This document shows, one piece after another, positions 1 through 64,000 of a stretch of 64,000 bases of DNA. Positions within the stretch are counted from its first letter, which is position 1. Each line of letters opens with the position of its first letter. This stretch comes from Candidatus Omnitrophota bacterium (GTDB lineage: Bacteria; Omnitrophota; Gorgyraeia; Gygaellales; UBA12090), in the NCBI GenBank assembly GCA_030674475.1, contig JAUSCZ010000014.1, positions 13,938 to 77,937 on the forward strand. The letters run 5' to 3'. The notes under the pieces are model-generated. The model saw only the letters and a list, made by a program, of their open reading frames with translations, had not been told where the DNA came from and ran no database searches. The translations under genes and the position numbers were made by a program.

Positions 1-1
1 A

Positions 2-490
2 TCCGCGAACTCCGAGCGCGGTAAAATCAATGATGAATTGCATAAAACGATGATGAACGAAACTATGCATTGGGGGATTGAGATTGTGCGCACCGAATTA
101 AAAGAGATTGACCCGCCCAAGGATGTCCAGGAGACGATGAATAAGGTAGTCAAGGCCGAGAATGAAAAGATTTCGGCTATTGATTATGCCACCGCCACCG
201 AGACCGTAGCCGACGGTCAGAAAAGGGCGGAAATAAAGAAGGCAGAAGGAATTAAGCAGGCCAGAATATTACAGGCTGAGGGTGAGGCTGAGGCAATAAA
301 GCTGGTAAACGAGGCAGCGGAAAAATATTTTGTCGGCAATGCCCAGGTTTTAAGGAAGCTGGAGATGGTAGAAAAGTCTTTAGAGCATAATACCAAAATA
401 GTTGTTCCTTCCAATGCCGAGCTGGTTAATGTAATCGGTGATATGGCCGGGATATTGCCCTTGAAGCGAGAAGAAAAAACAGAGAAATGA
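2..490 (+). CDS. SPFH/band-7 (stomatin/prohibitin-like) domain protein, 5'-truncated by window edge
   Basis: Frame is open from position 2. C-terminal coiled-coil segment QKRAEIKKAEGIKQARILQAEGEAEAIKL is typical of SPFH proteins. Stop overlaps the purD start (ATGA). Confidence 0.7.
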   Translation, partial: SANSERGKINDELHKTMMNETMHWGIEIVRTELKEIDPPKDVQETMNKVVKAENEKISAIDYATATETVADGQKRAEIKKAEGIKQARILQAEGEAEAIKLVNEAAEKYFVGNAQVLRKLEMVEKSLEHNTKIVVPSNAELVNVIGDMAGILPLKREEKTEK

Positions 491-1827
491 AAATTTTGGT
501 TATTGGTTCAGGCGGCAGGGAGCACGCGATAATCTGGAAGCTTAAGCAGTCCAAGGTTTCTCCTAATATATATTGCGCGCCGGGTAACGGCGGGATATCC
601 CGCGATGCCCGAATTGTGAGCATTCAAGCTGATGACATTAAAGGCTTGCTGGATTTCGCGGTAAAGGAGAAAATAGACTTGACTATTGTAGGGCCTGAAG
701 CGGCCCTGGCCAAGGGAATAGTGGATAGGTTTATGCGTAAAGGCTTAAGTGTTTTTGGGCCAACCAAAGAATTAGCCCTGTTGGAGTCAAGCAAGGCCTA
801 TGCCAAAGAAACTATGCGCAGGTTTAATATTCCCACTGCCGGTTTTGAGATTTTTGATGAACCTGATAAGGCCATAGATTTTACTAATAGACCGCGCCTC
901 TTTGCCGCGCATTATCCGGTAGTGGTTAAGGCTGACGGCCTGGCCGCGGGTAAAGGGGTGGTAATTTGTAAAGACCGTAAAGAGGCCCAGATGGCTATTG
1001 AAGATATGATGGTCAGAAAGGTCTTTGGCCCTGCCGGGACGCGGGTAGTGATTGAGGAGCACTTAGAAGGTGAAGAGGCCTCAATTTTAGTGGTTTCCGA
1101 CGGAATAAATTTTACCGCCTTAGCTTCGGCGCAGGATCATAAGAGGGCCTTTGACCGCGATAAGGGCCCCAATACCGGAGGCATGGGGGCCTATTCTCCG
1201 GCGCCGGTAGTAACCCGGGATATACATAAGCGCGTAATGGATCAGGTTATCGAGCCTTTAATTACCGGCCTGGCCAAGGAAGGTAAGTTTTATAAAGGGA
1301 TTCTTTATGCCGGGATAATGGTTACCAAACAAGGGCCTAAGGTTTTAGAGTTTAATGTTCGTTTTGGCGATCCCGAGACTCAAGCCATTTTGCCGCGATT
1401 GAAAACGGATTTAGCGGATTTATGTTTTGCCTCAATTGAGGATAAAATTGACCGGCTAAAATTAGAGTGGGAAGAAAAATCAGCAGTCTGCGTGGTTTTG
1501 GCCTCCGGAGGCTACCCTGGGGATTGTCAGAAGGGTTTTGAGATCTCCGGGCTGGAGGAGGCTGGCGCCTTAGCTGAGGCAGATGCCCACATCTTTCATG
1601 CCGGCACTGAATTCAAGAACAATAAATTTTTTACCTCTGGCGGCAGGGTTTTGAATGTGGTGGGTTTAGGGGATACCATTCGTCAGGCGGCGGAGAAAAC
1701 CTATAAGGTAGTCAGTAAAATAAAATTTGAGAAGATGCGCTACCGTAAGGACATTGCCCATAGGGCGCTGAAACGTAATTTGGAAGATACATTTGTGGGA
1801 ACAGAAGCAGAACCGCAGAGGCGCTGA
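487..1827 (+). CDS. purD: phosphoribosylamine--glycine ligase
   Basis: Full-length ATP-grasp enzyme. N-terminus MKILVIGSGGREHAIIWKL is the PurD signature. Length 446 aa. Confidence 0.95.
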   Translation: MKILVIGSGGREHAIIWKLKQSKVSPNIYCAPGNGGISRDARIVSIQADDIKGLLDFAVKEKIDLTIVGPEAALAKGIVDRFMRKGLSVFGPTKELALLESSKAYAKETMRRFNIPTAGFEIFDEPDKAIDFTNRPRLFAAHYPVVVKADGLAAGKGVVICKDRKEAQMAIEDMMVRKVFGPAGTRVVIEEHLEGEEASILVVSDGINFTALASAQDHKRAFDRDKGPNTGGMGAYSPAPVVTRDIHKRVMDQVIEPLITGLAKEGKFYKGILYAGIMVTKQGPKVLEFNVRFGDPETQAILPRLKTDLADLCFASIEDKIDRLKLEWEEKSAVCVVLASGGYPGDCQKGFEISGLEEAGALAEADAHIFHAGTEFKNNKFFTSGGRVLNVVGLGDTIRQAAEKTYKVVSKIKFEKMRYRKDIAHRALKRNLEDTFVGTEAEPQRR

Positions 1828-1947
1828 AGATAATGGAAACAAAAGATTCTGCAGAAACGCAGAAGAAGACTTATTGAATTTCCGCGCTTCAGCGAAGAAA
1901 AATTTTACCGTAATCTGTTGTCCTTTTCGACCAGAGGGAGAAAAAAT

Positions 1948-2436
1948 ATGCCTAAAGCCAAAATCGCGATTGTAATGGGAAGCCAATCGGATTTAGAGAC
2001 AATGAGTGAGGCGGTAAATTTATTAAAAGAATTTAACGCGGACTATGAGGTGAGGATTTTATCCGCCCACCGCACCCCTGATAAGGTGGCTAAGTTTGCC
2101 AAGGATGCCCGTAAGGATGGGGTTAAGGTTATTATTGCCGGCGCGGGGGGCGCGGCGGCTCTGGCCGGTTCAATTGCCGCCCATACCACCTTGCCGGTAA
2201 TCGGCGTGCCGATGGAGACCTCCAGCCTTAAGGGGTTGGATTCGCTTTTATCTACCGTGCAGATGCCCGGGGGCGTGCCGGTTGCTTCTATGGCTATCGG
2301 CAGGCCAGGAGCTAAAAATTCCGCTATCTTTGCTTTGGAGATTCTGGGTGTTTCTGATAAAGAAATTGAGAAAAAGTTAAACAATTATAAAAAAGAATTA
2401 GTTAAAAAAGTTACAGAAATCAAACTGAAAGTATAA
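1948..2436 (+). CDS. purE: N5-carboxyaminoimidazole ribonucleotide mutase
   Basis: KIAIVMGSQSDLETM...SAHRTPDK...IIAGAGGAAALAG motifs. ATG at 1948 sits behind GAGGGAGAAAAAAT; the track start 1918 is probably too long. Confidence 0.95.
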   Translation: MPKAKIAIVMGSQSDLETMSEAVNLLKEFNADYEVRILSAHRTPDKVAKFAKDARKDGVKVIIAGAGGAAALAGSIAAHTTLPVIGVPMETSSLKGLDSLLSTVQMPGGVPVASMAIGRPGAKNSAIFALEILGVSDKEIEKKLNNYKKELVKKVTEIKLKV

Positions 2437-2503
2437 AATGATTCAAAAGTGGTTTTTCAGCCATTAGTTGTAAGCTGATAGCCGATAGTTGATAGCTAAA
2501 AAT

Positions 2504-3583
2504 ATGCAGACTGAAGTGTTAAAGGTTGATCCGGTGAGTCCGGATTTCGCGGCAATAGAGAAAGCGGCCGGTTTTATCCGCCAGGGAAAGATTGTGGCGA
2601 TTCCCACGGATACCGTGTATGGATTGGCAGTGGATTTCGGTAATCCCCAGGCCATGAAAAGGCTTTATGAATTGAAGAAGCGTCCTTTGAATAAGCCATT
2701 TACTATCGCGGTCTCCAGTGAAGAATCTTTAGAACGCCTTACGCGGGATGCCGGACCTTTGGCCTATAAGTTGATGGAAAAATTTTGGCCCGGGCCTTTG
2801 ACTCTGGTGTTAAAATCTGCCGAAAATACCGTTGATGAGCCTGATCGAACCATCGGTTTACGTCTTCCCAATAACCGGGTGGCTTTAAGGATTATTGAGG
2901 AATCCGGATGCGCGGTGGCCCTGCCTTCAGCTAATTATTCCGGCCAGAAGCCTGCCCGCGATGCCCGGGAAGTTTTATCCGCCCTTAAGGATAGTATAGA
3001 TTTAATTATGGATGCCGGTAAAGTTGAATTAGGGATAGAGTCAACAGTGGTGGATTTGAGCACAGCTCATTTTAAGATATTGCGCGAGGGCGCGGTGAGT
3101 AAGGCTGAAATAGAAAGGCTGGCTAAACTAAAAAAAGTTCTTTTTGTCTGCACCGGAAATTCCTGCCGTTCAGTAATGGCCGAAGGCCTGCTGAAAAAAG
3201 CTCTTAAAGACAAAAACCGCGTAGATGTGGAGGTGATGTCTGCCGGCATCTCAGCTTTTGGCGGCCAGTCGGCAACGCGGGAAACCTTACATTTGCTCGC
3301 TAAAGCCGGCGTGGACATACAAAAGGTTCATTACTCCCAGAGAATAACCAAGACTATGCTTTATTCTTCGGATTTAATTTTGGTTATGGAAAATATCCAT
3401 GAGGAGTATATTCTGAATATGGCCCCGGCTGTTCGCAGCCGGCTGTATTTATTAAAAGAATTTGCTAAAATTCCAGAGATGGATTTGAATATTCTGGACC
3501 CTATCGGCCAAAGCCCGGCCTTTTATGAAATGACCTTTTCAGCCATCAAAGGAGCAGTGGAGAAGGTAGCAGATTTACTATAA
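2504..3583 (+). CDS. fusion of L-threonylcarbamoyladenylate synthase (Sua5/YrdC/YwlC) and low-molecular-weight protein phosphatase (YwlE-like)
   Basis: N-terminal half has the YrdC fold (IPTDTVYGLAVD, KPFTIAVS). C-terminal half has the LMW-PTP P-loop VLFVCTGNSCRS(V)MAEG (CX5R). Track start 2489 is TTG; ATG at 2504 is more likely. Confidence 0.85.
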   Translation: MQTEVLKVDPVSPDFAAIEKAAGFIRQGKIVAIPTDTVYGLAVDFGNPQAMKRLYELKKRPLNKPFTIAVSSEESLERLTRDAGPLAYKLMEKFWPGPLTLVLKSAENTVDEPDRTIGLRLPNNRVALRIIEESGCAVALPSANYSGQKPARDAREVLSALKDSIDLIMDAGKVELGIESTVVDLSTAHFKILREGAVSKAEIERLAKLKKVLFVCTGNSCRSVMAEGLLKKALKDKNRVDVEVMSAGISAFGGQSATRETLHLLAKAGVDIQKVHYSQRITKTMLYSSDLILVMENIHEEYILNMAPAVRSRLYLLKEFAKIPEMDLNILDPIGQSPAFYEMTFSAIKGAVEKVADLL

Positions 3584-3591
3584 GGAGTGAG

Positions 3592-4077
3592 ATGTCCGGA
3601 AATTATAAAAAGAAAACCCAAGCCGTTGTTATCGGAAGCGACCACGGCGGATTTAGATTAAAAGAGAAGATTAAAAAATTCTTAGGAGATAAGGGTTATC
3701 AGATTAAGGATGTGGGCTGCTTTAACCAAGAGCCTTGCGATTATCCGGTATACGCGTATAAGGCGGCGAAAGAGGTATCTTTAAGGAATTTTTCTAAAGG
3801 TATTTTAATCTGTAAAAGCGGAATCGGGAATTCCATGGTGGCAAATAAACTCCCCGGGGTGCGGGCGGCTTTATGTTATAATCTAAAGGCGGCTAAGCTT
3901 TCCCGTCAGCATAACGACGCCAATGTTTTGGTTTTGGGGGCCTTATTTGTTAACGAGGCCCTAGCCAAGAGAATGGCAAGCCTTTGGCTGAAAACCGAAT
4001 TTGAGGGCGGAAGGCACTTAAGAAGGGTGAAGCAAATAAAAAAGATTGAGGATGAGATAAATCAAGATTATGCTTAA
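3592..4077 (+). CDS. rpiB: ribose-5-phosphate isomerase B
   Basis: VVIGSDHGGFRLKEKI... and the C/H catalytic region (GIGNSMVANK) of the RpiB/LacAB family. The neighbours (sua5, ywlE, glyA) follow the B. subtilis gene order. Confidence 0.9.
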   Translation: MSGNYKKKTQAVVIGSDHGGFRLKEKIKKFLGDKGYQIKDVGCFNQEPCDYPVYAYKAAKEVSLRNFSKGILICKSGIGNSMVANKLPGVRAALCYNLKAAKLSRQHNDANVLVLGALFVNEALAKRMASLWLKTEFEGGRHLRRVKQIKKIEDEINQDYA

Positions 4078-4432
4078 CGCCTTTCTGCTCATCAGGCAGG
4101 TGTCTCCGGAAGACCTGAAAAAACGGGGAGTGGAATGGCATAAGAAAAGTTTTGGAGAAATATTCTGGGTTTCCTTTGGCAGCCGTAGTAAAGAGAAAGA
4201 CATTAGAATAAAAGACTACTGGCTACCCGCATTGATTGGTATTTCTGAACTGTCAGTATTTCCGATCTTGATGACTCAAGGTTTTTGGATTTTTATTGGA
4301 GCATGGATAGGGATCAAAACAGCAAGTTCTTGGGGTGGATGGCAGAAAACCCGCACAGCCTATAATCGGTTTTTATTAGGGAATATTTTATCATTAGGAT
4401 TTTCGGCACTCATTGCTTGGATATGTTTTTAG
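4070..4432 (+). CDS. hypothetical small membrane protein (start uncertain)
   Basis: ORF with a hydrophobic C-terminal half (WIFIGAWIGIK...ALIAWICF). Overlaps the rpiB stop. No recognisable family. Confidence 0.3.
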   Translation: MLNAFLLIRQVSPEDLKKRGVEWHKKSFGEIFWVSFGSRSKEKDIRIKDYWLPALIGISELSVFPILMTQGFWIFIGAWIGIKTASSWGGWQKTRTAYNRFLLGNILSLGFSALIAWICF

Positions 4433-4602
4433 AATATATCATATCACTTTTCGTCAGTAGAACGCCGCAAAAGTGCTACTTTTGCGGCGTTGGGGTGAGG
4501 ATTGAGCACAAAATAGAGGGGATTTTCTGGACTTTTGCGACGTTGAAAAGAGAACCTATCTGTAAATTTTGCATTTTCGAGTAGAATTTGGTCAGAAAAA
4601 CC

Positions 4603-4631
4603 TTGACAAAGGTTAGCAAATATGCTAACTT
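4603..4631 (+). promoter_or_regulatory. promoter (TTGACA-17-TAACTT) with embedded 16-bp palindromic operator TTAGCAAATATGCTAA for the HigB/HigA-like module
   Basis: TTGACA at 4603-4608. Perfect palindrome at 4613-4628 overlaps the spacer and -10. The HTH antitoxin is the likely autorepressor. Confidence 0.5.
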
Positions 4632-4649
4632 ATATATGAGGGGTGCAGT

Positions 4650-5057
4650 GTGGCAATTCCCAAAAAAGAAGAATACATTTTCTATCAGGGAGAGAAGTTT
4701 CAGATAGAGTTTTATTTTACTGAGACAGGAAAGATGCCCGCTAAAGAGTATTTGGAAGAGGTGGCTTTAGATGTAAAAGTAAAACTGGCCGCCCTGGTAA
4801 AATATATAGCAGAGCAGGGCAAGATATTCGATATAACAAAATTTAGAGCGGTAGATTCCCAGGAAAAAATCTACGAGTTTAAGCCTTGGCAATATCGGTT
4901 TTTTAATTTTTTCTATGAAGGAAGAAAAATAATCATTACTAATGGTTATATGAAAAAATCTCAAAAGGTAAACAGGAAAGATTTAGAAAGAGCCAGAGAT
5001 ATAAAAAAAGATTATACTTACAGAGTAAAAGGGGGTAACTATTATGGAGAAGAATAA
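4650..5057 (+). CDS. HigB/Gp49-like (RelE/ParE superfamily) toxin
   Basis: GTG start 5 nt after GAGGGGTG. Pattern ...KIYEFKPWQYRFFNFFYEGRKIIITNGYMKKSQK... matches phage Gp49-like/HigB toxins. Followed by an overlapping HTH antitoxin gene. Confidence 0.65.
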   Translation: MAIPKKEEYIFYQGEKFQIEFYFTETGKMPAKEYLEEVALDVKVKLAALVKYIAEQGKIFDITKFRAVDSQEKIYEFKPWQYRFFNFFYEGRKIIITNGYMKKSQKVNRKDLERARDIKKDYTYRVKGGNYYGEE

Positions 5058-5364
5058 AACATATATGGATAAATTAATGGCCGAAAAAGATTTCCGGGAA
5101 AAGTTTGATCAGGAATACCAGAATCTTTGTATCGCGGAGCAGATTGCCCAAGCGCGTCATCACGCGCATTTAACTCAATCTGACCTGGCTAAACGGATCC
5201 ATACTACTAAATCGGCCATTTCGCGCTATGAAAGCGCTGATTACGATAAATACGGGATTGCGCTCTTAACCAGGATTGCCAAGGCTTGTGGAGCAGATTT
5301 AAAAATAATTTTTGTTACTTCTAAAAGCGCGAAGAATGGCTCTCGTTTTGCTCCCGCATTGTAG
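5044..5364 (+). CDS. XRE-family HTH antitoxin (HigA-like)
   Basis: HTH LTQSDLAKRIHTTKSAISRYES. Overlaps the toxin by 14 nt in a toxin-first arrangement. Confidence 0.65.
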   Translation: MEKNKTYMDKLMAEKDFREKFDQEYQNLCIAEQIAQARHHAHLTQSDLAKRIHTTKSAISRYESADYDKYGIALLTRIAKACGADLKIIFVTSKSAKNGSRFAPAL

Positions 5365-5397
5365 ATAAGATTGTTTCTGAAAGGCCACACGCTACAC

Positions 5398-6630
5398 ATG
5401 AGTTATTTAGAAAAAATAGATCCGCGAATATATAAGATAATCAAGGCGGAAGGCCTGCGCCAGGAAGAAAACTTAGAGTTGATTGCCTCGGAGAACTTTA
5501 CCTCTCGGGGAGTTTTAGAGGCCCAAGGGTCAGTCCTGACCAATAAATACGCTGAAGGCTATCCCCAGCATCGCTGGTATGGCGGCTGTGTTAATGTGGA
5601 TGAGGCGGAGCATCTGGCTATCGAGCGGGCCCGGGAACTTTTTAAGGCCGAGCATGTGAATGTCCAGGCCCATTCCGGAAGCCAGGCCAATATGGCGGTT
5701 TACTTTACCTGCCTTAATGTCGGGGATACTATAATGGCTTTGGATCTTGCCTGCGGAGGGCACCTTACTCACGGTCATCCGCATAATTTCTCCGGCAAGC
5801 TTTATAAAGTGGTTTCCTATGGCGTTGATCCTAAGAGTGAACAATTAGATTATGATAAGATATTAACCTTGGCTAAAGAATGTCATCCCCGCCTGATTTT
5901 AGCCGGGGCCTCGGCTTATCCCCGGATTATTGATTTTAAGAAATTCCGGGCCATTTGTGATAAGGTGGGAGCGTATTTGTTTGTGGATATGGCCCATATC
6001 GCCGGGCTGGTGGCGGCGGGAGTTCACCCCTCTCCGGTTCCTTACGCGGAGTTTGTCAGTTCTACTACCCATAAGACCTTGCGCGGGCCGCGGGGAGGTT
6101 TTGTCCTCTGTAAAAAGGAATTCAGCCGTAAGCTGGATTTAGAGATTTTTCCGGGGATACAGGGCGGGCCTTTGATGCATACCATTGCCGCCAAGGCTGT
6201 GGCTTTTAAAGAAGCCTCAAGCGCCAAGTTTAAAAAGGACCAGAAGCAGACTGTCCGAAATGCCCAGGCCCTTTGCTCGGCCTTAGTCAAAAAAGGATAC
6301 AGGGCGGTTTCCGGAGGAACCGACAATCATCTGTTCTTATTGGATTTAACCTTAAAAGGTGTCAGCGGCAAAGAGGCTCAGGAGAAATTAGACCAGGCTG
6401 GGATTACTGTGAATAAAAACCTGATTCCTTTTGATCCTAAATCTCCAGCCTTAGCCAGCGGAATCCGTATCGGCACGCCCGCGGTTACTACCCGGGGAAT
6501 GAAGGAAAACCAAATGCGCCTCATTGCTGATTTTATTGACCGGGGACTGACCACTTCCGGAGAGAGAAAAATCAGCGAGATTAAAAAAGAGGTTAAGGCC
6601 TTGACGAAGAAATTTCCTTTATATCCTTAA
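5398..6630 (+). CDS. glyA: serine hydroxymethyltransferase
   Basis: SHMT signature throughout (HLTHGHP..., [15 protein letters not shown]-lysine region). ATG at 5398 (MSYLEKIDP) is preferred over the track start. Confidence 0.95.
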
Positions 6631-6654
6631 ATAAGATGAAACAGTTATGTTCCG

Positions 6655-6751
6655 CCGAGGTGTGGCACCAATGAGAATGAAAATAAAGTTTAGATCAGCC
6701 GTGTCGCGTAGCGGTGCGATTTATCGTACCTGTAAGGAGATTCTCAGGTGA
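6655..6751 (+). promoter_or_regulatory. conserved 5' leader with 26-codon uORF (MRMKIKFRSAVSRSGAIYRTCKEILR), copy A, upstream of dCMP deaminase
   Basis: ~80% nt identity to 53225-53321. uORF ATG at 6671, TGA at 6749-6751, overlapping the GTG start (GTGA). Hairpin GTGCGAT-tt-ATCGTAC. Confidence 0.6.
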
Positions 6752-7278
6752 AAAATAAAGAATACAAGCCCAGCCCTTGTAAGCAAGGGCTGGGTAAAGA
6801 TATCCGTCCTGATTGGGATGAATATTTCCTGGGGATAATTCAGGAAATAGCTAAAAGAGCCACCTGTGACCGGGGGAAAGCCGGCTGTGTAATCGTTAAG
6901 GATAAAAGAATCCTGGCTACCGGTTATGTGGGTTCGCCCGCCGGACAGCCGCACTGCGACGAGGCCGGGCATATGATGCGGGATGTGGTCAGCCCTGACG
7001 GCTCAATAAGCAAGCATTGTATCCGGACAATCCACGCCGAGCAGAACGCCATTTGTCAGGCGGCCCGCTTTGGCATACCTTTAGAAGGCTCAACCCTGTA
7101 TTGTAAAATGGAGCCCTGTTTTACCTGCGCCAAGATGATTGTAAACTGTGGAATAAAAAAAGTGGTCTGCTCCGGAAAATACCATGCCGCGCAGTCCAGC
7201 CGCGAATTGTTTAAAAAGGCAAAAGTAGAACTGCGCGTCTTATCTCAAGAGGTAGTAAGATATAAAGATCAGAGATAG
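6748..7278 (+). CDS. dCMP (deoxycytidylate) deaminase, ComEB-like
   Basis: Zinc-binding HAEQNAI ... PCFTCAKMIV cytidine/deoxycytidylate deaminase motifs. GTG start overlaps the stop of the conserved upstream uORF. Confidence 0.85.
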   Translation: MKNKEYKPSPCKQGLGKDIRPDWDEYFLGIIQEIAKRATCDRGKAGCVIVKDKRILATGYVGSPAGQPHCDEAGHMMRDVVSPDGSISKHCIRTIHAEQNAICQAARFGIPLEGSTLYCKMEPCFTCAKMIVNCGIKKVVCSGKYHAAQSSRELFKKAKVELRVLSQEVVRYKDQR

Positions 7279-7300
7279 TGAGGTAGCAGCATGAAAATGT

Positions 7301-7424
7301 CTAATGTCTAAATCCGAATGACGAATGAATACCTAATGCCCAAATTCCTAAATGTCCAATTTAGGAGCTCTTTCGTTATTTGGTCATTTAAGGAATTAGT
7401 CATTCGTTCGGCATTCGTCATTAG
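7301..7424. repeat. ~125-bp heptamer-periodic imperfect inverted repeat between the dCMP deaminase gene and nrdR
   Basis: Left arm CCGAATG ACGAATG AATACCT AATGCCC AAATTCC TAAATGT CCAA. Right arm TTGG TCATTTA AGGAATT AGTCATT CGTTCGG CATTCGT CATTAGG. The inner 17 bp are near-perfectly complementary. Confidence 0.6.
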
Positions 7425-7474
7425 GAATTCGCCATTAACGGTCTACAACACATATTATACGAGGGGATTTTATA

Positions 7475-7984
7475 ATGAAGTGCATTTACTGCGGGCACCT
7501 GGAAGATAAGGTTATAGATTCGCGCTCAAGTTCGGAAGGTAATTCTGTCCGGAGAAGGCGGGAGTGTCTTAAGTGCGAGAGGCGTTTTACTACCTATGAA
7601 TACATTGAGCGGATACCGCTTTTGGTGGTAAAGAAAGACGGCCGCCGCGAGGCCTTTGACCGTAATAAGATTTTAAGTGGTATTGTTAAGGCCTGTGAGA
7701 AACGTTCTATAAGTCTTAAGATGATGGAGGATATGGTGGCTTTCATTGAAAGAAGCGCAATGCGCAAATACGAAAAAGAGATGCCTGCCTCAGTTGTGGG
7801 AGAGCTGGTTATGGAGAAATTAGCTACCGTTGATGAGGTGGCTTATGTGCGCTTTGCCTCGGTATACCGGCAGTTTAAAGATGTAAACCAGTTTATGAGT
7901 GAGCTAAAGGATATATTGGGTAAGGATGTAAAAAGAGAAGGCAAGGCCGCCCCAATTAAGCCTAAAGCTAAATCCCGGAGATAA
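7475..7984 (+). CDS. nrdR: transcriptional repressor NrdR
   Basis: MKCIYCGHLEDKVIDSR...CLKCERRFTTYE zinc ribbon plus ATP-cone. Confidence 0.95.
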   Translation: MKCIYCGHLEDKVIDSRSSSEGNSVRRRRECLKCERRFTTYEYIERIPLLVVKKDGRREAFDRNKILSGIVKACEKRSISLKMMEDMVAFIERSAMRKYEKEMPASVVGELVMEKLATVDEVAYVRFASVYRQFKDVNQFMSELKDILGKDVKREGKAAPIKPKAKSRR

Positions 7985-7986
7985 TT

Positions 7987-8388
7987 ATGATTGAGATGGA
8001 GTTAAATAAAATCATTATTGATGAGAAGCGCCAGGACCAGGTGATTGTGTTAAAGGAAAAAAACGGGATTAAAACCCTTCCTATTGTTATCGGTTTACTT
8101 GAGGCCTCCAGTATCAAGATGAAGCTTTCCGGAATCCAGGCTCCCCGTCCTTTAACTCACGACCTCCTGTATTCCATAATTGAAAGTCTTAAGGTCAAGG
8201 TTGAGAAAATAGTTATTGATAAATTAGAGAATAATACCTTTTACGCCAAGATGTTTATCGCGGCCGAAAACCAGGAAACCAGGATAATTGACGCCCGCCC
8301 TTCAGATTCAATTGCCTTAGCCGTGCGCGCCAAAGCCCCTATTTTCGTTGAGGAGGAGGTTTTGGAGCAGTCCGCCAAATATAAGTAA
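7987..8388 (+). CDS. bifunctional nuclease (BFN) family protein, DUF151
   Basis: DARPSDSIALAVRAKAPIFV motif of the DUF151/BFN family. Confidence 0.75.
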   Translation: MIEMELNKIIIDEKRQDQVIVLKEKNGIKTLPIVIGLLEASSIKMKLSGIQAPRPLTHDLLYSIIESLKVKVEKIVIDKLENNTFYAKMFIAAENQETRIIDARPSDSIALAVRAKAPIFVEEEVLEQSAKYK

Positions 8389-8401
8389 ATCTTTCTTACC
8401 T

Positions 8402-9859
8402 ATGGATGCTATCCTCAAGGAAATTAAGGCGAATCCTTACCTGAAGCTCATTGCCCGCCAGCTTAATAAATATCCTCAAGAATTTTATCTGGTCGGCGGA
8501 TACCCGCGCGACCTATTTCTAAAAAGAAAAAAAGAAGTATTTGATTTTGACTTCGCGCTGTCCGCCAGCGCGATAAAAACCGGCCGGGAAATCGCCAAGA
8601 GTCTTAAAAGCGGGTTTGTGGTTTTGGATGAAGAGCACGGTTCTTGCCGGATAGTGTATAACAAAGGCGGACAATCCTGCAATTTTGATTTTACCGATTT
8701 TCGCGGGCAAGGCATCTTAGAGGATTTACTGCATCGGGATTTTACTGTTAATAGCTTAGGCCTGGATTTAAAGGCATTAGGAAAAGCTAAAAAGAGTGAA
8801 GATATTCTTATTGACCGATACGGAGCGCTAAGGGACATAAAAAATAGGACTATCCGGGTAATCTCGGAATTAAGCTTTACGGAAGACCCTTTAAGGATTT
8901 TGCGCGCCTATTCCTTAAGCGCGGTCCTGGATTTCAGGATTGAGCCGAAAACTAAAATCCTGATCAAGAAGCACAAAGATAAAATTACCTCCTCCGCTTC
9001 TGAGCGCGTAAGCGAAGAATTGTTTAAGATTTTAAATTCTAAAAAAGCATTTGCTACCTTTAAGGCGATGGCTGATACTGGAGTTTTGAATGAGATTATT
9101 CCGGAGGTCAAGGCTATGCGCAAGGTCAGCCAGGGGCCGTATCATCACTTAGATGTTTACCGGCATTGTTTTGAGGCGCTCAAGCAAATAGAGAGGCTTT
9201 TTGAGGAATTAAAAAGATATAAAGATATTCAGCTTTTTCTTAACCGGATTATATCTGGAACTCACACCAAAAGAGCCCTGCTCAAGTTTAGCGCGTTCCT
9301 GCATGATATCGGAAAGCCGGTTTCCAAAGAACATATTAAAGATAAGGTTTGTTTTCATGGCCATGAAAGGACCGGGCGTAATATCGTCAGGGGCATTGCC
9401 GAGCGCTTAAGGCTTTCTAACGATGAAAGAAACGCTTTGGATAAAATCATCTTCTGGCATCTTCGCCCCGGGTATTTGGCTGACCTTAAAGATTTAAGCC
9501 GCCGGGCGGTGTATAGATATTTCCGGGATACCCAGAATGAAGCGGTAAGCGTGGTTTTGCTTTCAATCGCTGACCAGCGCTCAACCCGGGGGCCTTTAAC
9601 CCGAGGGGCAAACCGTAAACATCATGAAGATGTCTGCCTGGGGCTGGCGAAAGATTTTTTCAGGAAGTCCAAAAAAAAGAAATTTATCAAACTGATTAAC
9701 GGGAATGATTTAATGGCGGAATTTAAGCTTGAGTCCGGCCCTTTAATCGGAAAACTCCTGATTGCGATTGAGGAGTCCCAGGCTGTCGGAGACATCCGCG
9801 ACAAAGCCCAGGCTTTTGTTCTGGCCAAAAAGCTCATCAAGAAAGAAAGGCAGAAATGA
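8402..9859 (+). CDS. cca: CCA tRNA nucleotidyltransferase with HD domain
   Basis: PolyA-polymerase head (GGYPRDLFL, DFDF), RNA-binding region and C-terminal HD (HDIGKP...H). ATG at 8402 (MDAILKEIK) is preferred. Confidence 0.85.
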   Translation: MDAILKEIKANPYLKLIARQLNKYPQEFYLVGGYPRDLFLKRKKEVFDFDFALSASAIKTGREIAKSLKSGFVVLDEEHGSCRIVYNKGGQSCNFDFTDFRGQGILEDLLHRDFTVNSLGLDLKALGKAKKSEDILIDRYGALRDIKNRTIRVISELSFTEDPLRILRAYSLSAVLDFRIEPKTKILIKKHKDKITSSASERVSEELFKILNSKKAFATFKAMADTGVLNEIIPEVKAMRKVSQGPYHHLDVYRHCFEALKQIERLFEELKRYKDIQLFLNRIISGTHTKRALLKFSAFLHDIGKPVSKEHIKDKVCFHGHERTGRNIVRGIAERLRLSNDERNALDKIIFWHLRPGYLADLKDLSRRAVYRYFRDTQNEAVSVVLLSIADQRSTRGPLTRGANRKHHEDVCLGLAKDFFRKSKKKKFIKLINGNDLMAEFKLESGPLIGKLLIAIEESQAVGDIRDKAQAFVLAKKLIKKERQK

Positions 9860-10077
9860 GAGCATTTCTTGTAGGGTTAACATTTTTAGCGGCGGTAGTG
9901 ATATTGGCGGGTATTTGGTTTTTATTATTTCCGCTTCTATTATTAATGGGTTTGCTTTTACGGTTTATGCTGGTGTGTGTATTGGTGATAGGAGGAATTT
10001 GGCTTTTGGGTAAGCTGATAATTTTTGTCTGGGGGAAATTGAATCAACAAAAGAATCTACATTCTAAAGAAAGTTAA
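9856..10077 (+). CDS. small hydrophobic membrane protein (hypothetical)
   Basis: 73 aa, two predicted TM helices. ATGA overlap with the cca stop suggests translational coupling. Confidence 0.35.
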
Positions 10078-10081
10078 GCTA

Positions 10082-11047
10082 ATGTTTATAAGAAATACTG
10101 AGATAAAGATAGTTCAGGGCGATATTACTGAAATTGAGGCTGAGGCTATTGTCAACGCCGCCAATAACCAGCTTTTGATGGGAGGAGGGGTGGCCGGAGC
10201 CATTAAGAAAAAAGGCGGAAAGATAATTGAGGATGAGGCAGTTAAAAAAGGGCCGATAGAAATCGGTGAGGCGATATCCAGCCCTGCCGGGAAGCTGAAG
10301 GCGAAATATGTTATCCACGCCGCGACTATGGGAATGGATTTCAAGACCAATGAAGTAAAAATCCGCGCGGCCTGCAATAGTTCCTTAAAAGAGGCTGAAA
10401 AACTAAAAGTTCACTCAATCGCCTTTCCGGCCTTAGGTTGCGGGGTGGGCGGCTTTCCGGAAACCGGCTCAGCCAAAATTATGGCCCAGGAGATATTCCG
10501 GCATTTGTGGTTTGACCATCCGCAGACTTCTTTAAAAGAAATAACCTTTGTCCTTTTTGATAAGCCTGCTTACGATACCTTTAATAAAAATGTGCTAAGC
10601 TATCTGGAATACATCATTCATAAAATTCAACAGGGGCCGTTTATCACCGTGGATATAATAATTGAACTCTCCGCAGGCATTGTTTTGATTGAGCGTTCCA
10701 ATCCCCCTTATGGCTGGGCCATTCCCGGAGGATTCCTGGATTATAATGAGAGCCTGGAGGATTGCGCGGTGAGGGAAGCCAAAGAAGAGACCGCCTTAGA
10801 TATATATGATTTAAAACAACTGCATACTTATTCCCGCCCCGGGCGCGACCCCCGTTTTCAGACCGTAACTACTGTATTCACGGCTAAAGCTAAAGGTAAA
10901 CCCCAGGCCGGCTCCGACGCCGCCAATCTTAAGGTCGTGAAGCCGGAGGAGGCATCGAAACTTAATCTGGCCTTTGACCATAAACAGGTTATTTCAGATT
11001 ATATATCTGCGGCCAGAAAACTTCGCTCTTTTTCGTCTATCATTTAA
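10082..11047 (+). CDS. Macro domain (ADP-ribose/O-acetyl-ADP-ribose processing) fused to NUDIX hydrolase
   Basis: N-terminal [18 protein letters not shown] macro motif. C-terminal Nudix box [24 protein letters not shown]. Confidence 0.8.
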
Positions 11048-11161
11048 TATCAGACGGGATCCCGCAGAATGCGGGAAACAGCGGGGATGAACAATGGCCG
11101 CTTGAGTATTCCGCTTTTGAGAAACCGTTCCGCCGCCGGTGGAAGGTAAAAAGAATATTTG

Positions 11162-11190
11162 TTGACAAAAGGCACACAAGATGTTACAAT
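11162..11190 (+). promoter_or_regulatory. sigma70-type promoter for brnT/brnA: TTGACA-17-TACAAT
   Basis: TTGACA at 11162-11167, a 17-nt spacer, TACAAT at 11185-11190. Lies ~10 nt upstream of the brnT RBS. Confidence 0.6.
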
Positions 11191-11199
11191 TATATTAGA

Positions 11200-11475
11200 A
11201 TGAAGTTATTCGAATGGAATAGCGAAAAAAATGCTCAATTAAAAGATGAACGCGGGGTATCCTTTGAGGATATTGTATTTTACATTGATAGGGGAGATGT
11301 ATTGGATATTGTTCCACACTCCCAGCAAAGTAAATATCCAGGGCAGAGGATGTTTATAATAAACATCGAGAACTACGCGTATTTAGTTCCTTTTATGGAA
11401 AGCCAGGATGTAATCTTTTTAAAGACAATAATTCCAAGCCGTAAGGCAACGAAAAAATACCTGAAGGGGCGATAG
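11200..11475 (+). CDS. brnT: BrnT toxin (DUF497)
   Basis: MKLFEWNSEKNAQLKDERGVSFEDIVFYIDRGDVLDIV... matches the DUF497/BrnT pattern. Confidence 0.7.
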   Translation: MKLFEWNSEKNAQLKDERGVSFEDIVFYIDRGDVLDIVPHSQQSKYPGQRMFIINIENYAYLVPFMESQDVIFLKTIIPSRKATKKYLKGR

Positions 11476-11477
11476 AT

Positions 11478-11750
11478 ATGAAAATAAAGAAAGAGGAAAA
11501 AGAAATTCTTGAGGCTTATGAGCGGGGTACTTTTAAATCCATTCCAAATGTTAAAAAAGAAATCGCGCGGTATCGTGAATACGCGAAGTCTACTTTACGC
11601 AAGAATAAGAGAATAAATATTAGGATATCGGAAACAGATATAGTGCATATTCAACGTAAGGCTGTAGAAAACGGCCTGCCTTATCAAACATTGATATCAA
11701 GCGTGCTACATAAATACGCGAACGGAAATATCATTGAAAGCGCGGCGTAA
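11478..11750 (+). CDS. brnA: BrnA antitoxin (CopG/RHH-like)
   Basis: C-terminal ...INIRISETDIVHIQRKAVENGLPYQTLISSVLHKY is typical of BrnA. Starts 3 nt after brnT. Confidence 0.7.
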   Translation: MKIKKEEKEILEAYERGTFKSIPNVKKEIARYREYAKSTLRKNKRINIRISETDIVHIQRKAVENGLPYQTLISSVLHKYANGNIIESAA

Positions 11751-12243
11751 ATTCATCTGTTTGTTTCTAGGAATAACGCCAGGATCAGCCCGCGCCAGGT
11801 GCAGAGAGATTTTAGACAACGTTAAGGTATTATGGGGAATCGCATTTCATGCTATTATAGACAAAGCGCGAAATCCAGAAATACATTTTGTGCTTGAAAG
11901 ACGAAAGTGCAGAGTGGTGTAAAAACCCATAAAAAGCGAATTCGTATATTAATTGTTAGGCATAAAAATTATGGAAATAAAAATTAAATTTATATTATCA
12001 CAAAAGATCCACCCGAAATTTCAAAATTTAACTATTGGGAAATACACTATTGAACCCTTGCCATCAAGTGGTCCCAATTTACAACAAGCATTCTTATAAC
12101 ATACTGGATTACTTATTTAATTTTCTCAGATAAAAAAACATAACAATTCGCTTCAGCGGATTGTGGCCCGAGCTGGAAGTGAAAAGGGGTCGGAGTGGAA
12201 TTCCCCTAATAAAATGGACACTTTTTAACATAGGAGAGGTAAT

Positions 12244-13287
12244 ATGTTACGCTATTTAACCGCGGGAGAGTCGCATGGGGAGGCCTTGATGGCTATTTTG
12301 GAGGGCCTGCCTGGCGGATTAAGGGTGGATAAGGAAAAAATTGATCAGGATTTAGCCCGCAGGCAGGCTGGTTATGGCCGGGGAGCGCGGATGCAGATTG
12401 AAAGAGATAAGGTTGAGGTCCTCTGCGGCTTGTATAAGGGTAAGACCATTGCCAGCCCTGTGGGGATTTTGATTAGGAATAAGGATTTTAGCTTAGATAA
12501 ACAGGCGGAAATTCTTAATCCCCGCCCCGGGCACGCGGATTTGGCCGGACTTTTAAAATATGGTTTTGAGGACGCGCGTCCGGTTTTAGAAAGGGCATCA
12601 GCCCGCTCAACTGCCGCGGCGGTGGCAGTGGGGGCGATAGGTAAGATTTTCTTGAATGAATTTGCTATTGAGATGAGCTCCCGGGTTTTAAATATCGGCG
12701 GTAAAACTACTGAAAAGGAAAGGCATAAGGCGATAGACGCGGCCAAAAGTAAAGGAGACAGCTTAGGCGGTGTATTTGAGTTAATTATTAAGGGCGTGCC
12801 TTGCGGCTTAGGCAGTTATGTTCAATTTGACCGGCGTTTGAATGCCCGCCTGTCTTACGCGCTGATGTCCATTCCCGGAATCAAGGCAGTTGAATTCGGC
12901 CTGGGTTTTGGTTATGGCTATAAATCCGGTTCTCAGACGCACGATGTAATCTGTTATTCTAAAGACAAAGGCTATTACCGCAAAACCAATAATGCCGGAG
13001 GCATCGAAGGCGGGATTTCTAACGGCGAGGATATAGTTATCCGCTGCTGCATGAAGCCGATTGCCACCTTGGCTAAGCCCTTAGCCTCGGTAGATATAAA
13101 AACCAAAAAGGCCGTTCCCGCCTCTATCCAACGCGCCGATACCTGCGCGGTGGAGGCCGCCGGGGTGGTGGCTGAGGCAGTCTCAGCCTTAGAAATCGCT
13201 AACACCTTATTGGAGAAATTCGGCGGGGATTGTTTAGCGGATATTAAACAAGCCTTTCGTGCTTACCTTAAAAGAATTAGTCAATAG
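12244..13287 (+). CDS. aroC: chorismate synthase
   Basis: MLRYLTAGESHGEALMAILEGLPGG and GGISNGE motifs. Confidence 0.95.
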   Translation: MLRYLTAGESHGEALMAILEGLPGGLRVDKEKIDQDLARRQAGYGRGARMQIERDKVEVLCGLYKGKTIASPVGILIRNKDFSLDKQAEILNPRPGHADLAGLLKYGFEDARPVLERASARSTAAAVAVGAIGKIFLNEFAIEMSSRVLNIGGKTTEKERHKAIDAAKSKGDSLGGVFELIIKGVPCGLGSYVQFDRRLNARLSYALMSIPGIKAVEFGLGFGYGYKSGSQTHDVICYSKDKGYYRKTNNAGGIEGGISNGEDIVIRCCMKPIATLAKPLASVDIKTKKAVPASIQRADTCAVEAAGVVAEAVSALEIANTLLEKFGGDCLADIKQAFRAYLKRISQ

Positions 13288-13855
13288 ATGCGTCAATAAA
13301 GACAAGTCCGCCTGGAGTGAGTTTGTCCCGCGGTTTCGTCCCGTAGTTGAGAAGTCTGTCCGCTCCAGGCTCGCCCGCCATAATTTTCCCCACACTACAG
13401 AAGACCTAAAAGATATTACCCAAGGGATATTTCTGGATATCTGGGAAAAGAATAAATTAGCGTTAGTTAAAGATGAAGATAAAATTACCGGCTGGCTGGT
13501 GGTAGTCGCGCAAAATGCCGCGATTGACTATATCCGCTCACAGGCAAAATTTAACCGCCAGCGCTCGGTGTGCGCTAATGAAGATGGCGGAGTAAATGAT
13601 ATCTTGAATATTCTGCCTTCAGAAACCAATCTTTCCCAGGAATTAGCCAAAGGGGACTTAGCTGAAGCAGTAGATGAGTTGATTAACGCCCTGGAGCCGA
13701 GAGAGAAACTGATTCTAAGGCTGAATATCCAGCACAACCAGACTCATAAGGAAATCGCGATTTTTTTGAATATCCCTATTAACACCGTTTCCAGCATTCT
13801 GCGCCGGACAATGATTAGTTTTAGGGAGGATTTGAATAAAAAGGGATATATTTAA
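13259..13855 (+). CDS. ECF-type RNA polymerase sigma factor
   Basis: Sigma-70 region 2 (IFLDIWEK...AIDYIRSQ) and region 4 (LILRLNIQHNQTHKEIAIFLNIPINTVSSILRR). GTG start overlaps the aroC 3' end. Confidence 0.75.
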   Translation: MLTLKELVNRCVNKDKSAWSEFVPRFRPVVEKSVRSRLARHNFPHTTEDLKDITQGIFLDIWEKNKLALVKDEDKITGWLVVVAQNAAIDYIRSQAKFNRQRSVCANEDGGVNDILNILPSETNLSQELAKGDLAEAVDELINALEPREKLILRLNIQHNQTHKEIAIFLNIPINTVSSILRRTMISFREDLNKKGYI

Positions 13856-13904
13856 AATATTTTTGCACGAAAACAGCCGATTCTTACGTCTTAATAAGTA
13901 GGGA
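13854..13904 (+). promoter_or_regulatory. promoter-like cassette, copy 1 (duplicated upstream of two genes)
   Basis: AAAATATTTTTGCACGAAAACAGCCGATTCTTACGTCTTAATAAGTAGGGA is ~90% identical to 14347-14397. Both copies keep the same TGCAC-N18-CGTCT spacing and the same distance to the ATG. Confidence 0.5.
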
Positions 13905-13910
13905 GGGAAT

Positions 13911-14369
13911 ATGCCGGATTTAACCAGGATAATCAAAAATGGCTTTAGCCGCACCTCATGCGGCCTTAAAAAGACTCCGCAGTGCCCGTCAGAGCTGGAG
14001 CTGGGTAAATATTTGGATAAGTCCGCCTCTGTCAGCCAGAAAGACAGGATTGAAAGACATCTGGCGAACTGCGGCTATTGCTTAGATTTATTGGTTACGG
14101 CTAAAAAGGCGCTGAAAGATTCCCCAAAAAAGCCGAATGTTCTCCAGGCCCTAAATCAGCAGAAGTGGTTTATCTTAAGTATGCTGAGCTTAGGAATGTC
14201 CTTCTTTATCAAAAGGTATTTCTTCCAATTCCTTACCCTGAGCCTCATCTTTGGCCTTAAATGGGCCCTGAGCGCCGAAGGCAGCCGGAACCTGGTAATG
14301 ATTTTCCGTAGTCTGGGCCAAAAAGATACGGCGGATAGCAAAAAAGAAAATATTTTTGCACGAAAATAG
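13911..14369 (+). CDS. zf-HC2 putative anti-sigma factor with TM segment
   Basis: HLANCGYCLDLL zinc-finger anti-sigma motif, then a hydrophobic segment. Immediately downstream of the ECF sigma. Confidence 0.6.
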   Translation: MPDLTRIIKNGFSRTSCGLKKTPQCPSELELGKYLDKSASVSQKDRIERHLANCGYCLDLLVTAKKALKDSPKKPNVLQALNQQKWFILSMLSLGMSFFIKRYFFQFLTLSLIFGLKWALSAEGSRNLVMIFRSLGQKDTADSKKENIFARK

Positions 14370-14397
14370 CCATTTCTTACGTCTATATAAGTAAGGA
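14347..14397 (+). promoter_or_regulatory. promoter-like cassette, copy 2
   Basis: AAAATATTTTTGCACGAAAATAGCCATTTCTTACGTCTATATAAGTAAGGA. Overlaps the 3' end of the anti-sigma ORF and precedes a 28-codon ORF and spoVG. Confidence 0.5.
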
Positions 14398-14503
14398 CAG
14401 AAATTATGGCAGGAAAGGCTGTAATTGGGATGTCCGAAACTTATCCCGCCGCTTTGCTTCGGAAAACGAAGCTGGGGGGTGCATTTGAGTAGGAGGTGGC
14501 AAG

Positions 14504-14767
14504 ATGGTAGAGGCAAGCGATATTCAGGTGGCTCGGCTCTTTAGGGTCGAGAAGGAAGGCAGTAAGCTTAAGGCCTTTGTAGATTTAGCCATAGGCGGCT
14601 GTCTCATTGTCAAAGGGTTTAAGATAATGCAAGGCCAGGAAGGCTTGTTTGTAAGTATGCCCAGCCAGCCAGGCAAAGACGGTAAATGGTATCAAGTGGC
14701 CTTGCCTGCCACTAAAGAAAAAGGACAGGAGATCAGCGAAATAATCCTCTCGGCCTACAGAGAATAA
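14504..14767 (+). CDS. spoVG: SpoVG family protein
   Basis: VARLFRVEKEGSKLKAFVDLAIGGCLIVKGFKIMQGQEGLFVSMPS matches the SpoVG core. Confidence 0.85.
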   Translation: MVEASDIQVARLFRVEKEGSKLKAFVDLAIGGCLIVKGFKIMQGQEGLFVSMPSQPGKDGKWYQVALPATKEKGQEISEIILSAYRE

Positions 14768-14804
14768 ACAACAGTTTGCTTTATTTTAGCGTTAAGGTAA
14801 AATA

Positions 14805-14850
14805 ACCATAAAATAGGGATAGCTTGTTATAGCTACCCCTATTTTATGGT
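14805..14850 (+). terminator. long hairpin after spoVG (ACCATAAAATAGGGATAGCT/AGCTACCCCTATTTTATGGT)
   Basis: 19-20-bp near-perfect stem with a 6-nt loop. T-rich 5' side. Marks the left edge of the AT-rich islet. Confidence 0.5.
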
Positions 14851-14946
14851 GAAGAAAAATGGTAACATTAGTCAGATGGTAATTCTTGTTGTTTAGAGTT
14901 TCCTGTAATATAATTTAAGGTATTATGCGATGTAAATCGCTTCACG

Positions 14947-15171
14947 GTGAGGCAATGGTTAAGCGGTAAGATTGTTAAAATAGCAATAAGATTGTGTTAT
15001 TGCAGGGGGGATTCAATGCTTATGGACAATCAAACTAAACAGAATATCCGTATTGTTTTAGAGTATCTTTGGCGCGATGAAGAACGGCACTATCTTGAAA
15101 GCCGGGAGTGCAAGAAGCATATTTTTCATATTTTAAAGCATTTAGCAAAAGTTGTTAAATATGAACCTTGA
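14947..15171 (+). CDS. small hypothetical protein upstream of the DpnI-like gene (true start possibly 15017)
   Basis: ORF only. RBS GGGGGGATTCA precedes the internal ATG. Overlaps the start of the REase gene. Confidence 0.3.
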   Translation: MRQWLSGKIVKIAIRLCYCRGDSMLMDNQTKQNIRIVLEYLWRDEERHYLESRECKKHIFHILKHLAKVVKYEP

Positions 15172-15931
15172 TTTGGATAAGCGAGCAGTTGAGTCCTATA
15201 AAAGCTCTTCACAAAGGGCGAGAGTTTTAACTGAGGCGTGGGTTAATAAAGAGGCTTATTGCCCTAATTGTGGTAATGCGCGTCTTACTAAATATTCTAA
15301 TAATAAGCCTGTTGCCGACTTCTTTTGTAGAAGTTGCAATGAGGATTTCGAACTTAAAAGCAAAAAGGATTCATTCGGAGCTAAAATTGTCGATGGGGAT
15401 TATCAAGCAATGCTTAAGAGATTAGCTGATGTTCATAATCCAAACTTCTTTTTGTTAAATTACGATTTATGTTCATATCAGGTTTTAAATTTCTTTGTGA
15501 TCCCAAAGCACTTTTTTGTTCCTGAAATCATCGAGGAGAGGAAACCCCTCTCAATTGACGCGGAGAGAGCGGAATGGATAGGGTGCAATATTTTATTAAG
15601 CAGAATGCCTGAAGCAGGCAGGATTTTCTTGGTTAAGGATGGACAGGTCAAACCAAAAGAAGATGTTTGCGCGGTTTGGCAAAAAACTCTATTTTTACGG
15701 GAAAAAAAGAAGGCTGAATCGAGAGGCTGGATTTTGGATGTTATGCGCTGCATTGAAGCGGTTCGCAAGAAGGAGTTTACCCTTGCGGACATTTATAAGT
15801 TTGAGTCTATACTGTTTGAACAACACCCTGACAACAGGCATATAAAAGATAAAATTAGACAGCAGCTTCAAATATTGCGAGACAAAGGCTATTTGGTATT
15901 TTTGGGAAAAGGCAGATATGGATTAGCGTGA
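15152..15931 (+). CDS. DpnI-family (Dam-replacing family) methyl-directed Type IIM restriction endonuclease
   Basis: Aligns along its whole length with R.DpnI as I recall it: YCPNCGN, PVADFFC, FELKSKK, NPNFF, WIGCNI, GRIFLV, KIRQQLQILRDK. PD-(D/E)XK N-domain plus a winged-helix C-domain. Confidence 0.75.
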   Translation: MLNMNLDLDKRAVESYKSSSQRARVLTEAWVNKEAYCPNCGNARLTKYSNNKPVADFFCRSCNEDFELKSKKDSFGAKIVDGDYQAMLKRLADVHNPNFFLLNYDLCSYQVLNFFVIPKHFFVPEIIEERKPLSIDAERAEWIGCNILLSRMPEAGRIFLVKDGQVKPKEDVCAVWQKTLFLREKKKAESRGWILDVMRCIEAVRKKEFTLADIYKFESILFEQHPDNRHIKDKIRQQLQILRDKGYLVFLGKGRYGLA

Positions 15932-16267
15932 TTAAAATTCAGCATAATTGTTCAACGACGAGATACTGGGGCGCGCGTGAGAAAGATTTTTTACTGATTA
16001 TGCATGAACATCTTTTTATATTTAGAAAGATAGGAATTGGGGAGGATAAAGCTATTTTTAGAGATAGCATTATAAGTAATGAATAAAGGCTTAAAGAAGA
16101 AAATTCTTGAAATCGCATTTTGACATTTCAAGTTTTGGTATCGTATTCTGCGATACCAAATTAGAGAGGAAAGGTTTGTGAAACAAAAATAGAAAGCGTC
16201 AATAACATATTTAATTCCACGAGAAGTTATAGAAAACAAAATATTTCTAATCAGGGGTAAAAAAGTA

Positions 16268-16534
16268 ATGCTGGATAGAAATCTGGCAATGCTGTATGAA
16301 GTGCCGCCCAAAAGATTAAATGAACAGGTAAAAAGAAATATTAAAAGATTCCCCAAGGATTTTATGTTCCAATTAACAAAAGAGGAAACAGATTCTTTAA
16401 GGTCGCAAATTGCGACCTTAAAAAGAGGGCAATATTCGAAGTACTCTTTCACTGAGCATGGAATTTTGATGCTCTCAAGCGTCCTTAATAGTGAAAAATT
16501 ATGGCAGAAAAAAGAGCCAGTATTAAAGGCTTAA
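16268..16534 (+). pseudogene. ORF6N-domain (KilA-N-like, phage antirepressor type) fragment
   Basis: LAMLYEVPPKRLNEQVKRNIKRFPKDFMFQLT...FTEHGILMLSSVLNSEKL matches the ORF6N domain. The protein ends after 88 aa, running out-of-frame into the next gene with no ORF6C part. Confidence 0.6.
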
Positions 16535-16950
16535 AGAAGAAAATTCTTAAGGTTATCAAAGGAAGCAAATTGGCCAGCCTGGCTACTGTTGTTAATGGTA
16601 AGCCGTGGGTAAGATATGTGGTTGCTCGTAGTGAAGGGTTAACCCTCTATATCTGCACCTTTAAGGATTCGCGAAAGGTTAAGCAGATTAAGAAAAATCC
16701 CAAGGTGCATATTACTATTGGCGGGAGTATGGAGAATATGGAGGCTCCCTATGTCCAGATTGCGGCTTGTGCCAAGGCGCGCTCTGACGCGGGGATTAGA
16801 AAGAGATTCTGGATGCCGTTTATGAGAAAATACTATACCGGCGTAGATGACCCTCAGTATGTGGTTATTGAGGTTCGGCCAGTGCTAATAGAATATATGA
16901 GCACAGAAACCCATACGCCGCAGATATATAAGGTTGGTAGAAGGAAGTAG
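16501..16950 (+). CDS. pyridoxamine 5'-phosphate oxidase-like FMN-binding protein (general stress protein 26 family)
   Basis: ASLATVVNGKPWVRYV...YICTFKDSRKVKQIKKNPKVHITIG is the typical PNPOx-like split-barrel sequence. Confidence 0.7.
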   Translation: MAEKRASIKGLKKKILKVIKGSKLASLATVVNGKPWVRYVVARSEGLTLYICTFKDSRKVKQIKKNPKVHITIGGSMENMEAPYVQIAACAKARSDAGIRKRFWMPFMRKYYTGVDDPQYVVIEVRPVLIEYMSTETHTPQIYKVGRRK

Positions 16951-17068
16951 CGTTGGTATAAGTAGTGATTTAACCTATTGATTATAAGAGAGTTGCAAAA
17001 ACTCGCCTCACCAAGGGGCGGGTTTTTGTTTTGACAGACCTTCCTATATATGTTAAACTTATGAGGTT

Positions 17069-17572
17069 ATGCGAAATATATACTTAACCGGCTTTATGGG
17101 GACGGGTAAGACTTCAGCCGCCCGGGAAATAGCCGGGATGTTGGGCTTAAAGTTTATAGATTTAGACGAGCTGATTGTTAAAAAAGAAGGCCGTAGCATA
17201 AATGATGTTTTTGCCCAAGACGGCGAGCCGTATTTTCGTAAAGCTGAGAAGGAGGCTTTAAGGGAAGTTTCTCAAGCTAACAGCCAGGTTGTCTCCTGCG
17301 GCGGGGGAATAGTAATTGATCCGGAAAATATTGCCATTATGAAGCAGAGTGGAAGGTTTATCGCTCTTACCGCCTGTCCGGAAGTTATTTTTGAGCGCAT
17401 CAAGAAAGAAACTCAGCGGCCGCTTCTAAATACCGCGGATCCCTTAGCTAAGATAAATGAACTGCTTACTATCCGCAAGCCCTATTATGATCAGGCCGAG
17501 TTTGTAATAGATACCTCGGATATATCTGTCCAAGAGGCGGCAGAGAAGGTAATTAAGCTGATAAATGACTGA
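17069..17572 (+). CDS. aroK: shikimate kinase
   Basis: IYLTGFMGTGKTSAAREIA P-loop and ~165 aa length. Confidence 0.9.
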   Translation: MRNIYLTGFMGTGKTSAAREIAGMLGLKFIDLDELIVKKEGRSINDVFAQDGEPYFRKAEKEALREVSQANSQVVSCGGGIVIDPENIAIMKQSGRFIALTACPEVIFERIKKETQRPLLNTADPLAKINELLTIRKPYYDQAEFVIDTSDISVQEAAEKVIKLIND

Positions 17573-18701
17573 AAGAGAAGCGCTGATAGCTTTGAATTTA
17601 ATTCCGGATATTGGAAGTATCCGCTTAAAGAATCTGCGGGAAGCCTTTGGCAGCGCGCCTAAGATATTTCTTAATTCGAAGGATTCACTTAAAAGGGTGG
17701 ATAAAATCGGAGACAAGATTGCCTCCGCTATTGCCGGGTTCTCCTTTGAGAGCCTGAAAAAAGAATTAGAATTAGCCGACAAGCTAAAGATTCAGGTAAT
17801 AACCCTGCGGGATAAGGATTATCCGCAAAGCCTCAAAGAAATTTATGACCCTCCTCTGTGCCTTTATGTTAAAGGCGGGTTATTGCCGTCGGATGTAGTG
17901 TCTTTGGCGATTGTCGGCAGTCGCCGGGCTTCTTATTACGGATTATCCTGCGCGCAAAATTTTGCTTACTCTTTAGCCGGAGCCGGGATTACCATTGTTT
18001 CCGGCCTGGCCCGGGGTATTGATACCCAGGCTCATAAGGGGGTCTTGAAAGCCAAAGGAAGGACAATAGCGGTTTTAGGCAGCGGCTTGAATTGTATCTA
18101 TCCTCCGGAAAATAAGAATTTGGCCGAGAAAATAGCCGAGAGCGGGGCGGTGGTTTCAGAATTTCCTTTAAACACCGAGCCGCTGGCCAGGAATTTTCCC
18201 CGGCGTAACCGGATCATCAGCGGCCTGTCTTTAGGGACGATTGTGGTTGAGGCCGCCAAAAACAGCGGCGCCCTGATTACCGCGGACTTTGCCCTGGAGC
18301 AGGGAAAAGATGTGTTCGCTATTCCGGGAAGCGTTACTTCCGCGACTTCCTTTGGCACAAACCAGCTGATTAAGCAAGGGGCAAAATTAGTTGACAGCGT
18401 TGAGGATATAATTGAGGAGCTAAGGCCAAGATTAGAAAATCTACTTAAGAATAAACCAATCTGTCCAATATCTGAACCTGAGACAAGAGAGGCGGTAGGT
18501 GTTAAACACAGCGGAAATAAAGCTTTAAGCGAAGAAGAGAAGAAAGTCCATAATCTATTAGAGAGTGAAAAAGCGCGTTATGTAGATGAGATTATTGAAA
18601 ATAGCGGTTTATCCAGCGCGAAGGTGATGAGTATACTCTTGAGGTTAGAAATAAATAAGCTAATCAAACAGCTTCCCGGAAAGATGTTTATAAGACAGTA
18701 A
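17565..18701 (+). CDS. dprA: DNA processing protein DprA (Smf)
   Basis: Rossmann core LAIVGSRRASYYG...GIDTQAHKGVL... plus a C-terminal winged-helix region. Confidence 0.9.
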   Translation: MTEREALIALNLIPDIGSIRLKNLREAFGSAPKIFLNSKDSLKRVDKIGDKIASAIAGFSFESLKKELELADKLKIQVITLRDKDYPQSLKEIYDPPLCLYVKGGLLPSDVVSLAIVGSRRASYYGLSCAQNFAYSLAGAGITIVSGLARGIDTQAHKGVLKAKGRTIAVLGSGLNCIYPPENKNLAEKIAESGAVVSEFPLNTEPLARNFPRRNRIISGLSLGTIVVEAAKNSGALITADFALEQGKDVFAIPGSVTSATSFGTNQLIKQGAKLVDSVEDIIEELRPRLENLLKNKPICPISEPETREAVGVKHSGNKALSEEEKKVHNLLESEKARYVDEIIENSGLSSAKVMSILLRLEINKLIKQLPGKMFIRQ

Positions 18702-18708
18702 GGCAATG

Positions 18709-18757
18709 CCTGCCTGCCGGCAGGCAGGGTTTGGCTTCCTATAGCCAAAGCCATAAG
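18709..18757. repeat. composite REP-like element: CCTGCCTGCCGGCAGGCAGG palindrome plus GGTTTGGCTTCC-N3-AGCCAAAGCCATAAG element
   Basis: Perfect 20-bp palindrome at 18709-18728, with a second palindromic unit directly after it. Both families recur elsewhere in the window. Confidence 0.7.
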
Positions 18758-18818
18758 AAGTGAGGAGTTACGCGCCTCGCCATTTGGCGGCGGCTGACAA
18801 ACTAAAAGGAGTTAAAGA

Positions 18819-20792
18819 GTGGCAAAATCATTAGTAATTGTGGAGTCACCGGCCAAGGCCAAGACTATTTCTAAGATATTAGGCAGTGGTTTTGAGGTTA
18901 TTCCTTCCATGGGCCATGTGGTGGATTTGCCCAAGACCAGGATGGGGGTGGATATTGAGAATAATTTCGCGCCTCATTTTATCGTGGCCGCCAAGCGTAA
19001 AAAGACCTTAAGTGAGATTAAGGCCGCGGCCAAAAAGGCGGATAAAATATATCTGGCTACTGACCCGGACCGGGAAGGCGAGGCGATTGCCTGGAATATC
19101 AAGGAGAAGCTAAGCCAGAATAAGAAATATTTCAGGGTGGTCTTTCATGAGATTACCCCTCAGGCTATAAAAGAGGCTTTTAAACATCCCGCGGATTTAA
19201 ACGTTCAGAAGGTAAATGCCCAGACCGCCCGAAGGGTTTTAGACCGCTTAGTGGGTTATCTATTGAGCCCGCTTCTTTGGCGTAAAATTGCCGGAGGTCT
19301 TTCCGCCGGACGGGTGCAGTCAGTCGCTCTTCGGCTGATTGTGGAGCGGGAAAGGGAGATTCTTAAGTTTATGGCTCAGGAATATTGGGAAATCACCGCC
19401 GAACTTAAGCATAAAGCAGGAACATTTTTGGCGAAGTTGGAGAAGATTGAGGACAAAAAGGCCGAGATTAAGAATGAGCAAGACGCCCAGAGGATAGCAG
19501 AGGACTTAAAAGGAAAACAGTTTGTGGTGGCTGATGTTCGAGAAACCGAGAAAAAGAAGAATCCTCTGCCTCCCTTTATCACCAGCACCTTACAGCAGGA
19601 CGCCTTTTATAAATTAAGGTTTTCCAGCGCCCGCACTATGCTGATAGCTCAACAACTTTATGAAGGAGTTGAACTGGGAAAAGAAGGAGCAGTGGGTTTA
19701 ATTACCTATATGCGCACCGATTCGGTGAATGTGGCCCAATCTGCCATTAAAGAGGTCCGCGGTTTCATTCAGGAAAAGTTCGGCCAGGATTATCTCCCTG
19801 AGTCTCCTAATCTTTATAAATCCAAAAAGCAGGCCCAGGAGGCCCACGAGGCCATCCGTCCGACTTCGGTTTCCCGTGCCCCGGAGTCGGTTAAGGAATC
19901 TCTGGCTACCGAGCAGTTTAAGTTATACACCTTGATTTATAACCGTTTTCTGGCCAGCCAGATGAAGCCGGCTATTTATAATGTTACCAGCATAGATATA
20001 CGCGCCGATAAGTATCTTTTCCGGGCCTCGGGCTCAAAGTTAATCTTTAAGGGATTTACTGCCGTCTATGAACTGCAGGAAGAAAAAGAGGAGAAAAACA
20101 CCCTGCCATCTTTAAAAAAAGAGGAGTTGTTGGAGTTGGTTAAGCTTCTTCCCTCCCAGCATTTTACCAAGCCGCCGCCGAGATTTTCCGAGGCTTCTTT
20201 GGTTAAGACCTTAGAGGAAGAAGGTATCGGCCGGCCCTCTACCTATGCCCCGACCATCCAGACCATAGTTTACCGGGATTATGTCCGCCGGCTTAAAGGG
20301 TATCTTCATCCCACGGAATTAGGGTGTAAGGTCAGTGACCTTTTGGTGGAGTATTTTGCCGAGGTAATAGATATCAAGTTTACCGCCGCTATGGAAAATG
20401 AGCTGGATGAGGTAGAAGAAGGCAACATAGAGTGGGTTAAGGTAATTAATGATTTTTACGCCCCCTTTAAAGTAAAGCTGGATTACGCCAATGAGGTTAT
20501 CCAGAAAGAGGTAATAACTACCGATGAAATTTGCGCCACCTGCGGCAAGCCGATGGTGGTTAAATGGTCAAGAAAGGGTAAGTTTTTGAGTTGTTCGGAT
20601 TTTCCTAATTGCCGCTATGCTAAATCCATAACCACTGGGATAAAATGTCCTCAGGAGGGTTGTTTGGGTGAGTTGATTGAGCGCCGGTCCCGCCGGGGAT
20701 TATTTTACGGTTGTACCAAGTATCCCAACTGTACCTATACCGCCAAGACTCTTCCCGAGGAAAAGACTGAGGAAGAAAAGCAGGAAAAATGA
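18819..20792 (+). CDS. topA: DNA topoisomerase I
   Basis: TOPRIM (LVIVESPAKAKTI), catalytic domain, and C-terminal Cys4 zinc ribbons (CATCGKPM..., CPQEGC...). GTG start. Confidence 0.95.
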   Translation: MAKSLVIVESPAKAKTISKILGSGFEVIPSMGHVVDLPKTRMGVDIENNFAPHFIVAAKRKKTLSEIKAAAKKADKIYLATDPDREGEAIAWNIKEKLSQNKKYFRVVFHEITPQAIKEAFKHPADLNVQKVNAQTARRVLDRLVGYLLSPLLWRKIAGGLSAGRVQSVALRLIVEREREILKFMAQEYWEITAELKHKAGTFLAKLEKIEDKKAEIKNEQDAQRIAEDLKGKQFVVADVRETEKKKNPLPPFITSTLQQDAFYKLRFSSARTMLIAQQLYEGVELGKEGAVGLITYMRTDSVNVAQSAIKEVRGFIQEKFGQDYLPESPNLYKSKKQAQEAHEAIRPTSVSRAPESVKESLATEQFKLYTLIYNRFLASQMKPAIYNVTSIDIRADKYLFRASGSKLIFKGFTAVYELQEEKEEKNTLPSLKKEELLELVKLLPSQHFTKPPPRFSEASLVKTLEEEGIGRPSTYAPTIQTIVYRDYVRRLKGYLHPTELGCKVSDLLVEYFAEVIDIKFTAAMENELDEVEEGNIEWVKVINDFYAPFKVKLDYANEVIQKEVITTDEICATCGKPMVVKWSRKGKFLSCSDFPNCRYAKSITTGIKCPQEGCLGELIERRSRRGLFYGCTKYPNCTYTAKTLPEEKTEEEKQEK

Positions 20793-21661
20793 TTTCGGAA
20801 ACAGATCGGCATATTGAAAAATACATTCGCTATCTGGAAATTGAAAAAAACGCCTCGGAACATACTATTTTGAATTATAAAAAAGACCTGGAAGAATTTA
20901 AGAAATTCCTGGGAGAGGCCCAAATAGAAAACGTCAGTTACCTTACTTTAAGGAAATTCTTAAGCACCTTAAAGGAAAGAAGCCTTAAGAGCCGTTCCAT
21001 ATCCCGAAAGCTTTCCTCTTTGAGGAGTTTTTTCAGATTTCTCAACCGCGAAGGCTTCTTAAAGAATGATCCCACTTCGGCCATATCCAGCCCGAAATTA
21101 GAAAAACATCTGCCGATTTTTCTCACTGAGGATGAAATAACCAGATTAGTGGAATCCCCGGACACCAAAGAGTTGTCGGGATTCAGGGATAGGGCAATTT
21201 TAGAAACCTTTTATTCTACCGGTATGCGGGTGAGCGAGCTGATAGGTTTGAATCAGGAGAATATTGATTTCTTCGGCGGAGTGACTAAGGTTATGGGTAA
21301 AGGCAAGAAAGAACGCCTGACGCCGATTGGGGACAGGGCTCTACAGGCTATCCGGGAGTATTTAGAGCGCCGCGATAACTCTCAGCCGGCGGTTTTCCTG
21401 AATAAGAATGGCCGCAGATTAACTGCCCGGGGAGTGCGCGTGATTCTAGATAAGTATGTGCGAATTCTGGCCTTGCGGGAAAACATCTCGCCGCATAGCT
21501 TGAGACATTCTTTTGCCACCCATCTTCTCAACCGGGGCGCGGACCTGCGCTCGGTCCAGGAGCTCTTGGGACATGCTAACCTTTCAACCACTCAAATTTA
21601 TACCCATCTGACCACCGACAGGTTAAAAAGCGTATACGATAAAGCCCATCCGCGGGCGTAG
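20789..21661 (+). CDS. xerC: tyrosine recombinase XerC/XerD
   Basis: SAM-like N-domain plus catalytic R..HxxR..Y (HSLRHSFATHLL...LGHANLSTTQIYTH). Confidence 0.9.
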   Translation: MISETDRHIEKYIRYLEIEKNASEHTILNYKKDLEEFKKFLGEAQIENVSYLTLRKFLSTLKERSLKSRSISRKLSSLRSFFRFLNREGFLKNDPTSAISSPKLEKHLPIFLTEDEITRLVESPDTKELSGFRDRAILETFYSTGMRVSELIGLNQENIDFFGGVTKVMGKGKKERLTPIGDRALQAIREYLERRDNSQPAVFLNKNGRRLTARGVRVILDKYVRILALRENISPHSLRHSFATHLLNRGADLRSVQELLGHANLSTTQIYTHLTTDRLKSVYDKAHPRA

Positions 21662-21669
21662 AAAATAGT

Positions 21670-21713
21670 TATCAGCTTTCAGCTTTCAGCTGTCAGCCGA
21701 TAGCCGATAGCCG
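21670..21713. repeat. heptanucleotide tandem array abutting the waaA start codon
   Basis: TTCAGCT TTCAGCT GTCAGCC GATAGCC GATAGCC GATG. Ends directly in the ATG with no SD-like sequence. Confidence 0.8.
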
Positions 21714-23003
21714 ATGTTCATCCTTTACGATTTTATTTTTATAATTTTTGTTTTACTGTATTTGCCGGGTTTTATTTTTAGAGGAAAATTTCACCCGGGG
21801 TTTTTGAACCGTTTGGGATTTTTTCCGAAAGATGTCCAAAATAGCTTAGCCGGAAAGCGTCCAATATGGCTGCATATGGTAAGCGTGGGAGAGGCACAGG
21901 CCTTAAGGATTCTTCTGGAGAAACTGCGCAAGGAGTATCCGGACAGAAAAATTGCTCTTTCTACGGTTACCCCGACCGGAAATAAAATTGCCAGGTCAAT
22001 AGCTGTTGAAGGCGATTTAGTCTTTTATCTTCCTTTGGATATAAGTTTTATCGTTAGATCCGTGGTGGATTTGATTAATCCCTGTCTTTTTGTTATTGCC
22101 GAGACCGAAATCTGGCCAAACTTAATAATGTATCTTACTACACGCGACATTCCGATAATCAGCGTAAACAGCCGGATATCCGATAAGTCTTTTAAAAGCT
22201 ATGCACTGATTAAATTCCTGCTCCAGGGTATCTTAAACAAAATAAGCTTTTTTTGCGTCCAAACCCAGACGGATTCCCAGCGCCTGTTGGCTTTAGGGGT
22301 TAATCCAGAGAAGATAAAGCTGACCGGGAATATGAAATTTGATAACGCGGATTTCGCGGAGAAAAAAAACAACGCAGATTCCGCGGATACAAGAAAACGT
22401 ATGCTCGCTTTAAAAGAAAAGGATACTCTTTGGGTGGCGGGAAGCACGCATCCGGGCGAAGAAGAAATCATCCTGGGAGTGTATAAAAACTTATTGCCGG
22501 AATTTCCTTTTTTAAAACTCCTTATCGCCCCTCGCCATCCTGAGCGGGCCAGGGAGATAGAAAAAGTAGTTCTTAATTATGGTTTTGATTCCGTATTTAT
22601 TTCCAAACTGCGACCATCGACTATTGACCATCGACCATCGACTATTTTTATTCTGGATACTATCGGCCAGCTTAAGGATTTTTACGCTGCCTCAGACATT
22701 GTTTTTATAGGCGGCAGCCTGATAAGAAAGGGCGGGCAGAATATTTTAGAACCGGCCCTCTTTTCCAAGCCGATTATCTTTGGGCCGTATATGTTTAACT
22801 TTCGGGATATCGCTGAACTTTTTCTTGTCTCAGGCGCCGCGGTCTTAGTAAAAGATAAAGAGGAATTGAGAGAAAAGATAAAAGATTTGTTGCTTCATCC
22901 GGAGTCTGCCTTAGAACTTGGCCGCCGGGCCAAGGAGTTATTACTGAAGAACCAAGGGGCCAGCGAAAGAAATATGGAAATTATAAAACAAGTTTTGGGT
23001 TAA
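21714..23003 (+). CDS. waaA: 3-deoxy-D-manno-octulosonic acid (KDO) transferase
   Basis: IWLHMVSVGEAQAL and C-terminal GT motifs. N-terminus resembles E. coli WaaA. Contains an in-frame 21-nt heptamer-based duplication at 22611-22652 (RPSTIDH/RPSTIFI). Confidence 0.9.
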   Translation: MFILYDFIFIIFVLLYLPGFIFRGKFHPGFLNRLGFFPKDVQNSLAGKRPIWLHMVSVGEAQALRILLEKLRKEYPDRKIALSTVTPTGNKIARSIAVEGDLVFYLPLDISFIVRSVVDLINPCLFVIAETEIWPNLIMYLTTRDIPIISVNSRISDKSFKSYALIKFLLQGILNKISFFCVQTQTDSQRLLALGVNPEKIKLTGNMKFDNADFAEKKNNADSADTRKRMLALKEKDTLWVAGSTHPGEEEIILGVYKNLLPEFPFLKLLIAPRHPERAREIEKVVLNYGFDSVFISKLRPSTIDHRPSTIFILDTIGQLKDFYAASDIVFIGGSLIRKGGQNILEPALFSKPIIFGPYMFNFRDIAELFLVSGAAVLVKDKEELREKIKDLLLHPESALELGRRAKELLLKNQGASERNMEIIKQVLG

Positions 23004-23005
23004 AA

Positions 23006-24034
23006 TTGATGAAGGATTTTTTTTTAGAGATTGCCCTGAATAGAAAAAAAGGGCTGGCCGCTTTTTTTTTAAGGCCGCTGTTATATCTTCTATCGCTTAT
23101 TTACGGGTTATTGGTCAAAGGGATTTGCTGGGTTTATAAACGCGGAATACTTCCTGGATATAGGCCTCAAGCTAAGGTAATCAGCGTGGGTAATATTACC
23201 CTGGGTGGAACCGGCAAGACCCCTTTGGTTGAATTCTTGGCTGAAGCCTTACTGCGTAAAGGCAAAAGGGTGGTTGTCTTAAGCCGGGGTTATAGCCTGG
23301 ATGAGCCGCGGATGTTAGAGAATAAAATAAAGGGCTTAAGGGTATTTACCGGAAGGGACAGGATAAAGACAGCCAAAGAAGCCCAGGATGCCCTTGATCC
23401 TGAGGTGATGATTCTGGATGACGGCTTTCAGCACTGGCGGCTAAAGAGGGATTTGGATATTGTTTTACTGAACAGCCGTAATTATTTCGGCAATAGAAGT
23501 CTTATCCCCAGGGGTATATTGAGAGAACCGCCTTCTTCTTTGGCCCGCGCGGATGTGATTGTAATTTCTAAGGTAGATTCTGTCAAGGATATATCCCTGA
23601 TAAAAAATGAATTGGGACAAATCAATCCCAGGGCCTTGATTGTGGAATGCGCGTATAAGCCGGAGTGTGTCACGGACGCCCAGGGAAAGGTGTATGCTTG
23701 GGGTATTATTGAGAATAAGAATATTTGTCTTTTAAGCGGTATCGCCGACCCGGATTATTTTAAGAAGACGGCCTCTGATTTAGGCGCGCGGATAGTCTCG
23801 GATCAGCGTTTTCCGGACCACCACCAATACCATAAAGGCGATATTGAAAAGATTGTTCGGGCCTGCCGAAAGAAGAATGTGGACACGATAGTAACTACCG
23901 AAAAAGATCTCACTCGCCTTCCCCTGAGTGAGTTTGCTTCGGATATAAAGATCCTTATTTTAAAGATAAAGTTGGTTATAACCCACAATGAAGAAAGCCT
24001 CTTTAATCGAGTATTTGGCTTATTGGCTGGTTAG
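23006..24034 (+). CDS. lpxK: tetraacyldisaccharide 4'-kinase
   Basis: GNITLGGTGKTP P-loop and ~340 aa length. Confidence 0.9.
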   Translation: MMKDFFLEIALNRKKGLAAFFLRPLLYLLSLIYGLLVKGICWVYKRGILPGYRPQAKVISVGNITLGGTGKTPLVEFLAEALLRKGKRVVVLSRGYSLDEPRMLENKIKGLRVFTGRDRIKTAKEAQDALDPEVMILDDGFQHWRLKRDLDIVLLNSRNYFGNRSLIPRGILREPPSSLARADVIVISKVDSVKDISLIKNELGQINPRALIVECAYKPECVTDAQGKVYAWGIIENKNICLLSGIADPDYFKKTASDLGARIVSDQRFPDHHQYHKGDIEKIVRACRKKNVDTIVTTEKDLTRLPLSEFASDIKILILKIKLVITHNEESLFNRVFGLLAG

Positions 24035-25907
24035 GTTCTTCAGCTTAGTAGTGATTGCCTTGCCGCCCAAGGCTAATTTTATCCTGGGTAGAGCCCTGGG
24101 TGTCTCCGGCTATTATCTGCTTAAGAAAAAAAGAAACCTGGCGCTTAAGAATTTAAAGACTGTTTTCCGGGATGAGTTTGAATATTGGCAGATAGAGCGT
24201 CTCGCTAAGAAGGCGTTTATCAGCCTGGCCCTGAATATCATTGAAGCCTTATATATCCCTAAGATAGACTCTCGTTATATAAACAAGCATATCCGGATAG
24301 AAAACCTTAAATTTCTGGATGAGGCCTTAAAAAAAGGAAAAGGAGCCATTCTTTTGGCCTATCATTTAGGCAACTGGGAGTTGTCTAATATTACCTGTAG
24401 TCTGGAGGGGTATGAGTATAAGGTTATTGTGAATGAGCAAAGGTATCCGCTTTTAAATGAACTTTTAAACCGCTACCGCCAATCTAAAGGCTGTAAAATC
24501 ATTCCCCGGGGAATGGCCTTAAGGGAAATCATTAAGGCTTTAAAAAGTAATCAGGTGGTGGCGATGGCCGGAGACCAGGGTGGCAAGGAAGGTTATCTGA
24601 GTGAGATGTTTGGTTTGCCAATTTCCACGCCTAGCGGTTTTGTCAGGTTTGCCGCAAATACCCACTCCGCGGTAATCCCGGCTATTATTGTCAGAGAACG
24701 CAGGTTTTATCACCGGATTATCCTGGAGGCCCCGCTTGAGCTGGAGGGAAAAGATGAAACAGAGACCTTAGAAAATTGTTTGCGTAAGTCCAACGCGATC
24801 TTAGAGCGGTATATCCGCGAGTATCCCCAGGAATATTTCTGGTTTTATAAAATATGGAAATATTCGCCTTTCAGGAAGGTGATAGTTTTATCCGACGGCA
24901 AGGCCGGACATCTGAGGCAGATGGAAGCTTTACAGAAAATAGCTGATGGTTTAGGATTTAGGGTTTATAGCAAGATTGTAGAAATAAGGTTTAGAAACAG
25001 GTTGGCAAAAATCCTGGCTAATGTGTGCGCCGGGTTTGGCCTGGATATTTTTGAGCTGTGTATAAGCGAAGAATCTTATTTGGCTTTAAGGAGAGCGAGC
25101 GCGGATGTGGTTATTTCCTGCGGCGCGTCTTTGGCCGGGCTTAATTTGGCGATAGCCAGGGACAACCTGGCCCGTTCTGTCTGCGTGATGAATCCGGGCA
25201 TCGCGGGAAGAAGGAGATTTGATTTAGTGATTATGCCTAAGCACGATGGCTCGCGGCATCAGAAAAATACCGTAATTACTGATGGCGCCCTTAATTTAAT
25301 CGATCAGGATTATTTAAGTCAGCAAACCCAGGGCCTTCTTAAAGTGATTACTCCGGATAGAGCCTTGAAAAATTCTATCGGCGTATTAATCGGCGGGGAT
25401 ACCAAAAAATATAAATTAACCCAAAGATTAATCACGGTGGTTTCCTCCCAGATAAAAAAGGCGGCCTCGGACTTAGGGATGGATATATTGCTTACTACTT
25501 CCCGCAGGACGTCCGATAAGGCAGAGGAGATAATTAAAAAAGAATTTGGCGGCTTAAAGGAATGTCCGCTTCTGGTGATTGCCAGGGAAAAAAATATCCC
25601 GCAGGCAGTAGGAGGGATTCTGGGGTTATGCGAATGTGTGGTTGTCTCCGGCGAGAGTATTTCAATGGTCTCGGAGGCGGCGGCTTCCGGTAAGTATGTC
25701 CTGGTTTTCAGGCTTAAAGGCACTTATTTAGGTAAAGAGGGCAGGCACGAGCGATTTTTAAGAAATTTGGAGAGTGAGGGCTATATCCGGATAACCCAAC
25801 CTGAAAATATCGCGGATAAAATTAAAGAGCTTATCCGGGATAAACCACCGATAAAGAAATTGGATGACCGGGCCAAGGTTAAAGAAGCGATGAGGAAGCT
25901 GTTATGA
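23988..25907 (+). CDS. lipid A late acyltransferase (LpxL/HtrB family) fused to a DUF1022/ELM1-like domain
   Basis: N-terminal half has the LpxL-type HX4D region (LAYHLGNWEL). C-terminal half (VIVLSDGKAGHLRQMEAL...) resembles the COG3660/DUF1022 family. Confidence 0.7.
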   Translation: MKKASLIEYLAYWLVRFFSLVVIALPPKANFILGRALGVSGYYLLKKKRNLALKNLKTVFRDEFEYWQIERLAKKAFISLALNIIEALYIPKIDSRYINKHIRIENLKFLDEALKKGKGAILLAYHLGNWELSNITCSLEGYEYKVIVNEQRYPLLNELLNRYRQSKGCKIIPRGMALREIIKALKSNQVVAMAGDQGGKEGYLSEMFGLPISTPSGFVRFAANTHSAVIPAIIVRERRFYHRIILEAPLELEGKDETETLENCLRKSNAILERYIREYPQEYFWFYKIWKYSPFRKVIVLSDGKAGHLRQMEALQKIADGLGFRVYSKIVEIRFRNRLAKILANVCAGFGLDIFELCISEESYLALRRASADVVISCGASLAGLNLAIARDNLARSVCVMNPGIAGRRRFDLVIMPKHDGSRHQKNTVITDGALNLIDQDYLSQQTQGLLKVITPDRALKNSIGVLIGGDTKKYKLTQRLITVVSSQIKKAASDLGMDILLTTSRRTSDKAEEIIKKEFGGLKECPLLVIAREKNIPQAVGGILGLCECVVVSGESISMVSEAAASGKYVLVFRLKGTYLGKEGRHERFLRNLESEGYIRITQPENIADKIKELIRDKPPIKKLDDRAKVKEAMRKLL

Positions 25908-25909
25908 CA

Positions 25910-25977
25910 AGCTATCAGCTATCAGCTATCAGTAATCAGCTGAAAGCCGAAAGCTGAAAGCCGAAAGCTGAAAGCCG
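25910..25977. repeat. heptanucleotide tandem array abutting the start codon of the GT4-GT9 gene
   Basis: AGCTATC x3, AGTAATC, then AGCTGAA/AGCCGAA alternating x5, ending ...AGCCGATG at the ATG. Confidence 0.8.
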
Positions 25978-28065
25978 ATGAATATTCTGCAAATATTGCC
26001 TGAACTTAATTACGGCGGGGTGGAGACCGGAACGGTGGACTTGGCTAAGTACTTAGTCAAGGCTCAGCATAAGGCGGTAGTGGTTTCCGCCGGAGGAGAA
26101 TTAGTAGATAAGCTTAAATGCTTGGGCGCTGTTCATTATTCTCTGGCAGTTAATAAAAAATCCTTATTTTCAATTGTCCGGGCTTGTTTTGAGCTGGTAA
26201 AGATTATTCAAAGAGAAGATATCCGGGTAGTCCATGCCCGTTCCCGGGTTCCGGCCTGGAGCGCTTATTTTGCCGCTAAGCTAACCAATGTCCCTTTTAT
26301 TACCACTTGCCATGGTTATTATTCCCGGCATATTTTAAGCCGGGTGATGGGCTGGGGAAAATTAGTGATTGTGCCCAGTCAGATAATCGGAAGGCGCATG
26401 ATTGATGATTTCGCGGTATCCCCGGAGAGGATAAGGTTGATACCGCGCGGTGTGGATGCCGAAAATTTTACCTTTATCTTACCTGAGGAAAAAAGCCGCA
26501 CCGAGTTCGTGATTGCTTTTATCGCCAGGATTACTCCGATAAAGGGACATCTTTATTTTATCAAGGCAATCCAGCGGGTTTACCGCAGTATTCCTAATAT
26601 TAAGGTCTGGATTATCGGCACCGCCCCCAAATCCAAGTTTCATTATAAAGAGGACCTGGAGATTCTGGTCAAGCGTTTGGGATTGGCGCATATCGTTGAA
26701 TTTTTAGGCAAGAGAAACGATATCCCTCAGCTTTTTTCTAAAATCAATCTTTTGGTTATGGCCTCAACTACCCACGAGGCCTTTGGCCGGGTGATTGTCG
26801 AGGCTCAAATCTCCGGGGTTCCGGTAGTGGCTACCCGGGTAGGAGGGGTGGTAGACATTGTCGAGGATGGCGTGGATGGCCTCCTGTGCGTTCCTAAAGA
26901 TTCTGAAGGTATGGCTGAGGCAATTATCAGGATTTTAAGGGATAATGAGCTAAGCTCTCTATTAGCCAAAAACGGCCATCTTAAAGCGCTTTCAAAATTC
27001 AACTTAGAGAAGATGGCTAAAGACACCCTGGAGGTTTATCAGGAGGCAGTTGGTTTTAAAAGAATTCTGATAATAAAACTGAGCGCTTTGGGCGACCTTA
27101 TCCTTTCGATTCCGGCCTTGAAGGCGATACGTAAGAAATACCATTCTCCTCATAAGATAACCCTGCTTACCGGAAAGGCGATAGCCGCGGTAGTAAGTAA
27201 TTGTCCTTATCTGGATGAGGTAATGGTGTATGATTTTAATGAGAGCGATAAAGGCATCTTCAAGCTTTTTCACCTGGGTAAGGAATTAAGAAGAAAGAAT
27301 TTTGATATGGTCGTTGACCTGCAGAATAATCGCAAGAGCCATATCCTCTGCGCCCTTTCTTTAGCCTCGCTAAGATGCGGCTATCAAAATAAGAAGTTTA
27401 GCTTTTTGCTTAATCGTAAGGTCAAAGAAGATAAATTTATCCTGGGCCCCCTGGAACATCAGTTCCGGGTTTTAAATCTGTTGGATATTGAACTCAAAGA
27501 CAGAAAGATTGAACTTTGGCCTTCAAAAGAGGATGAGAGATATATTGATGATTTTTTAAATTCAGAATGGTTGAGCGGGAGTCAGATTTTGGTGGGGGTC
27601 CACCTTAGTTCTTCCCAGAAATGGCTTACCAAGCGCTGGCCGCTGGAATATGCCGCCCATTTGGTTGAAGAGCTGGCTTTAAGGGATATTCGCGTGGTTT
27701 TAACCGGAGAAAGAATGCCTCAAAATGAGTTGAGAGTTTTTAACGAGATGGCCAAGAAGTCTAAGCCGATTATCGCCTGCGGAAAAACCACCATCAATCA
27801 GCTGGCCTGCCTGATTAAACGTTGTAATGTATTTATCTCAGGCGATACCGCGCCTTTACATATTGCCTCCGGAATCGGCACGCCGGTAATCGCGCTATTC
27901 GGCCCGACTGACCCGCGCCGGCATATCTCCTCGGAGAAAGACGCGTTGATATTAAAAAAAGACTTAGAGTGTCAGCCCTGCTATAAGCCAAAATGCGTAT
28001 CCATAGAGTGCATGAAGAAGATAAGCGTGGATGAGGTCAAAGAGGCGGTATTAAAGCTATTATGA
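25978..28065 (+). CDS. fusion of a GT4 glycosyltransferase (N-terminal) and an ADP-heptose:LPS heptosyltransferase (GT9, C-terminal)
   Basis: GT4 C-terminal motif EAFGRVIVEAQISGVPVVATRVGG. GT9 N-terminus RILIIKLSALGDLILSIPAL and C-terminus LHIASGIGTPVIALFGPTDP. Confidence 0.8.
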   Translation: MNILQILPELNYGGVETGTVDLAKYLVKAQHKAVVVSAGGELVDKLKCLGAVHYSLAVNKKSLFSIVRACFELVKIIQREDIRVVHARSRVPAWSAYFAAKLTNVPFITTCHGYYSRHILSRVMGWGKLVIVPSQIIGRRMIDDFAVSPERIRLIPRGVDAENFTFILPEEKSRTEFVIAFIARITPIKGHLYFIKAIQRVYRSIPNIKVWIIGTAPKSKFHYKEDLEILVKRLGLAHIVEFLGKRNDIPQLFSKINLLVMASTTHEAFGRVIVEAQISGVPVVATRVGGVVDIVEDGVDGLLCVPKDSEGMAEAIIRILRDNELSSLLAKNGHLKALSKFNLEKMAKDTLEVYQEAVGFKRILIIKLSALGDLILSIPALKAIRKKYHSPHKITLLTGKAIAAVVSNCPYLDEVMVYDFNESDKGIFKLFHLGKELRRKNFDMVVDLQNNRKSHILCALSLASLRCGYQNKKFSFLLNRKVKEDKFILGPLEHQFRVLNLLDIELKDRKIELWPSKEDERYIDDFLNSEWLSGSQILVGVHLSSSQKWLTKRWPLEYAAHLVEELALRDIRVVLTGERMPQNELRVFNEMAKKSKPIIACGKTTINQLACLIKRCNVFISGDTAPLHIASGIGTPVIALFGPTDPRRHISSEKDALILKKDLECQPCYKPKCVSIECMKKISVDEVKEAVLKLL

Positions 28066-28082
28066 TAAGCGCTAAGAATAAC

Positions 28083-28222
28083 CAAACACCAAATCCCAAA
28101 TTACAAATAATAATCAATAATCAAATCCCAATAACCAAACCAAGATAGATTCTTCGTTTGGATGATTGGTTATTGATGTTTGGAATTTATTTGGTGCTTG
28201 TTATTTGGTTATTGGTGATTCA
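28083..28222. repeat. heptamer-periodic long imperfect inverted repeat in the 5' leader of the GT4 gene
   Basis: Left arm AATAACC AAACACC AAATCCC AAATTAC.... Right arm GTTTGGA TGATTGG TTATTGA TGTTTGG ... TTGGTTATTGG. The arms are largely complementary. Confidence 0.65.
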
Positions 28223-28223
28223 G

Positions 28224-29336
28224 AATATGAATATTTTAATTCTGGCCAATCATTTTAATCCCGGAGGGATATCCAGCTATATCTTAAATTTGGCTCAAGG
28301 ATTGGCGGTGAAAGGACATCAGGTATCTGTCGGTTCCGCGGGCGGGGAGTGGGTGGAGAGGCTTAAGAAAAATAATATAGAACATATTAATCTGCCTTTA
28401 AAAACCAAATCCATAATCAGCCCTAAGCTTTTGTTTTCTTATTTTATTTTAAAGAAGGAGTTAAGGGATAAACGGATTGATATAATCCACAGCCAGACCC
28501 GGGTTACCAGCGTTTTGGCTTATTGGTTATCCCGAAAGACCCTGGTTCCTTTTATTTCTACCGCCCATGGTTTTTTTAAGCCGCGCTGGGTGAGGTTAAG
28601 ATTTCCCTGTTGGGGGGATTTGGTTATTGCTATCTCAGAGGCAGTCAAAGAGCATTTAATCGCGGATTTTAAGGTTATTCCGAATAAGATACGATTGGTG
28701 CATAATGGAATTAGCCTGAGCAGAGAACAGATAAACACCTGCCTGCCGGCAGGCAGGGATAACAGAGAACAGATAAGGAAAGGGCTTGGATTAAAAGAGG
28801 GGCCGGTGGTGGGAATTATTGCCCGGCTTTCTGAGGTAAAAGGACATATATATTTGATTCAGGCAATGAAGAAGGTTATCGAAGAAATCCCGGAGGCCCA
28901 ACTTTTGAGCGTGGGAGACGGAGCGATAAAAAAAGAATTAGAGAATCTCGCGCGCAGTTTGGGTGTCTTAGGGCGGATAAGTTTTGTTCCCGCGGTCGCG
29001 GACACCCGGGAGGCGCTCTCGGTAATGGATGTCTTTGTGATGCCCTCTTTGCAGGAAGGATTGGGTCTATCTATAATGGAGGCGATGCTTTCCGGACTGG
29101 CGGTAATCGCTTCTTCAGTCGGAGGCATACCGTCTTTGATTAAAGACGGACACACTGGGATATTAGTCGCGCCTAAAGACGCGGAGGCTTTAGCTCAGGC
29201 GATAATCAGCCTGTTGAGGGATAATAAAAAGGCATTCGAATTAGGCAAAAATGCCCGGGAATTGATTGTAAAAGAATTTTCTTTAGAGAGAATGGTTCAG
29301 GAGACAGAAGAGGTTTATCAACAATGCCTAAGGTAA
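28224..29336 (+). CDS. GT4 glycosyltransferase (group 1) carrying a 14-aa in-frame repeat-derived insertion
   Basis: GT4 motifs (EGLGLSIMEAMLSGLAVIASSVGG). Internal ATG at 28224 (MNILILANHFNPGG) is preferred. The track ORF starts at 28158 inside the inverted repeat. Confidence 0.8.
   Translation, partial: NMNILILANHFNPGGISSYILNLAQGLAVKGHQVSVGSAGGEWVERLKKNNIEHINLPLKTKSIISPKLLFSYFILKKELRDKRIDIIHSQTRVTSVLAYWLSRKTLVPFISTAHGFFKPRWVRLRFPCWGDLVIAISEAVKEHLIADFKVIPNKIRLVHNGISLSREQINTCLPAGRDNREQIRKGLGLKEGPVVGIIARLSEVKGHIYLIQAMKKVIEEIPEAQLLSVGDGAIKKELENLARSLGVLGRISFVPAVADTREALSVMDVFVMPSLQEGLGLSIMEAMLSGLAVIASSVGGIPSLIKDGHTGILVAPKDAEALAQAIISLLRDNKKAFELGKNARELIVKEFSLERMVQETEEVYQQCLR
28735..28762. repeat. 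REP-like palindrome CCTGCCTGCCGGCAGGCAGG inserted in-frame inside the GT4 CDS
   Basis: 28-nt insert flanked by 14-nt direct repeats CAGAGAACAGATAA (28721-28734 and 28763-28776). Net +42 nt, read as REQI-NTCLPAGRDN-REQI. Confidence 0.75.
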
Positions 29337-30127
29337 TAAAATTCGGGTTAGTATTTCTTCTTTTTTCTTTCTTTAGCTTTTTAATCTGGCTTAGCACAGT
29401 GCTTAGCCATTATACCGCGCCTATCCTGATGTATCATTACATCAATAATGAGGAGCCGCTCAGAAGCAGGCTGGGGGTGAGTCCGGAGAGCTTTGAAAGG
29501 CAGATGCGTTTTTTAAGAGAGCGTAAATACAATATTGTTTCTCTGGAGGAGTTAACCGATTTGATAAAGAATAAAAAAAGGATACCTTCCGGGACCGTAG
29601 CCATCACCTTTGACGATGGTTATTTGGATAATTATACTAATGCCTATCCGGTGCTGAAAAAATACAATATCCCGGTAACTATTTTCGTGGTAATTAACCG
29701 GATAGGTAAGCATTTAGGAAATGACGATTATATGTCCTGGAGCCAGATAAGAGAGCTTTCCGAAAGCGGCCTGATTACTATCGGAAGCCATAGCATGAAT
29801 CATCCCAACCTAAGCGAAATCAGTTCAGAAGAGCAATTAAAAGAGGAAATCTTTGAGTCAAAAAAAATATTGGAAAAGGAATTGAATCAAGAGGTTAAAT
29901 TTTTCAGTTATCCTTTTGGCGGCCGGAGCCCTGAGGCGCGCCGGATTGTGTCTTTATCCGGCTATAAGGCAGCCGTGGGAACCAATTTTCCTAAAGGTTC
30001 TCCCGGCGACGACATCTACGCCTTGAAGAGACTGCGTATTTCAGAAAACTGCCGGAACCTGTTCATCTTCTGGGTAGAGGCATCCGGTTTTTATACCCAT
30101 ATTAAAGAACAGAGGGATGATTATTAA
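29324..30127 (+). CDS. polysaccharide deacetylase (NodB-homology) with N-terminal TM
   Basis: TFDDGY...NYT, H-x-x-x-H (GSHSMNHPNL) motifs. Confidence 0.8.
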   Translation: MPKVIKFGLVFLLFSFFSFLIWLSTVLSHYTAPILMYHYINNEEPLRSRLGVSPESFERQMRFLRERKYNIVSLEELTDLIKNKKRIPSGTVAITFDDGYLDNYTNAYPVLKKYNIPVTIFVVINRIGKHLGNDDYMSWSQIRELSESGLITIGSHSMNHPNLSEISSEEQLKEEIFESKKILEKELNQEVKFFSYPFGGRSPEARRIVSLSGYKAAVGTNFPKGSPGDDIYALKRLRISENCRNLFIFWVEASGFYTHIKEQRDDY

Positions 30128-30131
30128 ATGA

Positions 30132-30163
30132 GTAGGGGCGAACCTGCGTGTTCGCCCGAATAA
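30132..30163. repeat. GTAG-headed REP-like hairpin (GTAGGGGCGAAC-CTGCGT-GTTCGCCC-GAATAA)
   Basis: Near-identical copy at 42221-42252 (1-nt difference in the loop). Both sit directly after stop codons. Confidence 0.7.
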
Positions 30164-30348
30164 TGACTATGAGAGAGAAGATGACAGAGCCAAATAAACC
30201 TATCGGGAAGATGATCAGAATTGATGATTTTCTGCCGCCGCCAGAGGAGTTAGTCATTCCTCAAGAGACGGTAAAGGTTACGATAGCTCTTAGTAAATTA
30301 AGCATAGGTTTTTTTAAGCATCAAGCCAAGCAACACCGCACGCGCTAA
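30148..30348 (+). pseudogene. truncated BrnA/CopG-like antitoxin fragment (orphan)
   Basis: ...IRIDDFLPPPEELV...VKVTIALSKLSIGFFKHQAK matches the N-terminal two thirds of BrnA-like antitoxins. The C-terminal GxPYQTLI part is missing. No toxin gene nearby. Confidence 0.5.
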
Positions 30349-30463
30349 GACACATCGCAGGGACAAGGCTTCTAACGGGCCAGAGGGCCGTGCCTACCGG
30401 TAAGGAACCGAATAGCCAAAGCCAAGGAATTCTAATCCAGGGGGATATTAAACGAGGTGAGTA

Positions 30464-30853
30464 ATGAGAAAAGAAGTTTTAGATAATGAATTGGCTAAAA
30501 TAGAAAAGATTAGCAAAGAGTTTGATGTGAAAAAAGTATTTTTGTTTGGTTCGTGTCTCGAAAGCGTTGAGACGGCTAATGATATTGATATAGCAGTAGA
30601 GGGAATTAAGGCCAAGGACTTTTTTAAATACTATGGAAGAATCTCTATGGCTACAGATAATGAAGTTGACTTAGTTGATTTGGATGATATTAGAGAGCAT
30701 TTCCAGAAAAGAATTTTATCTAAAGGGAGGATTATATATGAAAGAGCAGTAAGAGCGATACAGGTGGATGATTTTATTTTAGATTCTTTGAAATTTCCAG
30801 TGGGTAAGATAGAAATCCTCCCCTTACCAAGGGGAGGCGGGGAGGGGTTATAA
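30464..30853 (+). CDS. minimal nucleotidyltransferase (MntA/Pol-beta superfamily), orphan
   Basis: FLFGSCLESVETANDIDIAV (GS-X9-DxD) motif. Its C-terminal 12 codons read into palindromic repeat copy 1. No HEPN partner follows. Confidence 0.6.
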   Translation: MRKEVLDNELAKIEKISKEFDVKKVFLFGSCLESVETANDIDIAVEGIKAKDFFKYYGRISMATDNEVDLVDLDDIREHFQKRILSKGRIIYERAVRAIQVDDFILDSLKFPVGKIEILPLPRGGGEGL

Positions 30854-31350
30854 CCAAGGCATTTAATAGACCAGAGCAAAAACTAAAGCGCAAGGCATTG
30901 AGACGCAATATGCCCTTAGCTGAAGTTATTTTATGGAGTAGATTAAAAGGCAAACAATTAGAAGGCTGTAAATTCAGAAGGCAGTATTTGAAATCCTCCC
31001 CTTAACAAGGGGAGGCGGGGTGGGGTCATTAAGCATTTTGTCATAGATTTTTATTCTACTGAATTAAGATTAGCCATAGAACTTGACGGAGAGTCTCACT
31101 ATGTCCAGGACGCGCCGTTGGCGGATAGGGAGAGACAAAACCAAATTAAGGTATTCGATGTTCAATTCCTGAGGTTTACGAACCAGGATATATATGAAAA
31201 TTTAGAAGGGGTATTATTAAAGATAGTTGAACAGATTAAACAAATTACCTCCCCTACCCCTCCTTGGTAAGGAGGGGATAAGAAATCTTTCTATTAACAA
31301 ATGAGGTAAGAAATCCTCCCCTTACCAAGGGGAGGCGGGGAGGGTAAGAA
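30813..31350. repeat. cluster of four ~40-bp palindromic repeats (AAATCCTCCCCTTACCAAGGGGAGGCGGGGAGGG), three direct and one inverted
   Basis: Copies at 30813-30853, 30991-31033, 31247-31286 (inverted) and 31311-31350. Copy 2 splits a DUF559 ORF and brings in a TAA stop. Confidence 0.75.
30868..31270 (+). pseudogene. DUF559 (Vsr-like endonuclease domain) gene disrupted by a palindromic repeat
   Basis: N-part RRNMPLAEVILWSRLKGKQLEGCKFRRQY. C-part VIDFYSTELRLAIELDGESHY...VQFLRFTNQDIYENLEGVL. The two parts match consecutive DUF559 blocks and are separated by the 43-nt repeat at 30991-31033. Confidence 0.65.
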
Positions 31351-31467
31351 AGTAGTTTTGTAGTCAACGAATGAATTTACTCACTCAAAACTTTAAAGGA
31401 CCTAAAATATGCCTGGCCAGGAGATTTTTTGGCTCATTAATGCTTAGATACATGGACTTAACTAAAA

Positions 31468-32544
31468 ATGAAAATACTTATCGTTGAGGTCAATTGGCTG
31501 GGGGATGTGTTGTTTTCTACCCCGGCTATTAAGGCGTTGCGTAATAAATTTCCGGACAGCCGTATCAGTTGTCTGATTGTCCCCAGGGTAAAAGAGGTGT
31601 TAGAGAATAATCCCTCTATCGATGAGCTTATTATTAATGATGAGGAGGGGCTGCATAAAGGATTTTTGGGCGGGTTGAAATTAGTTGAAGCCTTAAGAGG
31701 CAAGAATTTTGATTTGGCGGTTTTTTTTCACCGTTCTTTCTCCCGGGCAGTAATCGCTTATCTGGCCGGAATTCCCCGGAGGCTGGGTTACGTTACCTGG
31801 AAAAGAAGATTCCTGCTGACCGAAGCCATACCAATGCCTAAAAAAGACAGCCTGCATCGGGTGGACCATTATCTAAACATAGTTAAACCCTTAGGATGCG
31901 CTGTGGATGATAGGCAATATGAATTTTTCTTGAGCGAAGAAGATGAAAAGTTCGCTGAGGATTTCTGGAGCAGGGAAGGCTTAAAAAAAGACGATTGGAT
32001 AGTTTGTTTGAATCCGGGAGGAAATTGGGGCCCTAAGCGCTGGCCAAAAGAGAATTTTGCTTTACTTGCTGACTGGCTTATCCGCGAGTATCACGCCAGG
32101 ATTATTTTTAGCGGTTCAAAAGCTGACACTTTGCTGATAGAAGAAATAACCCGGATGATGGAGCAAAAGGAATTTATCATATCCGCCGGATATACCAACC
32201 TTAAAGCTGCCGGGGCTATTTTTAAGAAGGCGAATTTGACGATTTCCGGGGATTCCGGGCCTTTGCATATTGCCGCCAGTGTCGGGGCAAATGTCCTGGC
32301 CTTATTCGGCCCGACCTCGCCCGCGATCACCGGGCCGATTGGTAAAGGCAGGATCGTGGTTATTCACAAGCCAGAGGGCGGTGGTTTGGCTTCCCCCAGC
32401 CAAAGCCATAAGCCGCTGGAGTGCCGGGTTCCTTGTTATGACGCGGCCTGTAATGATAACCGCTGTATGCGGGAAATTAAAGTTGAAGATGTATTGGCAG
32501 AGGTGAAGAAATTAGCGGAGGATGCTCACAGAAATGAAGTTTAG
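31468..32544 (+). CDS. ADP-heptose:LPS heptosyltransferase (GT9) with a 14-aa in-frame repeat insertion
   Basis: MKILIVEVNWLGDVLFSTPAIKAL and LHIAASVGANVLALFGPTSP motifs. The extra EGGGLASPSQSHKP is absent from the two paralogous GT9 C-termini in this window. Confidence 0.85.
   Translation: MKILIVEVNWLGDVLFSTPAIKALRNKFPDSRISCLIVPRVKEVLENNPSIDELIINDEEGLHKGFLGGLKLVEALRGKNFDLAVFFHRSFSRAVIAYLAGIPRRLGYVTWKRRFLLTEAIPMPKKDSLHRVDHYLNIVKPLGCAVDDRQYEFFLSEEDEKFAEDFWSREGLKKDDWIVCLNPGGNWGPKRWPKENFALLADWLIREYHARIIFSGSKADTLLIEEITRMMEQKEFIISAGYTNLKAAGAIFKKANLTISGDSGPLHIAASVGANVLALFGPTSPAITGPIGKGRIVVIHKPEGGGLASPSQSHKPLECRVPCYDAACNDNRCMREIKVEDVLAEVKKLAEDAHRNEV
32365..32415. repeat. GGTTTGGCTTCC-N3-AGCCAAAGCCATAAGCC element inserted in-frame in the heptosyltransferase CDS
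   Basis: 9-nt direct repeats CACAAGCCA / CATAAGCCG lie exactly 42 nt apart (HKP...HKP in protein). The same element occurs intergenically at 18728-18757 and as a tandem at 38721-38825. Confidence 0.65.
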
Positions 32545-33619
32545 GCGGCGGCAAAAAAATTACTTTAACAGAATATTGGTGGTGCGCACGGATAGAATCG
32601 GGGATGTGGTCTTAACCACTCCGGTTTTAAAAGCCTTAAGAGAAAATTATCCTGAAAGCCATATTGCTATGATGGTTAATCCCCAGACCAAAGAACTGCT
32701 TGAGGATAATCCTTATCTTAATGAGGTGATTGTGTATGATAAGGATAAAAAAGATAAAGGGATGCTGGGCTTCTGGAGATTTATCTTGGAATTAAAAAGA
32801 AAAAGATTTGATTTGGCTATAGTATTGCATACTAAAAACCGCCTTAATCTGATTACCTATCTTGCCGATATCAAGCGCCGGGCCGGCTACAAAAATAATA
32901 AATTCGGCTTTTTGCTCACGGATAAACTGATGGATATCCGCCCTCTGGGCCTAAAACACGAGGTTGATTATTGTCTGGACATTCTAAGAAAGCTTGGCCT
33001 GAAAATAAGTGATAAGATTCCTTATATAGCAGTTAAAAAGGAAGATATGGATTCGGTGGGTAATATTCTTGAGGCTGAGGGCATAGGTAGTTCGACTGCG
33101 CTCACCACAGGCCGCGATATTAAGATTGCCGCTATTCATCCCGGCTCAAGCTGTATTTCCAAACGCTGGCCAAGAGAGAGATTTGTGGTTTTGGCTAACC
33201 GGCTGGTTGAGGATTATGGCCTGAAGGTCATTCTGATTGCTTCGGGTGAAGAGAATGAGGCTATTGCTAATGAGATAGCCAAACAGATAAGATATCCGGT
33301 TCTGAATCTATCCGGAAAGTTATCTCTGGGCCAATTATCCGCGCTTTTAAAACGCTGTGTTATTTTTATTTCTAACGATTCCGGCCCGGTGCATATTGCC
33401 AGCGCCGTGGGCACGCCGGTAGTCTCTATCTTTGGCCGCAACCAGGCGGGTTTAAGCCCGGCGCGTTGGGCCCCGGTAGGGAGAAAAGATGCGTATCTGC
33501 ATAAAGAGGTGGGTTGCTCGATATGCCTGGCGCATAACTGTAATATCGGTTTTGACTGTCTGAAGGCCATAACCGTGGAGGATGTGTTAAAGGCAGTTGA
33601 CGATATCCTCAAGGCGTGA
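32522..33619 (+). CDS. ADP-heptose:LPS heptosyltransferase II-like (GT9)
   Basis: RILVVRTDRIGDVVLTTPVLKAL, VHIASAVGTPVVSIFG motifs. Confidence 0.85.
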   Translation: MLTEMKFRRRQKNYFNRILVVRTDRIGDVVLTTPVLKALRENYPESHIAMMVNPQTKELLEDNPYLNEVIVYDKDKKDKGMLGFWRFILELKRKRFDLAIVLHTKNRLNLITYLADIKRRAGYKNNKFGFLLTDKLMDIRPLGLKHEVDYCLDILRKLGLKISDKIPYIAVKKEDMDSVGNILEAEGIGSSTALTTGRDIKIAAIHPGSSCISKRWPRERFVVLANRLVEDYGLKVILIASGEENEAIANEIAKQIRYPVLNLSGKLSLGQLSALLKRCVIFISNDSGPVHIASAVGTPVVSIFGRNQAGLSPARWAPVGRKDAYLHKEVGCSICLAHNCNIGFDCLKAITVEDVLKAVDDILKA

Positions 33620-33684
33620 TATTATACACTGATAACTCAAAGAAGTTTTAGACTTCGTAAGTTAACCATAGAACGAAATGTAAG

Positions 33685-34617
33685 ATGAGTGTAGACCTGA
33701 ATAAAGTTAAAACCTATTCTATAAAAAAGAGATTATCTATGGTGGATAAGAAAGCCTTCGCCGGGGTTTCGGCCAAGGGTGGAAGTTTTCAAGAATTTTA
33801 TGAGTCTCTGCCTGATATTCTTAAAGTCCGCGACCTGAAGGCGGTGGTGAGTGCTATTATCAGGGCCAGGAAGAAGAAAAGGGCGGTAATTTTTATGATG
33901 GGAGCCCATGTGATCAAGTGCGGCCTCAGCCCCTTAGTTATAGATTTAATCCGCAAGAAAATAATCAGCTCTATTGTCTTAAACGGCGCCGGAATAATCC
34001 ATGATTTTGAGATTGCCTATCAGGCCCGGACCTCGGAAGATGTGGCCAGTGCCTTAAGGCTGGGGAGTTTTGGAATGGCCCGGGAAACAGCCGAGTTTGT
34101 TAATAACGCGGTCAACCAGGGTGTCCAAGAAGGATTGGGCCTGGGCGAGGCAGTGGGCAGACAAATAGCCCGGGGAGGATTAAAGTTTAAGGATTGCAGT
34201 ATCTTATATGCTTGCTATAAAGCGAATATTCCGGTAAGCGTGCAGGTGGCTATCGGAACGGATATAATCCATCAGCATCCTTCTTTTGACGGGGCGTTGA
34301 CCGGTGAAGGCTCGCAAAGAGATTTCTTGAAATTAGTTGAAGCTGTTGGCGGTTTAGGAGGCGGTGGGGTAGTTTTGAATTTCGGCTCAAATGTTATTTT
34401 GCCGGAGGTTTTCTTAAAGGCTCTGAACCTGGCCCGGAATTTAGGAAAAAAGATAGACAATTTTACCGCGGCCAATTTTGATATGGTTCATCATTACCGG
34501 CCGCAGATGAATGTGGTGAGTCGGCCCACCCAGGATAGCGGCCACGGCTATTACATTATCGGCCATCACGAGATTATGCTTCCTTTGCTGCATAGGGGAA
34601 TAATTGAATATATGTAA
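33685..34617 (+). CDS. deoxyhypusine synthase-like (DHS-like NAD-binding fold) family protein
   Basis: Blocks FMMGAHVIKCGLSPLVIDLI, IVLNGAGIIHDFE and LGGGGVVLNFGSN align with the DHS TSNLISSG / TTAGGVEEDL / GGGV blocks. The assignment is from memory. Confidence 0.45.
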   Translation: MSVDLNKVKTYSIKKRLSMVDKKAFAGVSAKGGSFQEFYESLPDILKVRDLKAVVSAIIRARKKKRAVIFMMGAHVIKCGLSPLVIDLIRKKIISSIVLNGAGIIHDFEIAYQARTSEDVASALRLGSFGMARETAEFVNNAVNQGVQEGLGLGEAVGRQIARGGLKFKDCSILYACYKANIPVSVQVAIGTDIIHQHPSFDGALTGEGSQRDFLKLVEAVGGLGGGGVVLNFGSNVILPEVFLKALNLARNLGKKIDNFTAANFDMVHHYRPQMNVVSRPTQDSGHGYYIIGHHEIMLPLLHRGIIEYM

Positions 34618-34671
34618 GAAATAGCTTTCAGCGGTCGGCTCTCGGCTTTCAGCTAAAAATTGATTATAATA

Positions 34672-35643
34672 ATGAAGACAAAATTGAAATCTATAATTCA
34701 GAAATTCTCTAAGGCCAAGGTGTTGGTTATCGGAGATTTGATTCTGGATGAGTTTATTTGGGGCAAGGTAGATAGAATTTCACCCGAGGCTCCTGTTCCG
34801 GTGGTATTAGTAAGCTCCGAGTCGTTTATGCCCGGGGGTGCTTCCAATGTGGCCAATAATATCGCTTCTTTAGGAGGGAGTTCCGGAATCTGCGGGGTAA
34901 TCGGCGAAGATAAGTCCGGGCGCATCCTGGTTGAGGAGTTAAAGAAAAAAGGCGTGGATGTCTCGGGAATAGTAATTGACGCGCAGCGGCCGACTACGGT
35001 CAAGACCCGCGTCATTGCCCATCATCAGCAGATGGTCAGGGTGGACCGGGAGAAGATGGGATCTATTGATGACAATCTCCTGGAGCAGGTTTTGTCTTTT
35101 ATCCGCCGCGAGATAAATGAAATTGACGCCCTGATTATTGAAGACTACGGTAAAGGGGTGATTACCCCGCGGCTGTTGGCCGAGATAGTGCCACTGGCCA
35201 AAAAACATAAAAAGATAATCACTGTTGATCCTAAGGTAAGCCATTTTCCTTACTATCAAGGAGTAACCTGCATTACTCCTAATGAAAAAGAGGCCCAGGG
35301 CGGCTCAGGTATTGATATTCAGAATGACGAAGACATTAATAGGGCCGGAAAAAAACTGCTTAAGGATCTAAACTTGGAAGCGGCGCTGATTACTTTGGGG
35401 GAAAACGGGATGCGCTTATTTGAGAAAAGCGGCCCGGTTACCCATATCCCTACAGTGGCCCAGGAGGTTTTTGATGTCTCCGGCGCCGGGGATACGGTTA
35501 TTGCCGCCTTTACTTTGGCCTTAGCCAGCGGAGCCACCAAGCAGGAAGCGGCCTATATTTCCAATTTTGCCGCCGGCATCGTAGTCAGCAAGGTAGGAAC
35601 CGCGGTGGTAACTAAAGAGGAACTGTTAGAAAGAATTAAATGA
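34672..35643 (+). CDS. hldE: D-glycero-beta-D-manno-heptose-7-phosphate kinase (HldE/RfaE domain I only)
   Basis: PfkB carbohydrate kinase: VLVIGDLILDEFIWGKVDRISPEAPVPVV, GGASNVANN, DVSGAGDTV. No adenylyltransferase domain. ATG at 34672. Confidence 0.85.
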   Translation: MKTKLKSIIQKFSKAKVLVIGDLILDEFIWGKVDRISPEAPVPVVLVSSESFMPGGASNVANNIASLGGSSGICGVIGEDKSGRILVEELKKKGVDVSGIVIDAQRPTTVKTRVIAHHQQMVRVDREKMGSIDDNLLEQVLSFIRREINEIDALIIEDYGKGVITPRLLAEIVPLAKKHKKIITVDPKVSHFPYYQGVTCITPNEKEAQGGSGIDIQNDEDINRAGKKLLKDLNLEAALITLGENGMRLFEKSGPVTHIPTVAQEVFDVSGAGDTVIAAFTLALASGATKQEAAYISNFAAGIVVSKVGTAVVTKEELLERIK

Positions 35644-35671
35644 TAGCCTTAATCGAACGAAGTGAGGGAAA

Positions 35672-36394
35672 ATGGATGTAATCGGAGTAATTCCAGCAAG
35701 ATACGGTTCAACCCGTTTTGAAGGCAAGGTATTAGCTGACCTACACGGTAAACCGATGATTCAATGGGTATGGGAAGCGGCAAAAAAAGCCAAGATTTTG
35801 GATGAGGTGATTGTTGCCTGTGATGATAAAAGAATAGAGGAGGCGGTTAAATCCTTCGGGGGCAAGGTAGTTTTTACCTCTAAAGAACATACCTGCGGAA
35901 CGGATAGAATTTGCGAGGTGGTGAATCCCTTAGAGGTTAAAGTGATAGTGAATATCCAGGCTGATGAGCCGTTGTTGGACCCGGTAATGATTGAGAATGT
36001 GGCTCGTCCGCTGTTGGATAACCCCGCGTTAAATATGGCCACCCTGATGAAAAGAATAGATGAACATCGGGAAATTGCCGACCCAAATGTAGTTAAGGTG
36101 CTTACGGATAAAAACGGCCTGGCCCTTTATTTTTCGCGTTCAGCTGTCCCCTATCAACAGGATAAGTCCGTCCGCGCGGTCTATTACAAGCACATCGGCC
36201 TGTATGCCTATACCAAGGATTTTCTTTTTATCTTCAAGAATCTTCCTGAATCTTATTTGGAGAAGATGGAAAAGTTGGAACAGCTGCGGGTTCTGGAGGC
36301 CGGTTTCAGGATAAAAGTGATTGAAACTAAAGTTTCGACTATCGGCGTGGATACCCCTGAGGATTTAGAAAAGGCTAAGAAGATAATTTCTTAA
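35672..36394 (+). CDS. kdsB: 3-deoxy-manno-octulosonate cytidylyltransferase (CMP-KDO synthetase)
   Basis: VIGVIPARYGSTRFEGKVLADLHGKPMIQWV, NIQADEP motifs. Confidence 0.9.
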   Translation: MDVIGVIPARYGSTRFEGKVLADLHGKPMIQWVWEAAKKAKILDEVIVACDDKRIEEAVKSFGGKVVFTSKEHTCGTDRICEVVNPLEVKVIVNIQADEPLLDPVMIENVARPLLDNPALNMATLMKRIDEHREIADPNVVKVLTDKNGLALYFSRSAVPYQQDKSVRAVYYKHIGLYAYTKDFLFIFKNLPESYLEKMEKLEQLRVLEAGFRIKVIETKVSTIGVDTPEDLEKAKKIIS

Positions 36395-36399
36395 AGAAG

Positions 36400-37218
36400 A
36401 TGACCAGAGAGATAAAGATAAAAGATATAAAGATCGGCGCGGGGAATCCGCTGGTGTTAATTGCCGGGCCTTGCGTGATTGAGAATAAAAAGTTGACTCT
36501 GGATACCGCCCGGGCTTTAAAGGATTTAAGCTCGGAAGTTGAAATCCCTTTTATCTTTAAGTCCAGCTATGATAAGGCTAACCGCACCTCTTTGGATTCT
36601 TACCGCGGCCCGGGTTTAAAAAAAGGTTTAGAGATATTGAAAGAAGTTAAAGAAAAATTAGGGCTTCCAATCTTAAGCGATGTGCATTGCCGGCAGGATG
36701 TAAAAGCGGCGGCTAAGGTTTTGGATATAATTCAGATTCCGGCGTTTTTATCCCGTCAGACCGACCTTTTGATTGAGGCGGCGCATACGGGAAAAGTGGT
36801 TAATATCAAAAAGGGCCAATTCCTGGCTCCCTGGGATATGGCACCCAGTATCAAGAAGATAGAAGCCAGCGGAAATAAAAATATCCTGATTACCGAAAGA
36901 GGGGTGAGCTTCGGCTATAATAATCTGGTTTCGGATTTACGGGCTTTAGCCATAATCCGGGATTTTGGTTATCCGGTGATTTATGATGCCACCCACAGCG
37001 TTCAGCTTCCCGGGGGAGGAGGCAGTTGTTCGGGCGGCGAGCGTCGTTTTGTCCCGGGCCTGTCCCGGGCGGCAGTGGCCTTTGGCTGTGACGGATTATT
37101 TCTGGAGGTGCACCCTGACCCTGATAAGGCTCTTTGTGATGGGCCGAACATGGTTTCTTTGAAAGAACTTAAAGCCCTGCTTAAACAGGTTAAAAACATT
37201 GAAAGGGCGTTGAAATGA
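36400..37218 (+). CDS. kdsA: 2-dehydro-3-deoxyphosphooctonate aldolase (KDO-8-P synthase)
   Basis: LIAGPCVIEN..., KSSYDKANRTS, IIRDFGYPVIYDATHSVQ motifs. Confidence 0.9.
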   Translation: MTREIKIKDIKIGAGNPLVLIAGPCVIENKKLTLDTARALKDLSSEVEIPFIFKSSYDKANRTSLDSYRGPGLKKGLEILKEVKEKLGLPILSDVHCRQDVKAAAKVLDIIQIPAFLSRQTDLLIEAAHTGKVVNIKKGQFLAPWDMAPSIKKIEASGNKNILITERGVSFGYNNLVSDLRALAIIRDFGYPVIYDATHSVQLPGGGGSCSGGERRFVPGLSRAAVAFGCDGLFLEVHPDPDKALCDGPNMVSLKELKALLKQVKNIERALK

Positions 37219-38174
37219 TTCTTAGCCGGGCTAAAGAGGTTTTTAAAATAGAAGCTGAGGCGATAGCCAGCCTCTCTTCCAAGTTAGATGATAATTTCGT
37301 CCAGGCGGTAGAGGCGATGTATAATTGCCGGGGGCGGGTGGTGGTCAGCGGAATGGGTAAGACCGGCATCATCGGCCAGAAGATATCCGCGACCCTGTCT
37401 TCTTTGGGAACCCCCAGCATTTGGCTGCATTCCGCGGAGGCCGCGCACGGAGACCTGGGAAGGGTAACTAAGGATGATGTGGTAATTATTCTTTCTCACA
37501 GCGGGGAGACTGAGGAGACAAAAAATTTAGTCCCCGTATTAAAGAAGCTTGGATCCAAGCTTATTGCCATTACCGGAAATAAAAATTCCACCTTAGCCAA
37601 ATATTCGGATATGGTCCTGGATGTTTCGGTTAAAAAAGAGGCCTGCACCTTAGGGTTGGCCCCTACCTCATCCACTACTGCCGCCCTGGCCATGGGAGAT
37701 GCCCTGGCCGTATGTCTGGTGGAAAAAAAAGGTTTTAAAGAAAAAGATTTTGCCCTTTTTCATCCCGGGGGTTTATTAGGGAAGAGACTGCTTTTAAAAG
37801 TTGAAGATATTATGCGTAAAGGAAAAGCCAATCCTATTGTCAGGGAAGAGGCGATTGTTAAAGACGTGCTTTACGCTATTACCGGCGCCCGGGCCGGAGC
37901 GGCCTCGGTTATAGATAAGTCAGGAAGACTAAGCGGTATTTTTACCGACGGAGATCTGAGAAGACATTTAGAGCGAAATACAGATTTAGCTTCACGAAAA
38001 ATAAAAGAGGTGATGACTAAAAATCCCGTTACCATCCAGCCGCAAAGATTAGCGGTGGAGGCCTTAAGAATCCTGGAAGAAAAAAAGATTGATGAGCTTC
38101 CGGTAGTGGATGCGGCGCTTAAGCCGGTGGGCATGCTGGATATCCAGGATGTTTTAAGAGCGGGACTGGTGTAA
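37215..38174 (+). CDS. kpsF: arabinose-5-phosphate isomerase (KpsF/GutQ; SIS plus tandem CBS)
   Basis: SIS domain GRVVVSGMGKTGIIGQKISATLSSLGTP plus two CBS domains. Confidence 0.9.
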   Translation: MILSRAKEVFKIEAEAIASLSSKLDDNFVQAVEAMYNCRGRVVVSGMGKTGIIGQKISATLSSLGTPSIWLHSAEAAHGDLGRVTKDDVVIILSHSGETEETKNLVPVLKKLGSKLIAITGNKNSTLAKYSDMVLDVSVKKEACTLGLAPTSSTTAALAMGDALAVCLVEKKGFKEKDFALFHPGGLLGKRLLLKVEDIMRKGKANPIVREEAIVKDVLYAITGARAGAASVIDKSGRLSGIFTDGDLRRHLERNTDLASRKIKEVMTKNPVTIQPQRLAVEALRILEEKKIDELPVVDAALKPVGMLDIQDVLRAGLV

Positions 38175-38186
38175 AGAAAGTTAACA

Positions 38187-38714
38187 GTGAACAGAGTACA
38201 GATAACAGAAAAAATAAAAAAGATAAAATTGCTTATTCTGGATGTGGATGGAGTGCTTACTGACGGCAGGATAATTTATGATTCTCAGGGCCGGGATTCC
38301 AAGTTTTTTGATGTTCATGACGGCCTGGGGGTGTATCTTTTAAAAATGGCGGGGATTAAAACCATCCTGATTACCGCTAAAGGTTCAAAAACAATTAAAC
38401 CTAGAGCCAAAGATATGCGGGTTGAGGAGTTTTACGAAGACATTTTTCCTAAAACAAAAGTTTTGGCTAAAATTCTTAAAAAACACCGGATAAAAACTGA
38501 GAATATCTGTTTTATCGGTGATGATTTGGTGGATTTAAGCATAATGAAGGCGGTGGGCTTTCCGGTGGCTGTGGCCAACGCCAGCGAGGATATCAAGGCC
38601 GCCGCAAGTTATATTACCCAAAAAAAAGGCGGCCGGGGCGCGGTCCGGGAGACAGCTGAGCTGATTTTAAAGACTCAAGGTAAATGGCGGAAAGCAATTA
38701 GTATATATCAATAG
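38187..38714 (+). CDS. kdsC: KDO-8-phosphate phosphatase (HAD superfamily)
   Basis: LLILDVDGVLTDGRIIYD...GDDLVDL motifs and ~175 aa length. Confidence 0.85.
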   Translation: MNRVQITEKIKKIKLLILDVDGVLTDGRIIYDSQGRDSKFFDVHDGLGVYLLKMAGIKTILITAKGSKTIKPRAKDMRVEEFYEDIFPKTKVLAKILKKHRIKTENICFIGDDLVDLSIMKAVGFPVAVANASEDIKAAASYITQKKGGRGAVRETAELILKTQGKWRKAISIYQ

Positions 38715-38720
38715 AGCCGG

Positions 38721-38825
38721 CAAGCCAAAGCCATAAGCCAGAGGGCGATGGTTTGCATTCCATATAAGCAAAGCCATAAGCCAGAGGGCGATGGTTTGCA
38801 TTCCATATAAGCAAAGCCATAAGCC
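38721..38825. repeat. ~44-bp tandem repeat x2.4 (AAGCAAAGCCATAAGCCAGAGGGCGATGGTTTGCATTCCATAT)
   Basis: Two full units (38721-38765, 38766-38808) and a partial third. The unit contains the AGCCAAAGCCATAAGCC core shared with the in-CDS insertion at 32365-32415. Followed by TTGACA at 38827. Confidence 0.8.
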
Positions 38826-38878
38826 TTGACAAGGTTCTGGGAGTTGTTATTATATAATTTCCGAAAAAACCAAAAATT

Positions 38879-39814
38879 ATGAATAAGACCGTTTTAGCGC
38901 TTATTTTTTTATTCAGTCTGAGTTTTACTCTGGACGCGGCCCAGAAAAGCATGCCTAAGAAAAACCAGACGCAATCCGAGGACTCTGACCAAAGGATAGA
39001 TGATTTCTCCCTTTCCGGCGGCAACCAAAGAGGAAAGAAGGCCTGGGAGGTTAAGGGAAAGTCTGCCGATATCTTTACCGATGTGGTCAAGCTTACCAGC
39101 GTAAACGCTAATGTCTACGGTGAGGAAGAGGATGTGAACTTGGTTGGAGATAAGGGCTCTTACGATAAGGCCAGCGGCAAGATGCACCTGGAGGATAATG
39201 TGGTAATTACTACTACCGGCGGCGGGAAGATGACTACCGATTATTTGGATTGGGATAAGGAGTCGCAAAGGGTGAGTACCGAGGCCATGGTGAATATTGA
39301 AAGACAGAATATTAAGGCCACGGCCAAGGGTTTGGAGGGTGAGCCTAATTTAAAAAGGATTTCTTTAAAAGATAATGTTAAGGTGGAAATTAGGGAGCAG
39401 GCCGAGGCGCTCATCGCGCCGCTGGCGCCTCTCGCTCCTCAGGCGGCCGCGGCGGATGAATCGAAAATTTCCGACCCTCTTTTTTCCGCCAAGGAACCGA
39501 CGATTATTACCTGCGCCGGACCCTTAGAAATAGATTATGAGAAAGAAATAGCGGTTTTCCATAATAATGTTATGGTGGATCAGAAGGACCAAGGGGTTAT
39601 GTATGCCGATAGGATGGACGCCTATTTTGATTTTAAGAACAAAAAGATTTTACGGATAATTTCTAAAGGCAACGTTAAAATTGTCAAGGATGAAAATACT
39701 TCTTACAGCGATGAGGCGTTGTATTCCGCCCAAGACGGTAAATTAACCTTAAGCGGAAATCCACGCTTAGTCATTAATTCCAAGGATAAAATACTCAACG
39801 CGTCGTCAGAGTAG
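38879..39814 (+). CDS. LPS export periplasmic protein with two OstA-like (LptC/LptA-type) beta-jellyroll domains
   Basis: Signal/anchor MNKTVLALIFLFSLSFTL, two OstA-like repeats separated by an Ala/Pro-rich linker. Lies between kdsC and lptB, as lptC-lptA do in E. coli. Confidence 0.55.
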   Translation: MNKTVLALIFLFSLSFTLDAAQKSMPKKNQTQSEDSDQRIDDFSLSGGNQRGKKAWEVKGKSADIFTDVVKLTSVNANVYGEEEDVNLVGDKGSYDKASGKMHLEDNVVITTTGGGKMTTDYLDWDKESQRVSTEAMVNIERQNIKATAKGLEGEPNLKRISLKDNVKVEIREQAEALIAPLAPLAPQAAAADESKISDPLFSAKEPTIITCAGPLEIDYEKEIAVFHNNVMVDQKDQGVMYADRMDAYFDFKNKKILRIISKGNVKIVKDENTSYSDEALYSAQDGKLTLSGNPRLVINSKDKILNASSE

Positions 39815-39832
39815 TTTTTATATAGGTTAAAA

Positions 39833-40555
39833 ATGCATCTACTGGAAACTAAAGGTTTAGAAAAATCTTACGGGGGCAGGAAGGTTGTCTGCGGGGTGGA
39901 CATCTTGGTCAAAAGGGGCGAGGTGGTCGGGCTCCTGGGCCCCAACGGCGCGGGCAAAACCACTACCTTTTATATGGTGGTGGGTATAGTCAAGCCGGAC
40001 AAGGGCAATGTGGTCTTTGACAATGAAGACATCACCGCTCTTCCTATTCATGAACGCAGCCGTTTAGGTATAGGTTACCTGGCTCAGGAAAGGTCGGTTT
40101 TCAGGAAGCTTAGCGTAGCGGAGAATATTATGGCCATACTGGAAACCCTGCCTTTAAGCCCGGGTCAGCGCAAAAAGAGGCTTGAGGAATTGTTAGCCGA
40201 ACTAAATATAGCTCATTTGGCCAAGTCTAAGGCCTATACCTTATCCGGAGGGGAGACCCGGCGCCTGGAGATTACCCGGGCCCTGGTTACCCGGCCGTCG
40301 TTTATCCTTCTGGATGAACCTTTTTCCGGAATTGATCCTATAGTTGTTTCCGAGGCCCAGGCTATAATCCGGGAGCTTAAGGTCAAGGGTTTAGGGGTAT
40401 TGGTTACTGACCATAATGTCCGGGAGACCCTGGCTATTACCGACCGGGCTTATTTAATCTCTGACGGAAAGATTTTGATTTCCGGCGGAGCCGATGACCT
40501 GATTAACAATCCTCAGGCCCGTTCTATTTATCTGGGTGAGAAGTTTAGGATGTGA
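39833..40555 (+). CDS. lptB: LPS export ABC transporter ATP-binding protein
   Basis: Walker A GPNGAGKTT, signature LSGGETRRLEI, Walker B ILLDEP. C-terminal SIYLGEKFRM is typical of LptB. Confidence 0.9.
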   Translation: MHLLETKGLEKSYGGRKVVCGVDILVKRGEVVGLLGPNGAGKTTTFYMVVGIVKPDKGNVVFDNEDITALPIHERSRLGIGYLAQERSVFRKLSVAENIMAILETLPLSPGQRKKRLEELLAELNIAHLAKSKAYTLSGGETRRLEITRALVTRPSFILLDEPFSGIDPIVVSEAQAIIRELKVKGLGVLVTDHNVRETLAITDRAYLISDGKILISGGADDLINNPQARSIYLGEKFRM

Positions 40556-40557
40556 GA

Positions 40558-40650
40558 ACACGGATAGACACGGATAAAAGTACGGATTAACGCGGATAAA
40601 AAATCCGTGTCTATCTGTGTATTAAAAATCCGGGTTAATCCGTGTTTATA
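40558..40650. promoter_or_regulatory. array of ACGGATA direct/inverted half-sites forming an 18-bp-arm inverted repeat upstream of tig
   Basis: ACACGGATAGACACGGAT (40558-40575) pairs with ATCCGTGTCTATCTGTGT (40603-40620). Additional ACGGATT, GCGGATA, ATCCGGG and ATCCGTG half-sites lie in and after the loop. Confidence 0.5.
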
Positions 40651-40665
40651 GTGAAAGGAAAATAA

Positions 40666-41541
40666 ATGAAGGTTGAAGCCAAAAAATTAGACGCGAGTAA
40701 AGTGCAGTTGGATATTGAAGTCCCTCAGGAGACAGTAAAAAAGAAATTTGAAGAGGTGTATGAAAAGGTGGGCAAGGAAGCCAGGATTCCCGGTTTTCGT
40801 CCGGGGAAGGCCCCTAAGGATATATTAGAGAAGCATCACGGCCGGCTGATTCAGGATGAGGTAATCAAAGGCCTTATTCCGGAAGCCTACCGGGGTTCAA
40901 TTGAGAAAGAAAAAATTGACGTGGTGGAAATGCCTGAGATAAGCCAGGTAAAATTAGAATCAAATATCCTCTCTTTCCGGGCGGTGGTTGAGGTAAAGCC
41001 CCAGATAGAGATCAAGGAGTATAAAAACATTAAGCTTAAATATAAAAAGATAGCTGTCGGGCCGCAAGAGATTGATAAGTCTTTAGACAGCTTTAAAGAA
41101 AGCCATAAGATATCCGCTCTTGACGATAAATTTGCCAAAGGCTTAGGCTATAAGACATTAGCTGATATGCGCGCGTCTATCGAGCGCAGGCTCCTGACCC
41201 AAAAAGAGGATGAATTGAGGCGTCAACTTCAAGATGACCTGCTTAAGCAGATTTTAGATAAGGCGCGCTTTAGGGTTCCTCCGTCTTTGATTGCCCAGCG
41301 TTTGGAAGAATTAGTAAAGGATGCCAAGGTTCAGCTGGCCATCAGGCAGGTGCCCAGGGAGCAGATTGCCTCTCACGATGAGAAATTAAGAAAAGAGCTC
41401 TTGCCCGAAGCTGAGACGCAGGTCAAGACATTTTTGGTTTTAGAAGAAATAGCCAAAAAGGAAAACATAACCGATGCCGAGCATTTGACTCAAAGGACAA
41501 TTGAGTTTTTGTTAAGCGAAGCTAATTGGATTGAAGAATAA
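40666..41541 (+). CDS. tig: trigger factor lacking the PPIase (FKBP) domain
   Basis: N-terminal ribosome-binding domain with GFRPGKAP signature. C-terminal arm domain ([10 protein letters not shown]...). The ~100-aa FKBP domain is absent, so the protein is 291 aa rather than ~430. Confidence 0.8.
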
Positions 41542-41606
41542 AAGAGCTTTCAGCCTTCAGCAGAAAGCAGAAAGCAGAAAGCTGTTTAACGGAGGAGGAC
41601 ATTAAG

Positions 41607-42212
41607 ATGTATATAAAAGCGCAGACATTGGTTCCGATGGTGGTAGAGCAGACCTCTAAGGGTTTTGAGCGGGCTTATGATATATTCTCCCGTCTGCTTA
41701 AAGACAGGATTGTGTTTATCGGCACCCCGATTGACGATACCGTGGCTAATTTGGTCATCGCCCAACTGCTTTTTCTGCAGATGGAGGATGTCAATAAAGA
41801 AATCAGTATTTATATTAATTCACCCGGAGGCTCGGTAACCGCGGGTATGGCAATTTATGATACGATACAGTTTGTAAAATGCGATGTGTCTACTTATTGC
41901 GTTGGCCAGGCCGCCAGCATGGCCGCGCTTTTACTTTGCGCCGGAAGCAAGGGGAAACGTTTCTGCCTGCCTAATTCCCGGGTTATGATTCATCAGCCCT
42001 GGGGAGGGGTGCAGGGCCAGGCCTCGGATATTTCAATTCAGGCCAAGGAGATACTCCGCCTTCGGGACCGGATAAATGAGATTTTATCCCACCATACCGG
42101 CCAATCTCTGGAGAAAATCCAAAAAGACACTGATCGGGATTTCTTTATGTCCGGAGAAGAATCTAAGGCCTATGGATTGGTGGATGAAGTGGTTGCCGGA
42201 AAGAAGAAATAA
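41607..42212 (+). CDS. clpP: ATP-dependent Clp protease proteolytic subunit
   Basis: [11 protein letters not shown]..., catalytic GQAASMAA (Ser), MIHQP (His). Confidence 0.95.
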
Positions 42213-42220
42213 ACATCACT

Positions 42221-42283
42221 GTAGGGGCGAACCTGTGTGTTCGCCCGAATAACAGCGGGCAGACACGTAGGTCTGCCCCTACA
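42221..42283. repeat. nested REP-like element: GTAGGGGCGAAC-loop-GTTCGCCC hairpin plus GGGCAGAC-acgtag-GTCTGCCCCTAC hairpin
   Basis: First hairpin is the twin of 30132-30163. The whole unit is bracketed by GTAGGGGC...GCCCCTAC. Confidence 0.7.
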
Positions 42284-42301
42284 CACGAGGTAGAATATCC
42301 T

Positions 42302-43447
42302 ATGAAGAAAAATTATTTGTTGACGCCGGGTCCAACGCCATTACCGCCTCAGGTGCGCGAGGCCCTGGCTAAGCCGATAATCCATCACCGCACCCCGCAA
42401 TTTCAGGCTATCCTCAAGGAAGCGGTAGAGGGATTAAAGTATGTCTTTCAGACTAAGTCCGAGGTGTTTATTTTATCTTCTTCCGGCACCGGGGCAATGG
42501 AGGCGGCTGTGGCCAATCTGTTGACTTGCGGCGATAGCGCGATAATCATTGAGGGCGGTAAATTCGGAGAGAGATGGACGGAGTTGTGTCAGGCTTATGG
42601 AATAAAACCTGAGGTGATTAAGGTTGCCTGGGGCAAGGTTTTTAATATTGAGGAGTTGAAGGATAAATTAAAGTCCTCTCCGGCTAAGGTGGTATTTGCC
42701 ACTCTTTGCGAGACCTCTACCGGAGTTGACTTTGATATAAAGGCAATCGCTCACGCGGTAAAAAATAGCGCCGCGGTTTTGGCGGTGGATGCTATTAGCG
42801 GCTTAGGGGTGGTGGATTTGAAGACCGATGAATGGGGGGTGGATGTAGTAGTAAGCGGCTCGCAAAAGGGCCTGATGCTTCCTCCGGGCCTGGGTTTTAT
42901 CAGCGTGAGTGGTGAAAAAGCCTGGAAGCTGATTAATCAATCCAGGAGTCCGCGCTATTATTTTGACTTGCGTTTAGCTAAAGGCGCCTGGGAGCAAACT
43001 GATACCCCTTTTACTACATCAGTATCCTTGGTGGTGGCTTTAAACGCCGCCTTAAAGATGATTAAGGAAGAAGGCTTAGAGAATGTCTTTAAACGCTGTA
43101 GCAAATTAGCTCAAGGGATAAGAAGCGCGGCTAAGGCCTTGGGATTGAAACTTTTCGCGGATGAGGGGTGTTCTTCGCGCGCCATTACTGCCGTGAATGT
43201 TCCCGCGGGCGTAGACGGTGAAAAATTAGTTAAGACCATGCGCGATGCGCATGGAGTAACCATCGCCGGGGGCCAGGCTGAGCTTAAGGGAAAGGCCTTT
43301 CGGATTGCTTCAATGGGCTATCTTAATGAATTTGATATAATTTTAGCTCTCTCTTGTCTGGAGAAGGTTTTACATCAGATGGGCTATAAATTTGAACTGG
43401 GCTCGGGCCTGAAAGCCGCCCAAGAGGTGTTTCTAATTGAAAATTAA
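42302..43447 (+). CDS. class V aminotransferase (phosphoserine / serine-pyruvate aminotransferase family)
   Basis: PLP-lysine region VVVSGSQKGLMLPPGLG. Adjacent to serA, which suggests phosphoserine aminotransferase. Confidence 0.75.
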   Translation: MKKNYLLTPGPTPLPPQVREALAKPIIHHRTPQFQAILKEAVEGLKYVFQTKSEVFILSSSGTGAMEAAVANLLTCGDSAIIIEGGKFGERWTELCQAYGIKPEVIKVAWGKVFNIEELKDKLKSSPAKVVFATLCETSTGVDFDIKAIAHAVKNSAAVLAVDAISGLGVVDLKTDEWGVDVVVSGSQKGLMLPPGLGFISVSGEKAWKLINQSRSPRYYFDLRLAKGAWEQTDTPFTTSVSLVVALNAALKMIKEEGLENVFKRCSKLAQGIRSAAKALGLKLFADEGCSSRAITAVNVPAGVDGEKLVKTMRDAHGVTIAGGQAELKGKAFRIASMGYLNEFDIILALSCLEKVLHQMGYKFELGSGLKAAQEVFLIEN

Positions 43448-43459
43448 GCGAGGAATAAG

Positions 43460-45046
43460 ATGATTAAGATATTGGTTAGCGACAATTTGTCTGAAGAAGG
43501 ATTAAAGATACTTAAAGAGGTAAAAGGCTTTGAGGTTGAGGTTAAGACTGAACTTAAGCCGGATGAGCTTAAGGCGATAATTAAGGATTACGAGGCTTTG
43601 ATAGTGCGCTCAGCCACCAAAGTTACCAGGGATATTATTCAGTCCGGGACTAAGCTTAAGGTTATCGGCCGGGCCGGAGTAGGTTTGGATAATGTAGATC
43701 TGGAAGCCGCTACCAATAGAGGCATTATCGTGATGAATACTCCGGGAGGAAATACTATCTCTACCGCTGAACATACTATGAGTATGCTTTTGGCTCTTTC
43801 CAGGAATATCCCCACTGCCGACCATTCTTTAAAATCCGGAGAGTGGAAGCGCTCCAAGTTTATGGGGGTTGAGCTTTATGGAAAGACTTTAGGTATTTTG
43901 GGCTTAGGGAGGATTGGCAAAGAGGTTTCTAAGCGGGCGCTTTCTTTCGGGATGAAGGTGATTGCCTATGACCCGTTTTTATCCATAGAGGTAGTTAATC
44001 AATTAGGGATAGAGGTGGTGGATTTAGGGCAGTTATTTAAGGACTCGGATTTTATTAGCGTGCATAGCCCGCTTACTGAGGAGACCCGGCATATCATCTC
44101 GGATAAGGAAATAGCCTTGATGAAGCCCGGGGTGCGTTTGATTAACTGCGCCCGGGGCGGGATAATTGATGAGGCGGCTCTTCTGAGAGGTTTAGAATCC
44201 GGTAAGGTAGCCGGGGCGGCCTTGGATGTTTTTGAACAGGAACCGCCGGATTTTTCTTCGGCCTTGCTCAAGCATAAAAATGTGGTGATCACCCCGCATT
44301 TAGGCGCCTCTACCGAGGAGGCCCAGGTGAATGTGGCGGTTGAGGTAGCTTTGTCAGTGCGGGATGCCCTTTTAAACAAGGGTATCCGTAATGCCGCTAA
44401 CTTTCCCTGCCTGGCAGCGGAAGTCTGTCAGCTCTTACAGCCTTATATAACCTTGAGCGAAAAGCTGGGTATGTTGGCCGGACAGCTCTTTGAAGGCAGG
44501 ATATCCGAGCTTAAAATAAGCTATACCGGTGAGATAATTAAAAACGATCTTAGCCCCCTGACCATGGCCATTATTAAGGGAATTTTGACTCCGGTGCTCC
44601 AGGAGACAGTCAATTATATCAATGCCAAAAATTTAGCTAAAGAGCGGGGGATAAAGGTGTTGGAATCCAAGACTGAGAGGGAAGAGGATTTTACCAATCT
44701 CATTCTTTTAGAGGTAACTATTGAAGGAAAGCGCTATAGCGTTGCCGGTACTCTCTTTACCAATAATGAGCCGCGCATCGTTAATGTGAATGGTTTGTAT
44801 GTGGAAACTATACCCAAGGGCTATATGTTGTTTCTGGAGAATTGGGATAAGCCGGGAGTAATCGGAGGCCTGGGAACACTCTTAGGCGGTAATGGAATTA
44901 ATATCGCCGGAATGACTTTCGGAAGAGATAAGCCGGGCGGAAAGGCAGTCTCGGCCTTAAATATTGACAGCCCGGTCTCAGCTAAGGTCTTAGATGAGAT
45001 AAGAAAGTTAGAAAATATTCTTTCGGTGAAACTGGTGAAGCTGTAG
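43460..45046 (+). CDS. serA: D-3-phosphoglycerate dehydrogenase with ASB and ACT domains
   Basis: NAD-binding GLGRIGKEV, catalytic R/E/H residues, C-terminal ACT domain. 528 aa. Confidence 0.9.
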   Translation: MIKILVSDNLSEEGLKILKEVKGFEVEVKTELKPDELKAIIKDYEALIVRSATKVTRDIIQSGTKLKVIGRAGVGLDNVDLEAATNRGIIVMNTPGGNTISTAEHTMSMLLALSRNIPTADHSLKSGEWKRSKFMGVELYGKTLGILGLGRIGKEVSKRALSFGMKVIAYDPFLSIEVVNQLGIEVVDLGQLFKDSDFISVHSPLTEETRHIISDKEIALMKPGVRLINCARGGIIDEAALLRGLESGKVAGAALDVFEQEPPDFSSALLKHKNVVITPHLGASTEEAQVNVAVEVALSVRDALLNKGIRNAANFPCLAAEVCQLLQPYITLSEKLGMLAGQLFEGRISELKISYTGEIIKNDLSPLTMAIIKGILTPVLQETVNYINAKNLAKERGIKVLESKTEREEDFTNLILLEVTIEGKRYSVAGTLFTNNEPRIVNVNGLYVETIPKGYMLFLENWDKPGVIGGLGTLLGGNGINIAGMTFGRDKPGGKAVSALNIDSPVSAKVLDEIRKLENILSVKLVKL

Positions 45047-45086
45047 ATTAACTTTATATCTTGACTGTCCAAATTAGCCATTACGT

Positions 45087-45181
45087 TGTCATTCCCGCAA
45101 TCTTTTGGCGGGAATCCACGACGATAGAAAAACCTGCCTGCCTGCCGGTAGGCAGGGATGCCCGCCTTCGCGGGCATGACA
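45087..45181. repeat. composite MITE-like palindromic element (TGTCATTCCCGC ... CCTGCCTGCCTGCCGGTAGGCAGGGA ... GCGGGCATGACA)
   Basis: Terminal inverted repeats TGTCATTCCCGC / GCGGGCATGACA. Internal GCGGGAA hairpin and a family-1 palindrome. A related shorter copy is at 48251-48294. Confidence 0.65.
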
Positions 45182-45259
45182 ATTTTGGAATCTCAAAATA
45201 ATTTCGTCGTCGGTATTCATTGGTTAATTTGGACATAAGTGACTTTATATCTTAAATCA

Positions 45260-46414
45260 ATGGCGAAATCCTTAAAAGTTCTTTGGTTCTTCGGTTTTTT
45301 AGTCCTGGGGTTGATTACTACCTCTTACGCCGAGCAGAAAATCAATCTGCCCGCGGGCCGGGAATATGATTTAGGAAATTTAGAGGAGGGTGAACTTTAT
45401 CAGCGCGATTTTACCATAGCCAATTCCGGGGATAAACCATTAGAGGTGAAGGTGGTTCGGGTGGGCTGCGGCTGTACCACTATCCTTTATCCTAAGAAAA
45501 GATTAGAGATTGCTCCGGGTGAGTCCATTGAGGCCAAATTCAGCTATAATACCGAAGGCATGGAAGGTGAGGAGATAAAGTATATCTATATTGAGTCCAA
45601 TGATCCGAATACGCCTTTATTAAAACTTAAATTGATTGCCCAGGTTCAAAGAAAACAGTCCGCGGCAATCAAACGTTTTCTTTCCTGGGGGCTTCTTACA
45701 GTAGTGGGGGCAGGTTTGATTGACGGGATTAATCCTTGCGCCTTTACCGTGTTGGTATTTTTTATCTCTTTCTTAAATTTCGTAGGTTACCGTAAAAGAG
45801 AGCTTTTAGTTCTGGGGATGGTCTTTATCTTCGCGGTATTCCTTACGTATATCCTGCTGGGTTTAGGGTTGTTTAAGTTTATCCAATCCCTGGAAGCGTT
45901 TACCTGGTTCTCTAAGATTATTTATTTAGGCACCGCCTCTTTGGCTATAATTTTAGGGATATACAGTCTTTATGACTGCTATATCTACCGCAAGACTGGT
46001 AATCCCGAAGACGTAAAACTAAGGCTTCCGGATTTTATTAAGCAAAAGATTCATAAAACCATTCAGAGCGCCTCGCGTAACAAGAAGAAGGCGCTGACAG
46101 AGCTGGCCGGGGCGGTATTTTTAAGCGGTTTTATCGTTTCTCTCCTGGAGTCGGTTTGCACCGGGCAGACCTATATCCCGACCATTGCCTACGTGTTCAA
46201 GGAACCGGGTTTAAGGATACACGCGCTGGGATATCTGGTTTTGTATAATCTGATGTTTATTCTGCCCCTGGTAATTATTCTGATCGCGGGATTAGCCGGT
46301 GTCGGCTCAGAGGTATTTTCCAGGTTGGCGCGAAAACATTTAGGGACAGTGAAGCTGTTGACCGCGGTTTTATTTTTTCTCCTGGGAATACTTTTATTTA
46401 TCGCAAAAGGGTAG
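45260..46414 (+). CDS. DUF1573 domain plus DsbD/CcdA-like transmembrane thiol:disulfide transfer protein
   Basis: Signal peptide, LEVKVVRVGCGCTT (DUF1573). C-terminal TM region has the two conserved Cys segments (GINPCAFTVL and LLESVCTGQTYIP). Confidence 0.65.
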   Translation: MAKSLKVLWFFGFLVLGLITTSYAEQKINLPAGREYDLGNLEEGELYQRDFTIANSGDKPLEVKVVRVGCGCTTILYPKKRLEIAPGESIEAKFSYNTEGMEGEEIKYIYIESNDPNTPLLKLKLIAQVQRKQSAAIKRFLSWGLLTVVGAGLIDGINPCAFTVLVFFISFLNFVGYRKRELLVLGMVFIFAVFLTYILLGLGLFKFIQSLEAFTWFSKIIYLGTASLAIILGIYSLYDCYIYRKTGNPEDVKLRLPDFIKQKIHKTIQSASRNKKKALTELAGAVFLSGFIVSLLESVCTGQTYIPTIAYVFKEPGLRIHALGYLVLYNLMFILPLVIILIAGLAGVGSEVFSRLARKHLGTVKLLTAVLFFLLGILLFIAKG

Positions 46415-46422
46415 TTTTAAAA

Positions 46423-48222
46423 ATGACAGCGAGAAATCAGAAGCTAATAAAAATTTCTTTACTGGTTACTGGTTACTGGTTACTTTTCTCCGCGCATTGT
46501 TTCGCTGAAAAGATAACCATCCTTTACACCGGGTCAACCCATGCCGCGCTCTATCATTGTGATTGTCCGGTTCAGCCGGACGGCGGAGTGGGCCGGAGAA
46601 TGGCTAAAGTCAAAGAGCTGCGCGATAAGAATCCTAATGTTATTTTGGTAGACGCGGGAGGATTCTTTGCCGGCGGGGAGCCGGATGAACACAGCCAAGG
46701 CGTCCAATTAGATAAAACGCGCACCGAAATCAACCTGAAGGCCCTTGAGCTTATGGGCTATGACGCCGTGGCTGTCGGTGATGATGAATTTAACTTTGGC
46801 CGGGATTATTTATCCGCTCAAATCAAAAAATCAAAGATTGCCTTTTTATCCTGCAACTTGAAGATGGATGGCCTGAAGCCTTATCTGATTAAAAAAGTGT
46901 CTGGCCTTAACGTCGCTCTTATCGGCTTAACCAATCCTCAAACCAAGGCTAAGTCGGACGGATTGGAAGTAGAGGACCCCTATCAGGCCTTAGCCAGAAC
47001 TATTTCTGAGGTCAAGACAAATAAGGCTGATCTGGTGGTAGTTTTAAGTTATCTGGGGGAAGAAGAAGATACTAAGTTGATTACCCAGATTGACGGTGTG
47101 GATGTTATTGTCTCTGCCAGGCCTCAGGACAGTAAAGAGCCTTTCAGCAAAATCGGCAAAGGTATCCTGGTCCGGGCCTCCTGGCAGGGAAGGCATTTAG
47201 GAAAATTGAATATGGAGTTGGAGAATAAGAAGATAAAAGAAACCAAAGTAGAAGATATCCGTCTATCTAATGAAATAGCCGATTGGCCCCAGCTAAAAAA
47301 ACAAGTGCCGGCCTGTTTTGAGGATTCCGCCTGCCGTAAGGAGGGCTTAATCGGTAAATGCCTTAATCCCGGCAAGATCAACTCTTCTTGCGGTTATGAG
47401 AAACCCAAACAGATTTCTCTTTTGGTTATCCAGCCCAAAGATATAAAAGACGTTCAGCAGGAAAAATTTTTAAGCTTCTTAAGGAAGCTTTTTCCGGGAT
47501 TACAGGTTAATTTTGTTGATTCTGATTCCGCGGCTGGTAAATCCTGGATAGTAAGAACTCAGGCCAAGCTTTTGCCGGTGTATCTGATTGCCAAGGAGGC
47601 GGATACGCAAGGGGAATTCAAGGATATCAAGGATTTTGCCGAGCTAAAAGATGATTATTATTGTCTAAGCCCGCGGCTTTCCGGCGGCCTGATATTCATT
47701 GGCCGGCCCAGGATAGCCCATACCTTAGATGTCTTTATGGGAACTAAAGGCAATAAAGGCTCAGAGGTCTTATCCTTGTTAAGAGACCTCCGGGCCGGGC
47801 ATAAAGAATTAGGTATTAAACTGCATTATCTGGCAATTGAGACTCAAAATGGTTTCGCCGCCCCCGGCGGCATAGCGGAATTAGAAGAAGATATGAGGCA
47901 GGTTTGCCTCGGTAAATATCAGCCGGATAAGCTCTGGGATTACGCTTTGTGCCGTTTCAAAAATCAGGATAGTTCCTGGTGGGAGGTGTGCGCCGAGCAG
48001 TTTGGGATTAACCCGACAGCGATCAAGAAATGCGCTCTTTCCCAGGAAGGGTTGGATTTGTTACGAGAAAACATTGGATTGAATAAAGAGCTGGAAATAT
48101 CCATCGGGCCGGTGTTTTTGGTGAATAATAATGAGGTATACGCGGCTAAAAATTTCAGCCGGGTTGAGGAGTTGGAAAAACTCCTGGGTTTAGTCGGCCA
48201 TATAGAAAAAAATAAGGATTAA
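46423..48222 (+). CDS. secreted 5'-nucleotidase/calcineurin-like metallophosphoesterase with a C-terminal thioredoxin-like region
   Basis: Signal peptide. UshA-like blocks ILYTGSTHAALY, DAGGFFAGG, GYDAVAVGDDEFNFG. Has an in-frame TGGTTAC x3 heptamer triplet at 46464-46484. Confidence 0.55.
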   Translation: MTARNQKLIKISLLVTGYWLLFSAHCFAEKITILYTGSTHAALYHCDCPVQPDGGVGRRMAKVKELRDKNPNVILVDAGGFFAGGEPDEHSQGVQLDKTRTEINLKALELMGYDAVAVGDDEFNFGRDYLSAQIKKSKIAFLSCNLKMDGLKPYLIKKVSGLNVALIGLTNPQTKAKSDGLEVEDPYQALARTISEVKTNKADLVVVLSYLGEEEDTKLITQIDGVDVIVSARPQDSKEPFSKIGKGILVRASWQGRHLGKLNMELENKKIKETKVEDIRLSNEIADWPQLKKQVPACFEDSACRKEGLIGKCLNPGKINSSCGYEKPKQISLLVIQPKDIKDVQQEKFLSFLRKLFPGLQVNFVDSDSAAGKSWIVRTQAKLLPVYLIAKEADTQGEFKDIKDFAELKDDYYCLSPRLSGGLIFIGRPRIAHTLDVFMGTKGNKGSEVLSLLRDLRAGHKELGIKLHYLAIETQNGFAAPGGIAELEEDMRQVCLGKYQPDKLWDYALCRFKNQDSSWWEVCAEQFGINPTAIKKCALSQEGLDLLRENIGLNKELEISIGPVFLVNNNEVYAAKNFSRVEELEKLLGLVGHIEKNKD

Positions 48223-48250
48223 CCTGAGACTGTTGCAAAATGTCTAAAAA

Positions 48251-48294
48251 TGTCATTCCCGCGAAAGCGGCCTGCCTGCCGGTAGGCAGGGAAT
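48251..48294. repeat. REP-like element TGTCATTCCCGC-gaaa-GCGG-CCTGCCTGCCGGTAGGCAGG-GAAT
   Basis: Family-1 palindrome nested in ATTCCC/GGGAAT arms. Shares its 5' end with the 45087 element. Confidence 0.65.
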
Positions 48295-48403
48295 CCATAA
48301 CCCTAATAAAATCAATATGTTTGGATTGCCCAGTCAAGCCGGGCAATGACAAAAATGGAGTTTTGCAACAGCCTGAAGGCGGAATTATTTAAGAGGTGAG
48401 AAA

Positions 48404-49642
48404 ATGAAACAACCGAAGATTTATATTCTGGATGTAACCAATCGCGACGGGGTGCAGACCTCGCGGATATGTCTTTCCAAGTTAGAAAAGACAATGATTA
48501 ATGTGTACTTGAATCAAATGGGAGCGGCTCAATCCGAGTTCGGCTTTCCGGTTACCCGTCATGAAACCAATTACCTGAATGCCAATCTGGAGCTGGCTGA
48601 AGAAGGGTTTTTGTCTCCGATAATCTTGAGCGGCTGGATGCGGGCAACTAAGGAGGATGTAAAGGAGAGCTTTAAGCTTGTTCCCAGGTTAAAGTATGTC
48701 AATCTTTCCATATCAACATCCGACCAGATGATTGTGCATAAGTTTAAAGGAAAGTTAGACCATGCTTCCGTAATCAAGGAGATGATTGAGGCGGTGAAGT
48801 TGGCCAGGAAGCATGGCGCTGAAATTATCGGGGTAAACGCCGAGGATGCCTCCCGAACCCGGATGGATTATTTAATTGAGTTTGCCCTGGCGGCTAAAGA
48901 TGCCGGGGCCGACCGTATTCGCTATTGCGATACCTTAGGCTGTGACAGTCCGTTTACTATGTATGATAGAATAAGGCTTTTAGCCGACGCGGTAAAATTA
49001 CCCATTGAAATTCATTGTCATAATGATTTAGGAATGGTAGTGGCCAATTCCGTCTCCGGAGCCAAGGCCGCTCTTGATGCCGGGGTGGATGCCTATATTA
49101 ATACCTGCGTTAACGGTATGGGCGAGCGGGCCGGGAACGCGGATTTAGTCAGCGTAATCCTGGCCTTAAAATACGCCGGCGGCTTTGAGGGGAAGTATGT
49201 CCTGGATGAAAGGATGAATCTAAAGGAGGCCTGGAAGATATGCAAATATGCCTCTTACGCCTTTGGCGTGCCTATCCCCATAAATCAGCCTGGGATCGGC
49301 TCAAACGCCTTTGCCCATGAATCCGGTATCCATGCTGACGGAGCCCTTAAGGACAGAAAAAACTATGAGCTTTATGATTTTGAAGAGCTGGGCCGGGGCG
49401 AGCCGGAGATTATTGAAACGGGGCGAAAAATTACCGCCGGGGAGTATTCCGGGATCAAGGGTTTTCGTAACGTCTACGAGAAGCTGGAGGTGGAATTTAA
49501 GGATGATGCCCAGGCCACCGAGATCCTGGAGCTGGTGCGTTATGCCAATGTGCACAATCAAAAGCCGCTGGTGGATGATGAGTTGAAATTTATCGCTCAA
49601 CATCCCAAAATAGCCAGGAAGATATTCACGATGATACCGTAG
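48404..49642 (+). CDS. HMGL-like DRE-TIM metallolyase (2-isopropylmalate/homocitrate/citramalate synthase family)
   Basis: DVTNRDGVQT and HCHNDLGMVVANSVSGAKAALDAGVD (HxH metal site) motifs. The LeuA regulatory domain is missing. Confidence 0.65.
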   Translation: MKQPKIYILDVTNRDGVQTSRICLSKLEKTMINVYLNQMGAAQSEFGFPVTRHETNYLNANLELAEEGFLSPIILSGWMRATKEDVKESFKLVPRLKYVNLSISTSDQMIVHKFKGKLDHASVIKEMIEAVKLARKHGAEIIGVNAEDASRTRMDYLIEFALAAKDAGADRIRYCDTLGCDSPFTMYDRIRLLADAVKLPIEIHCHNDLGMVVANSVSGAKAALDAGVDAYINTCVNGMGERAGNADLVSVILALKYAGGFEGKYVLDERMNLKEAWKICKYASYAFGVPIPINQPGIGSNAFAHESGIHADGALKDRKNYELYDFEELGRGEPEIIETGRKITAGEYSGIKGFRNVYEKLEVEFKDDAQATEILELVRYANVHNQKPLVDDELKFIAQHPKIARKIFTMIP

Positions 49643-49766
49643 TGCGCTGTTAATTTGATTTTTAATAAGACAGCGCACAGAGCAATTGAGCAATAGACAA
49701 TAGAACAATAGACAAACAAAAGCTCAATTGCGGTCTAATGCTCTATTGTTCAAAAACTAATTTTAA

Positions 49767-51038
<1,272 letters not shown>

Positions 51039-51040
51039 TG

Positions 51041-51085
51041 GCTTATAGCTAATGGCTTTTCACTATAAGCCATAAGCCATAAGCA
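51041..51085. repeat. palindromic heptamer array ATGGCTT ATAGCTA ATGGCTT ... ATAAGCC ATAAGCC ATAAGCA upstream of hppA
   Basis: GGCTTAT-type heptamers on the left and their reverse complement ATAAGCC repeated on the right. Confidence 0.7.
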
Positions 51086-51103
51086 AAGAGGGGGGTTTAG
51101 AAG

Positions 51104-53200
51104 ATGAATTTATTCTGGCTGGCGCCTTTAGGTTCGTGTTTGGCTTTGGGTTTTGTGGTGTATCTGATTTTTGTGGTGATTTTGCCTAAAGACCCCGGTA
51201 CGGATAAAATGCAGGAGATTGCCCGCTATGTCTCCGAGGGGGCTTATGCCTATTTGAAAAGGCAGTATTCAATAGTGGGGATATTTTTCGCGGTAGTTTT
51301 TTGTATACTTTTGTGGATGGTTCACCAGGGGTATTTGGTTATTTTTGTGCCTTTTGCTTTTTTAAGCGGCGGGTTTTTCTCCGGCCTTTCCGGATTTATC
51401 GGGATGACTATCGCCACTAAGGCCTCCAATCGCACTACCTCAGCCGCCCGGATCAGCTTGAATTCGGCCTTGAGGGTAGCCTTCTCCGCCGGAAGCGTGA
51501 TGGGTTTTACCGTGGTGGGTTTGGGGTTATTAGACTTAGTCATCTGGTATGGTATTTTAGATTGGTATTACGCTACTCATCCTATTGTTATAGGGATGGA
51601 TAAAATTTCCGCCATTACTTCAACTATGCTTTGTTTTGGAATGGGGGCATCCAGCCAGGCCCTTTTTGCCCGGGTAGGGGGAGGAATATTCACTAAGGCC
51701 GCGGATGTGGGGGCCGATCTTGTGGGTAAGGTTGAGGCCGGCATTCCGGAGGATGATCCCAGAAACCCGGCGGTAATTGCCGATAATGTCGGGGATAATG
51801 TGGGAGATGTGGCCGGGATGGGGGCGGACCTTTATGAGTCTTATGTGGGCTCAATTGTGGCTACCAGCGCTCTCGGCGTGGCCGCCGGCCTGGGGCTGGC
51901 CGGGGTAATCGTGCCGATGGCTATGGCCGGATTAGGAGTGGTGGCTTCAATAATCGGAACATTCTTTGTTAATACCAAAGAGGATGCCTCCCAGGGAACA
52001 CTGTTAGCTGCCTTAAGGAGAGGGGTGCTGGTCAGCGCGGGCATCATTGTGGTTACTTCGTTTTTTCTGGTGAAGTGGACCCTGGGCAGCCATAATTTAG
52101 GGTTTTACTGGTCAATTATTTTTGGGCTTTTGGCCGGGATAATCATTGGCATAGTTACTGAATATTATACCTCATCCGGCTTTAAGCCGACCAAACAGAT
52201 TGCCGAGTCGGCCTTAACCGGACCGGCCACGGTAATTATCAGCGGTATTGCCGTGGGTATGCTTTCTACCCTGGTGCCGGTAATAGTGGTGGGTATAGCC
52301 ATATTGGCTTCTTTTTATGTGTCCGGAGGAGCGGTTAATTTTAATTCCGGATTATACGGGATAGCCATATCCGCCGTGGGTATGCTCTCTACCTTGGGGA
52401 TTACCCTGGCTACCGATGCCTATGGCCCGATAGCCGATAATGCCGGAGGGAATGCCCAGATGTCTGGTCAGCCGCCGGAGGTCAGGGCCAGGACCGATGC
52501 CCTGGATGCCTTGGGTAATACTACTGCCGCTACCGGAAAAGGCTTTGCCATCGGTTCAGCCGCTCTTACCGCCCTGGCCTTGATTGCCGCCTATAAGGAT
52601 CAGGTTTTGATTTTAGGCAAAGATTTAAAGTTGGATTTGATGGATCCTAGGATTTTAGTCGGGCTCTTTATCGGCGGGATGCTTCCTTATTTATTCTGCT
52701 CTTTAACTATGCAGGCAGTAGGCCGGGCCGCGGGTAAGATTGTGGTGGAGGTCAGGAGGCAGTTTAAGGAAATTAAGGGTTTATTTGAGGGCACGGCCAA
52801 GGCCGATTATGTCCGCTGTGTGGGCATAGCCACCTCCGCCGCCCAAAAAGAGATGATTCTGCCTTCATTGCTGGCGGTGTTGGCTCCCATCATTGTGGGT
52901 ATGCTTATCGGACTGGAGGCTGAGGTCGGGCTCCTGGTCGGGGCTCTGGTTTCGGGATTTGTCTTGGCAGTGATGATGGCCAATTCCGGGGGAGCCTGGG
53001 ATAACGCCAAGAAATATATTGAGGAAGGAAATCTCGGGGGCAAAGGCTCCCTGCCGCATAAGGCGGCAGTGGTCGGAGATACCGTGGGCGACCCTTTCAA
53101 AGACACCGCCGGCCCTTCTTTAAATATCCTGATTAAACTGATGTCTATGGTCTCTATAGTCTTTGCCGGTTTTATCCTCAAGAACACCTTGATGAAGTAG
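51104..53200 (+). CDS. hppA: membrane-bound proton-translocating pyrophosphatase
   Basis: Multi-TM protein with [14 protein letters not shown] and [15 protein letters not shown] signatures. Confidence 0.9.
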
Positions 53201-53224
53201 TTAAAATTAAACAATCATGCCCGC

Positions 53225-53321
53225 CAAAGGCGTGACACCAATGAACATGAAAATAGAGTTTGGGTTATCCGTATTCCGTAGCGGCGCGATTTATCGCGCT
53301 GGAGAGGAGATTTTCAGGTGA
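53225..53321 (+). promoter_or_regulatory. conserved 5' leader with 26-codon uORF (MNMKIEFGLSVFRSGAIYRAGEEIFR), copy B, upstream of aminotransferase
   Basis: Same 81-nt uORF length. TGA overlaps the GTG start at 53318. Hairpin GCGCGAT-tt-ATCGCGC shows compensatory changes relative to copy A. Confidence 0.6.
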
Positions 53322-54472
53322 AAGATATTATTGCTAAGAAAGTCCGGGATATGCGGCCATCGGGGATAAGGGCGTTTTTTGACCTGGTGCTGGGGATGAA
53401 GGATGTCATATCCTTAGGAGTGGGCGAACCGGATTTTGCCACTCCCTGGAGCATTCGGGAATCGGCGATATTTTCCCTGGAGCAGGGTTGGACTAGTTAT
53501 ACCTCAAATAAAGGTTTGATGAAGTTAAGGATGGGTATCTCGCGTTTTCTTAAAAACCATCACGGCCTTGCTTATAATCCTGAGGATGAAATTTTAGTAA
53601 CCGTGGGGGTGAGCGAGGCCCTGGATTTGGCGGCGCGCTCAATTTTAAATCCCGGGGATAAGGTTTTGATTCCTGAACCCTGTTATGTTTCTTATGGCCC
53701 GGTATGCGCTTTGGCCGGAGGAGAGCCGGTGTATATCTCAACCGCCAAGTCTAATTTTAAGCTCAGGCCGGCGGATATCGAGAAAAACTGTGATGCTAAA
53801 ACTAAGGCTATAATTTTTAATTATCCGGCCAATCCTACGGGAGTTTCTTATACCAAAAAGGAATTAGAGGAAATCAAAAAGGTAATTCTAAAACATAAAC
53901 TGATTATGATTAGTGATGAGGTGTATGATGAGCTGACCTATGATTTTAAACATACGCCTTTCGCCTCGCTATCCGGAGCAAAAAACAATACCCTTTATCT
54001 GAATGGTTTTTCTAAAAGCTACGCCATGACCGGCTGGCGGGTGGGATATGCCTGTGGCCCTCGCGAGATAATCGCGGCAATGACCAAGATTCATCAGTAT
54101 ACCATTATGTGCGTGTCCACAATTAGTCAGATGGCATCCTGCGAGGCTTTGCAAGGCGCCGGTAAAGCGGTTAGTGAAATGAGGCGGGAATATCAGAGGA
54201 GGAGAGAGCTTGTGGTGGATGGCCTAAACCGGATGGGGCTAAAGTGCCTTAAGCCCCAGGGGGCCTTTTACGCCTTCGCCGGCATAGAAAGTACCGGCTT
54301 AAGCTCAATGGATTTTTGCTCCAGGCTCCTTAAGGAGCAGAAGGTGGCGGTGGTTCCGGGAAATGCCTTTGGAGATTCGGGAGAAGGCTATATCCGTATT
54401 TCCTACGCCTCAAGCTTAGAGAATCTGCGCGAGGCCTTAAGTAGAATGGCTGTGTTCTTAAAGAAGTTATAA
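53318..54472 (+). CDS. class I/II PLP-dependent aminotransferase (aspartate aminotransferase-like)
   Basis: NPTG, SFSKSYAMTGWRVGY (PLP lysine) motifs. GTG start overlaps the conserved uORF stop. Confidence 0.85.
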   Translation: MKDIIAKKVRDMRPSGIRAFFDLVLGMKDVISLGVGEPDFATPWSIRESAIFSLEQGWTSYTSNKGLMKLRMGISRFLKNHHGLAYNPEDEILVTVGVSEALDLAARSILNPGDKVLIPEPCYVSYGPVCALAGGEPVYISTAKSNFKLRPADIEKNCDAKTKAIIFNYPANPTGVSYTKKELEEIKKVILKHKLIMISDEVYDELTYDFKHTPFASLSGAKNNTLYLNGFSKSYAMTGWRVGYACGPREIIAAMTKIHQYTIMCVSTISQMASCEALQGAGKAVSEMRREYQRRRELVVDGLNRMGLKCLKPQGAFYAFAGIESTGLSSMDFCSRLLKEQKVAVVPGNAFGDSGEGYIRISYASSLENLREALSRMAVFLKKL

Positions 54473-54562
54473 ATCGGAAGTTATAAGTTGGCATTGTTGT
54501 CCAAATTATTGCAGTGTCTACAGCCCACAGGCAGGATGCCTGTGCCACTGGAAAGGGCATAG

Positions 54563-55015
54563 ATGATGTTAGAAGAAAAAATATTGGAAGATTTTAAGAA
54601 GGCGATGAAAGACAAGGACGCGCCAAGGGTTTCCACCTTAAGTTTTCTGAGGTCAGAACTGAAGAATATCGCTATTGAAAAGAGGGCGGCAAAACTTGAG
54701 GATGCCGATGTCCTCGCGGCCATCAAAAAGCAGATAAAACAGCGTCAGGACTCCATTGAGCAGTTTACAGCCGGGGGACGGGTGGATTTGGCGCAGAAAG
54801 AGAGCAAAGAGCTGGAGATTTTAAAATCCTATTTGCCCGAGCAGTTGTCCGAAGGTAAGATAAAAGAGATAATTGATCAGGTGGTGAGCCTGGTCGGCGC
54901 GAAGCAGCCTCAGGATATGGGGAAGGTGATGAAGGAATTATTGCCTAAGTTGGCAGGAGGGGCGGATAATAAATTGGTCAGCGAGCTGGTAAAGCAAAGG
55001 TTAAGCGGGGTTTAA
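54563..55015 (+). CDS. GatB/YqeY domain protein
   Basis: MMLEEKILEDFKKAMKDKD...LRSELKN... has the YqeY-family architecture. Confidence 0.7.
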   Translation: MMLEEKILEDFKKAMKDKDAPRVSTLSFLRSELKNIAIEKRAAKLEDADVLAAIKKQIKQRQDSIEQFTAGGRVDLAQKESKELEILKSYLPEQLSEGKIKEIIDQVVSLVGAKQPQDMGKVMKELLPKLAGGADNKLVSELVKQRLSGV

Positions 55016-55016
55016 T

Positions 55017-55316
55017 ATGTCTACAGTCAAAAAGTTGGTTGAGGAGTCGCATAAAATCGCCCGGGAAAAAGGCTGGTGGCAGAACGAAAGGAACGATGCC
55101 GAGTTGATCGCTCTTATGCATTCGGAGCTTTCCGAGGCCTTGGAGGCAATGCGCAATCACGCCAAGACCGAAGAGGTTGCCGAGGAGCTGGCAGACTGCT
55201 GTATCCGGATATTTGATTATTGCGGGGCCCGCGGTATAGACCTGCAGGACGCGATTAAAAAGAAGATAGCGAAAAACCGCGCCCGGCCCTATCGCCACGG
55301 GAATAAGAAATTTTAA
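55017..55316 (+). CDS. MazG-like nucleotide pyrophosphohydrolase domain protein
   Basis: EExxELxEA-type helix (MHSELSEALEAMRNH ... EELADCCIRIFDY). Confidence 0.55.
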   Translation: MSTVKKLVEESHKIAREKGWWQNERNDAELIALMHSELSEALEAMRNHAKTEEVAEELADCCIRIFDYCGARGIDLQDAIKKKIAKNRARPYRHGNKKF

Positions 55317-55317
55317 A

Positions 55318-55629
55318 ATGTTTATCCACTCTGTTTTGTTTGAAATTGAGCCCGAGGAAATAATGGCCTATCGTAAGGACTGTAAGATGTGGGCCGGTTA
55401 TGCCGGAAAGGCCAAAGGTTTTATCCGTTATATGACCGTAAAACGACTTGACTATAAGAATCAGTTCGCCTCGGTTTATGAATGGAAGACGAAAAGTTTT
55501 CACGATGCCTTTATGAAAAAATACCACGACTGGCTGGTGTCTAAGTCTGAGGCCAAGGTTAAGGTTTTGGGGTATTATAACCTAAAGTCCCAGCAGGAAA
55601 CGCGCGCTGCGCAGGCGAGGCAGGCGTAA
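55318..55629 (+). CDS. small ABM/Dabb-like (antibiotic biosynthesis monooxygenase fold) protein, tentative
   Basis: ~100 aa. IHSVLFEIEP start and a KGFIRY segment consistent with a ferredoxin-like ABM fold. Weak. Confidence 0.3.
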   Translation: MFIHSVLFEIEPEEIMAYRKDCKMWAGYAGKAKGFIRYMTVKRLDYKNQFASVYEWKTKSFHDAFMKKYHDWLVSKSEAKVKVLGYYNLKSQQETRAAQARQA

Positions 55630-55647
55630 TAAAAAAGGTTATTCTTA

Positions 55648-56478
55648 ATGTCTGACGCAAAATGTCCGGGGCAGAATCCCCAATATTGGAAGCCGGAAGA
55701 TGCCTTTGAGGTTAGCTGTCCTAATTGTAAGGAAATAGTTGAGTTTTTTAAGGATGAGCCCAAGAGGCGATGCCATAACTGTAAGCAAGAGGTAGTTAAT
55801 CCTAAGGTTGACTTTGGCTGCGCCCTTTGGTGCCCTAAGGCAGTTGACTGTATCGGTCAGGAGCGTTATCAACAATTATTGGCCGCGGCCAAGAGTCAGC
55901 CCAAGCCGGATAAATACCGGACTAAAAAAGACCTTCTGCTTTTTGAGATGGAAAAGTATTTCGGAGGTGATGAGCGCCGGATAAACCATGCCAGGAAGGT
56001 TTTGGAGTTTGCTGAGCAACTGCTTGAAAAAGAGCAGGCGGCTTGGGCTATGGGAAGCTCAACCCTGCCTACCGGCCAGGCAGGCACAGCCTGCCGGCCA
56101 GCCGATCCCCTGGTGGTTATTTCCGCGGCCATACTCCATGATATCGGAATACATAAGGCCCAAGAAAAATATAAAAGCAGTGCCGGGAATTACCAGGAGA
56201 TAGAGGGGCCTCCCATTGCCAGGGTTATTATGGAGAAGCTCCAGTTTAAAAAAGAGATAATTGACGAGGTCTGCGAGATTGTTGCCCATCATCATTCTCC
56301 GGGTAAGGTTGATACTCTTAATTTTAAAGTGCTTTATGACGCGGACTGGTTAGTCAATCTCAAGGATGAATTTGATACCAGTAGTAAAGAAAAACTGGCC
56401 AAAACAATTAATAAGGTATTTCTCACCTCTAGCGGGAAAGAATTAGCGAACCAGATTTATAGTAGGGGCGGGTTCTAA
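55648..56478 (+). CDS. zinc-ribbon plus HD-domain phosphohydrolase
   Basis: N-terminal CPxC...CxNC pairs. HD motifs H(N)H...ILHDIG...AHHHSP...YDADWL. Has an internal CCTGCCTACCGGCCAGGCAGG palindrome at 56066-56102. Confidence 0.65.
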   Translation: MSDAKCPGQNPQYWKPEDAFEVSCPNCKEIVEFFKDEPKRRCHNCKQEVVNPKVDFGCALWCPKAVDCIGQERYQQLLAAAKSQPKPDKYRTKKDLLLFEMEKYFGGDERRINHARKVLEFAEQLLEKEQAAWAMGSSTLPTGQAGTACRPADPLVVISAAILHDIGIHKAQEKYKSSAGNYQEIEGPPIARVIMEKLQFKKEIIDEVCEIVAHHHSPGKVDTLNFKVLYDADWLVNLKDEFDTSSKEKLAKTINKVFLTSSGKELANQIYSRGGF

Positions 56479-56490
56479 ACCCGCCCCTAC
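56462..56490. repeat. 29-nt GTAG-headed REP hairpin GTAGGG-GCGGGTT-cta-AACCCGC-CCCTAC
   Basis: Same 6+7+3+7+6 architecture as 60052-60080 and 63458-63486, with a fully covarying inner stem. Lies across the stop codon of the upstream gene. Confidence 0.8.
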
Positions 56491-56502
56491 CAAAGAACCA
56501 CG

Positions 56503-58467
56503 ATGAACAAAGAAGAGGCTTTGTGGGATTTTCTGGCCAGCCTTAAAACCTCGCTGAACAATGCCGCGGTTTATTTTAAAGACCATCCTGTTTTCTTGAA
56601 ATCCGCCGAAGACCTGAAAGCAAAAGCGGATTCACTCCTTGTCTTTCTTAGCCCCATAAAAATCGGCATCAGCCCGAATTCGCTCTTCATAGACGGTAAG
56701 AATTGGGAAAAGTCCGGCCTGTCTAAAGAATTAGCCTCATTTTTTCATTTCCGCAAAGTTGAAACAATAGAGATAAAAAGCGGTGTCAGCTTCAAGGAGC
56801 TGATTTTTTTTATTTCCAAGGTTTCTTTGGCTCCGAAAGAGATTCTTAAAGCAGGTGGAATAGAGGCTATTCTGGGAAAAGAAAATATGCCTTTTATCCT
56901 GGCGAAGGGATTGGATTATTCCCGGCTCTTAGGGATTCAGGGAAAGGAATACAAGGATATCTGGACCCATATGTTTCAGGAGGCCGCCGAGAAGGGGACT
57001 CCTCAGGATATATTCGGCTTAGCGGATAACTTTGGTAAGATTATAGAGAAATTTAAGGTCAATGATCTTTTAGAAAACAAGGATTTACGCGAAAACATCC
57101 ATAATTTTCTCAACTATTTAAAGGATGAAGACAGAGATAAATTCAACGCGTGTTCTAAGGAGATGGCCAATTTGATTTTGAGGGATAAGACTATATTTAA
57201 GGTTGATCAGTTGGGGACACTGCGGGTATTTTTTAAAGACTTAAGCGGTAATGAATTTAGTGATATTTTATGGGAAGCGGCGGTTTCGAATAAAGATTTT
57301 GACGCTCTTAGTTTTGAATTGCTATCCTCATTTTTGGATAAAAATCAGCATGAGCGCGCCGCTTCGTCATTGGCCGATAAAATCAAAACCAAAAATTCTC
57401 CGGAGGTTAATCCCCAGGCGGTAAGAAGGCTTAAGGATCTTTTCTTTGCCGCCAAGGATCAAGCGCACACTTACGACCCCTACCGTAAAAACCTGGAATT
57501 CTTATTTAAAAATACTTTTTTTGAAGAGGCCGGTTCTCGCGGCCTCGACTTAGAATCCACGCGCGCGAGTTATCAGTTTCTTATCCTTAATTCGCTTATA
57601 GGGGAAAAGAATAAAACAAAATTAAGCCTGCTTAAAGATTTGGTTAAGGAGGAGTTTGATTCCGTGATAAAAAACAAAGACACGGAGTTTTTAAGGCATT
57701 TTCTGGAAATCTGCGAGAGGAGGAGGAAGGAATCAAGTTTCTCCGGCATATTCGATCCGATAAAGAATGACGCCCTTTCATCTATTGAAAATATTATTTT
57801 TCAAGGCTCGCCTCGCGGGGAATTTGAAGGTTTCTTAAATCTGCTCAACAGAAGTTTTTTGGGCGCGCAGTATTACCTGAATAAAATGTTTAATGAAAAC
57901 AGAATAAGTCCCGGCATTTTGAAAATGTATTTTAAATTCTTTCCGGATACGCGGAATGTTTTCTACGACAATTTAAAGAAAAAGTCCCCCGACGCCGAAT
58001 TCTTAAAGATTCTAATTGATGCTGTCCAGGAAATCCATTCCGCTTTAAGTTTAGAGATATTAAGAAATATTTTTTCCTTCTCGCATAGCTTGATGAAGTT
58101 GGAAATACTTAAGGCGATGCGGGAGCTGCCGGAGCGGGATGAAAATTTCTTATTCTCCGTTCTTAGGGAAGAAAGTGTTTTCTTAAGGAAAGAAGCGCTT
58201 GGAGTTTTAGTATTTAAGGAAGGCCTGGGAAGCGAAGCCGGCCAAAGTAACACGGCGGCTGAAGCCTTAAAATTGCTTCTGGATATGCCGGATTCCTGGG
58301 GAAAGAAGAACAAGGTTTTAGAAGAGAATATTGATATTGTGGTTGAGGAGGGCCTGACCGAGCCGGCGAGGGATTTTCTGCTTGTCTTAAGCAGGAGGGG
58401 ATTCTTCTGGAATAAGAAGGTTAGGGAAAAGGCGAAGGCCGCTTTGGAGAGTTTATTCGGGGGATAG
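56503..58467 (+). CDS. large all-alpha hypothetical protein sharing a ~110-aa N-terminal domain with the downstream HD-GYP protein
   Basis: N-terminus (L..L..SL..A..Y...HP.F..S.E...L......S..ELS.FI) aligns with the N-terminus of ORF 58523. The remainder has no catalytic motifs and looks helical-repeat-like. Confidence 0.5.
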   Translation: MNKEEALWDFLASLKTSLNNAAVYFKDHPVFLKSAEDLKAKADSLLVFLSPIKIGISPNSLFIDGKNWEKSGLSKELASFFHFRKVETIEIKSGVSFKELIFFISKVSLAPKEILKAGGIEAILGKENMPFILAKGLDYSRLLGIQGKEYKDIWTHMFQEAAEKGTPQDIFGLADNFGKIIEKFKVNDLLENKDLRENIHNFLNYLKDEDRDKFNACSKEMANLILRDKTIFKVDQLGTLRVFFKDLSGNEFSDILWEAAVSNKDFDALSFELLSSFLDKNQHERAASSLADKIKTKNSPEVNPQAVRRLKDLFFAAKDQAHTYDPYRKNLEFLFKNTFFEEAGSRGLDLESTRASYQFLILNSLIGEKNKTKLSLLKDLVKEEFDSVIKNKDTEFLRHFLEICERRRKESSFSGIFDPIKNDALSSIENIIFQGSPRGEFEGFLNLLNRSFLGAQYYLNKMFNENRISPGILKMYFKFFPDTRNVFYDNLKKKSPDAEFLKILIDAVQEIHSALSLEILRNIFSFSHSLMKLEILKAMRELPERDENFLFSVLREESVFLRKEALGVLVFKEGLGSEAGQSNTAAEALKLLLDMPDSWGKKNKVLEENIDIVVEEGLTEPARDFLLVLSRRGFFWNKKVREKAKAALESLFGG

Positions 58468-58522
58468 GCCGGCACATCCTCCGCCTGAATAAGCGGGGCA
58501 GGCTTTCAAGGAAGGGTTAGGC

Positions 58523-59863
58523 ATGGCAGAAGCCATTGAAAATTCATTAAGAAGTTTGATTTCATCTTTGCAGTCAGCCAAGATATACCCTCTAGAACAT
58601 CCTAAGTTTAAGGAGTCTTTGGAGAACGCGCATAACAGTCTGCGGAATCTTCTGGGGGAGAGAAACGAGCTGGTAATCGGAATTATCGGGGAGGAGCTGG
58701 CTTTTGAAAAAGAGATATTCTTTGATTTAAGTAAGTCGGTTAAGCCTTTTATCCAGTATTTAAAGGAAAGAGGGATTGAGAGGATTGCCTTTACCCGCGG
58801 CATTACTAAAGAAGAATTGTCAGCCTTCATCATATTTTTAATAACTCCTAAGGATGAGATCGGCCCCGGCGTCCAGGAGTATTTGTTGAATAAAGGAATA
58901 AAGAATATAGTCATCGGTAAAATAAAGGCCGGGGATAACTCTTTAAGAAAAGAAGCCCTGGATTCGGTAAATTATTTAAGGCAGTATGAAGATTCTTTAA
59001 GCAAGATTTCTGTTTCTTTGGATGCTATTGTAAAAAATGAGGCATTTGATTATCCGCAGTTAAAATATACGCTGGGTAATATGATGGAGAATTTATTCAA
59101 GAGTTATCAGGAATTCCTGAAGCTTGCCGCCTTGAAAAGGCACGATATAGGCACCTTTGTCCATCTTTTGAATACGGCGGTATTGTCTATGTATTTTTCT
59201 TTCCGGCTCGGCTTTAATAAAGACGATGTGTTGAATATCGGCATGGCCGCGTTATTCCATGATATCGGCAAGATTTACGTATCCGGGCAGTTAATCAAAA
59301 GCCCGGATAAGCTTAGCGATGAAGAATTTGAGATGATGAAAAGCCATACCGAGCTGGGCTCGGATATACTTTTAAGGCATACCCGGCAATTAGGAGTCCT
59401 TCCGGCAATAGTCGCCTTTGAGCATCATCTCAGGTATGACCTTAGGGGTTACCCTAAGCTTTATTTCGCCTCCAGGCCGCATATTGCTTCCTTGATTGTT
59501 TCGCTCTGCGATGTCTACGATGCCCTTAACGCCAGAAGAAGCTATAAGAAAAGTTACCCCCCGGAGTTTATTCATAGTCTCATGCTCAAAGAAAAAGGCA
59601 AGATGTTTGAACCTGAACTTTTGGAGAAGCTTTTTATGATAATGGGCGTGTGGCCGGTAGGCACGATTGTTTATTTGACTGATAAAAGCGTGGCCATAGT
59701 CCGGGAAGAGAATGAAGATGATATATTCTCTCCCAAAGTAGAGGTAGTTTTTCCTTTTGATAAAAGCGGGCCCCTGGACTTAAGAATGAAGAAAGAAGAG
59801 TTAAAAATAGAATCCGCCCTTGACGCGCAAGGCGAAGGAAAAAAGTATTATCATCTGGTTTGA
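58523..59863 (+). CDS. HD-GYP domain phosphodiesterase with a novel N-terminal domain
   Basis: HD (LFHDIGK) and GYP (HHLRYDLRGYPK) motifs. N-terminal ~110 aa is paralogous to ORF 56503. Confidence 0.75.
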   Translation: MAEAIENSLRSLISSLQSAKIYPLEHPKFKESLENAHNSLRNLLGERNELVIGIIGEELAFEKEIFFDLSKSVKPFIQYLKERGIERIAFTRGITKEELSAFIIFLITPKDEIGPGVQEYLLNKGIKNIVIGKIKAGDNSLRKEALDSVNYLRQYEDSLSKISVSLDAIVKNEAFDYPQLKYTLGNMMENLFKSYQEFLKLAALKRHDIGTFVHLLNTAVLSMYFSFRLGFNKDDVLNIGMAALFHDIGKIYVSGQLIKSPDKLSDEEFEMMKSHTELGSDILLRHTRQLGVLPAIVAFEHHLRYDLRGYPKLYFASRPHIASLIVSLCDVYDALNARRSYKKSYPPEFIHSLMLKEKGKMFEPELLEKLFMIMGVWPVGTIVYLTDKSVAIVREENEDDIFSPKVEVVFPFDKSGPLDLRMKKEELKIESALDAQGEGKKYYHLV

Positions 59864-60051
59864 CATGAACAAAAAGGGGACAGGCTGATTTTATTCTGAT
59901 TGTTCCCATATAGTAATTTGTAGCGGTTGCCGCCTGCCTGCCGGCAGGTAAGGCAACTAGTGGTGAGCGCAGTCGAACCACGATATCATAAGGTCAGTGG
60001 ACACTGACCCCTACACGCTGACCGCTACAGACTGATTCTTGTAGATTGAAT

Positions 60052-60080
60052 GTAGGGAACGGTTTGAAACCGTTCCCTAC
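60052..60080. repeat. 29-nt GTAG-headed REP hairpin GTAGGG-AACGGTT-tga-AACCGTT-CCCTAC
   Basis: Sits within a 320-bp intergenic region packed with palindromes (59933-59955 family-1 copy, 59990-60008 GGTCAG hairpin). Confidence 0.8.
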
Positions 60081-60186
60081 TGGCGGAGAAAGCGCTTTCT
60101 CGAAAATCGTGTTTTGGCCTTGTTTTTCTATCTTTGTGTGGTATATTTTAATTACACATGATGAATAAACTTATTAAAACAAGGAG

Positions 60187-61263
60187 ATGGCAATGTTCAA
60201 GAAAATATTTTTTACGCTATTACCTTTAATTTTAGTTTTTAGCAGCGATCCCGCCTTTTGCGCCATCACCACTGTGGATACCAAGCGTGACTGGAAAGCC
60301 CAGAATTTTATCGCTAATCAAATCAAGGGAATTGGCTTGGTAGATTCCTACCAGGAGGATGGAGAAAACCGAAGTTATGTTTACGACAATGCCTTGGCCG
60401 CTATGGCTTGTATGGCTGAGGGAAATTTTGGTTTGGCTAAAGAAATCCTGGACACCTTATCTAATGAGGTAAATCATAGTTCGTATGAGGTTCCTTATGA
60501 AAGCTATCTTTATTCTGGCACGAACGGGGCTGGATATGGAATTTCTTACGCCGGAAATTCCGCCTGGCTGCTCCAGGCCTTAAATATCTACCAGAAGTTA
60601 AGAAGCGATAAGACTTACTATGCTGTTCAGAAAAAATTGGCTGATTTTTTATTGTCCCTGCAGGATTCAAGCGATGGAGGAATAAAAGGAAGCAAGAGCG
60701 ATACCTGGAAAAGCACCGAACATAATATCATCGCCTATTGCGCGATCAGGAATTTCGGCAGGCTGAATAATGTGTCCAGCTACACCACTAGCGCTGAGAA
60801 AATAAAGACTTTTCTGACTGGCTCAAGCATATGGACCGGGGAGAGGTTTAACCGGGGTAAGAATGATTCAGCCAAGGTGGTGGATACTCAGGCTTTAGGA
60901 GTATTGCTTTTGGGGAGCAGTTACTCCAAAGCCTTAATCTGGGCGGAGAAAAATCTTAAACTTTCCAAAACCTACAATTACCAGACGGTAACCGGATTTG
61001 ACTTTGACAGTAATCTGGATACGGTTTGGCTGGAGGGAACCCTGCAGATGGCCCTGTCTTTTTATAAAAGCAATAATACTTCTAACGGCGATACCTACTA
61101 CAATGAAGCGCTCAAGACCGTGCAAAGCGACGGTTCGCTAATTTTAGCCACTAATAAAGGCTCAGCCAGCGATTATTGGACTTTACAGGTCTGGCGGGCA
61201 ATTGCTCCCACTAGTTGGCTTATCTTTTATTATCTTAAGTTCAGCCCTCTGGTTTTATATTAA
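60187..61263 (+). CDS. secreted protein, possibly an (alpha/alpha)6-toroid glycoside-hydrolase-like fold
   Basis: Signal peptide (start possibly ATG 60193 after AAGGAG). Recurrent helical hairpin motifs (YDNALAAMA, SAWLLQAL, WLEGTLQMALSF). Family assignment is weak. Confidence 0.35.
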   Translation: MAMFKKIFFTLLPLILVFSSDPAFCAITTVDTKRDWKAQNFIANQIKGIGLVDSYQEDGENRSYVYDNALAAMACMAEGNFGLAKEILDTLSNEVNHSSYEVPYESYLYSGTNGAGYGISYAGNSAWLLQALNIYQKLRSDKTYYAVQKKLADFLLSLQDSSDGGIKGSKSDTWKSTEHNIIAYCAIRNFGRLNNVSSYTTSAEKIKTFLTGSSIWTGERFNRGKNDSAKVVDTQALGVLLLGSSYSKALIWAEKNLKLSKTYNYQTVTGFDFDSNLDTVWLEGTLQMALSFYKSNNTSNGDTYYNEALKTVQSDGSLILATNKGSASDYWTLQVWRAIAPTSWLIFYYLKFSPLVLY

Positions 61264-61307
61264 TCAGAGACAAGGACAACCTAAATAATAATAAATAATA
61301 ATTTTTC

Positions 61308-61335
61308 TTGACAGAATAATTTTATGTGGTATATT
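61308..61335 (+). promoter_or_regulatory. sigma70-type promoter TTGACA-16-TATATT with extended -10 (TGgTATATT)
   Basis: The 19-nt core TGTGGTATATTTAAATTAC (61325-61343) recurs as TGTGGTATATTTTAATTAC at 60136-60154 upstream of the secreted-protein gene. Confidence 0.5.
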
Positions 61336-61382
61336 TAAATTACGAAATTTACAAGGCAGTAATACGCAAAGTAGCGTTTAGA

Positions 61383-61423
61383 TTGAAAGTGCAGTCTGAA
61401 CGCTTTTTTATTGTAACCGCGGA
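61383..61423 (+). terminator. intrinsic terminator-like hairpin AGCGTT-N20-AACGCT followed by TTTTTTATT, ~40-75 nt downstream of the promoter
   Basis: Stem 61383-61388 / 61409-61414 with a T-run at 61415-61423. Lies inside the leader of the sigma-factor gene, so it could be an attenuator or the 3' end of a short RNA. Confidence 0.45.
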
Positions 61424-61494
61424 ACAGGGATAAAGAGGTCCCAAATATAGCTAAGAAAGTAAAAGCTGTGTTTGGGATTTTTTATTTTTAAGAT

Positions 61495-62022
61495 ATGGAT
61501 AAACAGGAATTTACGAAATTAGCCAACGAACTCAAGCCTCACTTAAAGAGAATTTCCGCGAAAAGGAGATTCCTGGGCTTTATAGATGCTGACGACCTCT
61601 GTCAGGAGGCTTTGATAAATCTATGGAAACGTTCTAAGAATGGCGAATTTCAGGACAAAACTGTAAGTTATATTATCCGGAGCTGTTATTTCCACATTCA
61701 AAACTATATCCGCACCCACAAGGTCAGGGCGGATATGCTTAGCCTGGAGGAGCCTGTGGCGTATAATGCTGAGGATTCTTTCTGTCTTAAGGATATTGTG
61801 GTTGATGAAAGCGGATTTTTCTTTGATAAGCTTAACAGCCGTTTGATTGTTAATGAAATGATGAATAACGGGCTTAAAAAGAAGGAAAAAGATGTTTTGC
61901 GTTTTTTATATCAGGGGTTAAGTCTGAGAGAGACAGCCAGGCGCCTGGGTATGTCGCATGTGGGGGTCTTGAAAATCAAGAAAAAGATTAGTTTGAAATA
62001 CGCGGCAAAGTATTACAGATAA
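61495..62022 (+). CDS. sigma-70 family (ECF-like) RNA polymerase sigma factor
   Basis: Region 2 DDLCQEALINLWKR and region 4 HTH LSLRETARRLGMSHVGVLKIKKKI. Confidence 0.6.
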   Translation: MDKQEFTKLANELKPHLKRISAKRRFLGFIDADDLCQEALINLWKRSKNGEFQDKTVSYIIRSCYFHIQNYIRTHKVRADMLSLEEPVAYNAEDSFCLKDIVVDESGFFFDKLNSRLIVNEMMNNGLKKKEKDVLRFLYQGLSLRETARRLGMSHVGVLKIKKKISLKYAAKYYR

Positions 62023-62101
62023 AATTCCCGCTACAAAAATTGGCGGGTCAGCCTGGTCGGATTGAAGTTGTGGTGGTTATTTAGTAGGTTAATTCGCGCT
62101 T

Positions 62102-62138
62102 ATCACTTACGTTACTCAAAAAGCGTAACGTAAGTGAT
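62102..62138. promoter_or_regulatory. perfect 14-bp inverted repeat ATCACTTACGTTAC-N9-GTAACGTAAGTGAT upstream of amtB
   Basis: ~28 nt upstream of the amtB ATG. Candidate operator for a nitrogen regulator, or a stem-loop in the 5' UTR. Confidence 0.4.
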
Positions 62139-62165
62139 GTGCTCATTAAAGAAGGAGGAGTAAAG

Positions 62166-63392
62166 ATGAACTCAGGAGATACAGCGTTTATTTTAATTTC
62201 ATCAGCTTTGGTAATGCTGATGACACCGGGACTGGCCTTTTTCTACGGAGGTATGGTCAGACGGAAGAATATGTTGAGTATTTTGATGCAGTGTTTTATT
62301 GTCCTGTGCGCTTTAAGCCTGCAGTGGGTGCTTTTCGGCTATAGCCTTTCTTTCGCTCCGGGAAGCGGCTTTTGGGGCGGTTTGAGGTGGGCCGGGTTAA
62401 ATGGCGTGGGCTTAGAGCCTTACGCGGATTATTCCGCCACCATACCTCATCAGGCCTTTATGATTTTCCAGGCCATGTTTGCCATAATCACACCGGCTTT
62501 GATTATCGGGGCTTTTGCCGAGAGGATGAAGTTTTCCGCTTTTTTGATCTTTACCCTTCTCTGGGCGACATTTGTGTATGATCCGGTTTGCCATTGGGTC
62601 TGGGGAATCGGCGGATGGCTTAGGAACTTAGGGGCATTGGATTTTGCCGGAGGAACCGTGGTTCATATCAACGCCGGAATCGCCGCCTTGGTCAGCGCCC
62701 TGGTAATCGGAAGGAGAAAAAATTTAGATCATCATGCTCCGGCTCCGCATAACCTGCCCTTTATCGTGTTAGGGACAGGCCTGCTTTGGTTCGGTTGGTT
62801 TGGTTTTAACGCCGGGAGCGCCTTGGCGGCTAACGGATTGGCAGTGAACGCCTTTGTGGTTACCAATACCGCCGCGGCCGCGGCCGGATTGAGCTGGGCC
62901 TTGATAGAGTGGTTTCGTCACGGAAAGCCCACGATGTTCGGAACCGCCAGCGGTGTGGTAGCCGGATTAGTCGCGATTACCCCGGCGGCAGGCTATGTCA
63001 GCGTGATACCGGCGATTATTATCGGAATTTTGGTAAGCGTGATTTGTTTTATCGCGGTAAGCGTGATCAAGCCGAAATTAGGATATGATGATTCTTTGGA
63101 TGCCTTCGGAGTTCACTGCGTAGGCGGCATTTGGGGGGCCTTGGCCACCGGGCTGTTTGCTTCAAAAAGCGTGAATCCGGCCGGCGCCGATGGATTGTTT
63201 TTTGGCAATCCCCAGTTATTTATGATTCAACTGAAGGCAGTGGCAGTAGTCGCGGCCTACTCGTTTATAGTAACATTTGTTATTTATAAATTGGTAGATA
63301 TGATTATCGGGGTGAGGGTAAGCGATAAAGAGGAATCTATGGGGCTTGACCTGACTCAGCATCAGGAGAGGGCGTATACGGTGTTAGAATAA
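62166..63392 (+). CDS. amtB: ammonium transporter
   Basis: NSGDTAFILISSALVMLMTPGLAFFYGG and later Amt signatures. ATG at 62166 after GAAGGAGGAG. Confidence 0.95.
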   Translation: MNSGDTAFILISSALVMLMTPGLAFFYGGMVRRKNMLSILMQCFIVLCALSLQWVLFGYSLSFAPGSGFWGGLRWAGLNGVGLEPYADYSATIPHQAFMIFQAMFAIITPALIIGAFAERMKFSAFLIFTLLWATFVYDPVCHWVWGIGGWLRNLGALDFAGGTVVHINAGIAALVSALVIGRRKNLDHHAPAPHNLPFIVLGTGLLWFGWFGFNAGSALAANGLAVNAFVVTNTAAAAAGLSWALIEWFRHGKPTMFGTASGVVAGLVAITPAAGYVSVIPAIIIGILVSVICFIAVSVIKPKLGYDDSLDAFGVHCVGGIWGALATGLFASKSVNPAGADGLFFGNPQLFMIQLKAVAVVAAYSFIVTFVIYKLVDMIIGVRVSDKEESMGLDLTQHQERAYTVLE

Positions 63393-63457
63393 CATCAATT
63401 TACGCGCTTCAGGCTCAAAGCTCTTAGCGCGCGGCTATTATAAAGGTTAAGGCTAAC

Positions 63458-63486
63458 GTAGGGACAGAACATTGTTCTGTCCCTAC
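63458..63486. repeat. 29-nt GTAG-headed REP hairpin GTAGGG-ACAGAAC-att-GTTCTGT-CCCTAC
   Basis: Lies between amtB and glnK. Third member of the identical-architecture family. Confidence 0.8.
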
Positions 63487-63553
63487 AGAAACCTTGACCT
63501 TAGCCTCAGCCTTTTCATTTAACAATATTGCTGGTTTTAATAGGGAGGACGAT

Positions 63554-63895
63554 ATGAAATTGATAATTGCGATTATTCAGCCTTATAAATTAGATGATGT
63601 TAAGGAGGAGCTTTATAAGGCGGGGGTGAATTTGATTACGGTAAGCGAGGTTTTGGGCCACGGCCGTCAAAAAGGAATTACTGAGGTTTATCGCGGCTCA
63701 AAAGAGAGCGGTAATCTCTTGAGGAAGGTGCGCCTGGAGATCGCGGTGAATGAGGAGTTTGTTGAGCCGACTATTAAGGCCATTACCAACTCAGCCAAGA
63801 CCGGCGAGATAGGCGACGGAAAGATCTTTGTCCTGGACCTGAAAGAATGTATTCGTATCCGCACCGCGGAAAAAGGTCCGGCGGCTATCGGGTAA
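63554..63895 (+). CDS. glnK: nitrogen regulatory protein P-II
   Basis: [20 protein letters not shown]...GHGRQKG... T-loop region. Paired with amtB. Confidence 0.95.
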
Positions 63896-64000
63896 GTAGG
63901 TTAACTAAGGGTAATGCGTCAGTTAATGGGGGCGCTGGTAGCCGCAGGCTTCAGCCTGCGTCCTAAGGCGCAAGCTAAAGCTTGCGACTACCATAGAATT

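Follow-up and report, generated by a model that had tools for sequence, protein, structure and literature searches.

REP and REPIN elements are mobilised by RAYT transposases, which are HUH Y1 enzymes of the IS200/IS605 type, and intragenic REPs are known (Bertels and Rainey 2011, PMC3116915; Di Nocera et al. 2013, PMC3733652). One end of a REP is marked by a conserved tetranucleotide, GTAG or CGTC (PMC3733652). Rickettsia palindromic elements (RPEs) are ~100-150 bp long and restricted to Rickettsia, and the conserved peptide that they encode is always read in the same frame (PMC10969869). MITEs measure 50-500 bp and have terminal inverted repeats matching a parent IS, as well as target-site duplications. 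The small dispersed repeats (SDRs) of the Nostocaceae, the subject of 2008 work by Elhai and colleagues, are reportedly 21-27 nt long and mobile, as judged from filled and empty orthologous sites, with no known transposase. One of them, SDR5, is said to use HIP1 (GCGATCGC) sites. A summary of the Nostocaceae SDRs is included in PMC5861425. Heptanucleotide repeats have also been described, namely the TAACTGA repeats of the Beggiatoaceae (MacGregor 2015, PMC4679880), the cyanobacterial STRRs and long simple sequence repeats (LSSRs; Mrazek et al. 2007).

The locus described here lies in the window, meaning the whole 64,000-nt stretch of an Omnitrophota contig that was analysed, and is centred on a 20-nt palindrome, pal20. 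Like REPs, pal20 is short (20-40 nt), GC-rich, palindromic, dispersed and hairpin-forming. It is mainly intergenic and sometimes lies entirely within an ORF in frame, shows no target-site duplication, and varies in copy number among related genomes. Unlike REPs, which are imperfect palindromes, pal20 (CCTGCC...GGCAGG) is perfect, with no loop asymmetry, and has no GTAG or CGTC terminal tag. REPs are largely species-specific, whereas pal20 is identical across phyla and has a strong preference for heptanucleotide tracts. Its copies are mostly singletons and not the inverted doublets at fixed spacing seen in REPINs. In REPtrons the RAYT gene is typically flanked by REPs; for pal20, no RAYT was found among the window ORFs or with an approximate probe in 2.3 Mb.

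The sequence-only reading had likened the insertion to RPEs. This is a fair functional analogy, which extends to intragenic REPs, as both pal20 and RPEs are palindromic selfish repeats found in frame in unrelated housekeeping genes, where a peptide is added at fold-compatible positions. The size, fixed frame and conserved peptide of RPEs do not carry over: pal20 has 20 nt, is out of frame unless one base is added, is read in several frames and occurs in several phyla. As SDRs are described, pal20 shares with them a very small unit (20/21 nt in pal20), filled and empty alleles, the lack of a known transposase (for pal20, none was found in the window) and occasional nesting in other repeats. SDR genomes are also rich in heptanucleotide tandem repeats (cyanobacterial STRRs), as is the case here, but the sequence and the phyla differ. 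Finally, pal20 resembles DDE-type MITEs in being non-autonomous, short, dispersed and built of inverted repeats, but it differs in its 20-nt size and in having neither a duplication nor, within the window, a candidate parent IS.

RPEs and intragenic REPs are precedents for palindromic repeats in frame within genes, and the finding by itself is therefore not novel. The unusual features are those found together: pal20 is identical across phyla and in phage-like contigs, and its insertion is clean, with no recognisable transposase or REP tag. Also unusual are the enrichment specific to period 7, the recurrence in the same loops of LPS enzymes across species and a 20/21-nt length that follows coding status. 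Our verdict is that pal20 is genuine, an ultra-small, REP-like mobile palindrome that favours heptamer tracts to an unusual degree.

An in-frame palindrome in a glycosyltransferase gene

The gene containing pal20 encodes a GT4 glycosyltransferase and sits in an LPS-core/Kdo/lipid A cluster of an Omnitrophota MAG, with lpxK, GT9, kdsA/B/C/D and lptC clusters in synteny around it. Its product is an exact match to P0121 (NCBI MDO8747885.1). The ORF at 28158..29336 (+) is continuous across the palindrome, and the ATG at 28227 (MNILIL...) was judged from orthologues to be the probable actual start. The features of the site are as follows.

28227..29336, + strand: GT4 glycosyltransferase CDS, 369 aa, from the ORF, homologues, Pfam GT4 domains and synteny
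28721..28776, + strand: heptanucleotide tract plus palindrome, 56 nt, or 8 heptamer lengths
28721..28734, + strand: left two tract units, CAGAGAA CAGATAA, first read as the left direct repeat; also in L243 and L001-type tracts
28735..28735, + strand: single extra A (TAA to TAAA) relative to the empty allele, from the window without the palindrome against L243
28736..28737, + strand: CA, opening of the interrupted middle unit CA^GATAA, from the L243 comparison
28738..28757, + strand: pal20, the 20-nt perfect palindrome CCTGCCTGCCGGCAGGCAGG, inserted element; absent in L243, L001, L005, L006 and L007
28758..28762, + strand: GATAA, last five bases of the split middle unit, from the L243 comparison
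28763..28776, + strand: right two tract units, CAGAGAA CAGATAA, first read as the right direct repeat; from the L243 comparison

The letters bear out the initial description of a 20-nt perfect palindrome within a 28-nt segment (28735-28762), with exact 14-nt copies of CAGAGAACAGATAA on both sides (28721-28734 and 28763-28776). As single-stranded DNA, pal20 was computed to fold into a hairpin with a stem of 8-10 bp and an energy of ~ -8 to -9 kcal/mol. Rfam at its gathering threshold gave 0 matches over the whole window, and the exact sequence of pal20 did not occur in the literature searched. An independent Logan assembly (P0123) encodes an allele identical to that of the window, and three more assemblies (L004/P0001, P0122 and P0124) have the same insertion together with point substitutions. 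A sequencing adapter or assembly artefact was ruled out, as variants are inherited, orthologous copies have mutated and the assemblies, five in all, are independent.

The frame is kept, as had been claimed, with the GT4 ORF reading through the palindrome to give ...REQINTCLPAGRDNREQI... in this region. The palindrome-bearing tract codes for the loop that joins the two Rossmann domains of GT4. In an AF2 model with a mean pLDDT of 89.4, values below 50 were seen only at residues 173-176 (LPAG). The inserted residues form the sole low-confidence loop of an otherwise confident model, predicted to be a disordered interdomain surface loop.

Comparison of empty and filled alleles

L243 provides a natural empty allele, in which five units (CAGAGAA, CAGATAA, CAGATAA, CAGAGAA and CAGATAA) are present with no palindrome. 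Both 14-mers are already found there, 7 nt apart, as units of a heptanucleotide tandem tract. The window allele equals the L243 tract plus pal20 inside the middle unit and one extra A. The 14-nt repeat had been interpreted as a target-site duplication; this is excluded by the empty allele of L243 and by the 170 copies whose flanks were compared. Relative to empty alleles, the window allele is longer by 21 nt (+7 aa) and not by the 42 nt (14 aa) first proposed. Since the extra A adjoins a 20-nt element, the gain comes to 21 nt and the frame is kept; the A was presumably added either after the insertion or together with pal20. In these genomes, a direct repeat flanking an insertion can be a plain tandem tract, as here, and target-site duplications should therefore be checked against the empty allele.

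Orthologue alignment agreed with the expectation that the segment is lineage-specific, as it is missing from the close orthologues L001, L005, L006, L007 and L243. All close orthologues have a period-7 tract at the same position of the linker, with differing units. Across 62 species the linker measures 99 nt (93 nt in some), tract or no tract, and the shortest has 78 nt. Every linker with pal20 is longer by 21 nt (114 vs 93 nt in the window, 120 vs 99 nt in L003 and L023), and L023 minus 21 nt becomes a perfect (TTCAGAG)x4. P0145 stood in for its cluster mate P0007, for which no contig position was found. The wider spread of the empty state suggests that the direction was insertion and not precise loss in L243 and L001. 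The insertion is older than the split from a strain with 10.5% third-codon-position differences; the initial suggestion of recent activity is not supported.

Recurrence in LPS enzymes and length of coding copies

The GT4 linker was also hit by pal20 in other species (L003 and L023). The L023 copy is an independent gain because L023 is nested in the tree among lineages with plain linkers. In LpxK, a loop with pal20 was found in five species and has 24 aa (17 + 7), while tract-only alleles have a 17-aa loop. The palindrome is read in at least two frames in different genes, giving PCLAGRQ or (T)CLPAGR/LPAGR. All 12 copies counted in ORFs had 21 nt, and all 10 counted outside coding sequence had 20 nt (Fisher p = 2e-4). 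A heptamer-phase constraint (21 = 3 x 7) was rejected as the reason for the 21 nt, as it takes the removal of 20 nt to restore the tract at non-coding copies. Copies of 21 nt go with ORFs, and this length therefore reflects codon phase.

Distribution, insertion sites and heptamer tracts

pal20 was found in Omnitrophota, in Patescibacteria and in 35 IMG/VR (phage-like) contigs, and the 20-mer is identical across phyla. The flanks of 170 distinct exact copies, where target-site duplications had been anticipated, were free of them at lengths from 2 to 9 nt (at k = 2-6 and 9 the counts did not exceed expectation, and the one match each at k = 7 and 8 was attributable to tract flanks) and had no target consensus or conserved tag. 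Independent events are fewer than copies; for example, three L023 copies have a common variant and common flanks. Taking out exactly 20 nt restores truncated tRNA fragments. Functional tRNA genes were rejected as insertion sites, the apparent cases being truncated 5' tRNA fragments that adjoin intact tRNAs. De novo fold-back copying of a local GGCAGGCAGG was also considered as a general origin, and the identical 20-mer in >170 unrelated contexts argues against it.

In a census of 1.33 Mb of Omnitrophota DNA, 14/22 copies were located in heptamer tracts, compared to a null of 0.00065. For period 7, the count was 9/160 copies against a null of 0.00025, an enrichment of ~200-fold, and none of the 160 copies lay in tracts with periods of 4-6 or 8-12. 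An unbiased scan for split tracts returned mainly the pal20 family. Within GT4, pal20 is present in 4/18 tract-bearing alleles and in 0/44 tract-less ones. This association could arise partly from a common tolerance of unconstrained DNA. It could also result from tract formation induced by the hairpin instead of from targeting.

Heptamer tracts are themselves abundant here. Six exact period-7 tracts (>=2.5 units) were found in the window against 0.13 expected, and ~18/53 TRF rows in the window have period 7. The window and related genomes contain many period-7 tracts of 3-6 units, mostly just 5' of start codons, and a few are located within ORFs at tolerant positions, an arrangement like that of the TAACTGA repeats. 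Their units vary by locus and species, whereas one heptamer dominates in the Beggiatoaceae. Several LPS genes have such tracts (GT4, LpxK, kdtA at 22611 and the start of kdsC at 38183), and similar ones are found in non-surface genes and intergenic spacers. Tracts as landing sites of a palindromic element are not reported in the STRR, TAACTGA and LSSR papers.

A search for a cognate transposase had been suggested. None (RAYT/IS200-like or other) was encoded among the ~47 window ORFs scanned with Pfam. A tblastn search of 2.3 Mb with an approximate IS608 TnpA query gave no match to a Y1 transposase, which is weak evidence. The high-copy contigs L147 and L228 had no recurrent neighbour gene.

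Proposed explanation

Taken together, we consider it likely that pal20 is a REP-like, non-autonomous, hairpin-forming dispersed repeat that was cleanly inserted into a pre-existing five-unit heptamer tract of the GT4 linker. In an ancestor of the strain, pal20 would have entered the middle unit CA^GATAA with no target-site duplication. A single extra A would have brought the insertion to 21 nt, so that seven residues would have joined a flexible linker loop. The apparent 14-nt direct repeat is simply the two tract units on either side of pal20. Heptamer tracts and the loops and stems of hairpins may be favoured targets that readily expose slipped or single-stranded DNA. Mobilisation would depend on an enzyme encoded elsewhere and acting in trans, most plausibly by replication-associated template switching or by a single-strand-DNA (HUH/RAYT-type) pathway. 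Coding copies whose length is not a multiple of three would be purged by selection.

A further, more tentative reading is that pal20 belongs to an ultra-small (20-nt) class of mobile DNA, not described before, that homes to slipped-strand or hairpin DNA, with the tract and pal20 forming a hypermutable cassette. Such a class would be common to unrelated ultra-small bacteria (Omnitrophota and Patescibacteria) and their phages, would have neither REP tags nor a REP transposase, and would target heptanucleotide tandem tracts above all. The cassette would repeatedly remodel surface loops of envelope-biosynthesis enzymes (GT4, LpxK and heptosyltransferase-like proteins), and +1 (21-nt) variants would be the only copies to persist in coding sequence. 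If it is mobile by a new route, pal20 would be among the smallest mobile DNAs known and would connect heptanucleotide tandem repeats with tiny palindromic repeats, both of them poorly understood in bacterial genomes.

Alternative explanations

A possible explanation for the presence of the filled allele in the window strain is homologous recombination from a relative, with the original insertion having occurred once, elsewhere in the population. L004 groups with L005 outside the linker, yet has the window's insertion with the same junctions. As the strains recombine and L004 is a mosaic, the window strain may have gained the filled allele in this way, and the age of the allele, at least 10.5% third-position divergence, is consistent with this. 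Recombination would, however, explain the spread of the insertion and not its origin. It also could not explain pal20 in tracts of unrelated units (L003, L023 and LpxK of five species) or in other phyla.

It is unlikely, in our estimate, that the site serves an LPS gene as a contingency (phase-variation) switch, in which 7-nt slippage or gain and loss of the 20-nt hairpin would change the reading frame and so alternate the enzyme between off and on. Period-7 tracts in GT4, LpxK, kdtA and the start of kdsC would suit such a switch, and slippage deletion classically occurs where perfect 14-nt repeats surround a perfect palindrome. The native 20-nt unit is out of frame, and in two MAGs contigs end at or next to the tract (partial proteins P0126 and P0141). 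However, no out-of-frame alleles were seen, and the tract has equal length in all full-length cluster members. The tracts are also short (4-5 units) and imperfect, and the same kind of tract occurs in non-surface genes and intergenic spacers.

We regard as quite improbable a scheme in which the hairpin came first and the tract is its consequence, either because stalling or processing duplicates the flanks in 7-nt steps or because insertion and excision leave 7-nt footprints. The 0/44 tract-less GT4 linkers with pal20, the occurrence of the same unit on both of its flanks and the likeness of the three L023 copies in variant and flanking unit would all be in keeping with such a process. Against it, tract-only alleles outnumber filled ones in GT4 (11 vs 4), several LpxK alleles are tract-only, and the tract itself is identical in the empty L243. 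Linkers measure 99 nt whether or not they bear a tract, and thus the tracts are not additive footprints. Heptamer tracts without a hairpin are plentiful in the window (the 6 exact tracts vs 0.13 expected given above), and most pal20 copies of other phyla have no tract.

It is very unlikely that pal20 is immobile and conserved for a function, whether as a site bound by a protein, as an RNA structure or as a peptide under selection. The 20-mer is identical between phyla, and the window copy has none of the six substitutions that separate the window from L004, both of which would be in keeping with function. However, the L004 copy is decaying at the neutral rate, most orthologues have no pal20, and its reading frame differs from gene to gene. 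Copies lie in tRNA fragments, within other hairpins and in both coding and non-coding DNA. Rfam gave 0 matches, and the encoded residues are disordered in AF2.

The sequence-only reading, in which a 28-nt MITE-like element entered through a staggered cut that duplicated an originally single CAGAGAACAGATAA and added 42 nt, fits the two exact 14-mers that bracket a palindrome-containing 28-nt segment and the 42 nt in frame, but we give it almost no credence: the unoccupied L243 has both 14-mers, which are two heptamer units of a tract in all close orthologues; the predicted 72-nt ancestral linker is below the shortest of 62 orthologues (78 nt, typically 93-99); 0/170 other copies have a target duplication; and the ACA and GATAA between the 14-mers and the palindrome are tract sequence and not conserved element sequence.

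Other copies in the window

Five matches to pal20 with <=2 mismatches were found in the window, compared to 0.00 expected from 100 shuffles. Besides the GT4 copy, the following were identified; the first four have no strand assigned.

18709..18728: exact pal20 in the dprA-topA spacer; together with another hairpin, GGTTTGGCTTCCTATAGCCAAAGCC, it belongs to a composite of ~64 nt (18690-18753)
45137..45156: pal20 with one mismatch (CCGGTAGG), intergenic, with an extra CCTG at 45133, flanked by two other small hairpins
48271..48290: pal20 with one mismatch, intergenic, without a target duplication; nested in a stem belonging to a different hairpin repeat (GTCATTCCCGCGAAAGCGG^GAATCC)
59933..59952: pal20 with two mismatches, intergenic, at the tip of a host hairpin (GTTGCCG...GGCAAC)
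56063..56084, + strand: degenerate 22-nt relative CCCTGCCTACCGGCCAGGCAGG, 3 edits, in the ORF of an HD-domain protein at 55648-56478, encoding ...STLPTGQAG...

The view of pal20 as a dispersed repeat therefore stands, but the count of at least five more copies does not, as there are four others at <=2 mismatches plus the degenerate relative at 56063. Those four are intergenic, as had been stated (18709, 45137, 48271 and 59933); the start of the second was initially placed at 45134 because of the extra CCTG. All five window copies are singletons, single copies were also the rule on most contigs, and no isolated pal20 half-sites were found in the window. The composite at 18690-18753 has 94% identity to L023:7208-7271. 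The relative at 56063-56084 may be a second in-frame relic. A separate, canonical family of GTAG-tagged hairpins is also present in the window.

The palindrome lies within a heptanucleotide tract

The features of the glycosyltransferase gene needed here are the following.

28158-29336, forward strand: GT4 ORF, reading through the palindrome
28721-28734 and 28763-28776: two copies of the 14-mer CAGAGAACAGATAA
28738-28757: pal20, the perfect palindrome CCTGCCTGCCGGCAGGCAGG

This layout, as described by the sequence-only reading, matches the window sequence. At the nucleotide level, a tandem heptanucleotide tract was found at exactly the same linker point in every close orthologue, with differing units: (AACAGAG)x4 + AACAGAT in L001, AACCAGA-type units in L005 and L007, alternating GTCGCCA and GTCTCCA in L006, and AAAAATC units with an identical pal20 at the middle in L003. 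The 14-mer is itself two units of the window tract (CAGAGAA CAGATAA). The comparison locus L243 (protein P0139), with 89% nucleotide identity to the window over the GT4 gene, has the linker CAGAGAA CAGATAA CAGATAA CAGAGAA CAGATAA, and the window linker minus pal20 is this string plus one extra A. Therefore, the unoccupied site already has both 14-mers, separated by 7 nt, and the proposed 14-nt target-site duplication is wrong. We also considered that the hairpin induces tract formation; in L243 the tract is present and pal20 is not.

The claimed gain of 42 nt, or 14 residues, was twice too large. Measured from HNGI to VVG in 62 species, the linker stretch has 99 nt, or 93 nt in some of them, tract or no tract, and every pal20-bearing GT4 allele is exactly 21 nt longer (114 nt in the window vs 93 in its nearest tract-only relatives; 120 in L003 and L023 vs 99). 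The protein changes from REQI-TD-NREQI to REQI-NTCLPAGRD-NREQI, a gain of seven residues. The 20-nt palindrome would have entered the middle unit (CA^GATAA), and one A was gained in addition.

Four of the 18 tract-bearing GT4 alleles contain pal20, vs none of the 44 tract-less alleles. Since a second, 24-nt hairpin family (CCCTCGACTTCGC.CGGG.CAGG) sits in the same tract in L244 and L026, the tract is a general landing site. In two MAGs (P0126 and P0141, cluster members of P0002 and P0006), the contig end cuts GT4 inside or just before the tract, as would be expected from tract heterogeneity within the sampled population.

The GT4 protein and its neighborhood

The GT4 protein is identical to MDO8747885.1 from a Candidatus Omnitrophota MAG, and its class is backed by Pfam domains. 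Comparison with orthologues places the actual start at 28227 (ATG). AlphaFold2, run on the alignment of orthologues, gave a confident model (mean pLDDT 89.4, pTM 0.84). In this model, the sole segment with pLDDT below 50, residues 173-176 (LPAG), is the center of the palindrome-encoded peptide and falls where the N-terminal Rossmann domain joins the C-terminal one. That the palindrome is a functional motif was considered as an alternative.

Synteny with annotated relatives places the gene in a co-directional lipid A/Kdo/LPS-core cluster: kdtA, lpxK, a lipid A acyltransferase, a fused GT4-GT9, the window GT4, a polysaccharide deacetylase, two GT9 heptosyltransferases, kdsB/A/D/C and lptC/A/B. 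The remaining window genes are housekeeping genes, amid which lies a gene for a DpnI-like methyl-directed restriction endonuclease (15152-15931; Pfam DpnI, DpnI_C). Compared to L006 and L001, the window has an additional segment (30130-31460) between the deacetylase and first GT9 genes. It encodes a nucleotidyltransferase of the Polbeta type (30464-30853) that may be the antitoxin of a toxin-antitoxin pair, and it contains the 40-nt repeat GAAATCCTCCCCTTACCAAGGGGAGGCGGGGAGGGG three times (at 30812, 30990 and 31310). Between kdsC and lptC, a perfect 43-nt tandem repeat, CAAAGCCATAAGCCAGAGGGCGATGGTTTGCATTCCATATAAG, has 2.3 copies (38726-38825) and is also found at the orthologous spot in L006 (19593-19707).

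Age and recurrence of the insertion

L004, with 94.3% nucleotide identity to the window, shares the insertion, junctions included, with 6/56 differences, which equals the 10.5% third-codon-position divergence between the two GT4 genes. Thus, the insertion is old relative to strain divergence and evolves neutrally in the L004 lineage. All polarisable changes in the insertion fall on the L004 side, in numbers too small to interpret. With the linker excluded, the L004 GT4 groups with L005; it is a mosaic, window-like through the linker (included), with a C-terminal domain like that of L005. This points to homologous recombination between the groundwater strains. Import of the filled allele by recombination was also considered as a rival. 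L023 is nested among plain-linker lineages and so acquired its pal20 independently.

Copies and hairpins in the window

Hairpin repeats in the window
18709 and 28738: exact copies of pal20
45137 and 48271: pal20 with one mismatch
59933: pal20 with two mismatches
45080-45110, 45157-45180, 48250-48296 and 48330-48355: other small hairpin repeats
30132-30157, 42221-42246, 56462-56490, 60052-60080 and 63458-63486: GTAG-tagged hairpins

At up to two mismatches, pal20 occurs at five sites in the window vs 0.00 expected. At least five further copies had been reported; four clear ones were found, all intergenic as stated. The copy at 48271 is nested within the stem of another hairpin repeat, and that at 59933 is located at the tip of its host hairpin.

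Other small hairpin families (GTCATTCCCGC...GCGGGAATCC, GATGCCCGCCTTCGCGGGCATGAC, TTGCCCAGTCAAGCCGGGCAATGAC) share the pal20 spacers, and one hosts the nested copy. The GTAG-tagged hairpins (GTAGGG....CCCTAC) are canonical REP-like elements and form a family separate from pal20; from their presence, the genome may have a RAYT in another region. The dprA-topA spacer is wholly different in three close relatives, each with another small hairpin, which shows that such elements turn over fast. A composite of about 64 nt, AAGGCAATG + pal20 + GTTTGGCTTCC..AGCCAAAGCC, lies at 18690-18753 and at L023:4811-4878 and 7208-7271. It is 88-94% identical between the window genome and the L023 species, whose GT4 is only 53% identical, and may be a larger dispersed element containing pal20. 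A degenerate 22-nt relative of pal20 (56063-56084, three edits) in the ORF of an HD-domain protein (55648-56478) encodes ...STLPTGQAG... in an apparently extended loop of the HD domain and may be a second in-frame relic.

The palindrome prefers period-7 tracts and other hairpins

In a census of Omnitrophota DNA (1.33 Mb, retrieved from around orthologous loci), 14 of 22 credible pal20 copies were inside heptamer tracts. Removing pal20 restores the period-7 register, with a score attained at 0.065% of random positions. The units at these sites are unrelated (AGTCGTC, TCCGCTA, CNACGAC, TAACTAG, TTGGTTA, TTCAGRG and others), and an unbiased scan for spacer-split tracts yielded mainly the pal20 family.

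The exact 20-mer was found in more than 120 metagenome contigs (GC 29-71% among the matches listed) and 35 IMG/VR contigs. The four-copy contig L147 belongs to Patescibacteria by RecA, and one pal20-bearing viral contig encodes a phage adaptor protein. After excision of 20 nt, flanks were strongly period-7 in 9/160 copies vs a null of 0.00025, and 0/160 showed periods of 4-6 or 8-12. The palindrome inserts cleanly: a search for target-site duplications of 2-9 nt found none among 170 distinct exact copies, which also had no target consensus other than that T is depleted at -1 and A at +1. Where truncated 5' halves of tRNA genes carry pal20 in the D-arm, the canonical arm returns after removing exactly 20 nt; these halves adjoin intact tRNA genes (L160:642-700 and 816-880; L166:1-70). 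On the phage-like contig L241 (3915-4040), at least six copies of the variant CCATGCCTACCGGCAGGCAGG form a 21-nt tandem array within an ORF; pal20 can apparently amplify in tandem too.

Coding copies are probably filtered for reading frame

In five species, the pal20 family is in frame in the LpxK variable loop, between SRGY and GDEP; the heptamer unit is different in each and the loop is 24 aa. Tract-only LpxK alleles have 17 aa from five units; in one allele, eight units with no hairpin bring the loop to 24 aa. The window lpxK has neither tract nor pal20. L019 and L074 also have in-frame copies, and a 696-aa L023 protein has two.

Among tract-embedded copies, 12 of the 21-nt inserts were in long ORFs and one outside, whereas 10 of the 20-nt inserts were outside ORFs and two in doubtful ORFs (Fisher p = 2e-4). 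The extra base varies, being a T, G, C or A bulge at various positions or a flanking base (window, L003). The native unit is therefore 20 nt, and in genes only multiple-of-three variants persist, which would be a selection filter for frame. A phase-variation switch was also considered. A mobile palindrome tolerated in frame, as originally proposed, is supported; the implied MITE-like mechanism was wrong.

Possible mechanism and known systems

The property common to the targets would be that their DNA tends to slip or become single-stranded. This, along with the absence of duplication, argues for a single-strand pathway and not a DDE transposase. Such a pathway could be HUH/RAYT-like or replication template switching; we regard the HUH-type route specifically as less likely than not. 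No mobilising enzyme is encoded in the window, a rough probe for Y1 transposase had no match in 2.3 Mb, and the high-copy contigs have no neighboring gene in common.

That palindromic repeats can lie in frame is already documented for REPs inside ORFs and for RPEs. Like REPs, pal20 forms a hairpin, is dispersed and makes no duplication, but it lacks the GTAG/CGTC tag that defines them, does not occur as doublets, and no RAYT was found near it. Closest in size and absence of transposase are the Nostoc SDRs (21-27 nt, not known to have a transposase). The pal20 sequence was not found in any paper searched, nor was a report linking heptanucleotide tracts to a palindromic element. This cross-phylum 20-nt palindrome with a specific heptamer-tract affinity and recurrent in-frame insertions in LPS-enzyme loops is of more interest than the original claim.

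Other heptamer tracts

Period-7 tracts in intergenic spacers of the window
2473-2497, 7296-7311, 7407-7436, 21672-21715, 25910-25978, 28109-28124, 41559-41582, 49691-49715 and 51065-51084

Six exact period-7 tracts were found in the window vs 0.13 expected. The intergenic tracts have two to six units, differing per site, and fill short spacers. Their ends often reach the following start codon or come within about 25 nt of it; for example, 21695-21715 overlaps the ATG of kdtA, and 25938-25978 lies directly against the ATG at 25978. Heptanucleotide tandem repeats are known yet unexplained in some bacteria, often upstream of start codons; the window shows the same pattern, resembling that of the TAACTGA repeats of Beggiatoaceae. 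Further tracts lie in the kdtA ORF (22611-22642, CGACCAT x4.6), at the kdsC start (38183-38209, AACAGAG x3.9, the same unit as in the GT4 linker) and, in a 599-aa protein that has no Pfam match, close to the start (46459-46484, TTACTGG x3.7). A different hairpin-plus-heptamer arrangement is seen at L001:300-385, where the GTAG-type hairpin GTAGGGGCAGGTTCTGAACCTGCCCCTAC lies between heptamer tracts in inverted orientation (GAATATC GAATAAT ... TTCGATA TTCGATA).

What the first reader, a model, noticed from the sequence alone, without database searches (positions are those of the whole stretch)
32365..32415. Second in-frame 42-nt repeat insertion, of a different repeat family, in a heptosyltransferase gene
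In the GT9 heptosyltransferase gene, the segment GAGGGCGGTGGTTTGGCTTCCCCCAGCCAAAGC lies between the 9-nt direct repeats CACAAGCCA (32365) and CATAAGCCG (32407). The repeats are exactly 42 nt apart, giving HKP-EGGGLASPSQS-HKP.

The two paralogous GT9 C-termini in this window read ILKKDLECQPCY and HKEVGCSICLAH and have no such insert at that position.

The inserted sequence belongs to the family GGTTTGGCTTCC-N3-AGCCAAAGCCATAAGCC. That family is also present at 18728-18757 after dprA, as a 44-bp tandem at 38721-38825, and as fragments at 30413 and 51063.

Two independent families therefore show the same net 42-nt in-frame insertion length, and both targets are LPS glycosyltransferases.
Basis: partly seen in the sequence, partly recalled or inferred. 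Interest (0 to 1): 0.7.

Follow-up and report, generated by a model that had tools for sequence, protein, structure and literature searches.

The report
42-nt hairpin repeat inserted in-frame
A 42-base mobile repeat made of two small hairpins has landed in-frame in a sugar-transferase gene, adding a floppy 14-residue loop. The same tiny element sits mostly inside ordinary protein genes across the phylum Omnitrophota, always read in one frame.

Summary
Window 32365-32415 carries a 42-nt segment between CACAAGCC and CATAAGCC inside a GT9 heptosyltransferase gene (31468-32544, +).

- **It is an insertion.** Four close orthologues have an empty site, xAT AAG CCG, and about 70 more distant ones lack the segment.
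- **What the insert is.** It is one copy of an Omnitrophota-wide family. The 42-nt unit forms two adjacent hairpins with compensatory base changes. It sits just 5' of an AYAA(GCC) target that resembles its own 5' end.
- **Where copies lie.** In about 190 loci from genomes and metagenomes, two thirds to three quarters of copies lie inside ORFs. These include enolase, pyruvate kinase, UvrA, ribosomal protein L25 and GltB. Nearly all are in sense frame 0 and encode KPEGxGLASxSQSH.
- **Length filter.** Copies with a 43/44-nt unit occur, with one doubtful exception, only outside ORFs.
- **Effect on the protein.** In the AF2 model the insert is the only low-confidence segment, so it is probably a tolerated surface loop.

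LPS genes are not a special target. The mobilising mechanism is unknown. A Y1 transposase is common in the phylum but showed no association with the element. The closest analogues are the Rickettsia palindromic elements, which are three times larger. I rate this a new variant of a known kind.

The parts
31468..32544 (+). Host gene: GT9 heptosyltransferase (WaaF-like, 'lipopolysaccharide heptosyltransferase II'), 358 aa
   Evidence: ORF. Pfam PF01075 at 121 bits. PDB relatives 3TOV (E = 3.5e-41) and 1PSW, heptosyltransferase II (E = 1.2e-25). Source names.
32366..32407 (+). The inserted 42-nt element, ACAAGCCAGAGGGCGGT|GGTTTGGCTTCCCCCAGCCAAAGCC. The junction is ambiguous by 1 nt, so 32365-32406 is equally valid. 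It encodes residues about 300-313.
   Evidence: Absent from the orthologous sites in L003, L065, L066 and L067. Covariance model hit at 69.8 bits. Also present in L001 and L002.
32366..32382 (+). Hairpin 1: A-Y-(A)-A-GCC [AGAG] GGC-N-R-T
   Evidence: Pair 5-19 of alignment A5 is CG in 31 copies, UA in 21 and other in 3. Fisher p = 5e-13. The GCC/GGC core was fixed by the search pattern.
32383..32407 (+). Hairpin 2: GG-TTTGGCT [TCCCCC] AGCCAAA-(G)-CC
   Evidence: 98.8% of cells are paired and 3 pairs show compensatory changes. Stem variants are listed. DNA fold energy is -9.8 kcal/mol.
32408..32414 (+). Pre-existing target ATAAGCC (part of codons His-Lys-Pro), which resembles the element's own 5' end
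   Evidence: All four empty sites read xAT AAG CCG, with T at the variable position. The left copy in the filled alleles has C.
18709..18763 (+). Intergenic copy after dprA. Its 5' module is replaced by the palindrome CCTGCCTGCCGGCAGGCAGG.
   Evidence: 37.6 bits, E = 6e-10.
38726..38825 (+). Intergenic head-to-tail array, 2.3 units of 43 nt (7-nt loop variant). The relative L003 has 3.3 units.
56029..56083 (-). Diverged composite copy, antisense, inside ORF 55648-56478
   Evidence: 20.2 bits, E = 1e-4. Not checked against orthologues.
30372..30406 (+). Weak degenerate copy in an intergenic spacer
   Evidence: 14.6 bits, E = 0.006.

Best explanation
**What it is.** The segment is a recent insertion of a tiny, non-autonomous mobile repeat that is widespread in the phylum Omnitrophota.

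**Unit and target.** The unit is 42 nt and consists of two adjacent hairpins. Hairpin 1 is AYAAGCC-AGAG-GGCNRT (17 nt). Hairpin 2 is GGTTTGGCT-TCCNNN-AGCCAAAGCC (25 nt). It inserts just 5' of a short target, AYAA(GCC), that resembles its own 5' end. This produces the apparent direct repeat. It also explains the head-to-tail arrays, since each new copy offers a fresh target-like sequence.

**Effect on this gene.** The copy landed in a His-Lys-Pro codon triplet of a WaaF-like heptosyltransferase. The unit is 14 codons long, and this orientation and frame encode a hydrophilic Gly/Ser/Pro-rich peptide. The gene therefore stays open and gains a disordered surface loop. That loop lies between the last beta-strand of the C-terminal domain and a Cys-rich tail. 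It is most likely a tolerated passenger.

**Family-wide bias.** Copies inside ORFs are filtered by selection. Only 42-nt units survive there, and overwhelmingly in sense frame 0. A strand bias at insertion probably adds to this.

**Shown:** the insertion polymorphism, the unit structure and covariation, the distribution, the frame bias and the predicted loop.

**Inferred:** mobility as such, neutrality, and selection as the filter.

**Unknown:** the mobilising enzyme or process.
For: **Filled versus empty sites.**
- The window, L001 and L002 carry the insert.
- L003, L065, L066 and L067 have the empty site, and the L007 orthologue also lacks the insert.
- About 70 orthologues lack it.
- The same element sits at a different position of a 60%-identical orthologue. 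It is in the same frame, with a compensatory stem change TTTGCCT/AGGCAAA (L004).
- A second filled/empty pair exists at window 25376.

**Distribution.**
- A genome scan found 57 stretches, nearly all in Omnitrophota MAGs.

**Structure.**
- Hairpin 2 is 98.8% paired.
- Five pairs of the two-hairpin structure show changes on both sides; 0 of 500 shuffles reach the observed covariation score.

**Host genes.**
- Hosts are unrelated housekeeping genes.
- Solved enolase and pyruvate kinase homologues show an exact 14-aa gap at the element.

**Frame bias.**
- 24 of 32 mid-gene events are in sense frame 0 (p = 3e-11).
- This was replicated in metagenomes: 46 sense frame 0 against 7 antisense and 0 in other sense frames.
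- Sense frame 1 usually contains a TAG. The other open frames are more hydrophobic.

**Length filter.**
- 68 mid-gene copies have the 37-nt core.
- One has a 38-nt core, in a doubtful 151-aa ORF.
- Of 24 noncoding copies, 8 have a 38- or 39-nt core.

**Protein model.**
- AF2 mean pLDDT is 90.9.
- The only segment below 50 is residues 304-317.

**Drift after insertion.**
- The L002 copy has a stem-breaking change.
Against: - No mobilising protein was identified.
- The Omnitrophota Y1 transposase has its own inverted-repeat ends. It is not flanked by this element in 2 of 3 loci.
- Near-consensus copies occur in genomes whose proteins are only 50-60% identical. This could also mean the sequence itself is under functional constraint.
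- Orientation bias persists outside ORFs: 26 co-oriented against 10 opposite (p = 0.011). Peptide-level selection therefore cannot be the whole story.
- Only two clean filled/empty pairs define the junction.
- The exact-pattern scans favour well-conserved copies. Pattern-independent copies in the same loci still give about two thirds in ORFs.
- Translation of the insert was not shown directly.
Confidence: 0.8

Rival explanations
1. There is no dedicated transposition. The unit is copied into genes by replication template switching, or by microhomology-mediated recombination with the tandem arrays. The nascent strand jumps to an array at an AYAAGCC microhomology, copies exactly one period and returns.
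For: - The target shares 7 of 8 nt with the element's 5' end in the GT9 case.
- The target's Y tends to match the element's Y (p = 0.0015).
- The inserts are exactly one period long.
- Arrays change copy number between close relatives: 2.3 units in the window against 3.3 in L003.
- No associated transposase was found.
Against: - At window 25376 the target similarity is only ATAG.
- Both hairpins keep pairing through compensatory changes across a phylum. This argues that the fold is recognised by something.
- Solitary copies far outnumber arrays.
- Strand bias is seen in noncoding DNA.
Confidence: 0.25
2. The element moves as single-stranded DNA through a HUH/Y1 transposase, in the manner of IS200/IS605 or REP-RAYT. 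The hairpins are the recognition sites, AY next to the hairpin foot acts as the cleavage or target motif, and insertion goes into the lagging-strand template.
For: - The hairpins show covariation.
- There is a three-way correlation between the 5' AY, the R-T at the foot of hairpin 2 and the target AY.
- G.T wobbles number 22 against 4 A.C, all on one strand.
- The element's sense strand is the G-rich leading-strand sequence, which is the lagging-strand template. GC skew is +0.15 and 54 of 55 ORFs are co-oriented.
- Noncoding copies show orientation bias.
- A conserved 163-aa Y1 transposase is widespread in Omnitrophota.
Against: - That transposase is bounded by its own unrelated inverted repeats, AAGACCGTTTCTA/TAGAAACGGTCTT.
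- It has no family copies within 10 kb in 2 of 3 loci.
- The element has no GTAG or CGTC tag.
- Copies form direct tandem arrays rather than inverted doublets.
- No Y1 gene was found among the 20 window ORFs scanned against Pfam or by a phmmer scan of all window ORFs.
Confidence: 0.25
3. The segment is a selected functional module. It could be a useful peptide linker or tag, or an mRNA hairpin that tunes translation or stability. On this view its spread reflects benefit rather than selfish mobility.
For: - Copies show an extreme bias for one frame.
- Sequence is strongly conserved across deep divergence.
- Wobble pairs fall on the mRNA-sense strand.
- Copies are co-oriented with transcription even outside ORFs.
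Against: - Presence and absence vary among orthologues that are 85-94% identical.
- Host proteins and insertion positions are unrelated.
- The loop is predicted to be disordered.
- Antisense and noncoding copies exist.
- The L002 copy has lost a stem pair.
- There is no Rfam match.
Confidence: 0.1
4. The segment is ancestral and was lost in the other orthologues, or it is an assembly artefact.
For: Only the direct repeats, which could in principle mediate precise deletion.
Against: - Only the window, L001 and L002 carry it, among about 70 orthologues.
- The same 42 nt occurs in dozens of unrelated genes and in spacers.
- It was recovered from three independent assemblies.
Confidence: 0.02

Closest known systems
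Rickettsia palindromic elements (RPE; Ogata et al. 2000, as summarised in PMC2229807 and PMC10969869)
   Same: - Both are non-autonomous palindromic repeats.
- Both are found in spacers and inserted in-frame in conserved, unrelated protein genes.
- Both are read in a consistent frame to give a conserved peptide.
- In both cases the insert is thought to be tolerated on protein surfaces.
   Different: - RPEs are 105-146 bp; this unit is 42 nt.
- RPEs are confined to Rickettsia; this family is confined to Omnitrophota.
- There is no sequence similarity.
- Here most copies, about two thirds to three quarters, lie in ORFs.
- Head-to-tail arrays are common here.
- The fold here is two small hairpins rather than one long stem.
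Small dispersed repeats (SDR) of Nostocaceae (Elhai et al. 2008, Genome Res 18:1484; paper not held, known from citations in PMC4390886 and PMC5861425 and from memory)
   Same: - Both are very small repeats, well below 100 nt, with signs of mobility.
- Both insert precisely at a short specific sequence.
- Neither has an identified transposase.
- From memory only: the host genomes are also rich in heptamer tandem repeats.
   Different: - The SDRs are 21-27 nt and cyanobacterial.
- They are reported to insert into HIP1 (GCGATCGC).
- A dominant in-frame coding location has not been reported, to my knowledge.
REP / REPIN elements with RAYT transposases (PMC3116915, PMC3733652)
   Same: - Both are short hairpin repeats in many copies.
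- Both show compensatory stem changes.
- A Y1 (RayT-like) gene family is present in the same phylum.
   Different: - REPs are extragenic.
- REPs carry a GTAG or CGTC tag.
- REPs act as inverted doublets.
- REPs flank their RAYT gene.
- None of these four features was found here.
MITEs such as Correia/NEMIS, ERIC and RUP (PMC2229807)
   Same: Both are small non-autonomous elements that are sometimes fused in-frame to ORFs.
   Different: - MITEs are about 100-200 bp.
- MITEs have terminal inverted repeats and a defined target duplication (often TA).
- This unit has no terminal inverted repeats and is less than half that size.

Membership tests
Glycosyltransferase family 9 (host gene) | Match to the GT9 profile and to solved heptosyltransferases | tested here: met
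   PF01075 at 121 bits against a cutoff of 22. 3TOV E = 3.5e-41; 1PSW (heptosyltransferase II) E = 1.2e-25. The AF2 model has pTM 0.89 and alternating strand-helix secondary structure; it was not compared with solved folds.
Rickettsia palindromic elements | In-frame insertion of a palindromic repeat into conserved protein genes, read in a consistent frame | tested here: met
Rickettsia palindromic elements | Length 105-146 bp, one long stem-loop with terminal inverted repeats, Rickettsia lineage | tested here: not met
   The unit is 42 nt with two short hairpins. Hosts are Omnitrophota MAGs. The features of RPEs are taken from PMC2229807.
REP/REPIN-RAYT | Short imperfect palindrome with compensatory stem variation | tested here: met
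REP/REPIN-RAYT | Extragenic location | tested here: not met
   About 66-75% of copies lie inside ORFs of at least 150 aa.
REP/REPIN-RAYT | GTAG or CGTC tetranucleotide at one end of the palindrome (PMC3733652) | tested here: not met
   The consensus AYAAGCCAGAGGGCNRTGGTTTGGCTTCCNNNAGCCAAAGCC has neither tag next to a stem.
REP/REPIN-RAYT | Inverted doublets (REPIN), with copies flanking a RAYT gene | tested here: not met
   Arrays are head-to-tail. Of 3 Y1-transposase loci, 2 have no copy within 10 kb and the third has copies 1.4 kb away.
MITE | Terminal inverted repeats | tested here: not met
   The ends AYAAGCC... and ...CAAAGCC are not complementary to each other.
MITE | Target-site duplication of fixed length | tested here: inconclusive
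   The flanking AYAAG(CC) repeat is part element and part pre-existing target. Only two clean filled/empty pairs are available.
IS200/IS605-type single-strand transposition | Strand-specific insertion next to a short target recognised through the hairpin foot, catalysed by a Y1 HUH enzyme | not testable with these tools
   The indirect signs are compatible: strand bias and covariation of the AY motifs with the foot of hairpin 2. No enzyme link was found.
Any Rfam RNA family | Match at the gathering score | tested here: not met
   There are 0 matches in the whole window.

The most novel reading that the evidence does not exclude
This may be the smallest known coding-compatible mobile element. 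It is a 42-nt double hairpin that has adapted to live inside protein-coding sequence. It is 14 codons long, has no stop codon in its usual frame and encodes a benign linker. On this reading it spreads phylum-wide through an unidentified strand-specific mechanism that homes to AYAA(GCC) sites. It would then be a steady source of new surface loops and linkers in Omnitrophota proteins. A second, unrelated palindromic family with a 42-nt core in the same genomes hints at a shared length-measuring machinery.
Probability: 0.4. Interest if true: 0.8.

Novelty: new variant of a known kind. Interest (0 to 1): 0.68.

Why it matters
If confirmed on closed genomes, the RPE phenomenon of selfish DNA inside protein genes would not be a Rickettsia curiosity. 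It would recur, in a far more compact and more coding-biased form, in a large environmental phylum.

- **A tractable system for mobility.** The element offers a 42-nt unit, a clear fold and many filled/empty sites. That makes it possible to ask how very small repeats move without terminal inverted repeats.
- **A natural experiment in protein tolerance.** Dozens of housekeeping enzymes each carry a 14-residue loop insertion.
- **Practical consequences.** The elements break assemblies. They create apparent indels in marker proteins used for phylogeny. They can also mislead gene callers and homology-based annotation in Omnitrophota MAGs.

Tried and rejected
- **Ancestral segment or artefact.** Rejected.
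- **LPS-gene targeting.** Rejected, because the hosts are diverse housekeeping genes.
The palindrome in the GT4 gene is only +18 nt net relative to L003.
- **Transposase in the window.** Pfam scans of 20 window ORFs found no transposase.
- **First phmmer search.** IS200 and RAYT queries written from memory found nothing in the first 540 kb. This was a weak test.
- **Second phmmer search.** Over 1.3 Mb it gave one Y1 transposase. Follow-up showed a phylum-wide family with its own inverted-repeat ends and no flanking copies of this element. The REP-RAYT association is therefore not supported.
- **Protein-database search.** A tandem consensus peptide returned only 6 hits. A 14-aa match is too short for that tool, so the result is uninformative.
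- **Rfam.** No family matched.
- **First structural model.** A single 11-bp hairpin that included the 3' AY was replaced by the two-hairpin model. Pair 5-19 covaries better than pair 19-48.
- **Third candidate filled/empty site.** Window 25254 against L002 could not be interpreted. That assembly is error-prone and the copy is diverged.
- **Literature.** No description of this element in Omnitrophota was found. Elhai 2008 is not in the library.
Full report
**Observation**

Window 32365-32415 reads CAC AAG CCA GAG GGC GGT GGT TTG GCT TCC CCC AGC CAA AGC CAT AAG CCG. It lies in frame in a 358-aa ORF, 31468-32544 on the + strand.

That ORF is a family 9 glycosyltransferase. Pfam PF01075 scores 121 bits. 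The solved relatives are 3TOV and the heptosyltransferase II structure 1PSW. Sources name its relatives lipopolysaccharide heptosyltransferase II of Candidatus Omnitrophota.

The two 9-mers are 42 nt apart and share 7 of 9 bases. The family pattern has 2 matches in the window against 0.00 expected.

- 18728-18759 is a real copy.
- The array at 38726-38825 has a period of 43, not 44, with 2.3 units.
- The fragment at 30413 is a weak degenerate copy (E = 0.006).
- The one at 51063 is only an ATAAGCC heptamer run.

**It is an insertion**

I aligned the protein with 21 and then 71 homologues. Only one fragment, P0033, shares the 14 residues. It comes from an 84-kb ENA contig and is 91% identical.

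The close orthologues P0001, P0003, P0004, P0007 and P0050 run straight from ...(M/I) to (H/R/Y)KP(L/I). P0005 and P0006 also lack the segment but read QKD at that point.

At the DNA level four empty sites read ATG CAT AAG CCG, ATG CAT AAG CCG, ATG CGT AAG CCG and ATA TAT AAG CCG. The variable position is T in all four empties and in the right-hand repeat of the filled alleles. It is C in the left-hand repeat of both filled alleles.

The most economical reading is that the right repeat, ATAAGCC, is the original target. The left one, ACAAGCC, then arrived as the 5' end of the insert.

The filled allele was recovered in three independent assemblies: the window, a Logan contig and the ENA contig. 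It is therefore not an artefact.

**The same element elsewhere in the same gene family**

P0045 is a 60%-identical orthologue from another Omnitrophota MAG. It has a 14-aa insert at a different position, residue 240. I predicted its DNA from the peptide and then read it: CGC CAG CCA GAG GGC AGT AGT TTG CCT TCC GAT AGG CAA AGC CAC CAG CCG.

It has the same frame and the same 42-nt spacing of flanking repeats. The stem is changed on both sides, from TTTGGCT/AGCCAAA to TTTGCCT/AGGCAAA.

Two further orthologues carry unrelated inserts:

- P0046 has 42 nt.
- P0002 has 48 nt, made of a 42-nt palindrome plus a 6-nt repeat ATCGGC at the conserved GP-IG-KG motif.

**Family census**

I scanned one genome per species with CCAGAGGGCNNTNGTTTGNNTTCC. 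This returned 57 stretches, almost all in Omnitrophota MAGs. A few were in bins labelled as other phyla. One of these (L021) shares flanking sequence with an Omnitrophota sigma-54 locus. Its label may therefore be a binning or classification error; this is an inference.

The consensus is N-A-Y-A-A-G CCAGAGGGC NRT GGTTTGGCT TCC NNN AGCCAAA GCC A-Y-A-A. Head-to-tail arrays of period 42-44 are frequent.

A covariance model built from 55 copies was then searched against the data:

- In the window it finds copies at 32363, 38730, 38787 and 18709 on the + strand.
- It also finds a diverged composite copy at 56029-56083 on the - strand, inside ORF 55648-56478.
- It gives 83 hits in 426 kb of related loci.
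- This suggests roughly one locus per 16-24 kb, a rough and biased estimate.

**Structure**

Hairpin 2, GG-TTTGGCT [TCCNNN] AGCCAAA-(G)-CC, is 98.8% paired with three covarying pairs. Stem variants include TTTGCCT/AGGCAAA, TTTGGTT/AACCAAA, TTTGACT/AGTCAAA, TTGGGCT/AGCCCAA and TGCGGCT/AGCCGCA.

A second covariation is stronger still. Position -4 of the 5' AYAAG pairs with the R of NRT. It is C-G in 31 copies, T-A in 21 and other in 3 (Fisher p = 5e-13, and 3e-9 among solitary copies). This closes hairpin 1, A-Y-(A)-A-GCC [AGAG] GGC-N-R-T.

The two hairpins together span exactly 42 nt. That is also the span the empty sites say was inserted.

G.T wobbles number 22 against 4 A.C. The strand that folds is therefore the one shown, which is the gene-sense strand in most copies. 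There is no Rfam family match anywhere in the window.

**Where the copies sit**

In the genome set most copies lie inside long ORFs. Pfam identifies the following hosts.

| Orientation and frame | Host genes |
|---|---|
| Sense | fmt, spermidine synthase, an AddB-like nuclease, enolase (twice), sulfite reductase, LpxL/ELM1, pyruvate kinase, UvrD, CheA, ABC-F, GltB, UvrA, a SpoU methylase, ribosomal protein L25/TL5, GvpL/F, ETF-alpha |
| Antisense | a DAO oxidoreductase, sigma-54, RecQ, a TrmA-like methylase |
| Sense frame 1 | GatA, in a copy whose loop lacks the usual TAG |

LPS glycosyltransferases are therefore not a special target. They simply dominate this window.

Alignments to solved enolase and pyruvate kinase show an exact 14-residue gap at the element.

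Counting independent mid-gene events:

| Data set | Sense frame 0 | Other sense frames | Antisense | Gene ends, sense frame 0 | Noncoding or short ORFs | Source |
|---|---|---|---|---|---|---|
| Genome scan | 24 of 32 (p = 3e-11 against 1/5) | 2 | 6 | not tallied | not tallied | |
| Metagenome scan | 46 | 0 | 7 | 18 | 22 | |
| Copies not selected by the pattern, same loci (mid-gene and gene-end together) | 29 | 1 | 15 | included in the other columns | 23 | |

The six reading frames differ in how tolerable they are:

- Sense frame 0 gives HKPEGSGLASDSQSHK, with mean hydropathy -1.54.
- One sense frame usually contains a TAG.
- The remaining frames are more hydrophobic.

Unit length is filtered in the same way. 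Sixty-eight mid-gene copies have the 37-nt core, which gives a 42-nt unit. One has a 38-nt core, in a doubtful 151-aa ORF. In noncoding DNA, 8 of 24 copies have 38 or 39 nt. Read-through translation, rather than removal, is the simplest explanation.

**Strand bias**

Outside ORFs, 26 loci are co-oriented with their neighbouring genes and 10 are opposite (p = 0.011). Gene orientation in these genomes is extremely one-sided: 54 of 55 long ORFs in the window lie on the + strand.

The + strand also has a GC skew of +0.13 to +0.17 throughout. The folding strand of the element is therefore the leading-strand sequence, which is the lagging-strand template. This fits a single-strand mechanism. It fits an RNA-level constraint equally well.

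**Effect on the protein**

AlphaFold2 with 72 sequences gives a mean pLDDT of 90.9 and a pTM of 0.89. The only segment below 50 is residues 304-317, which is the insert.

It follows strand 296-300 and precedes an invariant Cys-rich motif, C319-x2-PC-x4-C-x4-C. It is best read as a disordered surface loop and probably a tolerated passenger. The copy in L002 has already lost a stem pair, AGCCAAA to ATCCAAA, at about the genome-wide divergence.

**Further polymorphisms nearby**

Comparing the window with three syntenic relatives shows several more differences:

- There are 42 extra nt of the same superfamily, antisense, in the LpxL/ELM1 gene of L003 and L002. The window is empty at about 25376. 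In element orientation the site reads TACGCCG^ATAGAA, so the target there is only ATAG.
- One more array unit (43 nt) is present in L003.
- The window has 24 extra nt at 33085-33108 in the second GT9 gene. These are half of another palindromic family, B.
- Indels inside genes are mostly multiples of three.

**Mechanism**

What moves the element is not established.

A 163-aa Y1 transposase (PF01797, 63.6 bits) lies on one element-bearing contig. It belongs to a family that is widespread in Omnitrophota and that JGI names RayT.

However, it is bounded by its own 13-nt inverted repeats, AAGACCGTTTCTA/TAGAAACGGTCTT. Two of three loci have no copy of the element within 10 kb. The features that define REP-RAYT systems are extragenic location, a GTAG or CGTC tag, inverted doublets and a flanking RAYT gene. 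None of these is met here.

Template switching into arrays at the AYAAGCC microhomology remains a live alternative. I give each specific mechanism about 0.25. I give 0.8 to the general statement that this is a mobile repeat tolerated as an in-frame loop.

**Comparison and novelty**

The closest known phenomenon is the Rickettsia palindromic element. RPEs are 105-146 bp repeats inserted in-frame in conserved genes (PMC2229807, PMC10969869). In size and in the absence of a known transposase, the closest match is the 21-27-nt small dispersed repeats of Nostocaceae. I know these only from citations (PMC4390886, PMC5861425) and from memory.

This family differs from both in several ways:

- Its size is 42 nt.
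- It has a two-hairpin fold.
- It forms tandem arrays.
- It spreads across a whole phylum.
- Most copies lie in coding sequence, in one frame.

I found no description of it in the paper library. I rate it a new variant of a known kind, with interest about 0.68.

Noticed in passing
window 56029-56083 (- strand), inside ORF 55648-56478 (+): A diverged composite copy lies antisense inside a protein gene. It combines a CCTGCC..GGCAGG palindrome with GGTTGAGCTTCC-CAT-AGCCCAAGCC and encodes ...AAWAMGSSTLPTGQAGTAC... The model scores it at 20 bits, E = 1e-4.
   Followed up: partly
window 33085-33108, in the second GT9 gene (32522-33619): There are 24 extra nt relative to L003, AGGTAGTTCGACTGCGCTCACCAC. 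This is half of a second palindromic family, B, with the form TCGACTGCGCTCACC...GAGCGAAGTCGAA. Full family-B copies have a 42-nt core, as in L007:2694-2741 (inside the GT9 orthologue) and L002:16559-16606.
   Followed up: partly
window 28731-28759, in the GT4 gene 28158-29336; also 18702, 45130, 48264, 59926: A perfect palindrome family, CCTGCCTGCCGG(C/T)AGGCAGG. One copy lies inside a glycosyltransferase gene, where the region is +18 nt net relative to L003. In some copies, such as L042 and window 18702, it replaces hairpin 2 behind the same GGGCAAT module.
   Followed up: partly
window, many intergenic spacers (for example 2473, 7407, 21672-21715, 25910-25978, 41559, 51065): Short tandem heptamer repeats (AGCCGAA, AGCTGAT, ATAAGCC and others) fill many spacers. 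The element's own ends, AAGCCAY, are in register with such heptamers, and 42 = 6 x 7.
   Followed up: no
whole window: Fifty-four of 55 long ORFs are on the + strand, and GC skew is +0.13 to +0.17 throughout. This is an unusually strong strand asymmetry.
   Followed up: partly
window 30812-30851, 30990-31029, 31310-31349: A 40-nt G-rich repeat, GAAATCCTCCCCTTACCAAGGGGAGGCGGGGAGGGG, occurs three times in the spacer upstream of the GT9 gene. There are indels relative to L002.
   Followed up: no
L188:9860-10800, L190:250-1080, L191:9860-10720: A 163-aa Y1 transposase (PF01797) is widespread in Omnitrophota. It is bounded by conserved inverted repeats, AAGACCGTTTCTA ... TAGAAACGGTCTT, and looks like a self-contained IS-like unit. 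Many homologues sit on very short contigs.
   Followed up: partly
P0007 (2.16-Mb ENA contig) versus window 31468-33619: In one relative the two adjacent GT9 genes are called as a single 494-aa product. This may reflect loss of the stop codon or a frameshift at the 23-nt overlap.
   Followed up: no
L007:1821-2903 versus window 31468-32544: L007 is about 94% identical to the window over 4.3 kb. Around the insertion site, however, its GT9 reads IGKGKIKIIQKDIG, like more distant orthologues. This suggests a mosaic or recombinant segment.
   Followed up: no
L085 (metagenome contig Ga0315282_10038162), 1164-aa ORF: A single long ORF holds three sense copies and four diverged antisense copies of the element.
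   Followed up: no
L020:4097-4228 and L031:4575-4652: A longer composite variant occurs in two different genes of two genomes, ETF-alpha/ferredoxin and GvpL/F. Its form is ...GGTTTGGCTTCC-RACAGGACAGAAGAACGT-GGTTTGCCTTCCGTTAGGCAAAGCC. It appears to be a distinct subfamily or a nested insertion.
   Followed up: no

Follow-up and report, generated by a model that had tools for sequence, protein, structure and literature searches.

A small repeat in Omnitrophota DNA that probably inserts behind ATG AAA and repairs the gene start it splits

We believe that the repeat lying before the aminotransferase gene in this DNA is probably a small non-autonomous insertion element, which lands directly 3' of an ATG AAA and repairs the gene start that it splits. 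It is an insertion with defined boundaries. It occurs in tandem and in truncated forms, its main hairpin covaries, and the core of that hairpin is identical to known REP repeats. We go further, and more tentatively, in suggesting what moves it. This would be a miniature element of a kind not described before, one that homes to the second codon of genes and is self-repairing, served by a RAYT or IS200-like enzyme that uses the GTAG hairpin and cuts after TGAAA, and the gene start that it strands would become a coupling mini-ORF. If this is true, a tiny non-autonomous element targets translation starts and avoids harm by means of its own start signals. It would also connect REP-type hairpins, which have mostly been seen behind genes as short repeats standing alone, with a structured unit that has defined ends. 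To our knowledge it is novel for the target to be a translation start and for the replacement to be carried by the element.

The repeat and the boundaries of the insertion

The window is the whole 64 kb stretch of DNA that was analysed. Two of its junctions between co-directional genes concern us here. Copy B of the element separates the genes for an H+-pyrophosphatase and a class I/II aminotransferase, and copy A separates glyA (SHMT) from a dCMP deaminase gene. The aminotransferase (53318..54472, + strand) matches Pfam PF00155 with E = 1e-76 and its homologues come from Omnitrophota; these homologues and those of the deaminase place the organism in the Omnitrophota.

The sequence-only reading of this DNA had described a conserved uORF leader before the aminotransferase, with a partner at 6655-6751. 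The partner is indeed a homologue, and the homology is longer than had been noted. It runs for 126 nt without a gap (53202-53327 against 6632-6757) at 75% identity, and the mean column identity of the two copies is 81% over 181 aligned columns. At both loci the repeat spans the entire 117-nt gap from stop codon to next start codon. With up to 3 mismatches allowed, two separate conserved blocks (20 and 26 nt) turn up at exactly two places each in the window and at none in 100 shuffles. This homology is far beyond chance. The small ORF, its overlap with the start codon and the hairpin were also found in the sequence as that reading had them (Table 1).

Table 1. Features of the element and its flanks in copy B and in copy A
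Feature	Position	Strand	Remarks
Copy B: H+-PPase stop codon TAG	53198-53200		5 nt before left flanking repeat
Copy B: left flanking repeat ATTAAA	53206..53211	+	decayed original aminotransferase start (ATG AAA)
Copy B: inserted element, 112 nt	53212..53323	+	from C53212 to terminal GTGAAA; ends from filled/empty comparison, tandem junctions and nhmmer
Copy B: 5' hairpin CGCC-AAA-GGCG	53222..53232	+	4 pairs
Copy B: small ORF, 26 codons	53241..53321	+	ATG at 53241; TGA 53319-53321 overlaps GTG 53318-53320
Copy B: internal ATGAAA	53247..53252	+	exact left end of the 5'-truncated copy in L115/L074
Copy B: REP-like core	53278..53301	+	GTAG (53278-53281) and hairpin C-GGCGCGA-TTTA-TCGCGCT-G (53282-53301), which includes GCGCGA-TTTA-TCGCGC (53284-53299)
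Copy B: Shine-Dalgarno GAGGAG	53304..53309	+	element-borne, 8 nt 5' of GTG
Copy B: spacer ATTTTCAGGT	53310..53319	+	complementary to ACATGAAAAT at 53245-53254
Copy B: spacer between SD and GTG AAA			ATTTTCAG
Copy B: GTG AAA	53318-53323	+	first two aminotransferase codons; right end of element
Copy A: native dCMP deaminase ATGAAA	6636..6641	+	now left flank of element; 5 nt after glyA stop codon
Copy A: partner copy of element, 112 nt	6642..6753	+
Copy A: GTAG	6708-6711
Copy A: core stem	6713-6719 with 6724-6730
Copy A: GTGAAA	6748-6753

There is one clean empty site, and it corresponds to copy A. Loci L140/L141 keep the synteny glyA-deaminase-nrdR of the window with a deaminase that is 89% identical. 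Their junction reads TAA-gctaaagag-ATGAAA/AATAAAGAT (a 9-nt spacer, then ATGAAA/AATAAAGATCATAAAGAT...), where the slash marks the point of insertion. In the window the same junction reads TAA-ataag-ATGAAA/C...(112 nt)...CAGGTGAAA/AATAAAGAA (also .../AATAAAGAATACAAG...). The two share the sequence from codon 3 onward, which follows the gene's ATGAAA in the empty site (ATGAAA/AATAAAGA) and the element-terminal GTGAAA in the window (GTGAAA/AATAAAGA). The comparison of filled with empty site makes the element a 112-nt insertion directly 3' of the native ATG AAA. Its last six bases re-create the start and the Lys codon, in frame with codon 3.

Other relatives of this junction also do without the element. 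L136/L137, whose deaminases are 95-97% identical, have a repeat-rich 181-nt spacer and a different N-terminus, and L139 has a 274-nt spacer with other palindromes. The differing content of these loci marks the glyA-deaminase junction as a hot spot for small insertions, and since the block is absent from closer relatives it is not an inherited leader of the deaminase gene.

The closest aminotransferase orthologues that lack the element (80% identity; L121/L122 and L124) follow a different gene than the one at copy B. The aminotransferase start in L121, ATGAAAGATATTATT, is exactly what follows the element in copy B. The left flank of copy B is ATGAAA in L119, which carries the orthologous hppA-aminotransferase copy in a 94%-identical genome, and has decayed to ATTAAA in the window. 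Over five independent full insertions the left flank is ATGAAA, ATGAGA, ATGAAG or ATTAAA, and the left flank of second tandem copies is GTGAAA, the terminal hexamer of the preceding copy. The right end is (G/A/T)TGAAA. The left hexamer of full copies lies at the upstream stop codon or at most 5 nt from it. The left ATG overlaps the upstream TGA in the Bat-operon insertions and lies 1 nt after TAA in the flippase-GT2 pair, placements that would be expected of the original start of a tightly packed gene. The element-free loci examined included no Bat, DUF4330-like, apt-like or GT2 orthologues that could serve as further empty sites.

The flanking hexamers are unequal within insertions (ATGAAA with GTGAAA, ATTAAA with GTGAAA), so the sequences fit equally well with a duplicated target, with site-specific recombination at a 6-bp core, or with insertion on the 3' side of a fixed target. 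The + strand of the window carries 40 ATGAAA hexamers and 2 copies of the element. The strict position at start codons could be partly the result of survivorship rather than of targeting.

Further copies were gathered by a hairpin-core scan of species-representative genomes, a scan of metagenomes with the 5' block, a profile search of related DNA and look-ups of contigs. The family comes to 9 insertions at 7 gene junctions, with 7 insertions at 5 junctions lying beyond the window, and it recurs within a narrow set of Omnitrophota genomes. All the relatives were recovered from a few groundwater and sediment metagenomes, and several loci are one sequence sampled more than once. The number of independent insertions is approximate (~9 at 7 junctions), and the structure statistics given below are over 8 or 9 closely related sequences. 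Matches of nhmmer to the element have E values of 1e-25 to 1e-40. In the genome scan with the hairpin core, the sole whole-element relative among the matches listed was L074 (Omnitrophota genome UBA12090), which is 93.5% identical to copy B over 77 nt and lies between a sigma-factor-like gene and a DUF4330-like gene. Another copy lies in a Bat operon between BatB-like and BatC-like genes. The contig index, looked up for exact matches, has a record of neither the 34-aa ORF nor the aminotransferase. A scan of viral contigs gave 0 matches to the full core pattern. With the SD/start block alone it gave 12, 11 of them ordinary ribosome-binding sites, and with the 5' block and 3' block together it gave one chance match inside a gene (L154) plus L151 again.

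Every copy points in the same direction as its flanking genes. Wherever a right end adjoins a gene it is fused to the start codon of that gene; the first copy of each tandem pair adjoins the second copy instead. In full and truncated copies that are followed by a gene, the gene's second codon is AAA in every case. The downstream genes encode dCMP deaminase, aminotransferase, a DUF4330-like protein, BatC-like and BatE-like TPR proteins, a GT2 glycosyltransferase and an apt-like protein, which are functionally unrelated.

Two independent head-to-tail pairs were found, at the BatD/BatE junction and at the junction of a flippase-like gene with a GT2 glycosyltransferase gene. In both the tandem junction is ...TTTTCA(A/G)GTGAAA/CAGTCATGCC..., that is ...CAGGTGAAA/CAGTCATGCC..., which gives the right and left ends of the element directly. 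A 5'-truncated copy (L115/L074) begins exactly at the internal ATGAAA of the element, as would happen if the TGAAA there served as an alternative left end or if the stretch from one hexamer to the other were deleted. A minimal version, with the GTAG hairpin, SD and GTG only, stands before the apt-like gene. Within the window the SD, spacer and start block GGAGATT[CT]TCAGGTGAAA is confined to the two copies of the element, which shows that this genome does not use it as its generic ribosome-binding site.

The hairpins, the REP core and constraint

The core hairpin has a stem of 7 bp (53283-53289 with 53294-53300, including one G-T pair), extended to 8 bp in copy B. Across 9 distinct copies 63/63 cells of the 7-bp stem are paired. 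Compensatory change affects two of the stem pairs, with three cases of C-G to U-A and one of G-C to C-G, and slid controls all collapse. The hairpin reported for copy B is therefore a real one, upheld by compensatory change.

By definition, a GTAG-tagged REP consists of a short GC-rich palindrome and, ahead of it, a GTAG that stays unpaired (Di Nocera et al. PMC3733652; Corneloup et al. PMC8266576), and the element core has just this structure. The resemblance extends to the sequence. Stretches of 22-29 nt of the core are identical in GTAG-tagged REPs of Pantoea, Erwinia and Enterobacter ludwigii and in copies from genomes of Chloroflexia, Ktedonobacteraceae, Armatimonadia and WOR-3, and copy B itself agrees with these perfectly over 25-29 nt. 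Among the matches listed, the 20-mer CGTAGCGGYGCGATTTATCG is a high-copy repeat in the first three and is also present in the other four. In ~171 kb of Omnitrophota DNA, with up to 5 mismatches allowed, every GTAG-hairpin core lies inside an element, with the SD/start block at a fixed distance. There are 12 occurrences, which are 9 distinct insertions, some of them seen in more than one overlapping locus; no stand-alone core and no inverted pair was found in this DNA.

The other possible structures of the element are less firmly supported. The 5' hairpin has standard pairs in all cells of the 7/7 aligned copies that have it, and its changes are one-sided only (C-to-U, C-G-to-G-U), so the pairing evidence is weak. 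The inverted repeat formed by ACATGAAAAT and ATTTTCAGGT is 10 nt long and 90% complementary; over 8 copies 52/56 cells (93%) of its 7-bp core are paired, with one-sided changes only. This suggests a helix that could join the small ORF's start to the spacer and the gene's start codon. An alternative helix of UUAUCCG with CAGGUGA, with 84% of cells paired, would mask the start codon directly, which we offer as a suggestion. Neither long-range helix shows a double compensatory change. The folding energies of the two window copies on the + strand lie at z = -2.1 and -2.0 relative to shuffles.

A promoter inside the element is a weak possibility. There is a sigma70-like match, GTGACA-16-TAGAGT, at 53232-53259, but the -10 hexamer ends in C in two copies and the truncated copy is without the -35 hexamer. 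As the sequence-only reading had remarked, the resemblance of the 5' end to a sigma54 box is not conserved in copy B. We rejected a sigma54 promoter, since TGGCAC is found in some copies only and is without a TTGC partner.

Copy B appears to be under constraint. Between the window and L119 the intergenic region that bears it agrees at 110/117 positions, with one indel, as against 85% at third codon positions of its two neighbour genes (binomial P ~0.003). The same 9.5 kb contains four other intergenic regions of more than 60 nt; identity is 17-43% in three of them and 86%, with a 17-nt insertion, in the fourth. Identity above that of third codon positions means that the fixed copy is constrained. 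Such constraint is expected if the gene needs the element for initiation, and it fits a further RNA-level role too.

The small ORF and competing explanations

The idea of a conserved uORF leader holds in part. A small ORF, a TGA/GTG overlap, a hairpin and an SD are present in both window copies, but neither conservation of the ORF nor gene-specific regulation stands up. In L119 and in L115/L074 a GGA-to-TGA change ends the ORF 17 nt before the start codon, and a 1-nt indel between copy B and L119 shifts the frame of its 5' part. An earlier in-frame ATG at 53217 (6647 in copy A) would lengthen the ORF to 34 codons. L128 has ATA in place of the second ATG and the L134 pair reads the 5' half in another frame. 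Read from the native ATG, the ORF in copy A stops after 12 codons with an ATGA overlap with the next ATG. What recurs seems to be the arrangement, an ORF that runs from near the upstream stop to the next start, and not the peptide. Among the 7 element-gene junctions that contain a small ORF, 5 have its stop overlapping the next start (GTGA/ATGA), and at the others the ORF stops no more than 17 nt from the start codon. From such an architecture translational coupling by way of the small ORF would plausibly follow.

A genuine small-protein gene of ~26-38 aa, with paralogues and translationally coupled to its neighbours, is hardly credible on this record. Gene callers do place ORFs of 38, 64 and 76 aa on the copies, which overlap their neighbours by 4 nt on either side, and synonymous-type differences are somewhat enriched in the region that encodes RSGAIYR. 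However, the premature stops, the starts changed to ATT or ATA and the frameshifts that give different 5'-half peptides all speak against it. A peptide-profile search (with a doubled artificial profile) of 5.8 billion proteins found two ORF clusters only, both of them tandem element copies. The conserved RSGAIYR is merely the translation of the GTAG hairpin, and the same DNA is kept as a non-coding REP in other phyla. Annotators should be aware that "genes" of 30-80 aa and apparent "conserved leaders" over these blocks are repeat copies, and that in these little-known Omnitrophota genomes an element can be the source of a start codon or N-terminus.

Somewhat less improbable, and still very unlikely in our opinion, is the explanation given in the sequence-only reading, a cis-regulatory leader of particular genes. 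This would be a uORF, attenuator or riboswitch-like RNA that responds to a signal and puts the aminotransferase and the dCMP deaminase into a small regulon. Two copies before two metabolic genes, a small ORF that overlaps the start codon, a stable hairpin and folding energy somewhat below that of shuffles make it a natural suggestion. The distribution of the element largely refutes it: the same element stands before at least seven genes unrelated in function and is missing at the same junction in close relatives. Nor does the element have the conserved ORF, the terminator and antiterminator or the coherent set of genes of a leader-peptide attenuator. No terminator-like alternative structure was found in the block at copy B, and copy A has a weak consensus match only, on the + strand. 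Rfam gave nothing relevant for the whole window at gathering score or for the locus at E up to 10. Covariation is confined to the hairpin, which is not the pattern of a riboswitch or other cis-regulatory RNA family.

The alternative that deserves the most attention, although we think it unlikely, is a portable expression module that is selected by the host for its benefit to expression and is not self-mobile, carried around by recombination between stretches of ATGAAA microhomology. It would consist of a stabiliser hairpin (5' or intercistronic), the SD, the start codon, the coupling mini-ORF and possibly the promoter GTGACA-16-TAGAGT. The conservation of the orthologous copy above synonymous sites, and far above three of the four other intergenic regions, fits such a host-beneficial module equally well. 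So do the frequent overlap of stop with next start, and three insertions in which the ORF starts at the upstream stop or 1 nt after it and is kept open by compensating indels though the peptide changes. The G-U pairs in the stem are as expected for an RNA, and the possible helix of the small ORF's start with the spacer before the gene start would suit a module as well, as would the sigma70-like match. On the other side, the presence/absence differences and the tandem and degenerate copies resemble insertion dynamics, the closest orthologue has lost the stop/start overlap, the long-range helices are without a compensatory double change, and the promoter match has the defects described above.

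A possible mechanism and relation to known systems

The insertion element that we favour might work as follows. An HUH/Y1 enzyme that acts on single-stranded DNA, of the RAYT or IS200/IS605-like kind, would recognise the GTAG hairpin and cut 3' of TGAAA. Copies end in an SD of their own, a fixed spacer and (G/A/T)TG AAA in frame with codon 3. This replaces the displaced start, so that insertion after codon 2 should do no harm. A second copy can land behind the terminal GTGAAA of the first and give a head-to-tail pair. The stranded native start would open a short ORF that ends at or just before the new start, and ribosomes would be handed on from one to the other. These ribosomes could melt the hairpin and the possible start-masking helix. 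The hairpin may itself have a stabilising or structural role. Once fixed, a copy would be under host-level constraint, since the expression of the gene would depend on it. No Y1/HUH domain was found in 20 small ORFs of the window and no Y1/HUH transposase among the called genes of the related loci, which cover a small fraction of any genome; no full-length element with the same ends was seen in the loci examined.

Among known systems, REPs share the most sequence with the element. In both, a GTAG left unpaired immediately precedes a short, GC-rich, perfect hairpin whose loop is of the TTTA type, both are intergenic between co-directional genes with G-T pairs and complementary stem variants, and over 22-29 nt the element core is the same, letter for letter, as copies in Pantoea, Erwinia and others. 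The palindromic stem-loop of REPs measures 20-40 nt, and they typically have more than 100 copies per genome with differing flanks and frequent inverted pairs (REPIN/BIME), and there is a cognate RAYT gene (TnpA-REP; a Y1 HUH transposase), usually REP-flanked (PMC3733652, PMC8266576). The element's hairpin, in contrast, never stands alone or in inverted pairs, and is found only as a single core or in head-to-tail units. The RAYTs characterised to date cleave at a CT or CA dinucleotide (PMC8266576), whereas the element ends at TGAAA.

In its behaviour the element appears to be most like a miniature element of the IS200/IS605 type, with a fixed left target, subterminal hairpins and tandem insertion. 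Members of this family, like the miniature derivatives called PATEs, use single-stranded DNA to insert on the 3' side of a fixed sequence of four or five nucleotides. Like them the element is without terminal inverted repeats and has a hairpin a short way in from each end, at a distance of 10 nt on the left and 23 nt on the right. It always lies 3' of the same short ATGAAA-like sequence, which its right end repeats, so that tandem insertion is possible, and its copies keep one orientation in a genome with strong strand bias. The element differs in that its two subterminal hairpins are unrelated in sequence, that no TnpA or TnpB gene was found in the loci examined, and that its target is a translation start for which it carries a replacement. 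We know of no description of such a target and replacement in the IS200/IS605 family.

The islands and prophages that integrate into tRNA genes carry a replacement for the gene end. The likeness is clear: a split gene is rescued by the element's duplicate of the displaced segment, and a direct repeat is found at both junctions. Our element, however, is 112 nt long with no integrase, enters the 5' end of the gene, and restores a ribosome-binding site and start, not the end of a structural RNA.

Translational coupling by a short upstream cistron is familiar both from the ATGA/GTGA overlaps of natural operons and from synthetic bicistronic designs. The element's short ORF likewise contains the SD of the next gene and mostly ends in GTGA or ATGA. 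It differs in that the overlap is not kept in the closest orthologue, and the coupling itself is a prediction from the sequence. The element also offers a natural instance of a portable ribosome-binding-site cassette.

The element is no classical MITE, since it has no terminal inverted repeats: none was found at the ends of the three copies inspected, which have internal inverted repeats only. Other MITE traits are present, namely an ATGAAA-like direct repeat at both junctions and differences in presence and absence. With ERIC, Correia, BOX/RUP/SPRITE and RPE the element shares being small, non-autonomous, dispersed and co-transcribed, with a small ORF sometimes annotated and with presence/absence differences. 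RPE and intragenic REPs tolerate being translated (PMC3733652, PMC3049150), as does the element. It differs from all of these repeats in being without terminal inverted repeats, in having its position fixed to the base relative to the start codon, and in replacing the ribosome-binding site and first two codons of its target. One copy of the element has itself received a guest, another palindromic repeat that is nested in the loop of its hairpin.

Insertions around the start of the dCMP deaminase gene

The junction between glyA and the dCMP deaminase gene varies in length among the related genomes compared, and each length version is filled by a different repeat or palindrome (see table). On the sequences compared, the junction is therefore a hot spot for small insertions. 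The window also carries a palindrome within the deaminase gene itself, and this is missing from the orthologue at L140 and L141, two loci where the junction is free of the approximately 112-nt element. The palindrome appears to have been inserted in frame into the coding region. Its minus strand is also terminator-like by score.

Locations of junction versions, repeats and associated genes
Feature	Location	Remark
glyA-dCMP deaminase junction	window 6631-6747	117 nt
glyA-dCMP deaminase junction	L140 3992-4000	9 nt
glyA-dCMP deaminase junction	L137 1304-1484	181 nt
glyA-dCMP deaminase junction	L139 3727-4000	274 nt
Perfect palindrome, 11-bp stem, CCCAGCCCTTGTAAGCAAGGGCTGGG	window 6769-6794	in frame, dCMP deaminase N-terminus, about codons 8-16
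Element-like stretch	L151 1109-1175	
CCTGCCTGCCGGCAGGCAGG family copies	window 18702-18730, 28731-28759, 45130-45158, 48264-48292, 59926-59954	
CCTGCCTACCGCAGGCAGG	L117 about 11005-11023	nested in element hairpin loop
GAAATCCTCCCCTTACCAAGGGGAGGCGGGGAGGGG copies	window 30812-30851, 30990-31029, 31310-31349	
GAAATCCTCCCCTTACCAAGGGGAGGCGGGGAGGGG matches outside window	L115 1460-1504; L117 5209-5248	
56-nt direct repeat, 86% identical	window 13854-13909, 14347-14402	upstream of two neighbouring genes
Perfect 43-nt tandem duplication	window 38726-38811	
DpnI-like (Dam-replacing family) restriction endonuclease gene	window 15152-15931	

Possible variants of the element

Two contigs carry sequences that resemble the element without its GTAG hairpin. 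L151 is an AT-rich, phage-like IMG/VR contig (IMGVR_UViG_3300032112_000026) whose element-like stretch runs in the order ATGAAACATTCATGCC, the hairpin GCCGATAAATCGGC, ATGAAAAT and GGAGATTTTCAGGTGAAA, followed by an HTH-like gene. Its 5' 16-mer and that of the element agree at 15 of 16 positions; the 3' block is identical in both. The stretch is possibly a short relative of the element, one without the GTAG hairpin. The other contig, L126, holds a 92%-identical orthologue of the aminotransferase and begins 41 nt 5' of that gene. Its positions 1-47 contain the 3' block of the element (AGGAGATTTTCAGGTGAAAGAT) and the GGTTAT of the middle block with no GTAG hairpin between them; the stretch is either a variant of the element or a copy left after loss of the hairpin.

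Strand bias, other repeats and duplications

In window positions 1-64000 the + strand carries nearly all long ORFs, and every 2-kb bin has a positive GC skew. How the element is oriented with respect to genes is therefore inseparable from how it is oriented with respect to replication.

The window holds further repeats. A second palindromic family, CCTGCCTGCCGGCAGGCAGG, has five copies; in contigs L117 and L127 a relative, CCTGCCTACCGCAGGCAGG, is nested within the first of the tandem element copies, in its hairpin loop. A third repeat, GAAATCCTCCCCTTACCAAGGGGAGGCGGGGAGGGG, occurs three times inside 540 nt, and 40-45 nt matches to it at 95% identity are found in contigs with no other DNA similarity to the window. 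The two genes downstream of the 56-nt direct repeat lie beside a sigma factor gene of ECF type and an anti-sigma-like gene of zf-HC2 type. The window has a DpnI-like restriction endonuclease gene; the related contig L128 has a different restriction-modification cluster, beside the Bat operon.
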